Both the position numbers and the translations under genes were made by a program. Below the pieces are notes generated by a model. The model did no database searches. It had not been told where the DNA came from and saw only the letters and a list, made by a program, of their open reading frames with translations. A stretch of 64,000 nucleotides of DNA from Candidatus Pacearchaeota archaeon. Its GTDB lineage: Archaea > Nanobdellota > Nanobdellia > Pacearchaeales > UBA284. Shown here piece by piece: positions 1 to 64,000 of this stretch (positions are counted from its first letter, which is position 1; each line of letters starts with the position of its first letter). Location of the stretch: contig JAPLYB010000041.1 in NCBI GenBank assembly GCA_026395795.1, positions 113-64,112 of the forward strand, read 5' to 3'.

Positions 1-268
1 AGAGAACTGATGATTAGTATACAGTATCGTCCTTATAATATGTTTAATAGGTTTAATCTTACTTCCTTTTCCATATAATAATTTTTTTAGTAAACTGGCG
101 GATGATATGTTAAATATAACATCTAATTTGTCTTATTTGGATTTTATAATATTTATGGTTGGATTATTTGTAGGAATAATTATTGCTCAACTTAAAAAAC
201 CGGTTCCTTGTCCTAAATGAAGGAATGGGAAGAAAAAGATTTAAATTGCTGAGTTTCCTTCATAAACT

Positions 269-634
269 ATGAAATTTAAAATAAGTGTTTGGACTATATT
301 GTTAATCTTGTTATCCATATATCTGATTGGATTGGCTTGTCTCGAGTATAGTGCCAGTATAAAAGCAGAGAAGTTCTATAATGAGCAGTTTGAAAAGCAC
401 CTTAATGAAACCCCTGCCCTTCCTTCAAATATTATAAATATGTCTCAGGCAGAATTTGAAGTTTGGAATAAGGAAAATACAATAAAACAAATCCAAAATG
501 AAATTGATGATAACTGGTGGATGGATACCTATATTAGCTGGGATATAAGAGCTAAAATGCATTTCCTTATGGCATTACTTGCTATTCTTATGACTATCCT
601 TTCTTGGAGAATTGATTTAAAGAAAAAGGTTTAA
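269..634 (+). CDS. small membrane protein, hypothetical
   Basis: ORF with hydrophobic N- and C-terminal helices (WTILLILLSIYLIGLACL; LMALLAILMTIL). It is preceded by a ~40-bp leader that recurs before the next gene. Confidence 0.4.
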   Translation: MKFKISVWTILLILLSIYLIGLACLEYSASIKAEKFYNEQFEKHLNETPALPSNIINMSQAEFEVWNKENTIKQIQNEIDDNWWMDTYISWDIRAKMHFLMALLAILMTILSWRIDLKKKV

Positions 635-658
635 ATTATTGAGTTTCTTATATAAACT

Positions 659-1132
659 ATGAATAAAAGAGGGACGATAGTAACGTTCATGCCATTGAAA
701 TGGTATTTGATAGGGCTGGGTGTTCTTATTTTGGGCGGTGTTATCTATTGGTACTTGGTGGGTTTTATAAGTCTACCAAGGTTACCAACAAATTGCCCAA
801 CAGGAATACCCAAATATGTTACACTAGACTGCCCACCAGCATTTCTAGGGGTAAACGAATATGACACTTCTCCTTGCAGGTGGACAACGTATCAAGGAGA
901 TAACAATTATTTTTATTGTGAGAATCCTAACAGCCGAGCAATTGGGGTTATTCTAAATTTATCAGACAACTCGACTGTAGGGGGTGGGGAACCCAACACT
1001 GACGCAGTACTCTCTGATATTATTTTCTACAGCCCAGATAATCTCACGGTGGCGTGTGGTAGTAATTATAGGAACCGAGATATCATATTTTATAAAGTAG
1101 TTTCAGTTAAATGCAGTCGGGCTATTTTTTAG
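659..1132 (+). CDS. small membrane-anchored Cys-containing protein, hypothetical
   Basis: N-terminal TM helix (WYLIGLGVLILGGVIYWYLVGF) followed by a Cys-containing ectodomain. Same repeated leader as the upstream gene. Confidence 0.4.
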   Translation: MNKRGTIVTFMPLKWYLIGLGVLILGGVIYWYLVGFISLPRLPTNCPTGIPKYVTLDCPPAFLGVNEYDTSPCRWTTYQGDNNYFYCENPNSRAIGVILNLSDNSTVGGGEPNTDAVLSDIIFYSPDNLTVACGSNYRNRDIIFYKVVSVKCSRAIF

Positions 1133-1211
1133 AGAAAAAGGCAAAATAGTGTCTCGTGTCAACCTTTTATGATTAGAGTTCGAATACTCTCAATTTTAAA
1201 AAAATTGGGAG

Positions 1212-1345
1212 GTCAAAAAATTATTAATTTTTTAGACTCGTTGGGAGCATCTTTCTATTTACAGTAGAAACTATCTTCTATTGATAATATGCTCGAAAAT
1301 GAAAAGCATTTTCGGCATGCAGAAAAAGTTATCTTTTTCTAGCAG
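1212..1345. repeat. array of A-run/T-run hairpins with GCATGC junction (locus A)
   Basis: Successive inverted repeats: GTCAAAAAATTA/TAATTTTTTAGAC, TTTCTA/TAGAAA, CGAAAATG/CATTTTCG, then GCATGC, then AGAAAAAG-TTAT-CTTTTTCT. Confidence 0.6.
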
Positions 1346-1362
1346 AAAGATTAAAAGAATTC

Positions 1363-2604
1363 TTAAGAAGATAATTTATCATTGATCTTCTTTAAATTAA
1401 AAAGAATTATTTTCTGCAAAGTTTGATAGAGTTTGGTATCATCTCTTTTCATTGAACCTTTTGTATAACTAAGATATTCATCAAGCAACCCGAAAGGAAT
1501 ATCTACTATTGGAATATCTTCAAATTGCAATAAATGGAAAGTAATTAACCTTGTTGTCCTGCTATTTCCATCTTCAAATGGGTGGATATGCTGAAATTCA
1601 TTATGAAAATAAACTGCAAAATTTAAAATTTCCTTGAGATTAGATTTTTTCTTGATAAATTTATTATAATCCTCTAATAGTTTATTCAATTCATCTTCTA
1701 TTTTTTCTACTTTAGCAATTCTAAAATTTGGATTGCCTTTAATATGGACTTGTATCTTCCTTGTTCTTCCAGCAATTTCTGAATTGTGCTGCATGGCTAG
1801 AGTATGATAATTAAGAATTGTCTGTATCGTAAGTGGCTTTTTATTTTGGCTGTCCAATAACATCTGGGTAAGCGCTTTCTGATAATTTTTTACCTCATCA
1901 ACATCTTCGCTTCTTAAGTTTGAAGGGATTATCTTATCCCTAAGAATCCTTCTAGTTTGTGGCAAAGTTATGGGATTGCCTTCCAATGCAAGGCTATGGT
2001 GAATGAATGATATTTCAAAATCTTCTAAAATTTGTTTATACTTCACTTCTTTTCCTTTTCTTAATTTTCTAAATTTAGCTAACTCTTTTTCTATACTCAT
2101 CAAGTAATTAGAATGGTATTCTGCTATGACCTCTTTTTTATATCCAAAATAAACAAAAATATTATTTAATAGGGTATTATAGAAGATTTTTGCCCTAAGT
2201 GGTTTTTCTGCAATTATCAAAATTAATCCATTCTTGCTTAAAATTTCTACATATTTTTTAACGGTTCTTGGATTTAATTTTATGCTTTTTGAATTAATTT
2301 CTCCTATTTGTAATGCTTGATTAATAAATTCTGCAATGTTTTTGTCCAGAATCTCGTTATAATTTAAGTCATTGCTTAAGCAATGATAAATTATATCATA
2401 AAGAATTTTTGCTTTATCTGTCCTGCTTGCTTGAAATCCATAACCGGTTTTTACCAAGAGTTTTTCATTAGCAAGTTCTGTTAGAATTCGGAGAATGTTG
2501 TCATACTCTCTTTCATCTTTGTTTAACAGCTTTAATATTTCAATAGGTTTTATGGGATGTTTATATTTATAAACAAGTTCAAAAATATCGTACTTTGTAA
2601 CCAT
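1363..2604 (-). CDS. Fic-domain protein (AMPylase family) with N-terminal wHTH-like region
   Basis: Canonical Fic motif HPFEDGNSRTTR (HxFx[D/E]GNxRxxR) near the C-terminus. Confidence 0.8.
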   Translation of the reverse strand: MVTKYDIFELVYKYKHPIKPIEILKLLNKDEREYDNILRILTELANEKLLVKTGYGFQASRTDKAKILYDIIYHCLSNDLNYNEILDKNIAEFINQALQIGEINSKSIKLNPRTVKKYVEILSKNGLILIIAEKPLRAKIFYNTLLNNIFVYFGYKKEVIAEYHSNYLMSIEKELAKFRKLRKGKEVKYKQILEDFEISFIHHSLALEGNPITLPQTRRILRDKIIPSNLRSEDVDEVKNYQKALTQMLLDSQNKKPLTIQTILNYHTLAMQHNSEIAGRTRKIQVHIKGNPNFRIAKVEKIEDELNKLLEDYNKFIKKKSNLKEILNFAVYFHNEFQHIHPFEDGNSRTTRLITFHLLQFEDIPIVDIPFGLLDEYLSYTKGSMKRDDTKLYQTLQKIILFNLKKINDKLSS

Positions 2605-2673
2605 AAGATTCGTACGTTAAAGAGCTTTATAAATCTTACTATTTTGTATCATTTATCGGTAAAAAACCTATAA

Positions 2674-3131
2674 ATGATGCTATTTGGCACTATTTATAGA
2701 GATTTATTAAGGGTTGAAGACGTAGAAGGAAAAGCAGATAATTTTATGTTTTTGTATTCTCAAGAAAAAGGAAGACTTTTTTATATAGACTTGGGATGCA
2801 GTTTAGGGATTAGAGCTAAAGAAGGGGTTGTTTTGGTAAAAGGAAATGTTATTGGAGATTTAGACAGATCCAAACTAAAAGAATTGGGGAAAAAATTAGC
2901 AAGTACTCCATAAAGACAAACAATGGTAAAAGACTCGTAAAGATGGATTGGTTAGTTGACACGTTGGGGGAATTGAACATTCCAACTTTAAATCCAAAAC
3001 CAGAATACGCACCCCTTAATTCTTTGTTGGAAGAAGGAGAAATAGAAACTCTAAAAAAGTTTTTAATTGTATGTTTCGGAGAGCAGATTAATAAATACAA
3101 AGACTCTGACAAAGTAGTTAGATGTTTCTAA
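2674..3131 (+). pseudogene. possible degraded gene (two short ORFs 2674-2913 and 2943-3131)
   Basis: Two adjacent short ORFs separated by stops. The first has a weak kinase-catalytic-loop-like string (ADNFMF...YIDLG). Very weak support. Confidence 0.2.
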
Positions 3132-3196
3132 TAATCAAAAATAACTCGTAGGCCATATTTACAAAAATTTATAAGTTTAGAAAGAATGTTTCTTGC

Positions 3197-4681
3197 ATGA
3201 TAGATTATCAAAAAATTGGGTTGAAGTCTGGACTTGAGATTCATCAGCAGCTTGATACGCATAAATTATTCTGCTTGTGCCCTTCTGTGTTGAAACAAAG
3301 CGAGCCAGATATGATTGTTAAGAGAAAGATAAAAGCAGTTACAGGAGAAACAGGAAAAATTGATGAAGCAGCTGCTTTTGAGCAAGCTCGTGAGAGAGAG
3401 TTTGAATATGAATTTTATAAAGATGCTAATTGCCTTGTTGAACTAGATGAAAGCCCACCACATACAATCAACCATGAAGCACTAAAGATTGCATTGCAAA
3501 TTGCTTTATTGCTTAACTGTGAAATGTATCCTATTGTTCAGGTTATGAGGAAAACTGTGATAGATGGTTCTAACACTTCTGGATTTCAAAGAACTGTTTT
3601 GATTGCTCATAATGGTTTTATTGAAACATCTCAGGGAAAAGTGGGGATTGATTATGTTATGCTTGAAGAAGATGCTGCTAGACCTGCACAAGCTGCTGTT
3701 TCAAGTGAAGGAGTTGATGAACCTGGATTTGAGAGCTCTAAGAGATACAAACTTGACAGACTTGGGATTCCTCTTGTTGAAATCGCAACTGCTGCTGATC
3801 TGCATTCTGCAGAACAAATCAAAGAAGCTGCAATGAAGATTGGAGAGATATTAAGAGCTTGTAAAGTTAAAAGGGGGATAGGAACAATAAGACAAGATGT
3901 TAATGTTTCCATTAAAGGGAGTGAAAGAGTTGAGATAAAAGGGTTTCAGGATCCTAAGATGATGATAAGAACAATTGATCTTGAAATAGAGAGACAGCAA
4001 AAATGCATCAAAGAAAAATCATGCAAGAAAGAAGTCAGAAAAGCGAATCCTGATGGAACAACAATATTCTTAAGACCTATGCCTGGAGCAGCTAGAATGT
4101 ATCCTGAAACAGACTTGTCTCTAATCGAGATATCAAATGAATTTATCAAAGAAATTAAAAAAGAACTTCCAAGATTAAAAGAAGAAATCTCTTTAGAATT
4201 AAAAGAACAGGGTCTTAATCCAGAACTCACAAAACTAATTCTTGCTGAAAACAAACTGGAGGAGTTTAAAGCATTACTACAAACTGCAGACAAACCAAAT
4301 TTAGCAGCAAAATTATTAGTTTTGCTTCCAAAAGAAATCTCAAGCCACGAAAAAATTCCCATGGAAGAAGTGAATGAGAAGATTAATATTGATGTTATTG
4401 AAACAGTTTTCCAGGAGATTGTTAAGGGAAAGGTTCCTGAAAGTGCTGCGAAGCAGATTATGATTGACATTATCCATGGGAAAAATCTTAATAATATAAT
4501 AAAAGAAATGGTATCACAATCATCATCTTCTGAAAACATTGAGAATGATGTTCAAGATATAATCAAGAGTAAATCTGGATTGACATTAAATGCTTACATG
4601 GGCCTAGTTATGGCAAAGTTTAGAGGAAAAGTAGACGCTGGGAAAGTGATGGAGATACTGAAGAAGTATGTCAAATCCTAA
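3197..4681 (+). CDS. gatE: Glu-tRNA(Gln) amidotransferase subunit E (GatE), short form
   Basis: N-terminus GLKSGLEIHQQLDTHKLFC, plus VIDGSNTSGFQRT, LEEDAAR, DRLGIPLVEI, GIGTIRQDVNVS and a C-terminal YqeY-like tail. All match the archaeal GatE pattern. At 494 aa it is shorter than the ~620 aa expected. Confidence 0.75.
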   Translation: MIDYQKIGLKSGLEIHQQLDTHKLFCLCPSVLKQSEPDMIVKRKIKAVTGETGKIDEAAAFEQAREREFEYEFYKDANCLVELDESPPHTINHEALKIALQIALLLNCEMYPIVQVMRKTVIDGSNTSGFQRTVLIAHNGFIETSQGKVGIDYVMLEEDAARPAQAAVSSEGVDEPGFESSKRYKLDRLGIPLVEIATAADLHSAEQIKEAAMKIGEILRACKVKRGIGTIRQDVNVSIKGSERVEIKGFQDPKMMIRTIDLEIERQQKCIKEKSCKKEVRKANPDGTTIFLRPMPGAARMYPETDLSLIEISNEFIKEIKKELPRLKEEISLELKEQGLNPELTKLILAENKLEEFKALLQTADKPNLAAKLLVLLPKEISSHEKIPMEEVNEKINIDVIETVFQEIVKGKVPESAAKQIMIDIIHGKNLNNIIKEMVSQSSSSENIENDVQDIIKSKSGLTLNAYMGLVMAKFRGKVDAGKVMEILKKYVKS

Positions 4682-4692
4682 AAATTAGGAAT

Positions 4693-5898
4693 TTATCTGA
4701 CTTCAAATTCCTTTAATAATTCCCAAATATATTTTCCTTTTTTCTCTCCCTTTAATCCAACTGTGATGGTCTTGCATTTATATTCTTTTGAAAAAAGGTT
4801 TAAATTCTTATTATCCAAATTTGAAAAGTTGTATTTTGCCTCGATTGCATAAAACTCTTTGTCTTTTACTATAAAATCTATCTCTTGTTTGTTCTTAGTT
4901 CTCCAAAAATTAATTTTCTTGTTCGCTTTCATTAATTCTAAAAAAACAAAGGTTTCAAATGAGCTTCCTAGAATAACCTTCGGAAATTCCTTTAACCACA
5001 AAAGGTGCATCATTCCAGTATCTAAAAAAAAGACCTTTGGATTCTTTGACAGTTCACTTCTCAAATTTTTATGAAAGGGAGTTATTCTTTTTATTATAAA
5101 AGTATTTTCTAATAAATCAAGATACTCTAAAACAGTCTCTCTATTGATTTTTAACGTATCAGAAACTTCTAAAACATTAAGGAGCTGTCCAGACTGAGAA
5201 GCGAGTAGTTCAAGAAGTTTATTAAAAGAAGATATATTTCTAATATTTCCCAAGTCTCTTATGTCTTTTCTGACATACGTGCTAATTATTTGACCCAAAT
5301 AAGCTTGTTTTTTCTCCTCAGATTTTTCCAAAACAATTTTAGGGTAACCTCCAAATCGGATGTATTCTTCAGCGAACTCTACTAATTCATCATTTATTAG
5401 TTTTGTATTTTCCTTACCCAGTTTATACCCCTTCCCCTTAAATATTAAAAACTCCTCGAAACTTAATGGATAAATCTCAAAATTTATGGTTCTGCCAACA
5501 AGAGATTCTTTGAATTTCTTTTTTATTTCAAAGGTAGAAGAACCAGAAACTAATACTTTTATACTTGGATAGTGGTCGTGTATGATTTTTAAAAATTTAG
5601 TCGGATTATCCATATATTGAATCTCATCGATTATCAAAAAAATTTTTTGCTTTTCATCAGCTCCTTTCTGAATCAGATACTTAAAAATACCTTCAGCTCC
5701 TTGATTACATAGTTCCAAGAGATTTGGCAATTCCAAGTCAAAATAAAAAACATTTTTCTTTAGATAATTTTCGATTAGATACTTTAAAAGAAAGGTTTTT
5801 CCCACTTGCCTTGCCCCATAGATTACTATTACTTCCTTTGAGTCTAGATATTTTACTATTTCGTCAACAATTCTTCTTTTGTAGATAATCTCTCCCAT
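4693..5898 (-). CDS. AAA+ ATPase, COG1373/DUF4143-type
   Basis: Walker A GARQVGKT and Walker B LIIDEIQ. Same architecture as the two paralogs at 34397 and 43578. Confidence 0.75.
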   Translation of the reverse strand: MGEIIYKRRIVDEIVKYLDSKEVIVIYGARQVGKTFLLKYLIENYLKKNVFYFDLELPNLLELCNQGAEGIFKYLIQKGADEKQKIFLIIDEIQYMDNPTKFLKIIHDHYPSIKVLVSGSSTFEIKKKFKESLVGRTINFEIYPLSFEEFLIFKGKGYKLGKENTKLINDELVEFAEEYIRFGGYPKIVLEKSEEKKQAYLGQIISTYVRKDIRDLGNIRNISSFNKLLELLASQSGQLLNVLEVSDTLKINRETVLEYLDLLENTFIIKRITPFHKNLRSELSKNPKVFFLDTGMMHLLWLKEFPKVILGSSFETFVFLELMKANKKINFWRTKNKQEIDFIVKDKEFYAIEAKYNFSNLDNKNLNLFSKEYKCKTITVGLKGEKKGKYIWELLKEFEVR

Positions 5899-5937
5899 TT
5901 TTATTCTCCATCTTCTAACTTCATTTAAATTAGTTAT

Positions 5938-5967
5938 ACTTTTTGTATAGCATAGTATACAAAAAGT
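5938..5967. promoter_or_regulatory. palindrome upstream of ATPase gene (candidate operator)
   Basis: ACTTTTTGTATA-GCATAG-TATACAAAAAGT, perfect 12-bp arms, 40-70 nt upstream of the start at 5898. Confidence 0.45.
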
Positions 5968-6199
5968 CAGAGTTTATAAACCTTTCTTTTTCAGGATACT
6001 GTAAACTTACAGGGATATCCCCTATTTTATGAATAATTTGAAAATATTATCGAACATTCTATAAAATTTGTTTTAGTCGATTATGATAATAGATATCGAC
6101 GATAACCTGATTTATTGATAACACCAAAACATAACTTCAGACGCCTAAGTAGATACGTTAAAACATAAATATTATAAAGTAAGTTTTTCTTAATATAAC

Positions 6200-6751
6200 A
6201 TGGCAAAAGACGAAGAGGAATATAAACAAACTGCAGAGCAAGCGAATGAACTGATTGGTAAGGCAGACAAATTGAAGAATAAAATAAAGGTAGACAGATA
6301 TCTTAAAACAGCAGACAAACTTCGAGCAACAAATCCTGCAGAGGCGGGAGCAATGTACGCTCGTGTTGGGAGAGTTGGAGGGGAAGAATATTCTGAGTAT
6401 ACTGGTAAGGCAAGAGCAATTGCTACAAATCTGGCATTAAAACATGATAGAGACGGGGCAATGTATGTAAGATCAGAAATCAGCAGAAAAGATAATTCAG
6501 TATATGCTAAAAAATTAGAAACTAATGAAGAATATGCAGAAGCTGGAATGGCTTATTTTATGGCCGGAAATTATGCTAAGTCTGAAGAAATGATGGATTC
6601 AGCAAAAAAGACAGGAAATGTTTTAGGCGCATATAAGATAATGGGTTCATTTCTCCTAAAAGAACTAGCTTCTCTGAAAAAGATGGGCTTGCTTGGAAAT
6701 CAATATGAAGAAAAGCAACAGCAAGGTGAAGAGCAAAAAGCTCAAGAATAG
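6200..6751 (+). CDS. hypothetical protein, helical and charged
   Basis: Long ORF in an otherwise ORF-poor interval. No recognisable motif. Confidence 0.4.
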   Translation: MAKDEEEYKQTAEQANELIGKADKLKNKIKVDRYLKTADKLRATNPAEAGAMYARVGRVGGEEYSEYTGKARAIATNLALKHDRDGAMYVRSEISRKDNSVYAKKLETNEEYAEAGMAYFMAGNYAKSEEMMDSAKKTGNVLGAYKIMGSFLLKELASLKKMGLLGNQYEEKQQQGEEQKAQE

Positions 6752-6805
6752 TAATTTAATTGATAGTTAGTTATCAAAAAAAGAAAAGGGGTAAAAAAGA
6801 GGAAT

Positions 6806-7237
6806 ATGTTTCAAATTCAATTTGGGGCGGCAGAAGTAGAAATTCTTATTAAGCTTGTGCTAGCGGCTTTATTTGGTTTAATAATCGGATTCGAGAGAAG
6901 AGCAAGGAATTATGGTCTTGGATCTAGAACTTCAATGCTCGTATGTATTGGAGCTTGTTTGTTTACTATTGGGGCAACTTATGGGGGAGATGTAACAGGT
7001 TTAGGAAGAGTTGCTCAGGGACTTGCAACTGGTGTAGGATTTATCGGAGCAGCTATAATCTGGAGACAACCTCAAAATCCCGTAGTAGTTCATGGTTTAA
7101 CAAGTGCCGTAGCTGTTTGGGTGTTGACTGCAATTGGCTTCGCTCTTGGAGCAGGAGCATATGCTGCAGCAGTTCTTGTTACTTTTGGTGTTCTTATCAT
7201 CCTCTTAGTCAGGCATTTTAAGTATAAATATGGTTAA
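6806..7237 (+). CDS. MgtC/SapB family membrane protein
   Basis: LVLAALFGLIIGFERR signature followed by Gly/Ala-rich TM helices. Size is typical of an MgtC-domain-only protein. Confidence 0.75.
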   Translation: MFQIQFGAAEVEILIKLVLAALFGLIIGFERRARNYGLGSRTSMLVCIGACLFTIGATYGGDVTGLGRVAQGLATGVGFIGAAIIWRQPQNPVVVHGLTSAVAVWVLTAIGFALGAGAYAAAVLVTFGVLIILLVRHFKYKYG

Positions 7238-7320
7238 TATGCTGATTCTAGAATAATTTTCTAAATGACAATATTTAAAAATTAATTTCTCTATGATAAT
7301 AGGTAAGAAAAAGAGGCAAG

Positions 7321-8079
7321 ATGAAGAAATCTAGAAAAGCTGCAAAGATTGTAAAATCTAAAGTTCGTCTTATTGAAGACAAGAAGAGTATGAAAGGAAA
7401 AGAGAATGCTTCTGCTCTTGGAAAGATTCATGTAAAAATCAACGCTTCTCTTGGAAAAATGATTAAGGCTTCTTGGATTCACAAAGATATGCTCTATGTC
7501 ATCTGTGTAAACAAACAGATTCTTTATCTGACAAAATACTTTTCAGAAACTTATGATATTCCCCATGAAAAAGTCAGAGTCGGAAGCATGGAGGATTTGA
7601 TAAAAGAGATATCAAATCACAACACTCGGGTTTTGATAAGCATCAGAGAAGGAAAGATTATCTATGATCCTTTTAAGTTTTTGGGGTCTTTGAAAATTAA
7701 TATAGAAAAAGGCATGATGATTGGAACTAAAGAAGTTATATTAAAAAAATTCTTGTTGATAAAAGATTATCTAAAAGAAATAGAAAATCTAAAGAGAGAT
7801 ATATTCGATAACATTTATACTTCCACTATTGAGGCTAGTCAAACAGCACTCATTCTTGGAGGACATTCAGTTCTTATTCCTAGATTAATACCTGAAATTT
7901 TGAAAAAGAAAATTGGGGGAAGAAAGATGGAAAGAACATATATCAGTTATGCTTCAGAAATCATAAAGATGTACAAAGCTTATGAACACAAAAAAATTGA
8001 TCTCCCTAATGGGAAGAAATTAGATGATCTAACAATAAAAGCAATGTTGTTCAGAGAAGCTGTAAAAAAGTTGGTGTAG
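7321..8079 (+). CDS. hypothetical protein, distant paralog of the downstream NTase-fold protein
   Basis: The C-terminal half resembles 8376-9158 (TIEASQTALILGG vs ATEAAQILLLF), but the G-S...DxD nucleotidyltransferase signature is absent. Confidence 0.45.
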   Translation: MKKSRKAAKIVKSKVRLIEDKKSMKGKENASALGKIHVKINASLGKMIKASWIHKDMLYVICVNKQILYLTKYFSETYDIPHEKVRVGSMEDLIKEISNHNTRVLISIREGKIIYDPFKFLGSLKINIEKGMMIGTKEVILKKFLLIKDYLKEIENLKRDIFDNIYTSTIEASQTALILGGHSVLIPRLIPEILKKKIGGRKMERTYISYASEIIKMYKAYEHKKIDLPNGKKLDDLTIKAMLFREAVKKLV

Positions 8080-8375
8080 ATAAAGAATGTAATAAAAAGA
8101 GTTAGACAACAAAGCAATCATCAAAAATAAACTATAAATTGATATGAATATCATAAAGATAAATTCGAGAAAGATAACGTTGTTGACAAAGCAAAAACAC
8201 GAGATAATTTATGAATTATTATTAAAGAGCTTGTATAAAAACAATGTCACCAGCAATAAAAAATAAAATCAATGTTATAAAGATAAGTTAAATTAACTAT
8301 CAATTCGGAAGATCATATCAAAAAACAATGTTGTAATCATTAAACAGAATAAATTAAATTTATATTATCCTAAAA

Positions 8376-9158
8376 ATGGAAGAAAAAATAGAAAAGAAAG
8401 GAGTGAAAGTAAGTCCGCAGCTCTTGAAAAAGAATTTGAATCCTTTGTTGAAATATAAAAGATGTATAGAAGCAATCTATGTTTATGGCAGTGCTGTAAC
8501 TAAAAAAGCAGCAAATGATATTGATGTGCTAATTGTGATAAATGATTCAATGATTCCTCCTAGCCAGTATGCTTTAGACGGGATTGAAAGAAAATGCGGC
8601 ATGATTGAACAAGAAGGTAGAGACAAAGGATTGATTTTTCATTTTCAACCATTAAGGATGCTAAGCAGATGGTGGCACTTGCTTCTTGATGGAGAGCCTT
8701 GGATAACCAGTTCATTGAAAAATATTATTGTTATCTACGATAAAAAGGGATTATTAACAGAGGTCTCAGAACTCGTTAGGGAAGAGATACTTTACAGAAA
8801 AGAAGAAAGAGCTGAAAAATTAATTGAAAGAAGCGATGTGTATCTCTTGAAAAACAGGCATTTGCTGTTGAATAGCCTGAAAACATTGTCAGATGCTGCT
8901 ACAGAAGCTGCACAAATTCTCTTGTTGTTTGATAATAAACTAATTCTAAACAAGAAAAAAATTGTTGAAGAACTTGAAAATCATTACATGAGTAAGATTG
9001 GCGGAGATATTGTTGGAAATTATAGAGAGATTGTGGACTTAGAAGAAAAAATGGAAAAAGGGGCGCTAAGTGAATTCTCAGCTGAAAACTTAGATTATTA
9101 TCTTGAAAAGATGGCAAGGTTCATCGAAAAGGTCGAGGTAATGCTTGGTGGAAAGTAA
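8376..9158 (+). CDS. nucleotidyltransferase-domain protein
   Basis: IYVYGSAVTKKAANDIDVLIVIN matches the minimal NTase G-S-x(n)-DxD motif. Confidence 0.6.
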   Translation: MEEKIEKKGVKVSPQLLKKNLNPLLKYKRCIEAIYVYGSAVTKKAANDIDVLIVINDSMIPPSQYALDGIERKCGMIEQEGRDKGLIFHFQPLRMLSRWWHLLLDGEPWITSSLKNIIVIYDKKGLLTEVSELVREEILYRKEERAEKLIERSDVYLLKNRHLLLNSLKTLSDAATEAAQILLLFDNKLILNKKKIVEELENHYMSKIGGDIVGNYREIVDLEEKMEKGALSEFSAENLDYYLEKMARFIEKVEVMLGGK

Positions 9159-9173
9159 AATCTAATCTAAAAA

Positions 9174-12100
9174 TCAATCATTACTGGTAAGATCCATTAT
9201 TTTTTGTTCTATATCAAGCAGTTTCTCTTCATTTTTATTTTTTAATTCAAAATAACTATCTTTTGATATTATCCCTTCTCTGTACTCTCTTTCCAAAAGT
9301 GCAAGCATCCTTCTTATCTTAGCTTTTTCATTTTCAGCTTTTTGTACTAATAGCTGCTCCACAACAAGTTTTCTCAAGAACACCGGAGTGATGCTTAATT
9401 TTTTATTGAAAACCTTATTGAAAATCTTTAAAAATAAGATTATGAAAACAAGCGCTGCCAAAAAGATTATTATACTGATCACCCACCATTGTTGGAAAAA
9501 GGACTTCACTATCATTTTTGCAATCTGAAGTTCATATTCTGCTTTGTCAAGGTAATCACTGGCCATGCTGATTGCATTAGCAGCCTCATTATAGTCTCTG
9601 TTGTAAAGATTCGTCCCAGCAGTTCTGATTTCTTCTCTTGCATTGTCCAATAAAAGCCTTACAGTTGAAACATCTCTGCCTTCTAACTGTGATTGAAGGG
9701 TCTTGTTTTCAATGAAGATTACTCTACTTTTCAACTCCTGAATCTTATACAAATAGAGCTCTACTTTTGAAGCAAATATCTTTAAAACAAACTCGCTCTG
9801 CTCGTTTGTTTCCAGATTGCCGATGATTACTATTCCGTCATAAGAACCTATTTGAGCATTTTCCGGGATAAGAAACTGGATACTAATCAGTTTGGTCTCA
9901 TTTACACCTAAATCAAATGTTTTAGGCAACGTAAGCCAATCCTCGTTTATTCCACTTATTGCAGCAGAAACATTAAGCACTTTAGCATCTCCCAAATTTC
10001 TAACTAAAAAACTTAAAAACCCTATTCCTCCTCTGTCAACATCAACTTCTTTTGTAAAATTTATTATCTCTAATTTTTTTAATGCTGCACCTCCGCCTCC
10101 ACCGCCTCCTCCACCGATTTGTGGCGGAGTTGGTCCTCCTTCAACAGTATTAAAAATAGAATAAGCTCCTGCTTTCTCTGTTCCCGAATAATGAGCAACA
10201 AAAGTTATTTTGACTTCACCAACATAAGGTGTAGAAGGATAGGCAGTATACACTGTTGAAGAAGCTCCTGCAACATAAAAAGTATCTGCTCCAGAATCAA
10301 GCGTCTCACCAGTGTCTGTTCTTGTTAAGTTCCATTCTACTGTAACATCCTGTCCAGCTCCTTTATTCTCTACTATAACTGATATCTCAAGATCTTGAAC
10401 TTGATTATCTATGATTGCTATGTTCCTTACATCAAAAGGCCCCCCAACAAAATGAGAAAAAATTTGCTTTGCCAAAGCATTCGAACCTCTTGTTGCTCTT
10501 ACAACCCATTTCCAGTTCCCCTGCGTCGAAGAAGAAGAAGTTGTATAATTCATACTATACATCCCAGTTTCAACCAGGGTCATCGAAACATTGTCTATTA
10601 TCAAATTATTTAATGGATCGTATAATGTAGCCCTGATAGAATCTGCATTGACATTCTTGCCATCAAACAAAGTAGCAGAAACTTGTAGTGGACCTACTCC
10701 AGAAACATCCGGTGAAGACTCCAAATCTAGTGTCAAAAAACTAGTTGATGAAGCATATACATAGAAAGAATAGTTATCTGTCCTGTTAACAAGAGACTGA
10801 GACACACCATCCCAGTATGTTGTGTATGAGAAAAGAGTATAATTTCCCACTGGATCAGATGAAACTATTTCAAAAGAAGGCTGTGGTTCAATATTGCCAT
10901 TTTGATTTGTTATTTCAGTTTGATTTTCATTATCCCAGATGCTTATCCCACTTGGATTTTCTATTCTGAATCTCACACTGGCATTGCTGACAGAAGCATT
11001 TCCTGTATCCTTAAGAGAATATTCTACTCTTCCCTTGCTGCCCTGCGAATAAAATGCAGCTTGTGTTTTCAGGCTGGCATTTAATCTTATATGGCTCCTA
11101 AGAGTGACGTTTGATTCCCCGACTTTTCCATAATTATCTCTTGCATATACAACAACCAAATATATCCCTCTTGTTGAAGTGTTTGTATAATCAATTGTCC
11201 AGACACCAGAAACATTTGACATATTCCCCTGATATGTTTCATTATCTGGCCGAGTTATATTCACTCCCACCCAATCTATTCCTGTTCCTGACTGATCTTC
11301 TACAGAAGCATTTATTTGAACAGACGAGCCTTGCTCTATTTCATTTTCCATAGTGATACTAATTAACGGAGGCCCAGATTCTAAAGTAAATCTGTCTGAA
11401 AAAAGTGTTGAATTTGAATTAAAGAATTCCTTTGAAGAATTCATAAGGATAGAATAATTTCCAGTTGGAATTCCAGAAGAGTTCCAATAGCATTCATATT
11501 TCCCTGTTCCATTCTCAGATGCTGAACAAAGATATTCTGCAGTGTCATTTTTAATAACAAAAAGAACAGACACCCCAGTTACGAGATTTGAGTTTTCATC
11601 AGTAACATTTCCTCTTAGGGTTATTATATCCTCTTGCTCAAAAAAAGAGCTCGGTGGAGGGAGTTCAAGATAATTGTGCAGATTCTGAATTTCAAGGCTT
11701 CCTAGGCTTATGCTTAAAGAAGGAATGGTATAATTTGTTACAGAATAGAATTTTATTGAATCTATCGCACATCCATAAGTCCCGTATCCATCTGTCAATG
11801 AATCTATAGTAGAACTATCTGAAGTAAATCCTCCAAGAATTCTGCTTCCCAAAAAACTTGTGTTTTCAGAACCAACACCACTTATCGTTCTAACTCCCAA
11901 ACCAGAAACATTTAAATATGCAAAATCATAGCTTTCTTCAGTCGACCATTTCCATGAGACCTCAATCATCTTTGCCCATGTTCTGTTCCACTCGTAGCCT
12001 ATTCCAGGAGGCGTAGATTGATTTGACCAAACATCCATATTGTTTGTATATCCTGATCTCCAATGAGGGTTTTCAGATATGATTTCTCCTTCTTGTTTTG

Positions 12101-12479
12101 CTCCATTCTCAACCACATCAAAATAGACCCAAAAAGTTCTGTTTGTATTTGCCGGAGTTGTTCCGTTTGCTACCCATGTCAGATTTCCGCTTACATTGCT
12201 TTCATTTTCCCAGTCATGAGGCTGTTCAGAAGAATATTCCATAACCCTGATTGAGTCTGCACTAAAGCTTCCATTCATACTGAGCTCAGAAAGCAATTCT
12301 GAAAAATTCAAATATACTTGTGTTTTAGCGTCTGATATTGAACCTGAAGAACTTATGTTAACTGAGACTCTAAAATGCCATGTTGAATTCCACCAAAGTT
12401 CTGCAGAACATAGAGAAGGCAGACATAAAAGAGAGCACAACAGCAAAGGTATCATCAAAAATAATATTTTGTTTTTCAT
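9174..12479 (-). CDS. 1101-aa surface (S-layer/adhesin-like) protein with C-terminal TM anchor and cytoplasmic tail
   Basis: Signal peptide MKNKILFLMIPLLLCSLLCLPSLCSA and very dense N-x-S/T sequons. A poly-Gly tract is followed by a CARDB-like domain, the TM helix WWVISIIIFLAALVFIILFL and a SHOCT-like tail (REGIISKDSYFELKNKNEEKLL). Confidence 0.7.
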   Translation of the reverse strand: MKNKILFLMIPLLLCSLLCLPSLCSAELWWNSTWHFRVSVNISSSGSISDAKTQVYLNFSELLSELSMNGSFSADSIRVMEYSSEQPHDWENESNVSGNLTWVANGTTPANTNRTFWVYFDVVENGAKQEGEIISENPHWRSGYTNNMDVWSNQSTPPGIGYEWNRTWAKMIEVSWKWSTEESYDFAYLNVSGLGVRTISGVGSENTSFLGSRILGGFTSDSSTIDSLTDGYGTYGCAIDSIKFYSVTNYTIPSLSISLGSLEIQNLHNYLELPPPSSFFEQEDIITLRGNVTDENSNLVTGVSVLFVIKNDTAEYLCSASENGTGKYECYWNSSGIPTGNYSILMNSSKEFFNSNSTLFSDRFTLESGPPLISITMENEIEQGSSVQINASVEDQSGTGIDWVGVNITRPDNETYQGNMSNVSGVWTIDYTNTSTRGIYLVVVYARDNYGKVGESNVTLRSHIRLNASLKTQAAFYSQGSKGRVEYSLKDTGNASVSNASVRFRIENPSGISIWDNENQTEITNQNGNIEPQPSFEIVSSDPVGNYTLFSYTTYWDGVSQSLVNRTDNYSFYVYASSTSFLTLDLESSPDVSGVGPLQVSATLFDGKNVNADSIRATLYDPLNNLIIDNVSMTLVETGMYSMNYTTSSSSTQGNWKWVVRATRGSNALAKQIFSHFVGGPFDVRNIAIIDNQVQDLEISVIVENKGAGQDVTVEWNLTRTDTGETLDSGADTFYVAGASSTVYTAYPSTPYVGEVKITFVAHYSGTEKAGAYSIFNTVEGGPTPPQIGGGGGGGGGAALKKLEIINFTKEVDVDRGGIGFLSFLVRNLGDAKVLNVSAAISGINEDWLTLPKTFDLGVNETKLISIQFLIPENAQIGSYDGIVIIGNLETNEQSEFVLKIFASKVELYLYKIQELKSRVIFIENKTLQSQLEGRDVSTVRLLLDNAREEIRTAGTNLYNRDYNEAANAISMASDYLDKAEYELQIAKMIVKSFFQQWWVISIIIFLAALVFIILFLKIFNKVFNKKLSITPVFLRKLVVEQLLVQKAENEKAKIRRMLALLEREYREGIISKDSYFELKNKNEEKLLDIEQKIMDLTSND

Positions 12480-12499
12480 CTTTTCCTCTTTTTTGTTTT

Positions 12500-13066
12500 T
12501 TAGTATAACATCAGTCCTTTAATTTTATTAACAAAACTTATTGTTTTTTCTTTAATTTGAGTAGTTAATTTTTGTTCAAATGATTCATGAACATCGTAAC
12601 AAGCTTTTTCTCTTAATTCTTTTGACATTCCAACAGTTTCAATATCTTCTCTGCTTAATGAATTAGCCACAAGTGCAACATCTTCTTCATCAAGTGCTTT
12701 CTTTGTATGATAATTATGATAAATTAAGAAACATAAAGTCGCTGAATGGTTTTTTGAGATATGCCCTTGTTTGCTTATTAATGCTAAAGAAGCATGGTAA
12801 ATTGCATAATAATACATGTCAATCACCCAATCATAAAAAGTATCATCAGAAAAAATATCAGTTTTACTCTTATGTTTTTCTAATAACCAGTTAGCAAGAT
12901 TCAAGTTATGGTCTGTCCTTCTAAGATGAAGTTTAGATTCATCTTTACTTTTTTTCAGAATTCCTTTTTTCATGTAAAGGTCTAACCAAAATTCACATTC
13001 TTCCCTATTTTTTATCCAAATTTTCCAATTAGGTTTCTTCATCTTCAAGTTGCCTCCACCATTCAA
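12500..13066 (-). CDS. HEPN-domain protein (partner of the upstream MNT)
   Basis: Helical ~180-aa protein that overlaps the 3' end of the MNT gene, the typical HEPN position in MNT-HEPN pairs. The start is more likely the internal MKKPNW (13042). Confidence 0.55.
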   Translation of the reverse strand: MNGGGNLKMKKPNWKIWIKNREECEFWLDLYMKKGILKKSKDESKLHLRRTDHNLNLANWLLEKHKSKTDIFSDDTFYDWVIDMYYYAIYHASLALISKQGHISKNHSATLCFLIYHNYHTKKALDEEDVALVANSLSREDIETVGMSKELREKACYDVHESFEQKLTTQIKEKTISFVNKIKGLMLY

Positions 13067-13619
13067 TTCCCGTTAAAATTATCTTATTCTTTTTTAAATT
13101 CCTAAAAAATTCTTTCGTTGAGTCATGAAAAGATTTTTTAAAAACATCATAATCCAGATATATGGGATTTATTTTTGTGTTGGTTCTCATGCTAACTTTT
13201 TTTGCCATATTTTCTATATGTTTCTCATTTGTTACTCTTTGAAAAACCAATAGAATATCTATATCTGACTTATCAGTATAATCCCCTCTAGCATATGAAC
13301 CAAAAACAATAACAAGAAGAGGTTTTTCTTTTAATTCTTTTAGAAATTCTCTTACAGATAGTTTTATCTTCAAAGGAAGTTCATTTAATCGAGAATATTC
13401 AACAGCATATAACATCGGGGTTAAATCTCCTTTTGAATAATTAATGAAATATCTTAATTGATTTCCAGACTTTTGTTTTTTCAGCAAACTTTTTATTTTT
13501 TCTAAAGCATACTCCACAGAGGGCATGCCAATTTTAATTTGTTTTGACAGCTCTCTTTTATGGATACCTGATTTTAGGTATATCTGTTCAAGCACTTTTA
13601 ATTCGGTATTGTCATACAT
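13029..13619 (-). CDS. wHTH + minimal nucleotidyltransferase (MNT) protein
   Basis: N-terminal wHTH-like region, then VIVFGSYARGDYTDKSDIDILLVF (GSxxRG...DxD). Confidence 0.7.
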   Translation of the reverse strand: MYDNTELKVLEQIYLKSGIHKRELSKQIKIGMPSVEYALEKIKSLLKKQKSGNQLRYFINYSKGDLTPMLYAVEYSRLNELPLKIKLSVREFLKELKEKPLLVIVFGSYARGDYTDKSDIDILLVFQRVTNEKHIENMAKKVSMRTNTKINPIYLDYDVFKKSFHDSTKEFFRNLKKNKIILTGIEWWRQLEDEET

Positions 13620-13630
13620 TTTATATCAAT

Positions 13631-13649
13631 TGTCATATATTATATGACA
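13631..13649. promoter_or_regulatory. perfect palindrome upstream of the MNT-HEPN operon (candidate operator)
   Basis: TGTCATATA-T-TATATGACA, 12-30 nt upstream of the start codon at 13619. Confidence 0.5.
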
Positions 13650-13699
13650 TTTATAAACTTTATTATTCATTTGCCTCTTTTTTTAGGGTCTTTTCTCTT

Positions 13700-14308
13700 T
13701 TAGTTTTTGCTTAAATAATTTCTAATACTTTCCAAATAACCTATTTCATTTATTAAAACGATTCCCTCTTTTAATATATTAGCATGCAAGGGTTTGCCCA
13801 AATTTTCCAAAAATTGTTTTTTTGTTTCTATCTTCAAGCTGACTTCTGGAAAAGTTATTAAAACTTCTTTAATTCTATTTTTATCCACTTTGTCACTTAT
13901 AACAATAAAATCAATATCGCTTTCTTTGTCAGAAGATAGTCTGGCATAACTGCCATAAATCAAAGCAAAACCATTAATAAATGAAAGTTGTTCTGAAAGC
14001 TGCCTTAATCTTCTATATTTAACAAAAAGGGCTTCTCTTCTATCAAACTCAACTAAAGATAAAAAGAGCATAGCCAAACAAGATGCATAATCTATTGCTA
14101 AATTCCTAACAGGGGCTTTTTTATCAGAAATTTTTGTTGAAATTAACACCCCCATCTGCTCCAGTTTATTAACATAATCTGAAACACTATTGGGAGAAGA
14201 TTTAACTTTCTTGATTAAACTGGTCAAATTTATCCCCTTATTTTGATAAATTACTCTTAAAATCTTCAATTTATTTTTTGTCCCGGGAATTATCTTTTCT
14301 ATTACCAT
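13700..14308 (-). CDS. wHTH + nucleotidyltransferase (MNT) protein
   Basis: ALIYGSYARLSSDKESDIDFIVIS with an N-terminal wHTH-like region. No adjacent HEPN partner. Confidence 0.65.
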   Translation of the reverse strand: MVIEKIIPGTKNKLKILRVIYQNKGINLTSLIKKVKSSPNSVSDYVNKLEQMGVLISTKISDKKAPVRNLAIDYASCLAMLFLSLVEFDRREALFVKYRRLRQLSEQLSFINGFALIYGSYARLSSDKESDIDFIVISDKVDKNRIKEVLITFPEVSLKIETKKQFLENLGKPLHANILKEGIVLINEIGYLESIRNYLSKN

Positions 14309-14322
14309 TTTTGATAATACAT

Positions 14323-14340
14323 ATTACTATTATTAGTAAT
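14323..14340. promoter_or_regulatory. palindrome upstream of the MNT gene
   Basis: ATTACTA-TTAT-TAGTAAT, immediately upstream of the start at 14308. Confidence 0.4.
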
Positions 14341-14476
14341 ATTTAAACTTTTCTTTTTTATTGCTCCCAACTTTTTTCAGGTTTTGATGTTTCTGATGTA
14401 TGATATTATAAATCTTCTAAAATTTTATTGACATTTTTTAATGTGTCTAAGAATACAAATTATCCTTAAGAGTACT

Positions 14477-16024
14477 TTAGTATCTCAGTTCTGGCAGGGG
14501 TCTGACATTGCGCTCTTCTTCCGTATTGTATTCTCGACCAGCTCTCCTTTTTTTATGTGTTTTTTTTGCAGTTTTATTCATTCTTCTGTTGGTTTTTCTT
14601 AAATTTCTCTTCAACTTCTTAATTTTTATGTTTCTTCTTCTATGTATTCGGTGAGATTCTCCCAGCCTCTCTATTTTTTCAAGATTTCTCTTCCTTACTT
14701 CATTATAAGTCTTCTCAGATATGATCCCCCTTTTATGCTGCTGCTCAATAGTATTCAGAAGTTCTTTGATTTCTTTTATTTCTTGATCAAATGGATTCGG
14801 TTCTGACAGACTTTCTTTTTCAGATTCATCTCTAGTTTTTCCACGTTCAGGTTTAGATGAATTTTGCATTTCTGCTTCAAGCTGCTCTATTTTCTTTTTG
14901 TTTATGTCAGTATTCATTTTCAGACCATCCACAGCACTCTCAATATATTTAGACCAGTCATTTATGCTGTTCATTTCCTTTTCTGTCCCGATGTTTTCAA
15001 TCTCCTTATCAATATTTTTCAAGATTATTGCATTTTTCTCTGTTATTTCCCTATATGCCCCTTCAGAAATCATCTTTTTATTAAATTGATCATCCAAATT
15101 CTTTATTAAAATTTCTATCTCTTCTTTTTTCTTTGTTTTTTCAGCTACTCTTTCTTCTTTTTTAATTCCCATCTTTAACTGCTCTGCAAGAGATTTGCTA
15201 AAATCCTCTTTTGTTATGAAATCATCCATTTTTATTTTAGTGCTGTCAAAATCTTTTAACATTTCCTTTGTAAGCTCTTCTGTCTGTTCTACTTTTGCTT
15301 GCATAGATTGAATTTCTTTTACTCTTTTCTCGCTTTCTAGGAAGAATCTTTCAGATTTAGCAGAATCTCTTTCAACAGCCCATTTTAATTCTTTAATTTT
15401 CTCGAAGGTATCATTCACCTCTTTGTTCAAATCTTCTATATTCTCGATGCTTCTCACTTTTTCAAGAATTTTTTCGCTTTTAGTTGTTCTCTTGCCTAAA
15501 TCCTCACAAAAGGTGGTTATCTTCTCAATATTTGCATTGAGCTTACCTACATCCTGGTCCCTTAATTCTATCATCTTCTTGAATTTTTCAGGCTTGAATT
15601 CTTTCACGACATCAACAAGCTCTTCAACTTGTTTTTCTGTTTCTTTTATTGTTGAGTCTCTCTGGAAAAACAAAGACCTTATTTCTCCAATAGACTCTGC
15701 AAGCTCTTTTATTCTTTCATCAGCTTCAAATTTAATTGTCTTCAGAGTATTGACAACTTCACGGAGTTTTTCAACTTCCATGAGAACCCTAGTGATGCTG
15801 ATCTTCTCTCCCTGCCCAGGATCTTCTCTGTATCTTTCTTCATCATCCTTGATTATCCCTTCATCTCTCAAAATGTCTCCAACAGCCCTCTCTACATTTT
15901 TCTCTTTGGGCAGCTGCTTGAAAGTATCACTATTCTCTTCAGAATCATTCTCTTCAGGGATATCTTCGGGGATATTTTCTGGGGTGTCCTCTTCCTGCGC
16001 TTCCTCTTTTTTTCTTCTAGCCAT
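14477..16024 (-). CDS. 515-aa coiled-coil protein, acidic N-terminus and highly basic C-terminus
   Basis: Starts 2 nt after the giant gene's stop, so probably co-transcribed. Heptad-rich Glu/Lys sequence with two SHOCT-like motifs (KKMISEGAYREITEKN; KRGIISEKTYNEVRKRN) and an Arg/Lys tail. Confidence 0.6.
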   Translation of the reverse strand: MARRKKEEAQEEDTPENIPEDIPEENDSEENSDTFKQLPKEKNVERAVGDILRDEGIIKDDEERYREDPGQGEKISITRVLMEVEKLREVVNTLKTIKFEADERIKELAESIGEIRSLFFQRDSTIKETEKQVEELVDVVKEFKPEKFKKMIELRDQDVGKLNANIEKITTFCEDLGKRTTKSEKILEKVRSIENIEDLNKEVNDTFEKIKELKWAVERDSAKSERFFLESEKRVKEIQSMQAKVEQTEELTKEMLKDFDSTKIKMDDFITKEDFSKSLAEQLKMGIKKEERVAEKTKKKEEIEILIKNLDDQFNKKMISEGAYREITEKNAIILKNIDKEIENIGTEKEMNSINDWSKYIESAVDGLKMNTDINKKKIEQLEAEMQNSSKPERGKTRDESEKESLSEPNPFDQEIKEIKELLNTIEQQHKRGIISEKTYNEVRKRNLEKIERLGESHRIHRRRNIKIKKLKRNLRKTNRRMNKTAKKTHKKRRAGREYNTEEERNVRPLPELRY

Positions 16025-16026
16025 GT

Positions 16027-19000
16027 TTACAGTTTCTTAAGTTTTTCTCTAAGAGATTCTAAATAGGTCTCAGCCATTCTAAATTGAGCCTGCTTCACCT
16101 TTTCTTTTGTCAATTTAACCTCAAGCTCAAGATCATAAGTATCTTTACCTCCTTTTTTGATTTCTTCTACCTTTTTCTCAATTTCTGATAATTCTTGTTG
16201 ATATTTGTTATATATAAATAATTCTTTTTCTGAGATTCTTGAGGTATCGTGCAATAGAGGCCTAAATTCAACAAGCCATGGTTTTCCATCGTTATACTCT
16301 GGATTCTGCACAATGCCCGTGCCTGTTTTCAATTTCGGCAAAGCCACTGCAAAATTGTTCCCATAGCTCTTTCTGACTCTGTCTATATCTGCGCTGTACT
16401 TGGTTCTCATCTGTATTTCGCTTGCTATTACAGCCTTCATTGTTCCCTTGAAATCAGCAATTACCTGAGATACCATCACTAGACCAATACCCCATTTTCT
16501 GAATTCTCTTACTCCCCTTTCAAGTGCAAGATATCCATTCTTTCCGCCGTATTTTGGAAGCAGTCTGTGAACTTCATCGTAAACAATCAAGAGCTTTAAC
16601 TTTCTAGACTCTTCCCACGGCACTGCAAATATTGTGTTAACTGTTTTTGTAACAAATGCATCAAGCTGACTTGGAGTCATTTTTGTTAAAGAGAATACAG
16701 TTATCTCTCCCTTATTTGTATAATTCTCTATTTTGATATCCATTGCTGGATCGATAACATCGACTATATTTCCTTTAAATGATCTGGTATCTCTTTCAGA
16801 AAGTCCAAACTTCTTGTAGATCTCAAGCATATGTTCATCTCTGCACGCTCTTACAAATCCAGTCCATTGAGCAGTTGGGTCGAAGACAATGCATGGGATT
16901 CCTTTTTTAAGAGCCTCCTCAACAAGAACCATGGCAGAGATTGTTTTTCCAGCGCCTGTCCCTCCGGCAACTATCAGATGCTGTGTTAATTTATCCAAAT
17001 CAAAGTAGGCCTTATTAGCAGTCTCTGCTATTTTTCCGACTGTTACTCCTTTTGGCAACTTTTGCTGTTCAGCAGAGAAATCATATCTCTTCTTAGCTTT
17101 TCTTCTTAAACCTAATTTCCTTAGGATCTTCGGCAGGAAGAAAAGGAAAATAATAAATAAGATGATTAAATAGAACCACCAGTTCATATAGTTATTCTTC
17201 AAGAAAGTTATCAAAAAGAATTCATTTACAACTTCAAAACTCACTAGAGTAGATGCTGTTTTGTTGTTATAATGAGCAACTGCAGATACTAAATACAATC
17301 CTGGCTTGATATCATTTGGTAGTTTTATTGCTTTTGTATATTCTAATTTTCTGTCTACAGCAACCGTCTCTCCAGTACTCAAGATTTCCTCTTTTACTTC
17401 TGCTTTTTCTATTGTGTAATTAACAGTAACATCAACTTTTTCCACCTCTCCAAAAGTAAACAAGCTCACTCTTAGAGTCAATGTATTCCCAGGTCTTACT
17501 TTAGGTGTCAAAGCATTAATATTCACATCCATCAATGCTTGAGGCGGGTTTTCTACTGTAAGTATAACAGATATCTTATTGGTTTTATCGTCGAATTTAG
17601 CTAGAATAGCTCCTAGATAAGTGCCCAGAACAGTAGTTTCAGATGCATAAAATTTCAATTGTATGTATTCTGTACTGCCGGCTTCTATATCAATTGAAGT
17701 TTTTTCAAACTGGACAAACTCCCATATTTTTCCTTCTGCTGAAAGTTGGGCAGTCACCTTATGATTAAGGTTGTTCGTTATTCCTACTGAAACAATCTTA
17801 TATTCTCCAGGTGCGAGAGACACAGTTAAAGAGTCTGTTGAAAAGTCTAATGAACTTCCTTGAGTACTTGCTGTAGTGCTTGCTCCGCCTCCGCCGCCTC
17901 CACCGCCTCCGCCACCGCCAGGAGGAGTCGTAGAGCATGAACTCTGAGAGCATGAACTACTGCAACAGTAAGGACAAGAGCTTAAAAGATAACAAGCATT
18001 GCCGCAGCAAGTTGAGTCAGAACAGCACGAAATTCCAGAGCAGGACTCGCCAGCATTTGCGCATATTGCAGATTCAGCTGCAAAAAATGCAGAGAAGCCG
18101 GTAATATTCGTCGAGACGATATGAGTAAATTTATTGACAGTGCTATTTAATTTTGACCAGCCAGAGCTGCAAGACCATTGAATAATACTCCAGTTAGAAC
18201 ATTTGTAAAGATGTATATTATCTTCGACATCAACCCCGCCAAGCAACGATGAATAATTAATAACTATGGTGGCATTTGTAAAATTAAAACTCATATTTGT
18301 TCCTATGCCTCTTAATTTTGTCTCGACATCTGGCATTTCACCTACCTGTGTCGAAGTAATCTCACCTATTGTAAAGTTCTGTGTAATATTGGATTTTACT
18401 TCAAAATTTTTCAGGTCCATTTCATCATTAAAGAAATTCATATACAAATCATACGTTCTATTCCTGATTGTTTGGCTGAAATACCCTGTTGTTTCATCTG
18501 AAGAGAAATTATGTATCAGATATGTGCTATTTTTGCTTTCGTTTTGTTTGTAAAATTCAAAATTAACTTTCAAGCCAGCGTTGTTTGAATCTTTTACAAA
18601 ACCCTTAAATAAAATTTCTGAATAAATTTCAAACCATCCACCGTAAATATTCGTATTATTTCTTGCATCAGAAGCATATATCTTAAAATTATAATCTCCT
18701 TCTGTACTCGTATTTGTAAAATTGTACTTATAAATTGTTGGAGCAGTATTGACCATTGTAAAATTAATTTTTGTTGAATTTGGATACTCAATTTCTAATT
18801 TCACCAAGCTAACCCCAACATTATCTGTAATTTTTGCCTCTGCTGAAACATTTGCTCCGCTCTTGGCAGAACTCACGCTGGCATTAATAAAAGATGGCGG
18901 TGTAACATCAAAATAGTATATTGCATTTGTTTCAGAATCTGCTGCAGTTGCGTCAATTGTTGTATATGTTCCATACAAGCTCAAGTCATAATAACTTGCA

Positions 19001-22000
19001 TCAGTAATATTTGGAGCTGTACAATTTATTATCCATCCAGCTGAATAAGAAGCGCTTGAAACAGGACATTCAAAACTGTCAAAATAAACTAACCAGGACA
19101 TATTCTCTGTTAAATTCTCACTTCCATATACTGCATTTGCAAGAATAGTTACATTCTCTCCAGCTGTAACATTCGCAGGATTTGTCTGAGTTGGAGAAGT
19201 CAAATTAATTCTTAGTCTTACAATTTCTAAAAAAACTTCTGTGTTTTGCTGCGCAGGCACAGCTGATGAATTTGTTATAGATATATTAGCATAGTAATCT
19301 CCGTAATCTTCTGTTGTATTAAACCTGACTTCAATATAGCCTTGCGAGAGTCTGTTCACTGTTATGTTAGTGACATTTAAAATAAGATAACCAGAAGCAT
19401 TTCCTTCTTTAGTTATATCAAAGTATAACGGCACATTTCCAAGGTTCTGCACTTCTATATTTCCTAAAACACCTATTGAATTTGTTCCAACAGTTGCTGT
19501 AAAATTTATAGGCGTTCTTTGCCATCTCCAATCTTCTCCGACAATAACCGTCAAATTAATTATGTCAGAAGTTCTGTTCGAAGACCCCGATGCATTTATA
19601 ATCATTTCATAAACTCCTGGTTCATAGCTAGAAGGAATGCTGATATTCACTGTTATATTCTGTAAATATAAAGGAACAAGACTTGAAACAGAAGAAGGCG
19701 CAAAGATTATATTAAAATCAGTGCATTGCTGCCCTGAACAAATAAAAGTTATATTGCTTACATTAGCATTTCCAGTAGAATTCAATGTGAAATAAGTGGA
19801 ATTGCCTTCTTCAGGCTTTGCACTAAGACTTAAAGAATCCTGGATTATATTTAAAACAGGATTGCCTGTGACATTTACGCTAACTGTCTGAGAAGCCATG
19901 CTTGCAGTATTATTTGGATTTGTCCACCTTGCGGTTAAATTAACATTGTATAAAGCAGGAGAGGTTCCAGATGGAATATTGATTGCTGTTGAATTATATC
20001 CTTTTGCTCCATTTGTTATGTTATAATACTCTAATATTAAAGGCGACGCACTCCATCCGCTTGGAAGCTGCATACTTAAATTCGAGAAATATGCTCCTCC
20101 CTGCCCAGTATTATTTAAAGTAATATTCAAAGGAAGATTCTCTCCTGAATCTTGAGTTATGCCCTCTATAATCGCTGAAGTGGTATTTGAATAAACTCCA
20201 ATTGTCGTTGAGGATATTGATGTAAAGTTAATAACGCTGTCTGAGCAGTCTATAGCTCCTACTGGAGTCTGCGTGTCATTTGCACAGATTATTATATGAT
20301 AAACTCCGCTGCGAACAGGAGTATAAATTTCAGATAAATTGTAATCTTTTGTATATGGCGGAAGATCAGTATAACTTATTTCTATTGTTCCATTTGGCAG
20401 AGTTTTATTTGTCCAAACATAATCTAGTTCTATGTTATCATTTATATTTGCTGATATGGTGACATTCCCATAGTTTTGATCAGTCATATTTGGAAGGACA
20501 GAAGGATTGTTTACTGTTGGAGGAACATCAGTTACATTCATGTTAATAGTCGCTATTCTAGATTCTGGAGAAGCATAGCTTGCATTTGAAAAAGTCAAGT
20601 AAAGAGTATAAAGACCTCCCGCAATGCCGCTAGAATTAAAATCGCAAGTTACATTGACATCGCTGCTGCCTGAGCCTGCTTTTGGAACAAGTATATCTGC
20701 TGGACAAGTTGTCATGGCCTGCGCAGCAGCATCTCCTGATTCAGATATGGAATAAGTAACATTTTTATTTCCAAGATTTTCAACACTCATATTAAAGTTT
20801 CCTGTTGTATCTACAGGAACAATAATATTCTGATAGCTTGGCGCAATACTCCACTCTTTGCTCCATGGAACAGTTATATTTAACAGCAAATAATCCATGC
20901 AATTTGAAGAAGGGCTGCATGAAGAGCTTGTTGCATTCACAGTTATATTCGCTGTGTAAAAATCAGGATCCTGCCCGAGTGGAATGCTCACATTTATATT
21001 GACTGTCTGTGAATTTTTCTTTGCAATATAAAAGTTATCTGGTGAAAATGACAGCCATGAGCTGTTGAGATTTCCTCCCGAAGCAGAGCTTCTAATTCCC
21101 TCGATGATATAATTTCCTGATGCTCCAACAATATAACTTGCAGTTTTCGAGCTTCCGTGAGAAATAGAGTCATTAATGCTTTCTTTATCAAGAGTCAAAA
21201 CAGGATTGTAAGAAACATAGATATTTGTTTTGTTGCTTGTAATTGATTGCGTATTATTTGGGTTTATCCATCTTGCTGTAATATTTGCATAAATTGTATG
21301 CCCTGCAGTGGCATCAACTGTAACAGTTATTCTGAAAATTCTTGTGCAATTTTCCCCTGCAGAAATATTTCCGCAATTTTCAAAGCTGGAGTTTGAATAT
21401 GCTCCTGATTCTGAAAGATTCATTGTCAAGTTTGAAAAACGTATTGTTCCCTCTGATCCTGTATTTTTAAATACGGCAGTTATATCAAAAGTGTAATTTG
21501 TAGTGTTAGTTATTCCTGAAGCTGTTTCAGACTGATTTTGATATATTATTCCAGTTGCAGAGCCAGTGGCGACAAACGTCCCAGTCCATGTTGAATTTAT
21601 ATTTCCTGAAGTGTCATTCGCATAAACTGTAACATTATATGTTCCTGCTAAAACAGGAGTATAGTTTACTCTATAAGTTCCATTTGATGAATTTCCTGAA
21701 ATCAAGTTCATGAACAATGGAATCTTGGTGCTGTTTGGCAAAGTTATGTTTGCCCAGACTTTATCGACCTGGACGTTATCATTTACATTTGCGCTTATAT
21801 TCAGTGATTCATAATTGACATCCAAGATTGTTCTGCTCAAAGAAGAATTTGTTATGTTTGGACTTATATTATCTGTTACATTAAGAGTAATTGTCAGATT
21901 ACGCTGGACAGGAGCAGCAGAAGAATTTGATATTGTCACATTGCAAGTATAAATGCCTGGTTGCTTGTTTAATGGAACAGAGTAATTTATTATTAAATTT

Positions 22001-25000
22001 CCCGTATTGTTTGGATACGGAGAAACTAACATTGATGCTGGAATAGAAAGCATTGAAGATGCATTCCCAGAATCATTTGCAATATCAAAGGTTATATTCA
22101 AATTTCCTTGATTAGTGATTGTTACATTTGATAATTGCCCAGAACTTGAGGTGTTAATTGCCTGGCTTAAAGATGAAGGGGCAATTTTCCAGCTCGTATC
22201 ACTTGTAACATTAATAGTAATATTTAAAAATTTCCAGCAATTTTCAGAAGGCGAGCAATATTGTGTGGAATTTGTAGCATTTATTATAAAACTAGATTGA
22301 TAAATTCCAGGCGCTTGCCCCATAGGAATTGTCACATTTATTGTCATTAATTTATTTGAACCAGCTTGGATGTTTGGCAGATAATTAATATAAGGAGAAG
22401 AAATAAACTCCACCCAATCCTGGGATAGATTTCCTGAACTTGCATTAAAAAATATTTCGCTTAATAAATAATTTCCAGTTGAGTTTACATAAAATGTTCC
22501 GATTGTTTTTTCAGTAGACTGATTCACTGAATCTGAAAATGTGTCTGATGTGATATTCAAGATAGGATTATTCAAGATAATTGCCCGCGTTGTGTTAGTT
22601 ACTGAAGCTGTGGAATTATCTGGATTTTTCCATTTTCCCTCGCAAGTGATATTATAATTTCCAGGAACTTCTGCTACTGGTATACTAACATTCCATCTTG
22701 CAGTATAATTGCTTTGAATTGGAATATCAATATTTTCCCATGCAGTCAAGTTAGTGAAATTCCAGTTAGAAGGAGCATCTATTTCTTGTAATTTGATGCT
22801 TCTCATTGTTGTATTTCCGGTGTTATATAAAGTTAAATTTATGATAAAACTTGCTCCTGAATTCTGGGATGTTCTTAGTGATGTAGAAGTTGGATCTTCC
22901 TGCAAATATCCTGTTGTCTGATTAAAAGCAATAAAGCTCCCTACATAAGTTGAATTTATATTTCCAAAAGTGTCATTTGCATAAACACTGACATTATAGG
23001 TTCCTGCTAGAATAGGAGTATAGTTTACTCTGTAAGTTCCATTTGATGAATTTCCAGAAATTAAACTCATGAAAGATGGTGTACGAGTGCTGTTTGGCAA
23101 AGTTATGTTTGCCCAGACCTTATCAATTTGAATATCATCGCTTGCATTGGTTGTTATTGTAATATTTTCATAGAAAACTTCTGCATGTGAAGGATTCAAA
23201 GAATAATTTGAGAAAGATGGATAAATAACATCCTTTACTTGAAGAAGCTGTGTTGCTTGAGCTATTGCTACATCATAATATACAGAAGCATCATCAATTA
23301 TATTACATTTAAGCAAAAACCATCCTGTCTGATTAGTTGTCCAATTTACAGATGAGTATCCTGAAGAATTGCTTAAGCTTGAATTAATAAAACTAGTATT
23401 GTAAAAAAAGCTTGTGTTATAATTTTCTATTCCTATGCTTGAATTAGAATCTTTGACCTTGCACACAAGTGCATAAGTCTGGCTGTAGTTCAAGTTGCTT
23501 GTTGGGGAAATCCATTGTGGCTCAGACCATCCATAAATTTCAATGCTGATTGAAGATAAAGAATAATCATAATATGTTTTGCTTGCATTTGCGCTGATTT
23601 GCTGGCTATCTCCTCTTGAGTGATTAGCAGGAATCTGCCAAAAAACATCTTCGCCACTTCCAATCAAACTTGTTGAATTATACCACAGAACAGTTGCGCT
23701 AACTGCTACGCTATTTTCATCTAAGATTGTTGATGCCAAAGACAGATTGTCTAATTTGTGGTATTTTCCCCCAGAATCTGGCGAGTCAATTGTGGTATAT
23801 AATTTTCCCTTGTCAACAATCCATGTCTGGTTTGTAGTTGATGGAGAAAATCCTGTTTTGGTTGCATTTATATAAATAGTATAATTATCAGGAGTGATTG
23901 TATCTGCTGGATTATAAGTTATATTGCAAGAGCCAGATGAGTTAGTTATGCAGGAAGTAAATTCTGCTGTTGAATTATAGAAATGCACTGTAGCATTGCT
24001 TGAATTTCCAAGCAAACCCTGAAGAATATGGACTGTTATTAAAGAACTGTGCGGTGTGAAAACATCTTTTCTGTATATTTCAGTATACTGTCGACTTATA
24101 ACATCTATTCTTAAATTTCTTATAATTGCTATGTAGGTTTGATTTTCCTTTGAAGCTAGGTTTGCAGTATAATTTAAATTAGAATCATCTGTGATGTTGC
24201 ATTTAATTGTATAAATTCCTTCATCTTCTGCGGATGTATCCCAGTACCAGACCGCATATCCACTCGAGTTTGTGTAATTCACTGTTTGTAATGAATCATT
24301 TTTCCAGAAACTTACAGTATAATTCTCAAGAATTATGCTTGTGTTTGCATCTAAAACTTTGCATTTAACAGGAACAACAGATCCTGCAGAATAAGTGCTG
24401 TTTCCAGGAGAAATTTCAGTAATATTTGCAAAGGCCTGAATTATTATGGTTGTATTTGCTTGTGAATCATCAAAATATATTTTGCTTGTGTTTATTTTTA
24501 AGACAAGATTTCCATAAGAATGATTTATAGGGATAAGCCAGGTTGCATCTTCTAAATTGTTTATAATTTCTGCTCCAAGACTCCATGTTGCACTTACTGC
24601 CTGAACTACATTATTCTCATCTTTAGTTGTTGAATTTAAAGTTATTGTCTGATTTTTAAAATATATTGTTCCATTGCTTGGCAAGTCTAAAATTGTGCTC
24701 AAAAATCCTTTTATTGTCTGATTTTTTATGTCGCTTATTGCCCATGAATAATCAGATGAGGTGTTTGCTTTCATTTCATAAACACCAACTGCAATGCTGT
24801 CAGGCGGATTATGAATTAAAGATGCATTGCCGTCTATTGTTGACTGGCTTCCTAATTTCGTTGCTGCACGCCAGAAATCAACTATAAAATCATTCACATT
24901 TCCGTTTTCATCTCTAACATTTACAGCAAGTGTTGAATTATACGGCTTTCCCTGCTGTATTGCTTTTGTATTATTTCTGTAGATTTCATCAGGGTTAAGA

Positions 25001-28000
25001 GTTAATGTTAAATTTATTTTTCTCCAAACCTCAAGACTTGTATTTATCTCATTAGATGAACTTGAGTTATAATACAATGATGAATTGTCAGTTATATTGC
25101 ATTTTATATTATATGGACCCAAATCATTATAAGAATCCCAATACCAGACAGCATATCCACTCGAGTTTGTGTAATTTGTTGCTTGCAACACATCATCTTT
25201 CCAGAAACTCACAGGATAATTAGATATTGGACTTGAAAAATTTGCATCCCACACTCTGCAAAGAACAGAAGTTACAGACCTATTTAATCTGCCTCCTGAT
25301 AAATTTGAAATGCTCATCTCACTTAGATTTGCCCATCCCCATACATAAAAACTGCTGCTTGAAGAATTCCAGGCATTAGCAGAATCATTGACATAAAACT
25401 TGTATGAAACAAAAGTGCCTGCCAAGCTGTTGTTTGGAATTTGCAAAGTTGTGTTTATCCATGCGCTTGTGCCATTTAAAGTTCCATTGGTTATATTAAC
25501 AGAAACACCTGTAATATTCCATTCAAAAAAGTAAAAGCTTAAATTAGTATTATCCTGCCATAGAGAATAAAACTTGACATATTCGCCTGCTTTAGGGTCT
25601 GATTTATTTATGTTTGCTGTTACATTAGCCTGAGGAGCCTGCTTGTCAATATAAAATACCGCGCTTGTTTTTAGTGTTTCAGCATTTCCAGCACTGTCGT
25701 TGCTTTTGTAGCACACTTTTTTCTGGCAATCCACAGAGCATGATACTATGCTAGAATTTCCTGATGTCATATTAGATTCATTGCAAGTTGCATTTGAATC
25801 AATAATCTGATATAATGTTGTGTTGCATCCAGAATAATCATCAGAGCATGTTAAATTAAAAGGAACATCTGAACTTGTGTAATTTGTTCCATTTGGAGAG
25901 ATTGTTGTTGTTGGAACAAGCCAGTCTGCACCAAGTATCACTCTTGTTTCTGAAACTCCTATTGCTAAAGAAGAGTCATTTGCAGTTACATTGTAATAAT
26001 AAGGTCCAACTGATAATGAAGTTTTATTATAATAGCAGGAAACATTTGTTCCTGAGCCGACTTTTGTCATTGCTATGCTTGTTCCATTCCAGTTCAAAGT
26101 GCATACATCAATAGGATATGCGCCTGAAACAGTCACATTAATATAATAGTAGCTTTTATTCAGCCACGTATTACTTAATTGGCTTGGAGAAGCAAAATAT
26201 ACATACGGCGGAGTTGTAAATGTCATTACAAGCATGTTTGGAATAAGATAGTTTCCAGTAAGATTAACAGGCAAATTAGAATTTGCATATCCATCTTTGG
26301 TTCCATTAAAAGAGTAGTTTGTATCATAATACATCGCAGTAGCGTTTTGCATATATTCTCTTAAAGTTAACCTTGGAGTATACCCTGAACTGTTTGTCAA
26401 ACTCCAATTCATCAGCACATTATTCACAGTATAAGCTGAAATATTTGCTCCTGATATTACTTCCCCGTCTGTGTTGTTTGCATAAACATCTGCGTACCAG
26501 AAAATGTTTATTGAACCTGTAGAAGAAATGCTTGTGTCTGATTTGTTGAAAGTACAATTTGTGAAATTATTGATACCTGTCGTTACGCTTCTAATATCTG
26601 GGGCGCCAGAATAAGATGCGTTAATTAAAGAATCTTTAATTGAATTGTTAATTGAACTTGATTCAAAATCAATTCCATAAGTATTAACAGAACCATAAGT
26701 CGTCTTAATGTTGCTAGTCGAAATGATATTGTTTGAGCTTGTACCCTCAAATTCGATTGCATAAACAAAATTACCAGAAACTAAAATATTCTTGCTTATT
26801 AAATTATTGCTTGAACTTGAGCTAACATCAATCCCATTACTCGATTGTGCAGAAGTCACGATATTATCCCCGATTAAATTATTATAATTCGAACTCGTTA
26901 AAAGATAAATCCCATGACTAGAACTTCCACTTGTGCTCACATTACAATTAGTCACATTATTCCTACTCGCAGTTAAAAGATAAATTCCATATAAATTTGC
27001 ATTCGTTGTCGTAGTGATATTCAATAAATTAAAAGTATTATTCTCTAAGAAAGCTGAACTTGAACCATAAGCAAAAACTCCATATCCATTATTAGTTGTG
27101 ACTTTTGAATTGTTTATTGTTGATAAACTTGTATTATAAAAGCTAAAGCCATCATTCCCCATTGTAACATTATCATAAGTAACATTAGAACACCATGCAC
27201 AAACTAATTGTCCGATTGAATTTGAAACGTCTATGTTAGATAAAATTGTTGTGTTGCTCACAGAATAATTATACCAGATAGGCAAACCTTCTGCTAAATT
27301 TGATGTATCGATTGAATGATTGTAATGGCTGGATGTTGTTCCTGTGACATAAACTCCGACGCTGGAGGAAGTGTTGAAACGGTTTCCTGTTAAAGTGGAG
27401 TTTGTTGAAGAATCTTGATAAAAGCCGTAAGCTCCGCTTCCTGTTGTTGTAATGTTGTTGCTTAAGATGGTGTTGTTTGCTGAACTTGAAGCAACGTAAA
27501 TTCCATACTTGTCTGAAGGACCAGTTAAACTTATTATATTGCTTGAAAGAGTGTTGTTCGAACTTGAAACAATATCTATCCCCCCACTAAGGGGATTAAA
27601 ATATGTAGGAGAAATAGCTATTTGATTGTTTTGAATTAAATTATTATTAGAAGAAAGAAGGTATAAACCCAGACAATTGTTAGCCCCATTACCAATTGTA
27701 TTATTGCTAATCACGTTATTATTGCTTGAAGAAAAGACGAATAGCTTTTGATGAGCATTGTCATTAATACCAATGCCAGTATTATTTGAGACAGTGTTAT
27801 AACTTGAAGAAGACACCTTGATTGAACCAGCAGTCTGGCTGTTTACAGTAGTGCTTAACATGTTCACTGTAAGATTATTATAACTCCCGCCATTAAGATA
27901 AATCGCGTAACCATCACCAATCACAATAGTGTTATTAAATATCGTTCCATTTCCTGCAGATGCCCCATTGTAATAAATTCCATATGCACTTGCCGTTGTT

Positions 28001-29868
28001 GTAGTTTCTTTTATAACACAGTTCTTCACCGTCGTGAAACTCGAATTAGAATAAACTCCATATCCAACAGCAGAAGAAGAATAGTTGATTGTAAAGCCGT
28101 TGCAATCTAAAGTGACGTTATTTGCCCAGACATTAAAGCAAGTTCCTACTGAGGAAACATTCTGTGTTAATTGATAGTATCTGTCTGCTGTAGAAAGGTT
28201 CGCACAACCAGTTACATTATTGATTAAAGTCAAAACAATAGGATTTCCTGTGTCTGTTATGTAATTAGTTGTAAGATTTACTTGTCTTGAACCACTTCCC
28301 CAGTAAAAATTAGATACATTAAATGAATAATTCGTTGCAAAATATTGTGCAGTAGCGTTTTGCATATATTCTCTTAGTGTAACTCTTGGCGTGAACCCAG
28401 TTGCATTTGTTAAAGACCAATTAGATAAACTTCCAGTTACATTATAAACAGAAACATTCGCTCCGCTCACGTTATTCCCCGCCGTGTCATTTACAAAAGT
28501 GTCCGCGTACCAGAAAACATTCAAATTTCCTGAACCAAGAACACTCGTGTCTGACTTGTCAAATGTTACATTTGTCAAATTCCATAAGCCTCCTGTGACA
28601 GTATTCTCAACATAGAAATCAGCAACTCCTGAGTAAGATGCATTTAGAACTGAGTTGGTAATTGTAAAATTATGATTTGCATCATGAATATAAACAGCAT
28701 TTGCATTAGAATTGTTTGTCTGGATGTTTGTTCTGTCAAATAAATTATTTGTTGAACTTGATGAAAAATAAATGCCGTATCCATTGTTTCCTGTTGTTTG
28801 AATCTTATTGTTTGACAAGTTATTTGATGAGCTTGATGAAAAATAAATTCCATTCCCACTCTCCCCCGTTGTGCTCACATTACTCCCCGTAACATTATTC
28901 CCTGACGCAGTCAAAAGATAAATTCCATAAAGATAGCTATTCGTTGTCGTAGTTATATTCAATAAATTAAAAGTATTATTCTGCAAGAATGAAGAATTAC
29001 TTCCGTAAGCAAACACCCCATATCCATTATTTGTACTTACAACTGAATTATTTATCTTCGAGTTGCTCGTATTATAAAATCCAAAACCATCAGCAGTCAT
29101 GTTAAAGTTATTATAAGTCATATTATCGCACCATGCGCAGATAACTTGCCCGTAAGTTCCGCTAGCTATATCCTGATAGAGCAAATTCTGCCCATTAAAC
29201 GTATAATTAATAGGCAATCCCTCTGCTAAATTTGATGTATCTATTGATTGATTGTAGTGAGCTTGAGTTGTTCCTGTGACATAGACTCCAACTGCACTTG
29301 TTGTATTGAAACGATTGTTTGTAAGGGCGGAGTTTGTTGAAGAGGAAGAGGAAAAACCATGGGCACCTGAACCAGTTATTGTGACGTTGTTGCTTGTTAC
29401 AATGTTATTATTTGAAGATGAATTTAAATAAATCCCCGAGCCCCAAATTTGATTAATATTTGTTTTTATTGTAACATTAAACAAATAAGGAGTATAGTTC
29501 TGGTCTTCTGTAAAGAATGTTGCTTTATACTTAAAATAAGGACTATTAGTTAAATTTGCAAGAGAAGTATAATCCGCATTGGTGAAAAATGGAGACCATA
29601 CTGCATCAGAGCAATCTGGAAGAGAACAAGTCCCGATTTGCAAACTCAAGTTCAAAGCACCAGTTGCATTGGTGTTTCCAGTGTCCGCGAATACGCCAAA
29701 TAAATCAGAAACAGAAGAGTAAGTATCGCCAAGAACAAAGCCGATATTCAACATGGAAAAAATTAAGAAGAACAACGCCAAGGCTACTAAGAAAATCTTT
29801 CTTTCGTTTGAAGATTCGTTAGTCTTGTGGAAAATTTTCATGTTTTCTATCATTTTGATATATCCCAA
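16027..29868 (-). CDS. giant (~4610-aa) surface protein with a C-terminal cytoplasmic HerA/FtsK-like ATPase
   Basis: Single uninterrupted ORF. Order of parts: N-terminal TM/signal anchor, two parallel beta-helix modules, many Ig-like repeats with dense N-x-S/T sequons, a Cys-rich knot (CANAGESCSGISCCSDSTCCGNACY...), poly-Gly(12), CARDB-like domains, TM helix WWFYLIILFIIFLFFL, then the P-loop ATPase. The track start at 29868 is TTG. The ATG at 29853 (MIENMKIFHKT) overlaps the upstream stop as ATGA and is more likely. Confidence 0.85.
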   Translation of the reverse strand: MGYIKMIENMKIFHKTNESSNERKIFLVALALFFLIFSMLNIGFVLGDTYSSVSDLFGVFADTGNTNATGALNLSLQIGTCSLPDCSDAVWSPFFTNADYTSLANLTNSPYFKYKATFFTEDQNYTPYLFNVTIKTNINQIWGSGIYLNSSSNNNIVTSNNVTITGSGAHGFSSSSSTNSALTNNRFNTTSAVGVYVTGTTQAHYNQSIDTSNLAEGLPINYTFNGQNLLYQDIASGTYGQVICAWCDNMTYNNFNMTADGFGFYNTSNSKINNSVVSTNNGYGVFAYGSNSSFLQNNTFNLLNITTTTNSYLYGIYLLTASGNNVTGSNVSTTGESGNGIYFSSSSSNNLSNNKIQTTGNNGYGIYFSSSSTNNLFDRTNIQTNNSNANAVYIHDANHNFTITNSVLNASYSGVADFYVENTVTGGLWNLTNVTFDKSDTSVLGSGNLNVFWYADTFVNDTAGNNVSGANVSVYNVTGSLSNWSLTNATGFTPRVTLREYMQNATAQYFATNYSFNVSNFYWGSGSRQVNLTTNYITDTGNPIVLTLINNVTGCANLSTADRYYQLTQNVSSVGTCFNVWANNVTLDCNGFTINYSSSAVGYGVYSNSSFTTVKNCVIKETTTTASAYGIYYNGASAGNGTIFNNTIVIGDGYAIYLNGGSYNNLTVNMLSTTVNSQTAGSIKVSSSSYNTVSNNTGIGINDNAHQKLFVFSSSNNNVISNNTIGNGANNCLGLYLLSSNNNLIQNNQIAISPTYFNPLSGGIDIVSSSNNTLSSNIISLTGPSDKYGIYVASSSANNTILSNNITTTGSGAYGFYQDSSTNSTLTGNRFNTSSSVGVYVTGTTSSHYNHSIDTSNLAEGLPIWYNYSVSNTTILSNIDVSNSIGQLVCAWCSNVTYDNVTMGNDGFSFYNTSLSTINNSKVTTNNGYGVFAYGSSSAFLENNTFNLLNITTTTNANLYGIYLLTASRNNVTNCNVSTSGSSSHGIYLLTSSNYNNLIGDNIVTSAQSSNGIDVSSSSSNNLISKNILVSGNFVYAIEFEGTSSNNIISTSNIKTTYGSVNTYGIDFESSSINNSIKDSLINASYSGAPDIRSVTTGINNFTNCTFNKSDTSISSTGSINIFWYADVYANNTDGEVISGANISAYTVNNVLMNWSLTNSSGYTPRLTLREYMQNATAMYYDTNYSFNGTKDGYANSNLPVNLTGNYLIPNMLVMTFTTPPYVYFASPSQLSNTWLNKSYYYINVTVSGAYPIDVCTLNWNGTSIAMTKVGSGTNVSCYYNKTSLSVGPYYYNVTANDSSLAIGVSETRVILGADWLVPTTTISPNGTNYTSSDVPFNLTCSDDYSGCNTTLYQIIDSNATCNESNMTSGNSSIVSCSVDCQKKVCYKSNDSAGNAETLKTSAVFYIDKQAPQANVTANINKSDPKAGEYVKFYSLWQDNTNLSFYFFEWNITGVSVNITNGTLNGTSAWINTTLQIPNNSLAGTFVSYKFYVNDSANAWNSSSSSFYVWGWANLSEMSISNLSGGRLNRSVTSVLCRVWDANFSSPISNYPVSFWKDDVLQATNYTNSSGYAVWYWDSYNDLGPYNIKCNITDNSSLYYNSSSSNEINTSLEVWRKINLTLTLNPDEIYRNNTKAIQQGKPYNSTLAVNVRDENGNVNDFIVDFWRAATKLGSQSTIDGNASLIHNPPDSIAVGVYEMKANTSSDYSWAISDIKNQTIKGFLSTILDLPSNGTIYFKNQTITLNSTTKDENNVVQAVSATWSLGAEIINNLEDATWLIPINHSYGNLVLKINTSKIYFDDSQANTTIIIQAFANITEISPGNSTYSAGSVVPVKCKVLDANTSIILENYTVSFWKNDSLQTVNYTNSSGYAVWYWDTSAEDEGIYTIKCNITDDSNLNYTANLASKENQTYIAIIRNLRIDVISRQYTEIYRKDVFTPHSSLITVHILQGLLGNSSNATVHFYNSTAEFTSCITNSSGSCNITYNPADTITPDNYTIYINATKTGFSPSTTNQTWIVDKGKLYTTIDSPDSGGKYHKLDNLSLASTILDENSVAVSATVLWYNSTSLIGSGEDVFWQIPANHSRGDSQQISANASKTYYDYSLSSISIEIYGWSEPQWISPTSNLNYSQTYALVCKVKDSNSSIGIENYNTSFFYNTSFINSSLSNSSGYSSVNWTTNQTGWFLLKCNIIDDASVYYDVAIAQATQLLQVKDVIYPSFSNYSLNPSHAEVFYENITITTNASDDIQIDKVWANITLPNSTRTPSFMSLISGNSSNGTYRVNYTPILAGTYNVSVYANDTFGNINSTYVGSFIAFNQTTGYLQEDPTSTSLRTSQNSGASFIINLTLYNTGNTTMRSIKLQEIDAPSNWNFTNLTAWENIDIPIQSNYTARWNVSIPVAEVPGNYNITCEGKWKNPDNSTASVTNTTRAIILNNPILNITSDTFSDSVNQSTEKTIGTFYVNSTGNYLLSEIFFNASSGNLSQDWVEFISSPYINYLPNIQAGSNKLMTINVTIPMGQAPGIYQSSFIINATNSTQYCSPSENCWKFLNITINVTSDTSWKIAPSSLSQAINTSSSGQLSNVTITNQGNLNITFDIANDSGNASSMLSIPASMLVSPYPNNTGNLIINYSVPLNKQPGIYTCNVTISNSSAAPVQRNLTITLNVTDNISPNITNSSLSRTILDVNYESLNISANVNDNVQVDKVWANITLPNSTKIPLFMNLISGNSSNGTYRVNYTPVLAGTYNVTVYANDTSGNINSTWTGTFVATGSATGIIYQNQSETASGITNTTNYTFDITAVFKNTGSEGTIRFSNLTMNLSESGAYSNSSFENCGNISAGENCTRIFRITVTVDATAGHTIYANITARWINPNNTQSITSNKTNIYVSYNPVLTLDKESINDSISHGSSKTASYIVGASGNYIIEGIRSSASGGNLNSSWLSFSPDNFYIAKKNSQTVNINVSIPLGQDPDFYTANITVNATSSSCSPSSNCMDYLLLNITVPWSKEWSIAPSYQNIIVPVDTTGNFNMSVENLGNKNVTYSISESGDAAAQAMTTCPADILVPKAGSGSSDVNVTCDFNSSGIAGGLYTLYLTFSNASYASPESRIATINMNVTDVPPTVNNPSVLPNMTDQNYGNVTISANINDNIELDYVWTNKTLPNGTIEISYTDLPPYTKDYNLSEIYTPVRSGVYHIIICANDTQTPVGAIDCSDSVINFTSISSTTIGVYSNTTSAIIEGITQDSGENLPLNITLNNTGQGGAYFSNLSMQLPSGWSASPLILEYYNITNGAKGYNSTAINIPSGTSPALYNVNLTARWTNPNNTASMASQTVSVNVTGNPVLNIIQDSLSLSAKPEEGNSTYFTLNSTGNANVSNITFICSGQQCTDFNIIFAPSSVSSLVPLYLQNITVNISIPSSYEPGVYEMIINASGSSNRTSDIINLTVIVGEDWRWQRTPINFTATVGTNSIGVLGNIEVQNLGNVPLYFDITKEGNASGYLILNVTNITVNRLSQGYIEVRFNTTEDYGDYYANISITNSSAVPAQQNTEVFLEIVRLRINLTSPTQTNPANVTAGENVTILANAVYGSENLTENMSWLVYFDSFECPVSSASYSAGWIINCTAPNITDASYYDLSLYGTYTTIDATAADSETNAIYYFDVTPPSFINASVSSAKSGANVSAEAKITDNVGVSLVKLEIEYPNSTKINFTMVNTAPTIYKYNFTNTSTEGDYNFKIYASDARNNTNIYGGWFEIYSEILFKGFVKDSNNAGLKVNFEFYKQNESKNSTYLIHNFSSDETTGYFSQTIRNRTYDLYMNFFNDEMDLKNFEVKSNITQNFTIGEITSTQVGEMPDVETKLRGIGTNMSFNFTNATIVINYSSLLGGVDVEDNIHLYKCSNWSIIQWSCSSGWSKLNSTVNKFTHIVSTNITGFSAFFAAESAICANAGESCSGISCCSDSTCCGNACYLLSSCPYCCSSSCSQSSCSTTPPGGGGGGGGGGGGASTTASTQGSSLDFSTDSLTVSLAPGEYKIVSVGITNNLNHKVTAQLSAEGKIWEFVQFEKTSIDIEAGSTEYIQLKFYASETTVLGTYLGAILAKFDDKTNKISVILTVENPPQALMDVNINALTPKVRPGNTLTLRVSLFTFGEVEKVDVTVNYTIEKAEVKEEILSTGETVAVDRKLEYTKAIKLPNDIKPGLYLVSAVAHYNNKTASTLVSFEVVNEFFLITFLKNNYMNWWFYLIILFIIFLFFLPKILRKLGLRRKAKKRYDFSAEQQKLPKGVTVGKIAETANKAYFDLDKLTQHLIVAGGTGAGKTISAMVLVEEALKKGIPCIVFDPTAQWTGFVRACRDEHMLEIYKKFGLSERDTRSFKGNIVDVIDPAMDIKIENYTNKGEITVFSLTKMTPSQLDAFVTKTVNTIFAVPWEESRKLKLLIVYDEVHRLLPKYGGKNGYLALERGVREFRKWGIGLVMVSQVIADFKGTMKAVIASEIQMRTKYSADIDRVRKSYGNNFAVALPKLKTGTGIVQNPEYNDGKPWLVEFRPLLHDTSRISEKELFIYNKYQQELSEIEKKVEEIKKGGKDTYDLELEVKLTKEKVKQAQFRMAETYLESLREKLKKL
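16030..17130 (-). other. cytoplasmic HerA/FtsK-superfamily (DUF87-like) ATPase domain of the giant protein
   Basis: Follows the TM helix at ~17131-17187. Walker A is VAGGTGAGKT (~16942-16980) and Walker B is LLIVYDEVHRLLP, followed by FRKWGIGLVMVSQ. This motif order matches HerA/DUF87 ATPases. Confidence 0.7.
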
Positions 29869-31262
29869 TACCCTCCTTTGTCAGGACCGACTCTTTTCAG
29901 AACACCCTTTTCTTTAAGTTTAGCCAATTGCATTTCAATAGCTCTAGAACCGACACCCAATTCTTTACTTAACTTTTCTGCACTAATCCCTGAATCCCGT
30001 CTTATTAAAGCAATAATTTTCTCCGAAGTTTTCTCCGAAGTTTTCTCCGAAGTTTCGCTCTCTCTTTTAGAAGTTGCCCTGCTTTCTGCATCAAAGAAGA
30101 ACTCAATTCTATAATAATCCAGCCCAAGTGAAACAACAGGCTTTCTTGAATAGTGATAAGTCCATCCCTTAAACATTTTATCAAACCCGTATCCCGCGTT
30201 TTCTGCTAAATCAATTACTCTAAACATTTTTGTTATCAGGGGATTTCTTGGCAAGGAAATATCTCCTTTCTGTAGTTCTTCATATGGCTTGGGCAATGCT
30301 CCCGGATTAAGAAACTCAATTCTATTCAAGAAAACTCTTATTCTCGGCTTCATTGGGGAAAAATAGTCTGAATGAATGAGCAAATTAACGAGGGCTTCTC
30401 TTATTGCTTTAACTTGGGGCTGATTTTCATCTCTAAAAGCGCCATTTAGCTTGAATGGAATGTCTATCTTTTTTATAATTCGTTCATAAATTGCAAAGAA
30501 ATATTCATACAAATTAGGATAATCTGATATTCTAAACTCATATCTTCTTTCAGCATCAGAATAGCTTGTCCCAAATACTTCTAAATAGTCTATCTTAAAA
30601 TCAGGGAAGTATTTTGCCATGCAATCTTCATTTCCAAAAACCAATAATCCCGCAATAGTAACATGTCCTTTTTCAAGAGCTCGTATCTTGGTCAGAAATT
30701 CTTCATCAGAAAGAGAGTTATAGGGATGTTCAGGTTTTATATTCTTTAAATAAAGCCTATACCTCTTTATAGTTTCCTTATTCAAGTCATTCATCCTTAG
30801 TTCAGTAATTTCGCTATCCTTTGTTCCAAAAACAGAATCTCTAAACAGGGAATTCAACTCTTCTCGGGTAACTCTCTGGTCACCGCTTCCAGACCTGATA
30901 AAAGTATTTTTAGGGTTATTATAAAATACTGGCTTGCTTTTAGAAACAGGGATATAAAAAGCAAGAACAATTTTTCCATCAAAATTATACTTTTTGCATT
31001 TAACATCAATTTTTTTATTAAATTTCTCCCCTCTTAGAACTCCAATAAAATCATGCTCAATCTTTTCAGGGCTAGACACGCCAAGAATAGTATATGATTT
31101 TCCTTCTTTTTTAACTCCAAACACTAGCCATCCACCTGCACTATTTGAAAAAGCAGAAACAGTTTCCCAGCTATTTTTAGGGATTTCTGATTTCGCTTCT
31201 TTGACTTCAAAGTCTTCCCATTCAATATCCCCTAATTTTTGAACCAATTCTTGCTTATTCAT
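29850..31262 (-). CDS. AlbA_2 (Schlafen-like) domain + C-terminal wHTH putative regulator
   Basis: N-terminus ...EDFEVKEAKSEIP...SAFSNSAGGWLVFGV is typical of the AlbA_2 DNA-binding domain. C-terminal wHTH ends RVGPDKGGYW. Its stop overlaps the ATG of the giant gene. Confidence 0.7.
   Translation of the reverse strand: MNKQELVQKLGDIEWEDFEVKEAKSEIPKNSWETVSAFSNSAGGWLVFGVKKEGKSYTILGVSSPEKIEHDFIGVLRGEKFNKKIDVKCKKYNFDGKIVLAFYIPVSKSKPVFYNNPKNTFIRSGSGDQRVTREELNSLFRDSVFGTKDSEITELRMNDLNKETIKRYRLYLKNIKPEHPYNSLSDEEFLTKIRALEKGHVTIAGLLVFGNEDCMAKYFPDFKIDYLEVFGTSYSDAERRYEFRISDYPNLYEYFFAIYERIIKKIDIPFKLNGAFRDENQPQVKAIREALVNLLIHSDYFSPMKPRIRVFLNRIEFLNPGALPKPYEELQKGDISLPRNPLITKMFRVIDLAENAGYGFDKMFKGWTYHYSRKPVVSLGLDYYRIEFFFDAESRATSKRESETSEKTSEKTSEKIIALIRRDSGISAEKLSKELGVGSRAIEMQLAKLKEKGVLKRVGPDKGGYWDISK
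30017..30052. repeat. in-frame 12-bp tandem repeat x3 (TTTTCTCCGAAG), encodes (SEKT)n
   Basis: Three perfect consecutive copies read directly, located just N-terminal of the wHTH. Confidence 0.85.
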
Positions 31263-31295
31263 TTTTCCTCTCTTTTTTTTGTTTTTTCTTCAAAT

Positions 31296-32384
31296 TTACA
31301 TAACATTTTTAAAATACCTCTCATGCAGACTTTTTTGTAGATTGTAAGAGTCGCCATAATCCATATAAGCTTCCCATGAATTAAATGACTCCATTAATTT
31401 ATCAAAACTAATAATTTCCGTGTCATATTTTTTGAGCTTTATTTTTACACCTTTCAAAAATCTTTTGATCGTGCTTTTTCTGACTAATCTATAATTGCTG
31501 AAAGTCCTATAGCCAAGAAAATCAATCCCTAATGAAACAGGAAAGATGTCTACTTTTTTTGGATGCATTATCAATCTCATAGAAACTAGGAACAAGATGA
31601 CTTTTTCTTTTAGTTCGTGCAAAGACGCCTTAGATTTATGCATTATAACAAAGTCATCCATGTAACGGATATAGTATTTTATCCCTAATATGTATTTGAC
31701 ATATTTATCCAACTTATCAAGATACATGTTCGCAAAAAGCTGTGAAGTCAGGTTGCCAATTGGAAGCCCTTTATGCTCAAAATTTTGTGCTTCTTGCATT
31801 TCATCAGAATTCTCTTGGTTTGGGCTGTCTACTATTTGGTCCAATAATTGCAACAGCTCATTGTCTGAGATTTTTTCCCTTATGATTTGCTTTAGAATTT
31901 CGTGATTCACGCTTGGGAAATATTTTGAGATGTCGCATTTAAGGACATAGGAATTACTATTGGCTTTTCTTATGAACTTTTGAATTCTGTCTGCTCCAGC
32001 ATGTGTCCCCTTTCCTTTTCTGCAAGCGTAAGAATCATAGATAAACGTCTTGTCAAAAAGGGATTCAATAACATTGCAAATAGCATGATGAACAATTCTG
32101 TCTCTAAAAGGCAAAGCGGAAATTCTTCTTTCTTTCGGCTCAAAGATAGTAAAATGCCTGTATTTCCCGGTTTTATAGGTCTGGCTTCTTAATTCATGCT
32201 GCAGTTTAAGCAGTTCATCTTCCAAGTTATAGGTAAATTTGATAACTTCTGCGGTATTATTCTTGCCTTTTCTTGCTTTTAAATAAGCGTTATAAAGATT
32301 TTCAAATTTACAAACTTTCTGAAATAAATTTTTGTGTGTTTTCATTTTGTTATTTTTATGCCTATGAAAACCAGCGGGGTTCAA
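31296..32384 (-). CDS. DGR reverse transcriptase
   Basis: RT motifs CDISKYFPSVNH, LPIGNLTSQLFANMYL (the DGR-typical [I/L]GxxxSQ) and the catalytic YMDD (RYMDDFVIM). Size ~350 aa. The likely true start is the internal MKTHKNLF (32345). Confidence 0.9.
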   Translation of the reverse strand: MNPAGFHRHKNNKMKTHKNLFQKVCKFENLYNAYLKARKGKNNTAEVIKFTYNLEDELLKLQHELRSQTYKTGKYRHFTIFEPKERRISALPFRDRIVHHAICNVIESLFDKTFIYDSYACRKGKGTHAGADRIQKFIRKANSNSYVLKCDISKYFPSVNHEILKQIIREKISDNELLQLLDQIVDSPNQENSDEMQEAQNFEHKGLPIGNLTSQLFANMYLDKLDKYVKYILGIKYYIRYMDDFVIMHKSKASLHELKEKVILFLVSMRLIMHPKKVDIFPVSLGIDFLGYRTFSNYRLVRKSTIKRFLKGVKIKLKKYDTEIISFDKLMESFNSWEAYMDYGDSYNLQKSLHERYFKNVM

Positions 32385-32571
32385 TCAGCATTTGGCTTCA
32401 TCTTACTAACCGTTGGTTTTGGTTTTTTATATTCAGCTTGTCAAAAACCTTTTGGTGTTTGAGCACTGTCAGGAATCTTTTGATTCCTGAAGTTTCAGCT
32501 TGGATTTGGATTGATGTAGTTCTCTTGCACTGTTCATCGTCTCCGTAAAGACCACGAATCTGGCATTGAGG

Positions 32572-32692
32572 ACTATTGCAACAGCGAAAGCCGATATTGT
32601 TGTTCACATTCGACGGGTCATTATTCAAATTCGCATAAAAGGGACCCGCATTAGCCCAATTATTCCAATTGCCGCCACGGATCACCGCCCGC
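32572..32692 (-). repeat. DGR template repeat (TR)
   Basis: 121 bp matching 35842-35962 at a constant offset of 3270. The sense strand would encode 12 AAY (Asn) codons (GGNWNNWANAGPFYANLNNDPSNVNNNIGFRCCNS). There are 29 sense-strand adenines. Confidence 0.85.
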
Positions 32693-32729
32693 TGTCTATC
32701 ACAATCCAGCCCATTCCTATTTAGGAACA

Positions 32730-33062
32730 TTAACATATTTTGTACCAACCTCCCAGCATTCTGCCTATTTCATTTATTAGACTAGAGCCATATTCATACT
32801 GCTCAAAGCTGATAAATTGCAGGTCTTTGGAAAGCCTGAAAAAAATTCTTAATTTATCCAGCTCAATAATCGCTTTCTGCAAAGATTGTTTTTTATCAAA
32901 ATCATTGTTTGATTGTATGATGCTTTCTAAAAAGTTTAATGAAGTGTTTTCTATTTTTTGCGCCATTGTGTATTTTTCTGATTTCGGAAACTTATTCAGC
33001 AGAGTATGGATCCATTTGAGGAATTCATAGGTCTTGTGGAAAATTTTCATATCTTCTATCAT
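32730..33062 (-). CDS. avd: DGR accessory variability determinant (Avd), four-helix-bundle family
   Basis: 110-aa helical protein directly upstream of the TR. N-terminal pattern IFHKTYEFLKWIHTLLNKFPKSEKYTMAQKIENTSL resembles the Avd / S23-intervening-sequence four-helix-bundle family. Confidence 0.8.
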   Translation of the reverse strand: MIEDMKIFHKTYEFLKWIHTLLNKFPKSEKYTMAQKIENTSLNFLESIIQSNNDFDKKQSLQKAIIELDKLRIFFRLSKDLQFISFEQYEYGSSLINEIGRMLGGWYKIC

Positions 33063-33103
33063 TTTTTATTTCCTCTTTTTGTTTACACATTTTTAATCTA
33101 TCT

Positions 33104-33120
33104 GTTCTATTTTTTAGAAC
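33104..33120. promoter_or_regulatory. GTTCTA-N5-TAGAAC palindrome upstream of avd
   Basis: GTTCTATTTTTTAGAAC, about 42-58 nt upstream of the avd ATG. Flanks are shared with the sites at 34294 and 41167. Confidence 0.55.
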
Positions 33121-33122
33121 AT

Positions 33123-33761
33123 CTACTCCTGCTCTTTTTTATATTCTTTCAAGCATTTAGCTAAATCTTCTCTCTCAAATATAAAATAATCAAACTTCTG
33201 CCTCAGTTCATTTGAATATCCTCTTGGAATAAATGCACTTAGGACTTCTTTTTCAGCATCCTTTATTAATGCAAATGCCGGAACAAAATCAGCATCGCCT
33301 GAAATCAGAATGCAACAATCAAGATTATTTCTTATCGCTTCTTTAACCATATCTATAGCTATCCATACATCAATACCCTTTTCTTTTTGATTTGAATCTT
33401 TAATATCCAAAAGGCTGGGTTCGACTATTTTCTTGCATACAGAGCATAAATCCCATGATTCTAACAGTTCCTGCCTTTTTTTCTTTAATTCTTTATTGGA
33501 TAATTTTTGGAGCTTCCTTGTAATGATTTTCACACCCTGTTTTTGCAAATGCCCTAAAAAGGATCTCTGCCTTTTGTATATTAATTCATTATCTTCTATA
33601 TTCGGCATAGAAACATACCAGCGAATTTCTTTTATATCTAATTTCTTTTCTTTAGATATTAGCTCTGCAACCTTTGTTATGTCTATATCACTTGGTTTAA
33701 ACCAATGCTTGATATTATGATACCAATTATTTGCATCAATAAAGATCATCGCTTTTTTCAT
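33123..33761 (-). CDS. NYN/LabA-like (PIN-fold) nuclease-domain protein
   Basis: MIFIDANNWYH at the N-terminus and ILISGDADFVPA later, which are the typical NYN/LabA acidic motifs. A GGGAGGT Shine-Dalgarno-like sequence precedes the ATG. Confidence 0.7.
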   Translation of the reverse strand: MKKAMIFIDANNWYHNIKHWFKPSDIDITKVAELISKEKKLDIKEIRWYVSMPNIEDNELIYKRQRSFLGHLQKQGVKIITRKLQKLSNKELKKKRQELLESWDLCSVCKKIVEPSLLDIKDSNQKEKGIDVWIAIDMVKEAIRNNLDCCILISGDADFVPAFALIKDAEKEVLSAFIPRGYSNELRQKFDYFIFEREDLAKCLKEYKKEQE

Positions 33762-41631: not shown

Positions 41632-42160
41632 CTCCTTTAAGCATAATTATTTTTTTAGCAAAGATATCTTTTACAAATCCCGTATTCTTTTTTCCAATTA
41701 AATCTTTTAACTTCCAAGCAACAGGATTAATCTCCCTTTTTATTTTATCTTCAAGTGGTCTTAATAGTTTTGTTAAATCAAACAGGTCCATATTTCCAAC
41801 CATCATTAAATCGATATCACTTTCTTCTTTGTAATCTCCTGAAGCAAAACTGCCAAAAATAAAGGCGTATTCAATGTGTTTATTGACTAGTAATTTTGTT
41901 AGAGGATAAACAATAAAATCGGTTTTAACAAAAATATTTTTTAAGTCTTTTAAAAAGTTGCAATTTTTGTTTAAGATTATCCTGTTCTTTTTTATTTCAA
42001 TGATTCCTAATAAAGCAAGATTATCAATCTCTCTTTTAACTGCACCAGACGATAATTTTAAATCTCTCGAAATTTCTCTTATATGCGTTTCTTTATTTCT
42101 AAAGAACAAGTATTCTAAAACTTTTACTCTTATTTTGGATGTAAATAATTTTTCAATCAT
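41600..42160 (-). CDS. wHTH + minimal nucleotidyltransferase (MNT)
   Basis: N-terminal wHTH (KVLEYLFFRNKETHIREISRDL), then FIFGSFASGDYKEESDIDLMMVG. Confidence 0.7.
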   Translation of the reverse strand: MIEKLFTSKIRVKVLEYLFFRNKETHIREISRDLKLSSGAVKREIDNLALLGIIEIKKNRIILNKNCNFLKDLKNIFVKTDFIVYPLTKLLVNKHIEYAFIFGSFASGDYKEESDIDLMMVGNMDLFDLTKLLRPLEDKIKREINPVAWKLKDLIGKKNTGFVKDIFAKKIIMLKGDENELRKIVK

Positions 42161-42172
42161 TTTGTTTTGTTT

Positions 42173-43543
42173 TTAATTTTTAATAACGCAATTTTCATAA
42201 TAATCGCCCTCTAACCATGAGCTTGTGTTTATATAATCTATAAAACTCGAATCATTGGTGAATTGTTTAGTTAACTGCTGCATGATTTCTGAATTTGGAT
42301 TATAAATTTTGCATTCTAAAGTTAAAGGAACAGCTATTGAATTATTGCAGCTTACCTGCAATTCATGTTCAAATCCTTTATCAAAAATATCTTTATTTTT
42401 TGGGCTTTCCCATTTAATACTCATAAAAATACAAGCATTATTCACGCAAAAATCATTTGTACTTTCATTGTCATCATTGCAATCTTCATTTGTTAAACAA
42501 GTTGAATTTGTTTGATTTTCTTCTGAAATATTTTCTATTTCTTTTATCTCATAAGTTATAGAATCAATAAAGATAGTTGCATTATCCAGCTCAAACCTTA
42601 GCTCATAGCTTTCATTTGTTAAATTTAATTCTTCTAAATCGCAAGTATCAGTACAAATCTCTGAAAAGTCTATTTCATAAGTAGTTAGATTTTCTTGGCT
42701 CGCGTTTTCTTCACTAACATTCTCCTGGGTTGTGTTCTCCTGTGTTATATTCTCTTGAATTATATCCTCTTGAGTTATGTTTGTTGTATTTTCTCCTGAA
42801 GAAGATTCTGTTGTATTCTCTGAAGTTACATTTTCTTCTGGACTAGGCTCTTGAGTTGGCTCTGTAGTATTTTCTTCAGGAATTGGTTCTGGCAAAGGCT
42901 GTGTTGTGTCTTCTGAAGTTGAGATTTCTGGAGCAGAAGCATCTCCTTCACTTGTCTCTCCTTCAATATCTCCTTGTCCAGAATTTGCTTCATTTCCTGT
43001 GTTCTCAACTGAGCTTGTTGTTTCTGTGTTTTCATTGCCTGACTGTCCTCCCACAGCCAATCCAGTTATCAATGAGTTGCTTGATGAAGTTGATGAAGCC
43101 CCGCTTAATGAAATATTTTTTTCAAGTTTGGAGCTGTCTAAAAGAAGCTTATCTCCAAGATATACTTTTACAGAACCTTTTTCAGAGTCTTTTTTATTTA
43201 ATAGTAATTTTCCAGAAATCTTTGCATTGATCAACTGCCCATAATTTTCAGGCTTCCAAGTGTACAAATTAGAATTGTTTAGTTCTAGATTCACAATATC
43301 TTCATAAATCGGGTTCTGAGAAATGTTAAATTGATAATGACAAACTCCATCTGCACACAAATCAGTGGTTGTATCATTACTATCATCACAATCCCCATTT
43401 ATTAAACAGCTTTTTTCAAGAACACTGAACCCTGTTAACCCTAATCTGCTTGCGCTTACAAAAAGTAAAGTAAGCAAAACCACAAAAACAAGGATTATTA
43501 GTGCTCTTTTCAGTTCACCTTTTTTCTCTTTTTTGTAATTCAT
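42173..43543 (-). CDS. 456-aa secreted/anchored acidic protein with two 4-Cys modules
   Basis: The N-terminus MNYKKEKKGELKRALIILVFVVLL parallels the DGR target N-terminus. It has CLINGDCDDSNDTTTDLCADGVC and CLTNEDCNDDNESTNDFCVNNAC modules and a Glu/Thr/Asn-rich low-complexity centre. Confidence 0.6.
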   Translation of the reverse strand: MNYKKEKKGELKRALIILVFVVLLTLLFVSASRLGLTGFSVLEKSCLINGDCDDSNDTTTDLCADGVCHYQFNISQNPIYEDIVNLELNNSNLYTWKPENYGQLINAKISGKLLLNKKDSEKGSVKVYLGDKLLLDSSKLEKNISLSGASSTSSSNSLITGLAVGGQSGNENTETTSSVENTGNEANSGQGDIEGETSEGDASAPEISTSEDTTQPLPEPIPEENTTEPTQEPSPEENVTSENTTESSSGENTTNITQEDIIQENITQENTTQENVSEENASQENLTTYEIDFSEICTDTCDLEELNLTNESYELRFELDNATIFIDSITYEIKEIENISEENQTNSTCLTNEDCNDDNESTNDFCVNNACIFMSIKWESPKNKDIFDKGFEHELQVSCNNSIAVPLTLECKIYNPNSEIMQQLTKQFTNDSSFIDYINTSSWLEGDYYENCVIKN

Positions 43544-44918
43544 CTTCCCTCTTTTTTTCTGGTTTTTTTAGTTTTCTTTATATCCCCAAGCAAAATTTCC
43601 ACGCTGGAATAAATTTAATTGTGATTTTTCCTTCATTCTTTTTAAATTCTTTTTTCTCATCCTTGTTCTTAGTGATTATAACTGCTTCTTTAGCATTAAA
43701 TTTTTCACAAAATCTCAATAAATTTTTCAGGTCTTTGCCGGTTACATGCTCTTTGTATTTTGCTTCAATAGGCAAAATTTTATTATTTTTATCTAGGATA
43801 ATATCCACTTCATACTTTTGGGGTGTTCTCCAAAAAAATTTGGCTCCGCTCGTTATAACAATAAGATTTTCAATCAACTTTGCTTCGTCTATATTATCAT
43901 TTAAAAAAGGGAAAAAGGAGGTTGTGTTCAGATACAACTTTTTCATTTTCTTTTCTGAGGTTAATCTGTTTTTTGAAAAGTTATAGATTTTTTTGATTAA
44001 AAAAGATTCCTCTAGATAATAAAAATAGTTAGATAGTGTAACCCTGTTCGTGCCAAGTTCGTTAGAGAGGGAATCGTAATCAGATAACATCCCGGGATTT
44101 GATGCTATTACTTTTAATATTTTTAACAGCAGTTCTTGATTTTCTACAGGAAAGATCTTCGGAATATCTTGATAAACAATTTTTTCAATCATTGTTTTCA
44201 CATACTGCCCGGTTTTTTCTTCACTTTCATTTATTGTTTCGATGAACTGCCTCTTTTGATAGGCTAAGAATTCTTTCTTTATCGACTCTTGGAACAGTCC
44301 AGGTTTTTTTATCATCTCTTCTTTGTCTTTGAATATTAAAAACTCTCTAAAACTTAGTGGCTTTAAAGTAAATTCATAAATCCTCCCCGCTAATGATTCG
44401 AGAGTATGCTTTTTGATAAATAAAGACGCAGAACCAGAAATGAAAAATTTTATATTTGCATAGTTGTCATAATAATATTTAATTTGATTTTGCCAATTTT
44501 CCAGTTTTTGGATTTCATCCAAGAAGACGTATATCTTGTCTTTGATTTTTAAAACTTCTTTGCCAAGTTTTGTTTCATACTCATGTATTATCTCTTCTAT
44601 TTTTGGCTGTTCTTCATCAAAAGAATAAAAAAGGATATGCTCCCTTTTAATTTTCTCTGATTTTATCAAGTGGTCTATTAGCTGTTTCAGAATCGTGGTC
44701 TTTCCAGTTCTTCTTAATCCAATCAACGAAATAATTTGCTTGGTTTTTATTTCATTAATCAGATCATTCAAAAGATTTCTTTTCTTTGGAAAATCATAAA
44801 AAAAACCTTCTCGCCAATGGAAATTATGTTTTTCTATCATTTTTGTATACTGATAATACGCAAACTATGGTTTGCATGTTGTTTAATAATATGCAAAGTA
44901 TAATTTAAATACTTTTCT
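43541..44918. repeat. ~1.35-kb direct repeat copy 2
   Basis: See 34360-35737. Offset is about 9181 bp. Confidence 0.85.
43578..44840 (-). CDS. AAA+ ATPase, COG1373/DUF4143-type (paralog 3)
   Basis: Walker A GLRRTGKT. Near-identical to paralog 2. Confidence 0.8.
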   Translation of the reverse strand: MIEKHNFHWREGFFYDFPKKRNLLNDLINEIKTKQIISLIGLRRTGKTTILKQLIDHLIKSEKIKREHILFYSFDEEQPKIEEIIHEYETKLGKEVLKIKDKIYVFLDEIQKLENWQNQIKYYYDNYANIKFFISGSASLFIKKHTLESLAGRIYEFTLKPLSFREFLIFKDKEEMIKKPGLFQESIKKEFLAYQKRQFIETINESEEKTGQYVKTMIEKIVYQDIPKIFPVENQELLLKILKVIASNPGMLSDYDSLSNELGTNRVTLSNYFYYLEESFLIKKIYNFSKNRLTSEKKMKKLYLNTTSFFPFLNDNIDEAKLIENLIVITSGAKFFWRTPQKYEVDIILDKNNKILPIEAKYKEHVTGKDLKNLLRFCEKFNAKEAVIITKNKDEKKEFKKNEGKITIKFIPAWKFCLGI

Positions 44919-45003
44919 ATTTTTATCATTGCCTTCTTTTTTCTAGTTTATTCATCTTGCTTCTTTTGTTATCTTATCTTTTTATTGTTTTTTATTTTTT
45001 ATT

Positions 45004-46386
45004 TTATTTAATTATAATTTTCCAATAGCCACCTTTATCAGGACCGATTCTTTTTATCTTTTTATCTTCCTTAAGTTTATTGATATTCCACTCTATTCCT
45101 CTCCTAGTTAGTCCTGTTTTTTTAGCTAATTCTTCTTGAGTTATTTTTGGATTTTCTTCTATTAATTGCAAGATTTTCTCCACAGTTTTCTCCACAGTTT
45201 TCTCCACAGTTTTCTGGGTAGTTTCTATCATTCTTTTTTCAGGGACATTCTTTTCACCTTTGCCTTTAGTTTCATCAAATAAGGTAGTAGAAAAAGAGGA
45301 ATTATACTCAAACACGGGCGCTGGCAAATTTTCATCCTTCATGGAACTTCTAATTCTATTTATCCCAGAACCAACTTTTTCAACATATTCTGTTTTAGAT
45401 AAAAGTTCTGCAACCAACTGATTTCTGGCTCTACTATACTTTCCAAAATCTTCTGGTTTAAGCCACTTGACCAATCCCCCTGGATTTGAAGCAATAATTT
45501 TGTTCTTAAAAATTTCAACTAAAACATCTCCTGATTTATCAACATAATCTCTATGCATAACCGCATTGACAATTGATTCCCTATATGCTTCTTCTGGAAA
45601 TTGGGGAATCTCTTTTCTTTTAGCAGTCTTAATCACATACCTTACATCAATATGCTTTTTAATATAGGATATAATGTCTTGGATATTGTTAATTATTCCA
45701 TTATCAAAAATTTTCTTGTCTAAGATATCTACTTTTTCATTAGTTCTATAATTAACACAAACAACCTTGGAACTAATAAAAAATTTGCTGGGATTTTTTG
45801 AAAAAAATAAAACACCTGCATTATTAAATTTCAATTCATTTTTGATTAACTTAGCAACTTTTAGAGTCACTAAAATGTCTTCTGTAGGTATGTTTTTAGT
45901 TAAATCAGCAAGTTTAAGATATTGGTCTAACTTGCTTTCATCAAAATCTTTTTTGAAATCAAAATCATTATTTATCTGCTCATCAAATTTTATCTTCCCT
46001 TCTTGTATTGAAAAATCAAAAATTTCATCTCTAGATAGTTTTTGAGAACTTGAACCATTTCTCAAATAAAATCCCTGAGAACAAGAATAAGGCTTGTTAT
46101 CGCCTTCTTCAACATCAACAATTAGAAGATTATCAAATTGCTCAATTTTTATCTTTATAGTTGGGTCACAGTTTCTTGCAATATCCTGAATTTCAGATTT
46201 TATCTTGTTCGTTATTTCAATTCCTTTAATTTCTCTTTTATCTGTAATTCCAAAAAATATCCTTCCGCCCTCTGAATTTGCAAAAGCACAGATATCTCTT
46301 GAAATGTCAGATGAAAAAGATTCTTTAAACTCTGCAAATTGCCCTTCTCCTTGTTTCAATATAAAATTCAATTCTTTATCTTCCAT
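45004..46386 (-). CDS. AlbA_2 (Schlafen-like) domain + C-terminal wHTH putative regulator (paralog)
   Basis: GEGQFAEFKESFSSDISRDICAFANSEGGRIFFGI at the N-terminus. The C-terminal wHTH ends RIGPDKGGYW, as in 29850-31262. Confidence 0.7.
   Translation of the reverse strand: MEDKELNFILKQGEGQFAEFKESFSSDISRDICAFANSEGGRIFFGITDKREIKGIEITNKIKSEIQDIARNCDPTIKIKIEQFDNLLIVDVEEGDNKPYSCSQGFYLRNGSSSQKLSRDEIFDFSIQEGKIKFDEQINNDFDFKKDFDESKLDQYLKLADLTKNIPTEDILVTLKVAKLIKNELKFNNAGVLFFSKNPSKFFISSKVVCVNYRTNEKVDILDKKIFDNGIINNIQDIISYIKKHIDVRYVIKTAKRKEIPQFPEEAYRESIVNAVMHRDYVDKSGDVLVEIFKNKIIASNPGGLVKWLKPEDFGKYSRARNQLVAELLSKTEYVEKVGSGINRIRSSMKDENLPAPVFEYNSSFSTTLFDETKGKGEKNVPEKRMIETTQKTVEKTVEKTVEKILQLIEENPKITQEELAKKTGLTRRGIEWNINKLKEDKKIKRIGPDKGGYWKIIIK
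45174..45216. repeat. in-frame 12-bp tandem repeat x3.5 (TTTTCTCCACAG), encodes (VEKT)n
   Basis: Three perfect copies plus a partial fourth. Same position relative to the wHTH as the repeat at 30017. Confidence 0.85.
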
Positions 46387-46852
46387 TTTTCCTCTTTTTT
46401 TAGGATTTTTTCTATTTCAAATCAAGTAAAATTATTATAAATAAGACTAAGTAGATTGCTCCCTTTTTTTTCATGAAAAATAGAGGGAAAAAAGGTTTAA
46501 AAACATATTGTTAAAATCGTTTAAAACCTAAAGACAAAGAAAAGAAAAAAAGGGCATTATATGGACAAAATTGGGGAGATTTTTGGTGATTAAAAACACA
46601 TAATTGAGTGAAAAAAATGATATAAAGGGGCTCTCTAAATGATTTTTCAGATGAAAACCAAAGCGGTTATCCTGAAAAAATCGTTTATTATCAACCTCCT
46701 AACGTTTTTATTAAACAATTTACACACCAAGATCCATTCTTTTTAACAGTTTTTTGTAAATTTGGGAGTTTATCACACCAAAACGTATATAAACATCTAA
46801 CTTTTAGGTATATACTTATATCTAAATCGTACATCAGACAATTAGTGATAAA

Positions 46853-47131
46853 ATGCGAACATCAAAACACAAAGAGAACGTTGAACATTGGCCTACTCTG
46901 AACACTATTTTGATGGTAGAGAAGATTCTTGAGAAAAATAGAGACATTTCTATGAAAGTATCTGATTTAAAGAAAAAATTGCCAAAACAAATAATGCACT
47001 CTACACTAAAGATAATTCTTATGTATTTATTCCAATCTGGAAAGATAATTTATGGCCCAGGAGGAGTTCAATGGATTTACACTGAACAAGAACGTCTAAA
47101 AAAGATGATGCATAATGCTTTAGAGGTTTAA
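46853..47131 (+). CDS. hypothetical small protein
   Basis: 92-aa ORF upstream of aspS. No recognised motif. Confidence 0.35.
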   Translation: MRTSKHKENVEHWPTLNTILMVEKILEKNRDISMKVSDLKKKLPKQIMHSTLKIILMYLFQSGKIIYGPGGVQWIYTEQERLKKMMHNALEV

Positions 47132-47186
47132 ACTTAATTAAAATTAATAACAATTAAACTTAAAAATACCAGGATAATAGACAATT

Positions 47187-48470
47187 ATGACAAAAGAAAG
47201 TGAAAGAACCTATATCCAAGAGATAAAAAAGGGCCCTGTCTTCATTGAAGGCTGGATTCATGAAATTCGAGATCTCGCAAAGATAAAGTTTATTCTATTA
47301 AGAGATATGACTGGTGTTGTTCAATGCATCCTCAAAGATGAGAAACTGATGAAAAAGTTCTCTGATTTGAGTGTTGAGAGTGTCATATCAATAAAAGGAG
47401 AAGCAAAACCTGCCCAAGTCAAGAGCCCAGAAGTATCTCAGAAGGAAATCGAAGTTGAGATAAAAGACTTTGAAATAATCAGCAAAGCAGAAAAACTGCC
47501 TATAAACATTCATGATAAAGACATAGAGACAGGGTTTGCTAAAAGGCTAGATTATCGGTTTTTAGATTTTCATACAAAGAGAACACAGGCGATTTTTAGG
47601 ATACAAACAGAAATAGCTAATTCTTTTAGAGAATTCTTTTATAACAAAGGATATATGGAAATTCAGCCCCCTTGTATAATTTCAGCTGCAAGTGAGGGGG
47701 GAACAGAGCTTTTTCCAGTACAATACTTTGAAAAGAAAGCATACCTTGCTCAATCTCCCCAGTTATACAAACAGATGCTGGCTTGTTCAATAGAAAAAAC
47801 ATTTACAATAACGCCTATTTGGAGAGCTGAAAAACATAACACAACAAGACACATTAATGAAATCAGGCAGATGGATATCGAGGTTGCTTTTATGAATCAG
47901 GAACAAATTATGAAAGAACAAGAACTTGTTGTTCAGTATATAGTAAAAAAAGTTTTAGAAAAATGTTCAGAAGAATTAAAAATTCTTAATGTGAAACTGA
48001 AAGTTCCTAAAGCAGTTTATCTGCATTATGAAGATGCAATTAAAAAAGCAGGAGGGAAAGTAGGAGAGGATTTTACTCCAGAACAAGAAAAAGTCTTAGG
48101 TGATATGTACCCTGATTCAATTATTTTCACACACTCTTGGCCAACTTCAATCAAGCCATTTTATATAATGCCCAAAAATGAAAATCCAGATGAAAAAGAA
48201 AGTTGTGGTTTTGATTCATTATATGGTGGCATAGAAATCTCAAGTGGCGGACAAAGAATTCATCTTCCAGAATTATTGACAAAAAGGATAAAAGCTAAGA
48301 AACTTGACCCAAAGAACTTCAAAGGTTATATTGACAGCTTTCGATACGGGGCCCCGAATCATTCTGGCTGGTCCATTGGTTTAGAAAGATTAACTCAAGT
48401 TATCTGCGGTCTAAACAATGTCAAAGAAGCAACAATGTTTCCTCGCGATAGAGATAGATTGACTCCTTAA
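47187..48470 (+). CDS. aspS: aspartyl-tRNA synthetase, archaeal type
   Basis: N-terminal OB-fold region and class II motifs FRAEKHNTTRHINE, GGIEISSGGQRIH and GAPNHSGWSIGLERL. 427 aa is typical of archaeal AspRS. Confidence 0.9.
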   Translation: MTKESERTYIQEIKKGPVFIEGWIHEIRDLAKIKFILLRDMTGVVQCILKDEKLMKKFSDLSVESVISIKGEAKPAQVKSPEVSQKEIEVEIKDFEIISKAEKLPINIHDKDIETGFAKRLDYRFLDFHTKRTQAIFRIQTEIANSFREFFYNKGYMEIQPPCIISAASEGGTELFPVQYFEKKAYLAQSPQLYKQMLACSIEKTFTITPIWRAEKHNTTRHINEIRQMDIEVAFMNQEQIMKEQELVVQYIVKKVLEKCSEELKILNVKLKVPKAVYLHYEDAIKKAGGKVGEDFTPEQEKVLGDMYPDSIIFTHSWPTSIKPFYIMPKNENPDEKESCGFDSLYGGIEISSGGQRIHLPELLTKRIKAKKLDPKNFKGYIDSFRYGAPNHSGWSIGLERLTQVICGLNNVKEATMFPRDRDRLTP

Positions 48471-48564
48471 TCATCTCAAATTCTTACTCTAGACATTACT
48501 CTATTATAAAAATGATTTTTACAAATAAACTTTAAACCCTTCAATGCCCTAATCGCTACTATGT

Positions 48565-48627
48565 GGTTATATATAACCATATATTTTACAAAATAGAAAG
48601 GTTTAAATATATTGTCATATATAACAA
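48565..48627. promoter_or_regulatory. two AT-rich palindromes upstream of the Doc gene (candidate operators)
   Basis: GGTTATATATAACC (48565-48578, perfect) and TTGTCATATATAACAA (48612-48627, near-perfect). The latter shares the TGTCATATA half-site with 13631-13649. Confidence 0.45.
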
Positions 48628-48630
48628 TAT

Positions 48631-49230
48631 ATGCCTAATAATAACAATACACTGTTCTGTTTTAGGTGTTACCACACTTGGAAAAAAAGAAAATCGCCTA
48701 ATCCCAAATCTTGTCCAAGATGTAGAAGTCCTTACTGGAATAGACCTAGAAAGAGAGTATCAAAAGGGATTGTACTAAAAATGAAAGATATGATAGTTGG
48801 CATACATAACAAGATAATTGAATTAAGTGGAGGAGAAAGGGGAATTAGAGATGATGGGGGGATATATAATTCAACATATAAATTGTTAAATCACCAATAC
48901 AGAAATCAAAGAAGACCGACAAGTATCGGGGCTTTCGCACTTGATGAATTTGCAAAAAGGCACTATTTTATAGATGGTAACAAAAGAACAGCTTATGCTA
49001 TCGCTAAAATTTTTATGTTAATTAACAAATGTCATTTAAAAATTCAGTATAGAGAAGCAACAAATTTTATTTTAGAGGTTGCTAAGTTTGATACCAAAAT
49101 AAATTTTGAAGAAATTAAAAGATGGTTGGATAACCAGTGCGAAATTATTGAAGAAAAAGATGTAGAAAATTATTTAAATAAAACATTTGTAAATATCACG
49201 CTAGGAGATGAAGAAAATGGGAGACATTAA
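48631..49230 (+). CDS. Zn-ribbon + Doc (Fic/Doc family) toxin-like protein
   Basis: N-terminal CFRC...CPRC zinc ribbon. The Doc-type motif is HYFIDGNKRTAYAIA (HxFxDGNKR). Confidence 0.7.
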   Translation: MPNNNNTLFCFRCYHTWKKRKSPNPKSCPRCRSPYWNRPRKRVSKGIVLKMKDMIVGIHNKIIELSGGERGIRDDGGIYNSTYKLLNHQYRNQRRPTSIGAFALDEFAKRHYFIDGNKRTAYAIAKIFMLINKCHLKIQYREATNFILEVAKFDTKINFEEIKRWLDNQCEIIEEKDVENYLNKTFVNITLGDEENGRH

Positions 49231-49357
49231 AATAACTAAAAAAGTTGTCTATGAAATTTCTAAAGGTGACAAAAAGATTTTAGAACTTGTGAGAATTGCT
49301 AAAGAGATTGTTTTAAAAGAAGATGAAGTTTTGTTTAAAGAATTGGCAAAGCATTAG
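49217..49357 (+). CDS. possible 46-aa ORF overlapping the Doc 3' end
   Basis: ATG at 49217 inside the Doc stop region, in-frame to TAG at 49355-57 (MGDIKITKKVVYEISKGDKKILELVRIAKEIVLKEDEVLFKELAKH). Below the ORF-track cutoff, with no homology evidence. Confidence 0.25.
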   Translation: MGDIKITKKVVYEISKGDKKILELVRIAKEIVLKEDEVLFKELAKH

Positions 49358-49391
49358 AAACATTTATTGTTCAAAAAAAGCATATTTTTAA

Positions 49392-52300
49392 TTATTTCAA
49401 TCTAATCGCTTCAAGATTTCTAGGAACAATTGTCTCAATTTTATTCAACTTGTAGATAGAAGAAGCTAAATCTAAACATCTTGATTGTTCTCCGTGATTG
49501 ACTATGACTCTTCTTGGTATTGGACTGATTGTGTTGATGAAATTAATAAGCTCTGCCCTGCTCGCATGTCCTGACATCCCTTCTATTGTGAACACATTTA
49601 GATTAACCGGGATTGACTCGTTGCTGTCTTCAAATCTTACTTCTTTTGCGCCTTCTTGAACTTGTCTTCCTGTTGATCCAGGGCCAAGGTAAGAAACAAA
49701 GATTATTGCATTTCTCTTGCTGTCTGCAAGATTTTTGAAATACTCGACACTTGCTCCTCCAACAAGCATGCCAGACGTTGCTAATATGAGACAAGGCCCG
49801 CCCTCTAAAACTTTTTGTCGTTCTTGTGGTGAACCAACTCTATGGAAAAAGTTAACATCAAATGGATTTTCATCCTGGAAAATTCTGTTTCTTATTGTTG
49901 GTGCAAGAGATTCAGGATATGCTGTATGGATCGCAGTTACATCCCAGACTAGACCATCAACATACACTGGAACATTTGGAAGATTTCCTTCTCTAAATGC
50001 GTTTTCAACAATCAACATTATTTCCTGCGCCCTTCCTACTCCTAGTATTGGGACTAAAACTTTTCCTTTATTGTCTATTGTTTTCTTTATATTCTCTAAG
50101 AATAAATCTTCTGATTCTTTTCTTGTTGGGAATATATTATCTCTCCCGCCGTATGTGCTTTCTATAATCAAGGTCTCTAATCTTGGAAATTTGAACGCAG
50201 CTGAATCAAGCGTTCTTGTTTTTATGAATTTAAAATCTCCAGTGTAAAGCAAATTATGTAATCCATTCCCAATGTTAAGATGAATCATAGCACTTCCAAG
50301 ACAATGTCCTGCGTTGTATAATGTCAGTCTTACATCTGGAGTGATGTCTGTGACTTCATTGTAATTCAAATCAATAGCATGTTTGACCATTGTTTTGATG
50401 TCTGCTACTTTGAACAATGGAGTTGTTGCTTTTTTGTAGCTGACTCCTATAAAATCTAAAGCAAGGAGAGCTGCAATATCTCTAGTCGGAGTTGTCATAT
50501 AGCAAGGTCCTCGGAAACCTAATTTATACAGGTACGGCAGAAATCCGGAATTATGAACAATAATATTCCCAGCAATAAAATTATGGTTTTCTACTTCTAT
50601 GTCCACTAAATAGGGATGGGGGTTTTCTTTTTCTTCAATGTCTATAATCCTTTCCCAAACTACATTTAATGACAACAAATTTTGAAGAATCATTATATTT
50701 TGTTCTGTTTGGCAGATTATCATAGAAAGCTTTTCTTTGATAAAAGATGAAAGAAGACCCGCGTACTCTGTCGAAAGAGTTCTTTTGTCTTCTATATTCT
50801 GGATTTGATACATTTTTAGACCAGTTGATAAGCAAGTTTCTGACCTAGTTATGCTTAACAGCTGTCTTAAAGCATAAAAATTTGCATTTTCCCTGTTAGA
50901 ATTTAAAACTGTAAGCCTTTGTTTTAGTAAATTTGATAAACTAATAACTGTTTTTCTTGTGACATATCCCCCTTTTCTTCTAAAGAAATCTAATAAGCCA
51001 ATTGGAAGAATTTTGGATAACTTTGGACTATTGTGCACTCTTCCAAACATCCCCCCTTGCTTCAAAATATTTCTAAAATCTTCTGGGGTGATTGGAAGTA
51101 AGTCTTGTTTATCAAAGTTTGATTCTTTTGATAATCCATTTAATTTTTTTTGTTTTGAAATAGACGAAAATCCAATATCCTTAAAAAATTTATATATGCT
51201 AGACTTTGCATTTAGACAAATAGTGTTGTCTCTCTTGATATTAGAAGCGATTCCCTCTAAAGAAAAAAGATGCTGCAAGTCTTCAAGCATCTTTTTGCTA
51301 AAAGAACATATTTTGACTATCCTTGTCACAGTTCCATCAGCATCTCCAAATCCTCTGATAAACGCTCTCCTTACGTCTGAAGAAGCGTTTTTTACATTTT
51401 CTGGAACGCAGATTTCTCTTGTCTTTAAAAAAGCCTCTGGAAAATTTTTCTCTAAGAATCTTATTATCTTAACATTATTTATTTCTAGTACAAAAGCATT
51501 TTTTGTCTTGTCAGGATGATGCCGAATGATTGCTTCGTGATTGAATACATTCTTAACTATCTGTTTATGATGTTCCAGTAATTGAACAGAAGAATCTGTT
51601 AATCTCAAAGAAAAATCAGAAGACTTGTGTCCATCCCCCATATAATATGCAACAAATTCCGCTAATTCTTGAGACAGAGTCTCTGGAAGTACGACATTAT
51701 CTTTTCTTCTTTTATCATATTCAACATTCGTGCATAAAACTGTTGATTTTTTCTGCAATTTTGGTTTAAAGAATAGATTAGAAGGAATAAGCATTCCTTT
51801 GTTTAATTGAGACGCTTCTAATTCTTTTAATTTGAGTCCCTCGAAAACAAAAAATCTATGATTTGGTGAAGATTCTAGTTGAGAGTATGTGGTCTTTAAA
51901 GTTAATACTTTTTTATGCCCTGTAGTTTTTGTCTTTTCAGTACATTTAGAATGAATATATCTGCCATTTTGCCAGTTTAATGAAACAATATTTTCACCAA
52001 CATTGATATCATCTATTTTTTTATATCCTTGTTCTGTTAAAACCAAAGAATCTGGTGGCAAACAATGATCTAAGTGAGCATGTGTAAGAATTACTGCATC
52101 TAAATTCTTGATGTCAAATTCAGGAGCATTCAAATAAGGAAATTTATCAGGGCCTGTTGCAGCCATATCAATTCCACAGTCTAATAATATTTTTGATTCT
52201 GGTGTCTGCAATAAAAAACAAGATCTTCCAACTTGTCTTCCTGCTCCTAAAACAGAGATTCTAACCCATTCTTCTTTTTTGTCTGGATTCCATTCTTTGT

Positions 52301-52790
52301 ATATCCTTCTTCCTATTGAATTGAGGAACTTTTTTCTATAAACTTCTTTTGCAAACAATGTTCTTCTGATAGCATCTGTTATCTTGCTCTGGATAGCAGG
52401 GCTTCTCATTGTTTGCGGGATCCAGAATGTTTGTTCTTTAATTGCCCTTAACACTTCTCCGCCATGACCTATTGCTATTCCTGGTCTTTTCGCTTCAATC
52501 ACGACTATACTTCTGTTATCATCAAAAAGAACATCTTGAATATCTGCTTCTTTTGGCACAAGGCTTCTTATTATTTTTTCAGCTTCTTCTTGTGCTAAAA
52601 GAATTTCTTCAGAAGCCCTCAGTTCTATTCTTTTCTTGATTTTATTGACAATCTCTCTGACTTTGGTCTCTCCTTCTTGAAAGAACTTCCTGTCTTTTGT
52701 GTAAATAACTATATTTGCACCTTCAAAGTGCGCATTCTCAATAGCTCCTTTTGGGAGATCTTCTAGAATTATTTTTAAAATATCTGACAT
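49392..52790 (-). CDS. fttA: aCPSF1/FttA (KH + metallo-beta-lactamase + beta-CASP RNase) interrupted by an intein
   Basis: N-terminal KH-like region (IAIGHGGEVLRAIKE) and MBL motif LTHAHLDH, followed by an intein. The protein resumes with SGFLPYLY...GHCLGSA...ESTYGG...SGHA...VNHGE. The exteins sum to 627 aa, the normal aCPSF1 size. Confidence 0.9.
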   Translation of the reverse strand: MSDILKIILEDLPKGAIENAHFEGANIVIYTKDRKFFQEGETKVREIVNKIKKRIELRASEEILLAQEEAEKIIRSLVPKEADIQDVLFDDNRSIVVIEAKRPGIAIGHGGEVLRAIKEQTFWIPQTMRSPAIQSKITDAIRRTLFAKEVYRKKFLNSIGRRIYKEWNPDKKEEWVRISVLGAGRQVGRSCFLLQTPESKILLDCGIDMAATGPDKFPYLNAPEFDIKNLDAVILTHAHLDHCLPPDSLVLTEQGYKKIDDINVGENIVSLNWQNGRYIHSKCTEKTKTTGHKKVLTLKTTYSQLESSPNHRFFVFEGLKLKELEASQLNKGMLIPSNLFFKPKLQKKSTVLCTNVEYDKRRKDNVVLPETLSQELAEFVAYYMGDGHKSSDFSLRLTDSSVQLLEHHKQIVKNVFNHEAIIRHHPDKTKNAFVLEINNVKIIRFLEKNFPEAFLKTREICVPENVKNASSDVRRAFIRGFGDADGTVTRIVKICSFSKKMLEDLQHLFSLEGIASNIKRDNTICLNAKSSIYKFFKDIGFSSISKQKKLNGLSKESNFDKQDLLPITPEDFRNILKQGGMFGRVHNSPKLSKILPIGLLDFFRRKGGYVTRKTVISLSNLLKQRLTVLNSNRENANFYALRQLLSITRSETCLSTGLKMYQIQNIEDKRTLSTEYAGLLSSFIKEKLSMIICQTEQNIMILQNLLSLNVVWERIIDIEEKENPHPYLVDIEVENHNFIAGNIIVHNSGFLPYLYKLGFRGPCYMTTPTRDIAALLALDFIGVSYKKATTPLFKVADIKTMVKHAIDLNYNEVTDITPDVRLTLYNAGHCLGSAMIHLNIGNGLHNLLYTGDFKFIKTRTLDSAAFKFPRLETLIIESTYGGRDNIFPTRKESEDLFLENIKKTIDNKGKVLVPILGVGRAQEIMLIVENAFREGNLPNVPVYVDGLVWDVTAIHTAYPESLAPTIRNRIFQDENPFDVNFFHRVGSPQERQKVLEGGPCLILATSGMLVGGASVEYFKNLADSKRNAIIFVSYLGPGSTGRQVQEGAKEVRFEDSNESIPVNLNVFTIEGMSGHASRAELINFINTISPIPRRVIVNHGEQSRCLDLASSIYKLNKIETIVPRNLEAIRLK
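50550..52064 (-). mobile_element. 505-aa intein with LAGLIDADG homing endonuclease domain
   Basis: Begins with Cys (codon 52064-52062) directly after HAHLDH. It has block-B SSPNHRF, LAGLIDADG motifs AYYMGDGH and FIRGFGDADGT, and ends IIVHN (Asn codon 50552-50550) followed by the +1 Ser. Confidence 0.85.
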
Positions 52791-52942
52791 TTTCTATTTA
52801 AAATTATGTTATTGCTTTATCGAAATTATTTTTAATTTATACTTCTTTGAAATCATCTCTTATCATCGAAATGAATCTTTATGAAATAAAGTTTCTTGTC
52901 TCAATCTTTTTTACTTCTAATCAACTTTCTAGAATCTTGTTG

Positions 52943-53620
52943 TTACTTTTTTTTTGGGAATAGCATGTGTCTGACTTCCTGTTCAACAACTTTTCTTGCT
53001 CCGTTCTTATCTATTACAACAACATCTATGCCTTCACCAGATCCTGTATCTCTCTGCATCGCAGCACTAACTGCTCTTATTGCTATCTTTGTTCCTTCGT
53101 CTATGCTCATATTTTCTTTCCAAGAATCTTCCAGAACACCATATGCGATAATCATTCCAGAACCATCTGCTACATAATTCTTATGTTCTATAACCGAGCC
53201 ATCTGGATCAATTTGATATAAACCCGATCCTTTATCATCCATTCCGCCGATTATAAATCCTGTTATAGCAATAATTGGGCTGAATCTTCTTATTGCTTCA
53301 TAAGCAAGCATCCCAAAAAGATTAGCTGTTTCTTTTACACTTGGATCCATTTTTGTTCTTAATTTCTTAATCTTAAGTTCTGATTTTGTTAGTTTTAAGG
53401 TATATTGAATATCAGAAACATTTCCTGCAGTTGTTACTCCGATTCTATCGTTTAATAAGAATACTTTATCTGCTTTTTTATGAGCAACGAATAAAGGCAT
53501 TCCGCCGCCGCCAAGAGTCATTCTTTTATCAGTTGCAAGGATGACTCCGTCTTTGCAAACAACTCCAAGAGTGGTTGTCCCAGTCTTTTTCATATATTTT
53601 TTAATATCGTCATCAGTCAT
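52943..53620 (-). CDS. psmB: proteasome beta subunit
   Basis: Short propeptide, then the active-site TTTLGVVCKDGVILATDKR. GSG and other Ntn-hydrolase beta-subunit motifs are present. Confidence 0.9.
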   Translation of the reverse strand: MTDDDIKKYMKKTGTTTLGVVCKDGVILATDKRMTLGGGGMPLFVAHKKADKVFLLNDRIGVTTAGNVSDIQYTLKLTKSELKIKKLRTKMDPSVKETANLFGMLAYEAIRRFSPIIAITGFIIGGMDDKGSGLYQIDPDGSVIEHKNYVADGSGMIIAYGVLEDSWKENMSIDEGTKIAIRAVSAAMQRDTGSGEGIDVVVIDKNGARKVVEQEVRHMLFPKKK

Positions 53621-53755
53621 TTTCGAGAATTTTCAAATCACCTATGTTTTTATTTAATTCAAATTGCTTTTGCTTTATAAACCTTTTGTCGAGTCACTTA
53701 GAATAGATTATCCAGCAATTTTCTTTTAACAACGTCGTGACTATTGAAATGAAAT

Positions 53756-53884
53756 TTACCATTTCTTAATTTCTTTTAAAAATTCTTCAGCACTTAGTAC
53801 TTTGCCTTTTCCAGAATCAATCTCCTTCCAGGCCTTTTTTATTCCCTTTAAGGTTTCTAAGTCCGATTTATTAATTTTTTTCAT
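53756..53884 (-). CDS. possible 42-aa antitoxin-like ORF
   Basis: MKKINKSDLETLKGIKKAWKEIDSGKGKVLSAEEFLKEIKKW. The motif (A..EI..GKG...S.EEF) resembles small antitoxin/addiction-module components. It is followed by a short out-of-frame remnant (MVNFISIVTTLLKE...). Confidence 0.3.
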   Translation of the reverse strand: MKKINKSDLETLKGIKKAWKEIDSGKGKVLSAEEFLKEIKKW

Positions 53885-53893
53885 GAATAGGAA

Positions 53894-54059
53894 TCCCCGT
53901 GGGCGGGGTCGAACCGCCGACCTCCCGGGTTCTGCAAAGAACGCGAGATGTTAAGTGAACACCTGCTGATTCTCCGTGCTTTTTAGCATAGGTCTACAGC
54001 CGAGCGCTCCACCACTGCTCTTTCCGACGTTATTTTCCTGAAAGTTGAGCTACACGGGG
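53894..54059 (-). tRNA. tRNA-Tyr(GUA) with two apparent introns
   Basis: Minus strand: acceptor CCCCGTG/CACGGGG plus A73 (C1-G72, the archaeal Tyr identity pair). D-stem GCTC...GAGC carries a ~29-nt insertion. Anticodon stem CTCGG/CCGGG has loop CTGTAG(A) and a ~65-nt insertion at or next to 37/38. T-arm is GGCGG-TTCGACC-CCGCC. No CCA is encoded. Confidence 0.75.
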
Positions 54060-54084
54060 GACTTGAATTTCAACCTTTTACCAT

Positions 54085-54891
54085 TTAAATATTTTTCCAG
54101 CTCTTTTTTTTTCTTGGATAGAAGTATTCTGCATCAAGGTATAAAAGGTCTTTTAGTTTTCTAAGATTTTCTGTCCCATACATACTCAATACTTTTGCGT
54201 TTGAGCTTTTTGTTAGTCTTACTTGACCAGATGAGATTGTTAATCGGGAAAGTAGAACCTTTATATCATTCAAAAAACCCACTGATCCAGAAGAAATTCC
54301 CACTTGTTTATGTTCGGCAGTGATCCATCCATCTCCGTCTATTACCCCCCTAATAAAAGAGTAAATATTCATTTTGTTCCCGTTAAAAAAAACCCTCGGA
54401 ACCCGAACAATAAGAGATTTTGCTCCAGAAGGAATCCCTAGATTTACAAAATAATTAGCAAGATTTTTAGATGAAATATAAATCTCATTGTTTGGTTTTT
54501 TATTAAATCCGTATTTCTTAACTCTAATAGATGCATTATAACCAAAGAGATGACGAATCAATTTTAAAATAACTTCTTTTTCTTCAGGGTAGCTTGTAAA
54601 TAACATCACTTTTGCGCTGCCAAACTTTTCGATAACTATATGGCCGTCGGTTATTAGTAATCCAATAAAATAAGACAATTCTGAATTTAATTTTTCTGGG
54701 ATTCTTGGTTTTTGTAATATTTTTATTTCAAATCCGGCAGTCTTCAAAGTATTATTCCAAGTTCCAAAGTATTTTCTTGTAGTTGCATAAATATGCGGGC
54801 ATTCTCTCTTGGAAGGTCTTCTATTCAATTCTTTAGAAATTCTCTGTATTTCATCAATTAATAATTGTTTACTCCACTTTTTTTTGTTCAT
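54085..54891 (-). CDS. free-standing LAGLIDADG homing-endonuclease-like protein
   Basis: Two LAGLIDADG motifs (YFIGLLITDGH; FIRGVIDGDGW) preceded by an N-terminal helical repeat (WSKQLLIDEIQRISKELNRRPS...YFGTWNNTLKTAGF). The gene ends 26 nt before the tRNA-Tyr 5' end. Confidence 0.75.
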   Translation of the reverse strand: MNKKKWSKQLLIDEIQRISKELNRRPSKRECPHIYATTRKYFGTWNNTLKTAGFEIKILQKPRIPEKLNSELSYFIGLLITDGHIVIEKFGSAKVMLFTSYPEEKEVILKLIRHLFGYNASIRVKKYGFNKKPNNEIYISSKNLANYFVNLGIPSGAKSLIVRVPRVFFNGNKMNIYSFIRGVIDGDGWITAEHKQVGISSGSVGFLNDIKVLLSRLTISSGQVRLTKSSNAKVLSMYGTENLRKLKDLLYLDAEYFYPRKKKSWKNI

Positions 54892-54950
54892 ATAAAATTA
54901 AGTTTCTTTGCATTTATAAATATTTCTACATTGGGACACTTTCCGCATGT

Positions 54951-56018
54951 TTAGATCAAAAAGAACAATACAATGAATAATCCAAGAAGGCTGCCAGCTG
55001 TCAAGTAGGGCATTGCCGGATAAGCAGTATCTTTCTTTGAAAATAATAACAAAAGCAAAAGAGCGAGAGAGATTGTTATAAGTGTTATGAAATATGCCAC
55101 TAAACCAAATGTCAAGAAAACAGATCCAAGAAATATCATCGGGAATGCGACGTCTCCTCCACCTAAAGCAGCAACTTTTATTTTTGATGCTGCATTTCTT
55201 ACTTCTGAGCTGCTAGATTTTACTTTTTTTGCTTTAATTTTCGCTCTAATCAATCTTATTTGTGCCCTGTCCTTTTTGTTCACATACGGAACGAAAAATC
55301 CTCCGAAGATTTGAAGTTTTTCCATCTGGAATTTAGCAAGATTAACCATATAACTGCTTCTCCAAACTGCCACAATATCATAGATTGATATTGCGAGAAG
55401 CAAAGTTGTTGCTAATATAACTTCTTTAAACATTGGAATAAGAAGGATAGCAAGGCCGGGATAGACAAATAATTCAGTGATGTTGTGAACAATAAGATTC
55501 TTTTTTATAAGTTTATAAAAAACAAGGACAAGCGATAAAGGAACCGCAATTATTTCTGCAAGTGAAAATTTTGCTCCTAGAATGTTGACAAGCGTGTTTC
55601 CAAGGATAGGATATAAAATTAGAGTCGAAGCTATTGTCAAACAGATTAAAATGACAATTGTAAACCACCATTTTACAATTTTAATCACTCCAAATTTTAA
55701 GAGCAAGAAGAAAATTAGTGCTCCAATAGCAAAGGCTATGAGCGCGCTGATTATTAACGACGAGATATCTCCAAAATTTCTCAACGCATCTGAAAAACTT
55801 TGTGGTTTCTGGATTTCAACTGGAGGAGGCAAAAGCTCTTTTGTTACGCTTATGTTCGGCTCTGCTAAAGTTATATTTTGATCTTTTGCTTGCTGAACTA
55901 TTTTATTGTGTGTAGCCCCAAAGAATTGATCATAAGAAGCCACAATCGCCAGCCCTATTAATTGGGAGATTATGAACATCACGACGATTATAATGGTTAT
56001 CCTAAGATTATGTTTCAT
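54951..56018 (-). CDS. presenilin/signal-peptide-peptidase-like intramembrane aspartyl protease (A22 family)
   Basis: Polytopic membrane protein with the YD motif (ISIYDIVAVW), the GxGD motif (ALGGGDVAFP) and a PAL-like motif (YPAMPYL), in the correct order. Confidence 0.7.
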   Translation of the reverse strand: MKHNLRITIIIVVMFIISQLIGLAIVASYDQFFGATHNKIVQQAKDQNITLAEPNISVTKELLPPPVEIQKPQSFSDALRNFGDISSLIISALIAFAIGALIFFLLLKFGVIKIVKWWFTIVILICLTIASTLILYPILGNTLVNILGAKFSLAEIIAVPLSLVLVFYKLIKKNLIVHNITELFVYPGLAILLIPMFKEVILATTLLLAISIYDIVAVWRSSYMVNLAKFQMEKLQIFGGFFVPYVNKKDRAQIRLIRAKIKAKKVKSSSSEVRNAASKIKVAALGGGDVAFPMIFLGSVFLTFGLVAYFITLITISLALLLLLLFSKKDTAYPAMPYLTAGSLLGLFIVLFFLI

Positions 56019-56088
56019 TTTCTTTTATTTTATCTTAAAAACGAATTAATCAAGAAACCTTTATAAAATCTTTCTTCTTGGTAAAAAC

Positions 56089-57237
56089 ATGGAAAAAGAG
56101 AAGAAAGAAAAAAGTTTTGAGGTCACGCCTTATGAAGTAAAGGGTGTGTTGGATGATGCTGAATATGAACGACTTATGAAAGAATTTGGAATTAATCCTA
56201 TAAACAAGCAACTTCTTGACAGAATAAAGAAACACACTAAAGAATTGCATTTTATGTTGAACAGAGGAGTTTTTTTTGCCCATAGAGACATGGATTGGTT
56301 GTTAAATGAATATGAAAAAGGAAATAAATTCTTTCTTTACACTGGTCGAGCCCCTTCTGGAGAAACTCATATAGGACACCTCGTTCCCTGGGTTTTTACC
56401 AAATGGCTGCAAGACAAGTTTGGATGCGAATTATGGTTTCAATTTCCAGATGATGAAAAATTCATGTTTAAACAGAACTTGAGTTACGAAGAAGTTCAAA
56501 AGTACACATATGAGAACATGCTTGATGTAATTGCTCTAGGTTTTAATCCTAAGAAGACACATTTCATTCTTGATACAAAACATGCTGGTTTGCTTTATCC
56601 AGAAGCAATCAAAGTTGCAAAGAAGATTACCTTTTCCACTGTCAAGGCTGTTTTTGGATTTACAAATGATACAAACATAGGCAGCATCTTCTATACAAGC
56701 ATGCAAACAGTGCCTGCTTTTCTTCCATCTGTTTTAGCGAAGAAAAATATTCCTTGTTTAATCCCTCTAGGAGTAGATCAAGACCCGCATTTCAGGATTA
56801 CAAGAGATATTTTGCCTAAGTTAGGTTATTACAAACCGGCAATAATCCATTCAAAGTTTCTTTCTGGCCTTAAGTTGTATGGGGGAAAGATGTCAACCAG
56901 TGATTCTGATTCAACAATATGGACAACAGACACCCCAGAACAAGTAAAGAAGAAAATAATGAAACATGCTTTTTCAGGAGGACAATCAACAATAGAAGAA
57001 CATAGAAAGAAAGGCGGAAATCCTGATATTGATGTAGCATATCAATGGTTATATTTCTTTTTTGAACCAGATGATAAAAAAATCAAGAAAATTCATGATG
57101 ATTATAAATCAGGCAAGATGCTGAGCGGGGAGCTTAAAGCTTATCTTGTTGAAAAGATTAATGCCTTTTTGAAAGAACATCAAAAGAACCGTGAATTAGC
57201 AAAGAAACAGATTGATAAATTCATATTTAAGGTATAG
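56089..57237 (+). CDS. trpS: tryptophanyl-tRNA synthetase (archaeal/eukaryal type)
   Basis: VTPYEVKG..DYERLMKEFG N-terminus, HIGH-type motif (YTGRAPSGETHIGH) and KMSKS-type motif (KMSTS). Confidence 0.9.
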   Translation: MEKEKKEKSFEVTPYEVKGVLDDAEYERLMKEFGINPINKQLLDRIKKHTKELHFMLNRGVFFAHRDMDWLLNEYEKGNKFFLYTGRAPSGETHIGHLVPWVFTKWLQDKFGCELWFQFPDDEKFMFKQNLSYEEVQKYTYENMLDVIALGFNPKKTHFILDTKHAGLLYPEAIKVAKKITFSTVKAVFGFTNDTNIGSIFYTSMQTVPAFLPSVLAKKNIPCLIPLGVDQDPHFRITRDILPKLGYYKPAIIHSKFLSGLKLYGGKMSTSDSDSTIWTTDTPEQVKKKIMKHAFSGGQSTIEEHRKKGGNPDIDVAYQWLYFFFEPDDKKIKKIHDDYKSGKMLSGELKAYLVEKINAFLKEHQKNRELAKKQIDKFIFKV

Positions 57238-57258
57238 AATTCAATATTTGAGGGGAAT

Positions 57259-58926
57259 ATGCGTGAAGAAAAAGCAGTACTTATTTGGTTTATTGTTTTG
57301 TTATTGATTGGGATTATAAGCATGGGATATATTTTCTTTTTTTCAATTCCTTTTAACTTTAACAAAGCAGAAGTTACGATAAATAGCAACTTTGTTGAAG
57401 AAAGATTATATTATCACACAGACGGGGATTACCGCACCCTATATAGAACTTTTATTAGTAAAGCTAGAAGAGACGGCATCCAACCAGATGCTGAAATTTT
57501 GATTAGTTCAGTTAGTTGTTTAGAAGGAATGCCTTATTTTCGAGATGATTATGGAAAGATCTATGTTTTTCCCAAAGAATATCCAGAAGGAACCCTGACT
57601 GGAAGTCTAGCATATACTGAAAACAATGAATATGGCTGCGGTTTTGGAGATTATCTTGGATTTAAAGGGAACCAAGATTATTGGATTGGTGCTAAATATA
57701 AGATAACACCGCAAAATCTCTTTGAAATTGATGGCAGACATTACATAAAGTTTGTTTTATACTCTCCAAACAAGCATGTTTTGCTTCAAAAAGATAAGAA
57801 TTTTATTATTAGCTCAGGAGTTATAACAAAAAATAGATTTTTCCCTGAAGAATATGTTATTGCTTATATTCCTTACGAGAATAATATTAGTTCTTTTAAT
57901 GTAATTCATATAAACAATTTTGAATTTGATGATTCTTCAAAGTTTTTTTTTAGAGATGTCCTAATCATCCTATTATTCCTGATTCCTCCTGTTTTATTCT
58001 ATTTATTGTGGAGAAAACTTGGAAAAGAGATAAGTTATGTTGATTTGCCTGAAACGTTAAGTTTCTATCCCCAAGAAAGAAAGGCCTGGGAAATTGTTGC
58101 ATTTTTCAGAGCTCCTTTTGGAGAGCTTGGAAAGAATTTTGTGCCAACAATAATTACTGATTTTTATAGAAGGAAAATTATTGACATAAAAGAGGTTGAC
58201 AAAGAGATATACATTAAAATTAAGCACAAAACCGGGTTAGATGATGTTGAATTGAAATTCATTAATCTATTAGAAAAGATAAGAGACTTGGGAAATAAGA
58301 AATATATTGATTCAGATGGATTTTTTGACATAAAGAAGTCTTCTAAGTCTTTAGGATTTACAGAAAAATCGAGAGTGTCTAATGATTTTAGACTATTAAC
58401 AAAAAAAGTTGAAAAAAAGAGCAGGGATTATATTGAAAAGAAAGGAGCGAAGATATTTGTTGTATCTATCTTCTTTTTTGTATTCCTTTCAATAATATTC
58501 TTAAACTTTTCTAGTTTTCTTTTATATGTACTGCTCCTTTCCTATATTCTCATTGCTTCATTAATAGCAAATAATACAACAATTCTTTCCAGATATAAGA
58601 AAAAATATTATCAAGAATATCAAAAATGGGATTCTTTTAAGAGATATTTAAAAGAATTTCCTTCAATGAGAGATTCTCCCCCTAAAGCAGTTGTATTATG
58701 GGAAAAATATCTAGTGTATGCTACTGCTTTAGGGGTTAGTGCTGTCGTTATTAAAAGATTTAAATATTGGGGAATTATAAAAGGAGCAGAGTATGATGCT
58801 TACTCTTCAATGCCTCATGTTTCATCATCTATCTCTAGTGGCTTTGCAAGTGCAGGTGTTAGTGGGGGTGGAATGGGTGGAGCAGGTGGTGGAGGAGCTG
58901 GCGGAGGCGGTGGAGGAGGAAGATAA
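57259..58926 (+). CDS. DUF2207-like membrane protein with Gly-rich C-terminus
   Basis: N-terminal TM, a large ectodomain, several TM helices and a terminal GGMGGAGGGGAGGGGGGGR, the architecture typical of DUF2207. Confidence 0.6.
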   Translation: MREEKAVLIWFIVLLLIGIISMGYIFFFSIPFNFNKAEVTINSNFVEERLYYHTDGDYRTLYRTFISKARRDGIQPDAEILISSVSCLEGMPYFRDDYGKIYVFPKEYPEGTLTGSLAYTENNEYGCGFGDYLGFKGNQDYWIGAKYKITPQNLFEIDGRHYIKFVLYSPNKHVLLQKDKNFIISSGVITKNRFFPEEYVIAYIPYENNISSFNVIHINNFEFDDSSKFFFRDVLIILLFLIPPVLFYLLWRKLGKEISYVDLPETLSFYPQERKAWEIVAFFRAPFGELGKNFVPTIITDFYRRKIIDIKEVDKEIYIKIKHKTGLDDVELKFINLLEKIRDLGNKKYIDSDGFFDIKKSSKSLGFTEKSRVSNDFRLLTKKVEKKSRDYIEKKGAKIFVVSIFFFVFLSIIFLNFSSFLLYVLLLSYILIASLIANNTTILSRYKKKYYQEYQKWDSFKRYLKEFPSMRDSPPKAVVLWEKYLVYATALGVSAVVIKRFKYWGIIKGAEYDAYSSMPHVSSSISSGFASAGVSGGGMGGAGGGGAGGGGGGGR

Positions 58927-58933
58927 AAGTAAA

Positions 58934-59536
58934 ATGGCTGAAATCAAGATATTAATTCAAGGATATGCAAGACCTGGAGAAGGGGAACAAGAAGGAGTTG
59001 AACTTGCTTCTTCAACTACGACTTTAATTAAAGAAGGAAAGTTGAACATAATTGTTGATCCTGGAATGAATCGAAAGATTTTACTTGAAGCTTTGAAGAA
59101 AGAAAAACTATCTCCTGAAAAAATTAATTATGTTGTTTTAACACACTATCATTTAGATCATTCTTTATTAACTGGAATATTTGAGAATGCAGTTGTGATT
59201 GACAATACAACCACTTATACGTTTAAAGGAGAGATAAAAGATCATGAAGGAAAGATTCCAGGAACAAATATAGACATAATAAAAACACCAGGGCACGATC
59301 AATTTCATTGTTCTTTGCTTGTTAACAGTAATGATCTTGGAAAAGTAGCAATTGTTGGGGATGTTTTTTGGTGGGCCGATGAAGAAGAACAAAAAACAGA
59401 TGAAAAAAGCTTGATGAATCATGAAGACCCCTACATGAAAAATGAAAAAGATCTAAAAGATAGTAGGAAGAAAATTCTTGCAATTGCGGATTATATTATT
59501 CCTGGACACGGAAAAATGTTCAAGGTGGAGAAATAA
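58934..59536 (+). CDS. metallo-beta-lactamase-fold hydrolase
   Basis: VVLTHYHLDHS (HxHxDH) and a later TPGHD. The track ORF starts at 58793 inside the upstream gene. The ATG at 58934 (MAEIKILIQGY) just after the upstream stop is the likelier start. Confidence 0.7.
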   Translation: MAEIKILIQGYARPGEGEQEGVELASSTTTLIKEGKLNIIVDPGMNRKILLEALKKEKLSPEKINYVVLTHYHLDHSLLTGIFENAVVIDNTTTYTFKGEIKDHEGKIPGTNIDIIKTPGHDQFHCSLLVNSNDLGKVAIVGDVFWWADEEEQKTDEKSLMNHEDPYMKNEKDLKDSRKKILAIADYIIPGHGKMFKVEK

Positions 59537-59551
59537 AAGATAAAAAATAAA

Positions 59552-60172
59552 ATGGAAATCTTAGTTTTTGGAGATAGTTTAACATATGGTGCATGGGATA
59601 AAGAAGGTGGCTGGGTTGCAAGACTAAGAAGGTTTATTGATGAGAAATATCCAGAACAACATTTTGTATATAATCTTGGAGTTCCTGGAGATACCTCAAA
59701 GCATCTAATTGAGAGGTTTGAACCAGAAGCTAAAATAAGAATTTTTGATAAAGATCCCATGGTTATTTTTCAGGTTGGAGCAAATGATTCTGCTATCCTT
59801 TCTTCAAAAAGAAATGCAGAGTGGATTTCTCCTAAAGATTTTGAAAGAAATATAAGAAGATTAATCTTTGAGGCAAGGAAGATCACAAACAAGATCTTCT
59901 TTGTTGGGCATGTTTTTGTGGATGAGAAGAAAACACGCCCTGTTTCTTGGGATAAAGATGTTAGCTATACTAATGAAAACATAAAGAAATATGGGGATAT
60001 AACCAAAGAGATTTGTTCCAAGGAAAATATTTCGTTTATCGATATCTTTCCTGATTTTAAGAAACAGGATTTCGGGCATTTACTGCAAGATGGAGTGCAT
60101 CCAACATCTGCTGGACATGAAGCTATTTTTAGGACTGTAAGAGACTTTCTTGTTAAAAATAAAGTAATCTAG
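59552..60172 (+). CDS. SGNH/GDSL hydrolase
   Basis: Block I ILVFGDSLTYG, block III GANDS and block V DGVHPTSAGH. Confidence 0.8.
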   Translation: MEILVFGDSLTYGAWDKEGGWVARLRRFIDEKYPEQHFVYNLGVPGDTSKHLIERFEPEAKIRIFDKDPMVIFQVGANDSAILSSKRNAEWISPKDFERNIRRLIFEARKITNKIFFVGHVFVDEKKTRPVSWDKDVSYTNENIKKYGDITKEICSKENISFIDIFPDFKKQDFGHLLQDGVHPTSAGHEAIFRTVRDFLVKNKVI

Positions 60173-60233
60173 AATTCTCTGATTTTCAAGGATATTTGAA
60201 TCTAGATTCAACTCCCATAAACTAAAAAGTGAG

Positions 60234-60312
60234 CGAGCCCGAGGGTGCTCAAAAATTAGGAAATTTTTGGCATCCCAAAAACTTGCGAGTTTTTTAGGAT
60301 ATTTGAACCCCC
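60234..60312. repeat. partial copy of the tRNA-Lys 3' portion, interrupted by two hairpin units
   Basis: CGAGCCCGAGGG (60234-45) and ATTTGAACCCCC (60301-12) are contiguous in the tRNA (60342-66). Here they are separated by ~55 nt made of two A-run/T-run hairpins. Confidence 0.5.
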
Positions 60313-60341
60313 ACAGGTTCAAACCCATCGGAAATTTCTTA

Positions 60342-60416
60342 CGAGCCCGAGGGGATTTGAACCCCCGACACCTAGCTTAAAAGGCTAGTACTCTAACCAG
60401 GCTGAGCTACGGGCTC
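60342..60416 (-). tRNA. tRNA-Lys(UUU)
   Basis: Minus strand: GAGCCCG-TA-GCTC-AGCCTGGTTA-GAGT-A-CTAGC-CTTTTAA-GCTAG-GTGTC-GGGGG-TTCAAAT-CCCCT-CGGGCTC-G. A complete cloverleaf of 75 nt with no intron and no encoded CCA. Confidence 0.9.
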
Positions 60417-60598
60417 ATGCTCAAAAACAATTGTTTTTGGCATGCCAAAAATGCAAAGCATTTTTCAGCACATGAAAACCAATGTTTTCAGGCGTCCTAA
60501 AAAACCTTCGTTTTTTGGGATGCAGAAAATCTTAAGATTTTCCAGCATGCAGAAAACATTTGCCTGTTTTCTAGCATACACTTAAACAAGATTACGAA
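60417..60598. repeat. array of six A-run/T-run hairpins with CATGC-type junctions (locus B)
   Basis: CAAAAACAATTGTTTTTG, AAAAATGC-aaa-GCATTTTT, GAAAAC-caat-GTTTTC, AAAAAAC-cttc-GTTTTTT, GAAAATCTTAAGATTTTC and AGAAAACA-tttgcc-TGTTTTCT. The junctions are catgc / agcacatg / aggcgtc / gatgc / agcatgc. Confidence 0.65.
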
Positions 60599-60630
60599 GC
60601 ATATTTAAATGTTATTTCTCTACGTTTTTT

Positions 60631-61455
60631 ATGGGTTGGAAAGAGGTGTTAAAAGTATTTATTGGAATTTTTTTGTTTGTATCCCTCCTAATTTTTGTGT
60701 TTAGTTTTTCTTTTTTTCAAATTACTTCTTATAACGTTCTAGAACCAAGATTTCACAGTCTTGTTCAACAAGGGATGACTGAACAACTCCAAAAGTTTAC
60801 TGCAGATGACTGGAATAAAGAAAAGGCAGGACTTATAAAAAATTGTACTGATAAAGAGCATGTTCACGTACCAACAATCGATAATTCAAACATAAAAGGT
60901 TTTGCTGGTTCAAATCTTCCAAAAGAAATTCAGATTAGTTGCATTAATATTTCGGATATAACAATAGGAGACCTCATGAGCATATCCTCTAAACAGATGT
61001 TTGATAGCATATACTATCAAAATTCCTCTTGTAACTTTTTACAATGTTTTTCTGATAAAAATAATTCTGAAAATGAACTTCTGCTTTTTGCTTCAAAAAA
61101 TGCGAATAATTTCTTTGCAGCCGTAAGTTTCATTTTAATTATAACTACATTATTTTTTATAGTTTTTATATTTCTTTTGAGCCAGCCAAAATACACCTCT
61201 TTTTACGAGTTTGCACCAGTCTTTATGGTTGCTGGGTTGCCATTCATACTCTTTGCTATTTTAAAGGCAAATGTTGTTAGCCTTTTTGGAAATTTTTCAA
61301 ATACTATCTTACCATTTATTAATTCATTTTTTATTAATTTTCTTGTTGTATTCTGTATAGGGGTTGTGTTTTTGATTCTTGCTATCATATTTGCAAGCAT
61401 ACATAAAGAAAGTAAGAAAAATGTTGAAGAAAGTGAAGAAAAAGTTAATAGATAA
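60631..61455 (+). CDS. membrane protein, hypothetical
   Basis: N-terminal TM, a Cys-containing ectodomain, three or four C-terminal TM helices and an acidic tail. Confidence 0.45.
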   Translation: MGWKEVLKVFIGIFLFVSLLIFVFSFSFFQITSYNVLEPRFHSLVQQGMTEQLQKFTADDWNKEKAGLIKNCTDKEHVHVPTIDNSNIKGFAGSNLPKEIQISCINISDITIGDLMSISSKQMFDSIYYQNSSCNFLQCFSDKNNSENELLLFASKNANNFFAAVSFILIITTLFFIVFIFLLSQPKYTSFYEFAPVFMVAGLPFILFAILKANVVSLFGNFSNTILPFINSFFINFLVVFCIGVVFLILAIIFASIHKESKKNVEESEEKVNR

Positions 61456-61539
61456 TAAGAAAGAGGGTTTTATTGATAATCAGAGACATTTCTTTGATAA
61501 GCTGATTAGTGATGCAGGATATTTTATAAATCGAATACC

Positions 61540-61689
61540 TTAAAGTTTTATTTTATGATCTTTGAGGTCTTTTGTATGCTGGTCCATGTCACCATTTCGT
61601 AAACAATCCCAACAAGTGTGTGTTGAGTGGTCTTTTTCATCTTTTACAATGCCTGTTCCGTGGCACTTTGGACAATTTTTGTTTGCCAT
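61540..61689 (-). CDS. possible 49-aa zinc-ribbon protein
   Basis: MANKNCPKCHGTGIVKDEKDHSTHTCWDCLRNGDMDQHTKDLKDHKIKL has CxxC...CxxC. Below the ORF-track cutoff; translated by hand. Confidence 0.4.
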   Translation of the reverse strand: MANKNCPKCHGTGIVKDEKDHSTHTCWDCLRNGDMDQHTKDLKDHKIKL

Positions 61690-61870
61690 TTTTACCTTTT
61701 TTATGATTTTATATGCTGTTTGTGTTTAAAAGGTTTGTTGTGTTAGATTGAATTGTTTTTATCCTTTAATTTAAACAAAAATCAGGGTTTCTTGAGCTTT
61801 CTTGATCCTAAGAGGACACCTTTCACAACCAACTTTTTTCTATTTTCCAAAAAAATGGCTTTGCTTGATA

Positions 61871-62593
61871 TTAGATAATAGACGTTAAGACTAATATCAT
61901 TATAATTGCAAGAGCCATTGCAATAATCACACCTTTTGAATTGTGTTCCATTGTCTCTGGAAGCAAAGTTGATGCTCCAATGTATAAAAACTCTCCCACG
62001 AAAATCGCTAGAAGAAGTGCTAGTGCAACTTGTGGAAGGACAATGATGTTTGTTAGAAGTATTCCAACAACAGGAGCAAGAGCATCTAAAAATAAGAATA
62101 AAGCAGCTTTCCTTGTTTTATGTTTATTCTTCAGCATTAATGTAACTGTATTTATCCCATCTGTGAAATCATGGAATATTACTGCAAAAGCCACAATTAT
62201 TCCTACACTTACATTAGCGTAGAATGCAGACCCTATTGCAACTCCATCCAAAAGGCTATGGATTATCAAACTTCCTGCTCCGACTGGCCCCATGATATGG
62301 CCATGTGTATCTTCCTTCTCTATATGGTGCGTGAGGAAGAAACGTTCTACTAAACTATAGAAGAAAAAAGAAGCAACAACTGCCAGCATGATATATTTTA
62401 TAGGAAAACCTATGTTTTGAGAAATTTGTAAGCTTTCAGGCAGTAAATCAAAGAATGAAACAGCTATCAAACTTCCTGCAGCAAATGCGAAGAAATAGGG
62501 AAGATATTTTTTAAATTTTATAATGACCAGCCCACCACATATTGTTGAAACAAACGTTGCTAATGCAAATATAATCACAAGGTCGTTCATCAA
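61871..62593 (-). CDS. ZIP-family metal (zinc) transporter, ZupT-like
   Basis: Eight-TM pattern with HSLLDGVAIG and HDFTDGI metal-binding motifs. Confidence 0.8.
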   Translation of the reverse strand: MMNDLVIIFALATFVSTICGGLVIIKFKKYLPYFFAFAAGSLIAVSFFDLLPESLQISQNIGFPIKYIMLAVVASFFFYSLVERFFLTHHIEKEDTHGHIMGPVGAGSLIIHSLLDGVAIGSAFYANVSVGIIVAFAVIFHDFTDGINTVTLMLKNKHKTRKAALFLFLDALAPVVGILLTNIIVLPQVALALLLAIFVGEFLYIGASTLLPETMEHNSKGVIIAMALAIIMILVLTSII

Positions 62594-62651
62594 AAAGTCT
62601 ATTAATTAATGTTTAAGTATTTTACTATAGTCAACGAATTAGATATTTCCT

Positions 62652-62882
62652 CATGCTAAAAAATCCCTTGAATTTTTGGCATGCTCAGAAACAAAAGTTT
62701 CTAGCACCCCAAAAAGCAAAGCTTTTTTAGGGTCACAAAAATGTGTTTATACATTTTTTATGATTTTGTCGTTGAGTATGCTTCAAAACATCTTGGTTTT
62801 GGGCACGCTAGGAAATCCGGGATTTCCTGCGTCCCAAAAAACTTCTGTTTTTTTAGGACGCCAAAAATCTGAAAGATTTTTG
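62652..62882. repeat. array of ~9 A-run/T-run hairpins with CATGC/CACGC junctions (locus C)
   Basis: Examples: TAAAAAATCccttGAATTTTTGG, CAGAAACaaaaGTTTCTAG, CCCAAAAAGCaaaGCTTTTTTAGGG, ACAAAAATGTgtttatACATTTTTTAT, TAGGAAATCCGGGATTTCCT, CCAAAAAACttctGTTTTTTTAGG, CCAAAAATCTgaaAGATTTTTG. Confidence 0.65.
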
Positions 62883-62935
62883 AACGTTTAGGGAAAGACT
62901 TATGTCTTTCACTATAGAGAAAAGGATTATGACAG

Positions 62936-63994
62936 CTAATCTACACAGACTCCAATCTTTCCAAACTCTTCATTTATCTCATTAATAATCTCCTTTTCAT
63001 TCCCATTTAAATTTTTAACTCTTTTTTGTTCTTGTGATTTTTCTTTCTTTAGACTATCAATTTCGAGAATTATGCTTGATGATTCAGAATATAATCTTTG
63101 CATTATCTGCCCATCTTTCTCATTTTGGATTTTGTTTTTCAATATCTCTTCTTTTTTGTTATTAATATTCTTTATAGCATCAGAAATCCTTTCAGTAGCT
63201 AATTGAGCTTCTTTTAACAAATCCCAAATTTCTTTTCCATCATCTTGTTGAAAATTTTTCTGAAAATTTTCTTTATATAGATTTACTATTTTCATTTTAT
63301 TCTCAAAAATATGAAAAAAAGCTCCAAGGGTTTTAAAATCAATAAGTTGCCTTAGGAGCTGAACATCTTTTTCTAAGTCTATTTCAAGAGATTTAACCTT
63401 CTCTAATCTTTTTAGATATTCTGAATATTCTGGATTTTTCTTGATTCTTTCAATTTCTTCAAGAATTTTTTTGCTGTGTTCTTCTTTAAAAATTATTTTT
63501 TGATCTATAGACGTGATAGATTGGTTAGTCTTATCAGTTTCTTCTTTAATTTTCTTAAATTGCTTAAGTTCTGATTCAATAAAATAGATTGTTTCAAAAG
63601 AAGTAGTAATCTCTTTGTTTTCCTTAAATAAAGTTATTAGTTCTTTGGAAAAGAGTGTTAATTCATTTTTTATGTCTTCCATTTCTTTTCCAATTAGAAT
63701 TGTAGTTCTTTCATAACTCAAATGTGAACTTCTGTTAAAGACTAAAAAGAGTGTGTCTATATTAAAAATAATTTTTTCAAGTTTATTCTCCTTCAAATTA
63801 TCTAAATTATTGATAAAAGATTCAATCAGATCAATATATTCCTTTCTTGCTTCTTTCACAACATATTTGAGTCTATCTTCAACTTTTTTTGATTCAACAT
63901 CAACCTTTCTTAGAATGTCTATTTTTTCCTTGATTCTGATGGTAAGAATGCGAATTCTATCTTTGATTAAAGCTAGTATTTCTTTTTCCCTCAT
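62936..63994 (-). CDS. coiled-coil protein, hypothetical
   Basis: 352-aa Glu/Lys/Ile-rich heptad-like sequence. No catalytic motif. Confidence 0.5.
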   Translation of the reverse strand: MREKEILALIKDRIRILTIRIKEKIDILRKVDVESKKVEDRLKYVVKEARKEYIDLIESFINNLDNLKENKLEKIIFNIDTLFLVFNRSSHLSYERTTILIGKEMEDIKNELTLFSKELITLFKENKEITTSFETIYFIESELKQFKKIKEETDKTNQSITSIDQKIIFKEEHSKKILEEIERIKKNPEYSEYLKRLEKVKSLEIDLEKDVQLLRQLIDFKTLGAFFHIFENKMKIVNLYKENFQKNFQQDDGKEIWDLLKEAQLATERISDAIKNINNKKEEILKNKIQNEKDGQIMQRLYSESSSIILEIDSLKKEKSQEQKRVKNLNGNEKEIINEINEEFGKIGVCVD

Positions 63995-64000
63995 TCCCAG

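Follow-up and report, generated by a model that had tools for sequence, protein, structure and literature searches.

A single open reading frame of 13.8 kb lies on the (−) strand of the 64-kb stretch of DNA analysed here (the window), where it is followed by the gene of a coiled-coil partner and, further downstream, by that of a second large surface protein. The features of these genes, with the evidence used for each, are as follows.

16027..29868, (−) strand: giant ORF, 4613 codons counted from TTG 29868, without interruption
29725..29805, (−): N-terminal hydrophobic segment, aa 22-48 (hydropathy scan)
26629..29211, (−): distal right-handed beta-helix region (pectin-lyase/NosD-like), aa ~220-1080 (Pfam Beta_helix, NosD)
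18094..26628, (−): Ig-like repeat stalk, aa ~1081-3925 (Pfam NEW3/NPCBM_assoc, Filamin, PKD, Big_7)
17884..18063, (−): Cys-rich knot, then Gly12 (sequence count; poly-Gly position common to the Nha. antarcticus SPEARE protein)
17230..17850, (−): two juxtamembrane Ig-like beta-sandwich domains, aa 4007-4105 and 4111-4213 (model pLDDT 91, Foldseek)
17107..17190, (−): single transmembrane (TM) helix, aa 4227-4254, then a basic stretch (hydropathy scan, structure model)
16234..17061, (−): HerA-like P-loop ATPase core, aa ~4270-4545 (Pfam, family profile, AlphaFold/Foldseek)
16942-16968, (−): Walker A
16864-16884, (−): FDPTAQW motif
16555-16593, (−): Walker B
16465-16509, (−): REFRKWG..SQ motif
16030..16230, (−): C-terminal three-helix coiled-coil region of the ATPase domain, aa 4547-4613 (model; SPEARE alignment)
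14477..16024, (−): coiled-coil partner, 515 aa, conserved core aa ~65-312, 2 nt past the giant's stop
9174..12479, (−): second large type-I surface protein, 1101 aa (Pfam, ORF clustering in related loci)

The reading frame of the giant is unbroken, and its parts follow one another in the order given by the initial annotation: N-terminal segment, ectodomain, Cys knot and Gly12, beta sandwiches, TM helix and P-loop domain. Its true start is probably the ATG at 29853 rather than the TTG at 29868, because the ATG forms an ATGA overlap with the stop of the upstream gene and has a GGAGG upstream. The hydropathy scan found only two hydrophobic segments, aa 22-48 and aa 4227-4254. The first, described earlier as an N-terminal anchor, is indeed present, and may just as well be a Sec signal peptide; the second is the single helix expected, with limits at 17107-17190 in place of 17131-17187.

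The dense N-glycosylation signal was borne out, with 291 N-X-S/T sequons in an ectodomain of 4120 aa against 124 ± 9 (maximum 149) in 500 composition-preserving shuffles. Only one sequon lies in the 398 residues C-terminal of the TM helix. This asymmetry, together with the basic stretch KILRKLGLRRKAKKRY that follows the helix, supports the outside/inside topology and, with the hydropathy scan, places the P-loop domain in the cytoplasm beyond one TM helix, as first proposed. Read from its sequence, the giant is a type-I membrane protein whose ectodomain, of about 4120-4170 aa, is predicted to be heavily N-glycosylated.

Pfam likewise agrees with the earlier description of beta-helix and Ig-like repeats, with Beta_helix/NosD matches at aa ~220-1080 and Filamin, PKD, Big_7 and NEW3 matches in the stalk, large parts of which have no Pfam match. 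The beta-helix region is built of internally duplicated blocks (repeats D5 and D6) and is not conserved among related giants; from aa ~1716 the stalk is colinear with other giants. The Cys-rich knot (12 Cys across aa 3936-3978) and the poly-Gly run (exactly 12 Gly, aa 3984-3995) are where they were said to be. The two domains next to the membrane had been called CARDB-like, a call that did not survive: no Pfam CARDB or NEW3 match was obtained at E≤0.01, and the model shows generic Ig-like beta sandwiches, for which Foldseek returns tandem Ig/FnIII-like folds. Both are kept even in short paralogues of the family. Laminin_G was absent from the Pfam matches at E≤0.01, in a search that left three of nine 500-aa chunks of the giant without any match, and no serine-protease or toxin-like Pfam domain was found in the ectodomain.

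A diversity-generating retroelement (DGR) adjoins the giant; it was rejected as a diversifier of the giant, as its variable repeat sits in a neighbouring gene of 1762 aa. Defence-type genes are numerous around the giant.

A HerA-like ATPase domain that lacks the HAS barrel

Within the FtsK-HerA superfamily, the C-terminal domain had been assigned to HerA/DUF87, and Pfam, PDB sequence searches and structure agree on this placement. DUF87 is the best Pfam match (43.6 bits, cut-off 23.2) and HerA_C also exceeds its cut-off (32.1 bits, cut-off 22). The family profile has Sulfolobus HerA (4d2i) as its top PDB match (E 3.7e-12), and only HerA-type proteins and DotL are listed among its PDB matches. 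The AlphaFold model of the domain (pLDDT 93.3) again retrieves Sulfolobus HerA as the top Foldseek match; ranks 1-30 are all HerA, and the TcpA coupling protein comes at rank 31. Designer-PPR proteins, which head the PDB phmmer list, were treated as spurious because they sum weak repeat matches to one helix-rich stretch.

The motif series AGGTGAGKT, FDPTAQW, LLIVYDEVHRLLP and REFRKWGIGLVMVSQ was found in full and in the order first reported, and the Walker A, Walker B and REFRKWG motifs are intact. Across 80 homologues G96, G99, G101-K102, D225-E226 and R248/R251/K252 of the domain are invariant. The terminal three-helix region is also kept across the family.

HerA supplies the closest solved structures and profiles, and shares with the giant Walker A, Walker B and RE(G/F)RK(F/W)G..SQ. 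The two differ in three respects. The giant's domain is tethered to the membrane and continuous with a very large ectodomain; it has no NurA, Sir2 or nuclease partner (NurA gave no match among the scanned window ORFs); and no HAS barrel was found in it, with HerA residues 1-116 having no counterpart in either the profile alignment or the model. The TM helix is separated from the first strand of the core by only ~45 residues, which form one beta hairpin. The domain is thus a HerA-like core without the HAS barrel, a feature newly described here.

TrwB/VirD4 and FtsK/SpoIIIE are also members of the FtsK-HerA superfamily in which an N-terminal membrane anchor is followed by a cytoplasmic ring ATPase. 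They match the giant's domain more weakly than HerA does, and have short periplasmic loops and no giant extracellular domain.

Membership of the SPEARE family

The initial annotation implied that this layout was new. Direct alignment shows instead the published architecture of the SPEARE proteins, described in Nanohaloarchaeota by Hamm et al. in 2019 (PMC6642349). [quoted passage not shown] S18 of PMC6642349) at 34% identity over 631 columns (E 2e-117), and the alignment covers both beta sandwiches, the TM helix, the homologous intracellular P-loop ATPase and the terminal helices. Both proteins are mostly extracytoplasmic, with a poly-Gly run and a TM helix near the C-terminus (aa 4227-4254 of 4613 here). 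The giant is almost certainly a SPEARE-family protein of a DPANN archaeon, the latter probably one of the Aenigmatarchaeota. The layout has already been published (PMC6642349; PMC10266531), and the giant adds a member to it, not a new kind of system.

Known examples include NAR1_1133 (5998 aa) and proteins of up to 8553 aa in Ca. Nanopetramus SG9, and similar sequences had already been noted in Aenigmarchaeota, Woesearchaeota, Micrarchaeota and Altiarchaeales (PMC6642349). The Nha. antarcticus protein is synthesised, and its ectodomain peptides were recovered in a different size fraction from those of the TM helix and cytoplasmic part (PMC6642349), so the two halves may be parted after synthesis. 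SPEARE was described as carrying at least one laminin-G domain (PMC6642349); the ectodomain of the giant here has other content as far as Pfam covers it: its tip is a beta-helix, and laminin-G, serine-protease and toxin-like matches are lacking. It also comes from a window that is non-halophile-like (~33% GC), and its nearest loci are those of Aenigmatarchaeota. The DPANN-type archaeon suggested at the outset is in keeping with these nearest loci and with the archaeal FttA and GatE encoded in the window.

The cytoplasmic domain of SPEARE has been read in two ways. The ‘restriction enzyme’ call of Hamm et al. is a ResIII helicase-type P-loop match (PMC6642349), and Reva et al. in 2023 disputed the presence of protease or endonuclease domains in any SPEARE protein, re-reading the cytoplasmic domain as a VirB4/TraG-like ATPase (PMC10266531). 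In the giant we find no protease or endonuclease Pfam match, with ResIII below its cut-off (E 1.6e-4), and both sequence and structure searches rank HerA first. These results argue against the ‘restriction endonuclease’ reading and against a strict ‘T4SS’ reading. The giants of Reva et al., SVXNc_0300 (9409 aa) and BNXNv_0298 (8880 aa) of cultivated nanohaloarchaea (PMC10266531), otherwise resemble ours in their signal peptide, long Ig-like ectodomain, TM helix, FtsK-HerA-superfamily ATPase and C-terminal coiled coil.

The fusion is widespread. A family search returned 3083 cluster representatives at E≤1e-3, and the same module is present in at least 523 loci of GTDB archaeal species genomes, almost all DPANN, mostly in ORFs of more than 2000 aa. 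Of 146 newly listed representatives, 123 reach at least 1000 aa, all carrying the module at or near the C-terminus. The survey suggested at the start thus recovered the fusion itself as well as its linkage to the coiled-coil gene. An assembly chimera, or an annotation artefact in which an adhesin gene was run together with an unrelated ATPase gene, has a negligible chance of explaining the ORF, and nothing was found in its favour: beyond the recurrence just given, the fusion is present in the great majority of 83 independent loci (where most ORFs extend beyond the 6-kb upstream flank), in representatives of up to 7852 aa, in a Woesearchaeota gene of 15,808 aa and in closed genomes from the literature that are backed by proteomics (PMC6642349; PMC10266531), and the giant is colinear with the related protein P0122 from aa 1716 to its end.

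Conserved neighbours of the giant gene

The 515-aa coiled-coil gene starts 2 nt downstream of the giant, as first noted, and its linkage is conserved: in 80 of 83 loci it is the next gene after the giant and has the same orientation. Its product is predicted from its sequence to be cytoplasmic. The polybasic tail described for it is present in the window and absent from two homologues read at full length (loci L001 and L002). No family name could be given to the partner, as Pfam, NCBIfam, PADLOC and PDB searches yielded no significant match, only generic SMC/coiled-coil noise, with FIMAH below threshold; a word-indexed homologue search recovered five relatives only. A Rosetta-stone fusion of partner and ATPase was sought among the C-terminal extensions of 49 homologues, none of which matched the partner HMM.

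When the ORFs downstream of the partner in 80 related loci were clustered, smaller clusters (≤15 loci) of short ORFs being set aside, a single widely shared family emerged, that of the second surface protein. A homologue follows the partner in 47 of the 80 loci, as it does in the window, where three small nucleotidyltransferase/HTH genes stand between the two. The protein of the window comprises a signal peptide, Ig/MG2-like domains, Gly9, a NEW3-like domain (read by eye, with no Pfam call), a TM helix and a cytoplasmic helical tail of ~90 aa. A ‘GIIS...Y’ motif is common to this tail and the partner. Its identification as SHOCT was rejected, since the partner match is sub-threshold (E 0.0076) and the tail has none. 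Neither linkage is in the two SPEARE papers (PMC6642349; PMC10266531), and both proteins go undescribed by Reva et al.

Reva et al. do report a second ATPase gene downstream, of which tblastn found no paralogue in the 64-kb window. Loci L001, L002 and L076 carry one. In L002 and L076 the orthologues are 91% and 86.5% alike, against 77-81% for the paralogues (tandem giant and short ATPase genes). The duplication would thus be the older event, and homogenisation of the tandem genes within a genome is not apparent.

Candidate mechanisms at the host contact site

Taken as a whole, a SPEARE-family giant with a HerA-like motor at the host contact site is the explanation we favour, and we hold it to be reasonably probable. 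On the cytoplasmic side of the membrane the ATPase domains would come together in a ring, probably of six, gathering several ectodomains into a single structure that touches the host cell. Each ectodomain would offer a variable beta-helix tip on an Ig-like stalk, followed by the Cys knot, a Gly hinge and the two juxtamembrane beta sandwiches. At the contact site, the energy of ATP hydrolysis would be spent on threading a polymer (DNA or polypeptide) through this ring and past the membrane of the symbiont, with the coiled-coil partner as a putative cytoplasmic adaptor or scaffold. The idea of an energised contact or transfer device has already been proposed for SPEARE (PMC6642349; PMC10266531). 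The synthesis of the Nha. antarcticus protein (PMC6642349) and the cytoplasmic bridges observed between a nanohaloarchaeon with SPEARE and its host (PMC11001535) speak for the explanation as well.

The ring and translocation steps are modelled on the characterised membrane-anchored FtsK-HerA ATPases (FtsK, TrwB/VirD4, CedB/CedD and EssC), which work in this way, and by this analogy we give action as a ring translocase about an even chance. Four points count against it. One TM helix per subunit would give a six-helix bundle at most, and so a narrow conduit; the HAS barrel, an aid to HerA ring formation, is absent; Pfam found no VirB6/CedA-like polytopic channel protein, VirB2, pilin or other T4SS part in the 64-kb window; and the two halves of the Nha. 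antarcticus protein, recovered in different size fractions (PMC6642349), may not stay joined.

Reva et al. read their giants as host-contact or secretion devices (PMC10266531), in the form of a T4SS-like ‘straw’ whose VirB4/TraG-type ATPase serves an ectodomain acting as a channel for injecting protein effectors into the host. This would be a sub-case of the ring translocase, with a protein substrate and an outward direction, and we regard it as possible and unlikely. In its favour, the proposal is in print, as are the bridges just mentioned (PMC10266531, PMC11001535). T4SS-DNA_transf (25.3 vs 20.1 bits) and TrwB_AAD_bind (25.1 vs 20.5) exceed their Pfam cut-offs in local matches that cover 44-114 residues around Walker A only, TraC and TraD are weakly matched in NCBIfam, and TcpA appears in the Foldseek list. 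However, every T4SS ATPase ranks below HerA in sequence and structure alike, CagE_TrbE_VirB (the VirB4 N-terminal family) has no Pfam match in the domain, the T4SS components are missing from the window as described, and beta-helix and Ig-like repeats would be expected to form a rod, not an obvious tube.

A DNA uptake motor, developed from Hamm et al. 2019, seems to us similarly doubtful. Here the ring would import host DNA in the manner of CedB/CedD of the crenarchaeal Ced DNA-import system, feeding nucleotides to a symbiont unable to make them. CedD, an FtsK-HerA ATPase bound to the membrane, is indispensable when DNA is imported between contacting cells (PMC11823120). Like the giant, the Ced ATPases have a TM helix ahead of the motor, N-terminal in their case; they are active between touching archaeal cells. 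CedD is also the best NCBIfam match of the domain (E 1.8e-10), CedB is matched too, and the solved structures nearest to it are DNA translocases. The scores, 40.2 bits against a cut-off of 600 for CedD and 25.9 against 700 for CedB, nevertheless fall far under the Ced equivalog cut-offs. Moreover, the Ced ATPases have no ectodomain, homologues of their partners CedA, CedA1 and CedA2 are absent from the window, and the giant has no nuclease domain, the weak ResIII match being of helicase type.

Alternatively, the ATPase may not translocate at all, and would instead be an ATP-dependent assembly or anchoring module that clusters adhesins and uses the partner to connect them with the cytoplasm, whether to regulate adhesion or to serve as a mechanical anchor. 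The near-universal linkage of a long cytoplasmic coiled-coil protein, the linked second type-I surface protein with its helical cytoplasmic tail, the lack of a detected channel component in the window and the single TM helix per chain all fit such a role. We consider it improbable: the catalytic and FDPTAQW/REFRKWG motifs are strictly kept in the 80 homologues, as is typical of working motors, and among characterised FtsK-HerA family members none is known to us as a pure scaffold.

An anti-phage HerA defence system is very improbable, despite the PADLOC HerA models that match the domain (best E 2e-18) and the defence-type genes nearby, since these matches reflect common HerA ancestry, Sir2, DUF4297 or another nuclease effector partner is absent, the conserved partners are coiled-coil and surface proteins, and none of the HerA defence systems matched in PDB and PADLOC resembles a fusion to a glycosylated ectodomain of ~4170 aa.

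Returning to the HerA-like motor at the contact site, a bolder and speculative extension, which we think unlikely as it stands, is that the giant, the partner and the second surface protein form a three-gene module. This would be a DPANN-wide trans-envelope machine, as yet undescribed in that role and independent of T4SS and Ced, with no VirB6, CedA or pilin gene beside it, in which a HerA-like ring with its covalently attached giant ectodomains builds or powers the cytoplasmic bridges between symbiont and host and the coiled-coil protein serves as stator or substrate adaptor.

The finding shows no new kind of system in itself, and the mechanism, drawn by analogy from related motors, is a matter of inference. 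What the window supplies is an unbroken member of the SPEARE family, non-halophilic and complete, along with the whole of its operon, to which the HAS-less HerA-like domain and the two linkages, near-universal for the partner (80/83) and frequent for the second surface protein (47/80), are the additions made here. With at least 523 species-level loci, these features offer handles for structural and biochemical work on a family that is the main candidate contact apparatus by which DPANN archaea would gain lipids, nucleotides and proteins from their hosts.

Architecture of the giant protein and its surroundings

The giant surface protein is encoded by a single uninterrupted frame; two landmarks of its product are listed with it.

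16027-29868, minus strand: giant ORF, 4613 codons
aa 3936-3978 of the giant: Cys-rich knot
aa 3984-3995 of the giant: Gly12 run

A GGAGG lies near the start and the ATG at 29853 shares ATGA with the stop codon of the upstream gene, so that translation probably begins there and not at the TTG at 29868. Hydropathy scanning revealed just two hydrophobic segments, one at aa 22-48 and the other at aa 4227-4254, the latter consistent with the single TM helix initially annotated ahead of the cytoplasmic domain. The 4120 residues between them contain 291 N-X-S/T sequons, against 124 ± 9 (maximum 149) in 500 shuffles of the same residues, bearing out the very dense glycosylation sites proposed; the 398 residues C-terminal to the second segment contain one, and a strongly basic stretch directly follows that segment. 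This asymmetry, together with the basic stretch, fixes the predicted topology: the ectodomain is glycosylated, a single TM helix crosses the membrane and the C-terminus is cytoplasmic.

Both repeat types expected in the ectodomain are recognised by Pfam, with right-handed β-helix/NosD repeats at aa ~220-1080 and Ig-type domains (NEW3, Filamin, PKD, Big_7) along the stalk. The Cys-rich knot, the Gly12 run and the four ATPase motifs were each found, in the order claimed. Two juxtamembrane domains, described as CARDB-like, are present as Ig-like β-sandwiches in a confident model (pLDDT 91), but Pfam made no specific CARDB or NEW3 call for them.

A complete diversity-generating retroelement (DGR; 31296-33062, minus strand) lies close to the giant. 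Its target is a neighbouring surface protein, not the giant.

32730-33062, minus strand: bAvd
32572-32692, minus strand: template repeat (TR)
31296-32384, minus strand: reverse transcriptase
35842-35962, minus strand: variable repeat (VR), 3' end of the target gene
35839-41127, minus strand: DGR target, a 1762-aa β-helix protein gene
49392-52790, minus strand: FttA/aCPSF1 (KH_TffA, β-CASP, RMMBL)
54085-54891, minus strand: free-standing LAGLIDADG/HNH-repeat homing endonuclease gene, close to FttA/aCPSF1

On the TR/VR alignment, 13 of 15 mismatches fall at template adenines, and the target's C-terminus is an FGE-sulfatase (C-type-lectin-fold) domain. The giant's β-helix tip (27926-28781) and the target's β-helix region (36932-39540) have nucleotide repeats in common (65-74% identical; families D1-D5, spacing 9006 nt), which suggests sharing or exchange of modules. 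Further away, the archaeal termination factor FttA/aCPSF1 is broken by an intein that carries a LAGLIDADG endonuclease. Many defence- or regulator-type genes also occur (4693-5898, 29850-31262, 34397-35659, 41191-42160, 43578-44840, 45004-46386 and 12500-14308), including three AAA_14-DUF4143 ATPases (34397-35659 matches PADLOC PDC-S01, 5e-56), two paralogous Schlafen AlbA_2-HATPase_c_4-wHTH genes, one of which shares ATGA with the giant's start, and HEPN/nucleotidyltransferase pairs, Fic, NYN and Bro-N genes.

The HerA-like cytoplasmic domain

For the last 407 aa of the giant, Pfam returned DUF87/HerA (43.6 bits, cut-off 23.2) and HerA_C (32.1 bits), with short, lower-scoring VirD4/TrwB/FtsK matches round Walker A. 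A profile of 80 homologues found its best solved relatives in Sulfolobus HerA (4d2i, E 3.7e-12) and defence-system HerAs, with DotL a marginal match. An AlphaFold model built on the same alignment (pLDDT 93.3, pTM 0.88) retrieved HerA at Foldseek ranks 1-30 against the PDB; the coupling protein TcpA came 31st and a viral packaging ATPase 43rd. Pfam, profile and structure thus agree on the HerA/DUF87 assignment of the initial annotation, and speak against a P-loop family unrelated to translocases. The top NCBIfam matches were CedD, HerA and CedB, each far under its family cut-off.

The Walker A Lys, the Walker B Asp-Glu and an R-E-F-R-K-W-G motif, which pairs with REGRKFG of HerA in the profile alignment, are invariant in all 80 homologues, and the ATPase on the cytoplasmic face is predicted to be catalytically intact. 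The first core strand begins only ~45 residues past the TM helix; the HAS barrel, the N-terminal domain of true HerA, is therefore missing.

Membership and diversity of the SPEARE family

Hamm et al. (2019) introduced the ‘SPEARE’ proteins of Nanohaloarchaeota, which reach 8553 aa, are mainly extracytoplasmic and have a TM close to the C-terminus; their proteomics confirmed synthesis of the protein, and they noted resembling sequences in Woesearchaeota, Aenigmarchaeota, Micrarchaeota and Altiarchaeales (PMC6642349). Reva et al. (2023) reported examples of 9409 and 8880 aa from nanohaloarchaea in culture, with signal peptide, Ig-like repeats, TM helix, ‘VirB4/TraG-like ATPase’ and terminal coiled coil (PMC10266531). 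The C-terminus of the Nha. antarcticus SPEARE, taken from the supplement of Hamm et al. (PMC6642349), aligns with the giant at 34% identity (E 2e-117) across both β-sandwiches, TM helix, ATPase and terminal helices, and the same poly-Gly run lies upstream. On this alignment and the shared run, the giant is a complete, non-halophilic, newly found member of the published family. The structural reading of giant ectodomain, TM helix and HerA-like ATPase in one ORF was correct; the novelty attributed to the layout was not, the architecture being already published (PMC6642349, PMC10266531). Whereas we find the cytoplasmic domain HerA-like, Reva et al. call theirs VirB4/TraG-like and Hamm et al. read the conserved intracellular P-loop region as a type III restriction enzyme.

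With the last 720 aa as query, a search of 1.84 billion cluster representatives gave 3083 matches at E ≤ 1e-3, of which 373 reached E ≤ 1e-30. Among 146 newly listed homologues (median 2061, maximum 7852 aa; 123 of at least 1000 aa, 21 of at least 4000 aa), every one carries the ATPase module at or near its C-terminus. A scan of GTDB species genomes yielded at least 523 loci, the closest 62-67% identical, nearly all labelled Aenigmatarchaeota, Woesearchaeota, Micrarchaeota, Nanoarchaeia, Parvarchaeota, Nanohalarchaeota or Altiarchaeota. In most of 80 loci fetched the ATPase ORF outruns the 6-kb upstream flank, and the protein therefore exceeds 2000 aa. A homologous giant, P0122, is colinear from aa 1716 to the end (42% identity). 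The fusion is thus genuine and not an assembly chimera. P0122 does not share the β-helix tip; in the family the distal tip is variable and the membrane-proximal region conserved.

Some short forms (385-400 aa) are reduced to TM helix and ATPase; others (550-700 aa) have a signal peptide and one or two β-sandwiches ahead of these. At the other extreme, one Woesearchaeota contig (L001 1-7004; GCA_021734865.1, JAIPIC010000001.1) has a called gene whose 15,808-aa product ends in the β-sandwich-TM-HerA module; a short paralogue (699 aa) and a partner (696 aa) lie downstream. The product far exceeds the 9409-aa protein described as the largest in cultivated archaea (PMC10266531).

Several loci depart from this plan. 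L078 1-7221 has an ectodomain ORF of at least 1967 aa and a 439-aa TM-ATPase ORF in the same frame with one stop codon between, and L046 3-7224 has a large ORF upstream of a 1090-aa ATPase protein; these may be natural splits, pseudogenes, recoding or sequencing errors. Three conserved small genes (~165-200 aa, ~320 aa) precede a short ~730-aa ATPase in L012, L015 and L038, which may be a variant operon organisation; L038 and L015 have a large ORF further upstream, that of L038 resembling the DGR target. Hamm et al. found no matches in Nanoarchaeota or Parvarchaeota (PMC6642349); module and partner both occur in L047, L058 and L061, labelled Parvarchaeota, Nanoarchaeia and Nanoarchaeota in MAG annotations.

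A conserved operon and its proposed mechanism

Two further genes of the operon lie downstream.

14477-16024, minus strand: partner, 515-aa coiled-coil protein
9174-12479, minus strand: second surface protein, 1101 aa

The partner has the spacing and length first noted, starting 2 nt past the giant's stop codon. The linkage survey, using an HMM of the coiled-coil core, found an immediately downstream homologue in the same orientation in 80 of 83 loci, plus the window (pairwise E-values 4e-20 and 4e-18). No TM helix, signal peptide or recognisable family was found in it. The partner is thus conserved; its polybasic tail, also annotated, is absent from two homologues with full sequence. Downstream of the partner, 47 of the 80 loci fetched encode a second large type-I surface protein. 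In the window it comprises a signal peptide, Ig/MG2-like domains, a Gly9 run, a domain read by eye as NEW3-like and a TM helix, its cytoplasmic tail being helical; three small nucleotidyltransferase/HTH genes separate it from the partner. Three loci have a tandem short ATPase paralogue between giant and partner, which the window lacks. Giant, cytoplasmic coiled-coil protein and another surface protein form a conserved operon; neither the partner nor the second surface protein is mentioned by Hamm et al. or Reva et al. (PMC6642349, PMC10266531).

A helix motif, G-I-I-S-x-x-x-Y, is common to the partner (aa ~313-340, 429-453) and the second surface protein's cytoplasmic tail, and might mark a contact between them; a SHOCT-like match was not significant (E 0.0076 in the partner, none in the tail).

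Among FtsK-HerA ATPases anchored in the membrane, those that have been characterised (FtsK, VirD4/TrwB, EssC) assemble into rings through which DNA or protein is pumped, and ring pumping is likewise proposed for CedB/CedD. Given these relatives, the giants' ATPase domains would most likely form a ring under the membrane. Such a ring would hold the ectodomains together as one structure in contact with the host and power the passage of a polymer through the symbiont membrane; the partner would serve as adaptor or scaffold. The rivals are a T4SS-like effector straw, a secretion ‘straw’ having been proposed by Reva et al. (PMC10266531) and cytoplasmic bridges seen by cryo-ET in follow-up work (PMC11001535), and Ced-like DNA import. 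None of the window ORFs scanned was found to encode a channel or pilin component of T4SS or Ced, or NurA. A non-translocating anchoring module is a third alternative, against which the invariance of the Walker residues speaks. The SPEARE family is important, and the conserved partner genes provide a useful lead.

What the first reader, a model, noticed from the sequence alone, without database searches (positions are those of the whole stretch)
60417..60598. Arrays of sequence-diverse A-run/T-run hairpins joined by CATGC motifs at three intergenic loci
At 1212-1345, at 60247-60300 plus 60417-60598 (both sides of tRNA-Lys) and at 62652-62882, the DNA consists of back-to-back short hairpins.

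- Each hairpin is 15-26 nt.
- Each stem begins with (C/T/G)(C/A)AAAA(A) and ends with the complementary T-run. The inner stem base pairs and the 3-6-nt loop differ from unit to unit.
- Units are joined by short GC-containing linkers, most often (G/A/T)CATGC, which is itself palindromic. I count at least six CATGC junctions.
- So the structure and the junctions are conserved while the sequence is not. This is unlike CRISPR repeats, typical MITEs or simple terminators.
- The arrays are strand-symmetric. They generate spurious ORFs (60080-60328, 62676-62891).
- One array abuts position -1 of tRNA-Lys.

Possible roles are REP/BIME-like extragenic palindromes, protein-binding arrays, RNA stability or termination elements, or a small insertion-prone element.
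Basis: seen in the sequence. Interest (0 to 1): 0.6.

Follow-up and report, generated by a model that had tools for sequence, protein, structure and literature searches.

The report
Mobile two-hairpin DNA repeats, DPANN archaeon
The back-to-back hairpins are copies of a tiny (about 55-base) two-hairpin DNA element that sits at about 90 places in the genome of a small DPANN archaeon and builds arrays by landing inside or beside earlier copies; it behaves like the REP/BIME or mini-transposon repeats of bacteria, but no enzyme that moves it was found.

Summary
The hairpins belong to one genome-wide family: 89 loci, 203 hairpins, about 5.8 kb. The basic unit is not the single hairpin but a two-fold symmetric doublet of about 55 nt: ATGC-T-[A-run stem, loop, T-run stem]-GCATGC-[A-run stem, loop, T-run stem]-A-GCAT. 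The "CATGC linkers" are the GC clamps at the base of the stems, and they covary like the rest of the stem.

Doublets are discrete insertion units, shown by:
- filled and empty paralogous sites;
- contigs of related strains that lack single doublets or the whole six-hairpin array;
- a gain at an orthologous site in a relative;
- one in-frame copy inside a gene;
- a patchy spread among relatives, with none in one genome of the same genus.

Arrays arise by nested or adjacent insertion: 41 doublets have PM polarity, none MP, and larger arrays read PPMM.

The doublets are not terminator-like in position and not strand-specific. Junctions carry 0-4 nt of microhomology and no fixed target duplication. 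Y1 (IS200/RAYT-type) transposases do not track the family.

Seven tRNA genes carry a downstream copy of their 3' end split in the T-loop by a doublet; this is unexplained. Earlier notes of this scan describe comparable hairpin elements in other DPANN genomes. Verdict: a new variant of a known kind, mechanism open.

The parts
1289..1345 (.). One hairpin doublet (atgct-CGAAAATG..CATTTTCG-gcatgc-AGAAAAAG..CTTTTTCT-agca)
   Evidence: second-best hit of covariance model R1 (C31:1398-1460). Its first 40 nt are identical to a doublet at G000:C4:27232.
1215..1233 (.). Single A-run/T-run hairpin (gtc-AAAAAATT att AATTTTTT-agac); family membership uncertain
   Evidence: stem 8, loop 3; it has no partner hairpin.
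60234..60245 (-). First piece of a partial copy of the tRNA-Lys 3' end (acceptor 3' strand plus part of the T-stem)
   Evidence: CGAGCCCGAGGG recurs at 60343-60354 inside the tRNA.
60246..60299 (.). Hairpin doublet that splits the tRNA 3'-end copy in its T-loop
   Evidence: R1 hit C31:60354-60415, E about 1e-10 on both strands.
60301..60326 (-). Second piece of the tRNA 3'-end copy (T-loop and T-stem, 60301-60312), followed by an inverted copy of the T-loop region (60316-60326)
   Evidence: The same layout occurs at six other tRNAs of the genome, at tRNA-Lys of G003 and at tRNA-Arg of G024.
60341..60417 (-). tRNA-Lys(UUU) gene
   Evidence: ARAGORN; Rfam RF00005, 67.7 bits.
60418..60577 (.). 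Six-hairpin array (three doublets, one nested) between tRNA-Lys and its ancestral promoter
   Evidence: A contig of run X2 replaces 60420-60594 with 13 nt. The relative L079 has 18 nt here.
60596..60612 (.). aagcatatttaaatg: shared TATA-like promoter region of tRNA-Lys (-) and the ORF at 60631 (+). The array has pushed it about 185 nt away from the tRNA.
   Evidence: Conserved in L078 and L079, and next to the tRNA in L079 and in the X2 variant. Promoter function is inferred, not shown.
62627..62917 (.). About 75-bp TIR-bearing MITE (ctatagt...actatag) swollen by hairpin insertions
   Evidence: Alignment with paralogues in C17, C39, C35 and C29. A contig of run X3 skips 62627-62917 exactly.
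62653..62764 (.). Host doublet inserted in the loop of the MITE hairpin (62653-62681 plus 62733-62764). It is present in the C17 and C39 copies and absent from the C35 and C29 copies.
62682..62732 (.). 51-nt doublet nested in the central linker of the host doublet
   Evidence: Absent from the C17 and C39 paralogues. Skipped by contigs of X1, X3 and X4, with 1 nt of ambiguity.
62779..62886 (.). 108-nt four-hairpin block (PPMM), that is, a doublet with a second doublet (62805-62857) nested in its linker
   Evidence: Absent from all four paralogues. An X4 contig skips it. X2 and X3 contigs lack only 62805-62857, which is flanked by ACGC on both sides. Polarity. The inner doublet (hairpins 2-3) is 98% identical to C38:16183 and most of the second pair is 97.6% identical to C38:16156, while the first hairpin differs in its interior.

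Best explanation
The arrays are accumulations of one family of miniature, gene-less, structure-defined mobile DNA elements.

**The unit.** It is a two-fold symmetric doublet of about 51-58 bp made of two hairpins. Each hairpin has:
- a 3-5 bp GC-containing clamp (ATGC/GCAT, ACGC/GCGT, ACAC/GTGT, CCC/GGG ...);
- an A-tract/T-tract stem;
- 1-4 variable apical pairs;
- a loop of 3-6 nt.

The left hairpin has a one-base bulge (mostly T) on its outer 5' side. The right hairpin has a one-base bulge (mostly A) on its outer 3' side. The element therefore reads the same on both strands.

**How arrays form.** Copies insert into non-coding DNA, rarely in frame into genes. They prefer single-stranded-prone places: the central linker or a loop of an earlier copy, the loop of a MITE hairpin, and T-loop copies beside tRNA genes. 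Repeated insertion gives nested (PPMM) and adjacent (PMPM) arrays. GCATGC is simply where two clamps overlap.

**What is shown.** The family, its structure and covariation, discrete presence or absence at paralogous, orthologous and strain level, nesting, and the lack of a link to Y1 transposases.

**What is inferred.**
- The direction of change (insertion rather than deletion) at most sites.
- The route. I think a single-strand/hairpin-dependent route is most likely: either an unidentified hairpin-recognising recombinase or nuclease, or replication template switching at hairpins. Junctions show 0-4 nt of microhomology and no fixed target duplication.
- Perfect stems may be kept partly by palindrome self-correction and not only by selection.
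- Effects on the host (leaky T-run termination, RNA 3' or 5' structures) would be by-products.
For: **Family and structure**
- 81 doublets plus 15 larger arrays. After filtering: 89 loci, 203 hairpins.
- 30-copy alignment A1: 87% of cells paired, against 73% when shuffled and 30-53% when slid. 102 cells changed on both sides, against 36 when shuffled. The clamp pairs covary as well.
- Model R1 scores both strands equally.
- Polarity is PM in 41 doublets and MP in none. Larger arrays read PPMM, PPM?, ?PMM.

**Mobility**
- Five paralogous copies of a 75-bp MITE carry zero (C35, C29), one (C17, C39) or several (window) insertions with clean junctions.
- Contigs from other samples lack 62682-62732, 62805-62857, 62779-62886 and the whole array 60420-60594.
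- The orthologous locus in L079 has no array at tRNA-Lys, but has a doublet at a site that is empty in the window (about 61703-61712) and in L078.
- Identical or 98% identical doublets and composites lie at unrelated loci. One example is a doublet nested in a hairpin loop and copied as a unit (C35, C5 and C15).
- A 57-nt in-frame copy sits in a CooS/Prismane-like gene. Orthologues in G002, G003 and G005 lack the 19 residues.

**Distribution among relatives**
- R1 hits (both strands counted): G001 122, G003 51, G005 51, G004 19, G002 0 (same genus), three genomes of genus g6 23-36. Few or none elsewhere in the order.
- Matches in 2 of 150 other genomes of the class.
Against: - No mobilising enzyme was identified.
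  - Y1_Tnp genes in G000 have their own, different end hairpins. They do not co-occur with the family.
  - No IS110 and no serine recombinase over the cut-off.
  - Long tyrosine integrases correlate only loosely.
  - No gene is consistently flanked by doublets.
- There is no fixed target-site duplication and no target consensus.
- Microhomology at junctions (for example ACGC) fits slippage deletion as well as insertion, so some polymorphisms may be losses.
- The strain evidence rests on short assembled contigs. Some of them could come from the paralogous MITE copies.
- The near-perfect pairing could instead reflect selection for a host function that I could not test, since no RNA data were available.
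Confidence: 0.75

Rival explanations
1. Selected bidirectional transcription terminators or mRNA-end stabilisers. Each A-run/hairpin/T-run unit would stop archaeal RNA polymerase at its T-run, or protect RNA ends, in both directions. Arrays would be reinforced terminators kept by selection in place.
For: The A-first polarity puts a T-run at the 3' side of the hairpin on both strands. Copies lie almost only outside genes. Many lie shortly after stop codons. Oligo-T termination in archaea is established knowledge.
Against: - Convergent intergenic regions are the least occupied: 4.9%, against 8.4% for tandem and 12.1% for divergent.
- Arrays abut the 5' end of tRNA-Lys(UUU), tRNA-Lys(CUU) and tRNA-Glu, between promoter and gene. 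There a good terminator would silence a probably single-copy tRNA.
- G002 of the same genus has none, and most of the order has none.
- Presence varies between strains.
- One copy lies in frame inside a gene.
Confidence: 0.1
2. Binding-site arrays for a dimeric DNA-binding protein. The conserved dyad T-run-G-GCATGC-C-A-run, centred on each linker, would be the real site. It could be a recombinase core like dif or loxP, or a chromatin protein site. The hairpin interiors would be spacers.
For: The linker-centred palindrome has the layout of a tyrosine-recombinase core: inverted arms around a 6-bp centre. Insertions land in linkers with short shared cores. The joined ends of an element (AGCA+TGCT) recreate a linker-like site (own reading). 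XerA and three long integrases are encoded.
Against: The interiors are base-paired well beyond the A/T tracts and they covary, which a spacer would not need. Double-stranded circles of 51-58 bp are physically implausible (own knowledge). Integrase counts do not track doublet counts: G002 has one integrase and no doublets, while G003, G010 and G020 have doublets and no long integrase was found.
Confidence: 0.08
3. A family of structured non-coding RNA genes or RNA-level regulatory elements, kept by selection on RNA folding.
For: Strong covariation and stable predicted folds.
Against: Both strands score equally in the covariance model. The bulge asymmetry is mirrored, so neither strand is preferred. 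There is no Rfam match. The units occur in every transcriptional context, nested in one another and in a MITE, and vary between strains. Palindrome self-correction by template switching can keep stems perfect without selection (own knowledge).
Confidence: 0.04
4. Chance hairpins of AT-rich intergenic DNA.
For: The genome has 33% G+C, and many short A/T hairpins arise by chance: about 2,400 perfect hairpins in simulated genomes.
Against: All controls reject it: descriptor hits 178 against 53-60, arrays of at least 4 hairpins 12 against 0, A-first against T-first 300 to 128 in intergenic DNA, conserved covarying clamps, and 41 PM against 0 MP.
Confidence: 0.01

Closest known systems
REP / BIME elements and REPIN doublets of Proteobacteria (REPINs are moved by RAYT, a Y1 HUH transposase; PMC3116915, PMC3733652)
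   Same: Short extragenic imperfect palindromes in high copy. The replicating unit is an inverted pair of asymmetric hairpins (as in a REPIN). Arrays of hairpins have short linkers (as in BIMEs). Distribution is lineage-restricted.
   Different: No GTAG or CGTC head. The hairpin interiors are far more diverse. The two hairpins do not pair with each other. There is no RAYT: the Y1 genes here have other hairpins and do not co-occur. The host is an archaeon.
IS200/IS605-derived hairpin MITEs (PATEs of Haloquadratum; the IS608 and ISDra2 paradigm, PMC6006769)
   Same: A hairpin near each end, no target duplication, no long TIR, and a likely single-strand route.
   Different: The hairpins reach to within 0-5 nt of the ends, which leaves no room for guide and cleavage sites. 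There is no conserved tetranucleotide 5' of the insertions. The resident TnpA elements carry unrelated hairpins. The family is abundant in G001, where no Y1_Tnp was found.
MJRE1-3 palindromic repetitive elements of Methanocaldococcus jannaschii (Suyama, Lathe and Bork 2005, cited in PMC2229807; not read here)
   Same: Archaeal, short, palindromic, intergenic, and also fused in frame into protein genes. The mover is unknown.
   Different: A different sequence family and host lineage. Homology was not tested. Nesting, polarity and the tRNA T-loop modules were not, to my knowledge, described there.
Rickettsia palindromic elements (RPE; PMC2229807)
   Same: Palindromic repeats that survive in frame inside conserved genes, as here in a CooS-like gene.
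   Different: RPEs are 105-146 bp single long stem-loops with coding potential. Here there is one intragenic copy among about 90, and the elements are 51-58 bp two-hairpin units.
Mitochondrial palindromic GC clusters (yeast GC42, PMC4478555) and double-hairpin elements of Allomyces mtDNA (Paquin et al. 2000, cited there; own knowledge)
   Same: Tiny hairpin or double-hairpin mobile units in AT-rich genomes. They merge and shuffle into composites, vary between strains, change mainly in the loops, and have an unknown enzyme.
   Different: They are organellar. GC42 carries a 2-3 nt target duplication (AG or ACT). Here there is no fixed duplication and the stems are A/T-tract stems with GC clamps.
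Integron attC sites and Xer-exploiting elements (IMEX such as CTX phage); own knowledge
   Same: Structure conserved while sequence is free. Extrahelical bases give a folded strand its polarity. Recombination as folded single strands would need no target duplication.
   Different: No IntI-type integrase or cassette ORFs. The conserved R-box motifs are absent. No experiment or co-occurrence links XerA or the integrases to the doublets.

Membership tests
REP/REPIN-RAYT | Short extragenic imperfect palindromes in many copies, often as inverted pairs | tested here: met
   89 loci, 203 hairpins, PM-polar inverted pairs.
REP/REPIN-RAYT | Conserved GTAG or CGTC tetranucleotide at the 5' foot of the hairpin | tested here: not met
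   The consensus foot is ATGC-T / A-GCAT with covarying variants. There is no GTAG or CGTC.
REP/REPIN-RAYT | A single-copy RAYT (Y1 HUH) gene flanked by the repeats and co-distributed with them | tested here: not met
   The three Y1_Tnp genes are flanked by other hairpins. Presence of Y1_Tnp does not follow the doublets in 40 relatives. Genes flanked by doublets are an AAA_14/DUF4143 ATPase, a CBS-domain protein, a protein with no Pfam family and a CooS/Prismane-like protein.
IS200/IS605-derived MITE (PATE) | End hairpins matching those of a resident TnpA element | tested here: not met
   The TnpA elements end in TTGCCC-tgat-GGGCAA, GCAAAAAG and CAATGAGCT...AGCTCATTG hairpins.
IS200/IS605-derived MITE (PATE) | Insertion 3' of a fixed tetra- or pentanucleotide, without target duplication | tested here: inconclusive
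   No target duplication: met. The 5' flanks differ (GGCA, AGTA, AAAT, TTAT, TTCA, GTTC ...). Four of five non-tRNA junctions can be read as insertion between A and T. Only about 12 junctions were resolved.
Classical MITE (DDE transposase-derived) | Terminal inverted repeats plus a target-site duplication of fixed length | tested here: not met
   The ends ATGCT...AGCAT are inverted, but the junction overlap is 0, 1, 1, 2, 2 or 4 nt. By contrast, the 75-bp ctatagt element in the same region looks like a classical MITE.
Intrinsic or archaeal oligo-T terminators | Placed downstream of genes: enriched in convergent and tandem regions, avoided between promoter and gene | tested here: not met
   Divergent 12.1%, tandem 8.4%, convergent 4.9%. 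Arrays lie at positions -1 to -3 of three tRNAs. The gene calls are crude (ORF-based).
Intrinsic or archaeal oligo-T terminators | Actual 3' ends of transcripts at the T-run | not testable with these tools
   The one run search (kind 'any') listed only DNA runs; no RNA-specific search was made.
Integron attC / Xer-dependent folded-strand elements | A dedicated or host tyrosine recombinase that recombines the folded hairpin | tested here: inconclusive
   XerA and three long integrases are present. Counts across relatives do not separate doublet-rich genomes from doublet-free ones.
Structured RNA family (Rfam-type) | Strand-specific conservation and a match to a described family | tested here: not met
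   No Rfam hit other than the tRNA. Both strands score equally with R1.

The most novel reading that the evidence does not exclude
The doublets may be the cargo-less form of an undescribed archaeal insertion system that acts on folded single strands. A host or integrase-type recombinase, or a replication-coupled template-switch process, would recognise hairpin loops, including the T-loops of tRNA genes. It would insert two-hairpin units without a target duplication, and at tRNA genes it would write a direct plus an inverted copy of the target. This would be a common mechanism behind the hairpin mini-elements, tRNA-end duplications and in-frame gene insertions now noted in several DPANN genomes and in M. 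jannaschii.
Probability: 0.2. Interest if true: 0.8.

Novelty: new variant of a known kind. Interest (0 to 1): 0.55.

Why it matters
DPANN archaea have tiny, streamlined genomes. Even so, this one carries about 90 loci of a selfish-looking repeat that changes between strains. The repeat:
- moves promoters away from tRNA genes;
- breaks assemblies at tRNA genes;
- creates false ORFs;
- has added 19 residues to an enzyme.

For annotation, masking the family with the covariance model removes spurious genes. For biology, the family offers dated, clean insertion events (filled and empty sites, nesting order) from which the rules of an unknown archaeal insertion process can be read. This may be the same process that duplicates tRNA 3' ends. 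It also shows that "compensatory" covariation can occur in mobile palindromes, which is a caveat for RNA-gene discovery in such genomes.

Tried and rejected
- **IS200/IS605 or RAYT partner.** Y1_Tnp was found three times in G000, but with unrelated end hairpins, and its distribution in 40 relatives does not match. TnpB was found once over the cut-off.
- **IS110 and serine recombinase.** Not found over the cut-off.
- **Tyrosine recombinases.** Present; two of the long integrases lie beside tRNA genes. There is no clean co-occurrence.
- **A RAYT-like gene flanked by doublets.** The four best-flanked genes are an AAA_14/DUF4143 ATPase, a protein with no Pfam family, a CooS/Prismane-like protein and a CBS-domain protein.
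- **Terminator reading.** Positional test negative.
- **Rfam.** tRNA only.
- **Orthologous comparison inside the genus at DNA level.** The genomes are too diverged (GDSL protein 41-70% identical). I used synteny and metagenome contigs instead.
- **Literature**. No description of such elements in DPANN archaea was found in the library. The nearest are MJRE, REP/REPIN, RPE and mitochondrial GC clusters.
- **RNA evidence.** The single run search (kind 'any') listed only DNA runs; no RNA-specific search was made.
- **Origin of the tRNA modules.** I could not decide between an integrase scar with a later doublet insertion and a multi-step template switch.

Full report
**Setting.** The window is contig C31 (113-64112) of a 957-kb, 44-contig, 33% G+C genome. 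The genome encodes TBP, so it is archaeal. Earlier notes of this scan call it a Pacearchaeota-type DPANN archaeon; I did not check that name independently. The region holds tRNA-Lys(UUU) at 60341-60417 on the minus strand. It lies between a GDSL-lipase-like gene and a membrane-protein ORF. Further on there is a ZIP-transporter gene.

- A strict A-run / inner stem / T-run descriptor finds 178 sites in the genome, against 53-60 in three Markov-3 simulated genomes.
- Runs of at least three back-to-back perfect hairpins number 29 against 4. Runs of at least four number 12 against 0.
- A hairpin whose 5' arm holds the A-run keeps that property on the other strand, so A-first against T-first is a control that does not depend on composition or strand. 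In intergenic DNA the counts are 300 against 128. In coding DNA they are 583 against 526.
- The six-hairpin array folds with z = -8.1 as DNA and -7.0 as RNA of the opposite strand.

**What the unit is.** Array sizes are dominated by two: 81 doublets, against 6, 6, 1 and 2 arrays of three to six hairpins. The list of doublets and a 30-copy alignment give this consensus:

nnnATGCT-n-AAAAAT..loop..ATTTTn-GGCATGCC-n-AAAAT..loop..ATTTTC-n-AGCATAnn

- The "CATGC linker" is where the 3' clamp of hairpin 1 (GCAT) overlaps the 5' clamp of hairpin 2 (ATGC).
- The clamps covary: ATGC/GCAT, ACGC/GCGT, ACAC/GTGT, ATCA/TGAT, CCC/GGG.
- On the stated structure 87.3% of cells pair, against 73.4% when shuffled and 30-53% when the partners are slid. 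102 cells are changed on both sides, against 36 when shuffled.
- Stems are 6-9 bp and loops mostly 3-4 nt. The 221 monomers have 208 distinct cores.
- Each doublet is polar and two-fold symmetric. The left hairpin has a one-base bulge on its 5' side (T in 41 cases). The right hairpin has one on its 3' side (A in 49 cases). There are 41 clear PM doublets and no MP doublet.
- A covariance model of the doublet (R1) scores both strands of each locus about equally.
- After a clamp filter I count 89 arrays with 203 hairpins, about 5.8 kb.
- Overlaps with my crude ORF calls are almost all at ORF starts or with short ORFs created by the arrays themselves.

**Evidence that doublets are insertion units.**
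1. *Paralogous sites.* A 75-bp element with inverted ends (ctatagt...actatag) occurs five times. The copies in C35 and C29 are uninterrupted. Those in C17 and C39 carry one 58-nt doublet in the loop of the element's own hairpin. The window copy (62627-62917) carries that doublet, a 51-nt doublet nested in its linker (62682-62732), and a 108-nt four-hairpin block (62779-62886).
2. *Strains.* I laid assembled contigs of four metagenome runs on 59600-63400.
   - Some forms skip 62682-62732 (X1, X3, X4), 62779-62886 (X4) and the whole MITE (X3).
   - X2 and X3 lack only 62805-62857. That is the inner pair of the PPMM block, flanked by ACGC on both sides.
   - In X2 the array 60420-60594 is replaced by 13 nt.
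   - Some of these short contigs could stem from the paralogues. The tRNA-side variant cannot, although its shorter side is only 23 nt.
3. *Orthologues.* In contig L079, where the neighbouring protein is 54% identical, tRNA-Lys lies 18 nt from the shared aagcatatttaaatg box. It has no array and no 3' module. L079 does carry a doublet at a site that is empty in the window (about 61703-61712) and in L078. G002, G004 and G005 also lack the array at tRNA-Lys.
4. *Recent copying.* Doublets that are 98-100% identical lie at unrelated loci. A composite, in which a doublet is nested in the apical loop of another doublet's hairpin, is 100% identical over about 120 nt between C35 and C5, and a diverged copy lies in C15.
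5. *A coding insertion.* A 57-nt copy lies in frame in a CooS/Prismane-like gene. Orthologues in G002, G003 and G005 (70-72% identical) lack exactly these 19 residues.
Three genomes of genus g6 have 23-36. There are few or none elsewhere in the order. Only 2 of 150 other genomes sampled from the class have any.

**How arrays grow.** The polarity strings of larger arrays (PPMM, PPM?, ?PMM, PM?xMM) are those expected if a PM unit lands in the linker of, or next to, an earlier PM unit. The strain variants confirm this for two cases. The resolved targets are the central linker of a doublet, the apical loop of a doublet hairpin, the loop of the MITE hairpin, and the T-loop of tRNA 3'-end copies. 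These are mostly places that are single-stranded when hairpins extrude. Junctions share 0, 1, 1, 2, 2 or 4 nt between element end and target. There is no fixed duplication and no common target word, although four of five non-tRNA junctions can be read as insertion between A and T.

**What it is not.**
- *Not terminator-like in placement.* 12.1% of divergent, 8.4% of tandem and 4.9% of convergent intergenic regions hold an array (crude gene calls).
- *Between promoter and gene.* Arrays abut the 5' ends of tRNA-Lys(UUU), tRNA-Lys(CUU) and tRNA-Glu. At tRNA-Lys(UUU) the ancestral TATA-like box now lies about 185 nt upstream. Either the six hairpins are read through or a new promoter arose.
- *Not a described RNA family, and not strand-specific*.
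- *Not a PATE or REP system.* The three Y1_Tnp genes carry other end hairpins. Y1_Tnp was not found in G001, G005, G010 and G017, which are rich in doublets, and is present in G027 and G030, which have none.
- *Other candidate movers.* IS110 and serine recombinases were not found over the cut-off. XerA-like genes are nearly universal. Long integrases (three in G000, two of them beside tRNA-Glu and tRNA-Asp) correlate only loosely.

**The tRNA modules (unexplained).** Seven tRNA genes of G000 share one layout: Lys-UUU, Lys-CUU, Ala-GGC, Ile-GAU, Ser-GCU, Pro-CGG and an intron-bearing tRNA on C23. In the sense direction the order is:
1. an 11-41 nt trailer;
2. an inverted copy of the T-loop region;
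3. the 5' part of the T-arm;
4. a doublet;
5. the rest of the T-arm plus the acceptor 3' strand, ending within about 2 nt of the tRNA end.

The break lies at T-loop positions 56-61, and the doublet occurs in either orientation. The same layout occurs at tRNA-Lys of G003, with a decayed doublet, and at tRNA-Arg(UCU) of G024. In G036 the insert is a different one of about 70 nt. G002 and G004 keep only an inverted T-loop piece right behind tRNA-Lys.

The duplication always ends at the tRNA end, which recalls integrase att scars. The inverted copy and the microhomologies recall multi-step template switching. I cannot decide between the two. Notes of this scan on other DPANN genomes and on M. jannaschii describe the same sense/antisense/sense pattern. 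They are leads, not evidence.

**Comparison with known systems.**
- In behaviour the family is closest to REP/BIME/REPIN elements: inverted pairs of asymmetric hairpins, and arrays.
- It is also close to mitochondrial GC clusters and double-hairpin elements: tiny hairpin units that merge, shuffle and vary between strains (PMC4478555).
- Among archaea the nearest published case is MJRE1-3 of M. jannaschii, which also enter genes in frame (cited in PMC2229807).
- It fails the defining tests of REP-RAYT, PATE and classical MITE families (see the membership table).
- A review of prokaryotic MITEs lists archaeal cases only from Sulfolobus, Halobacterium, Haloquadratum, Desulfurococcus and a few others (PMC10969869). 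My searches found nothing on DPANN archaea.

**Verdict.** The feature is real. It is best read as a lineage-restricted family of mobile two-hairpin mini-elements whose nested insertions make the arrays. The mover and route are unknown. It is a new variant of a known kind. Similar families have been noted before by this scan on other DPANN DNA.

Noticed in passing
window 60234-60340; also G000:C34:54464-54570, C35:6740-6858, C38:324-440, C44:7830-7942, C43:20190-20296, C23:49600-49730: Seven tRNA genes are followed by an inverted T-loop piece and a direct copy of their last 20-25 nt. The copy is split in the T-loop (positions 56-61) by a hairpin doublet. The same layout occurs at tRNA-Lys of G003 and tRNA-Arg of G024. 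In G036 the insert is a different one.
   Followed up: partly
G000:C39:13035-13096 (locus L082:1536-1597): A 57-nt hairpin doublet lies in frame inside a CooS/Prismane-like gene and adds 19 residues. Orthologues in G002, G003 and G005 lack them.
   Followed up: yes
window 62627-62917; G000:C17:10690-10830, C39:1830-1970, C35:37040-37120, C29:24850-24925: A 75-bp MITE-like element with inverted ends ctatagt...actatag occurs in five copies. A contig of run X3 shows the window site empty.
   Followed up: partly
window 60341-60417 compared with L031, L074, L075, L076: The orientation of tRNA-Lys(UUU) relative to the neighbouring GDSL-lipase gene flips among genomes of the genus. In G001 and G003 the gene carries an intron of about 50-66 nt near position 41-43. 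Several assemblies break at this tRNA.
   Followed up: no
G000:C3:14193-14546, C23:23483-23836, C43:1678-1938: Three IS200/IS605-type TnpA (Y1) genes share end hairpins (TTGCCC-tgat-GGGCAA plus GCAAAAAG; CAATGAGCT..AGCTCATTG) that are unrelated to the doublets. One TnpB-like gene lies at C41:2849-3046.
   Followed up: partly
G000:C15:21447-21932 and C39:14614-15075: Long (375-400 aa) tyrosine integrase genes lie directly downstream of tRNA-Glu and tRNA-Asp. They probably mark integrated elements. A third lies at C15:30291.
   Followed up: no
window 1240-1288 and G000:C4:27287-27323: A further short repeat (gagcatctttctatt..atagaaactat..tctattga) with its own TTTCTATT/AATAGAAA hairpin lies beside doublets at both loci. 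C4:27164-27230 also has two tandem AAAGTGATACA hairpins.
   Followed up: no
window 61562-61690 (-): A small cysteine-rich ORF (zinc-ribbon-like, about 45 aa) is conserved in L078 and L079 next to the 60631 ORF. The 55-aa ORF that the ORF list gives for this stretch lies on the opposite (+) strand.
   Followed up: no
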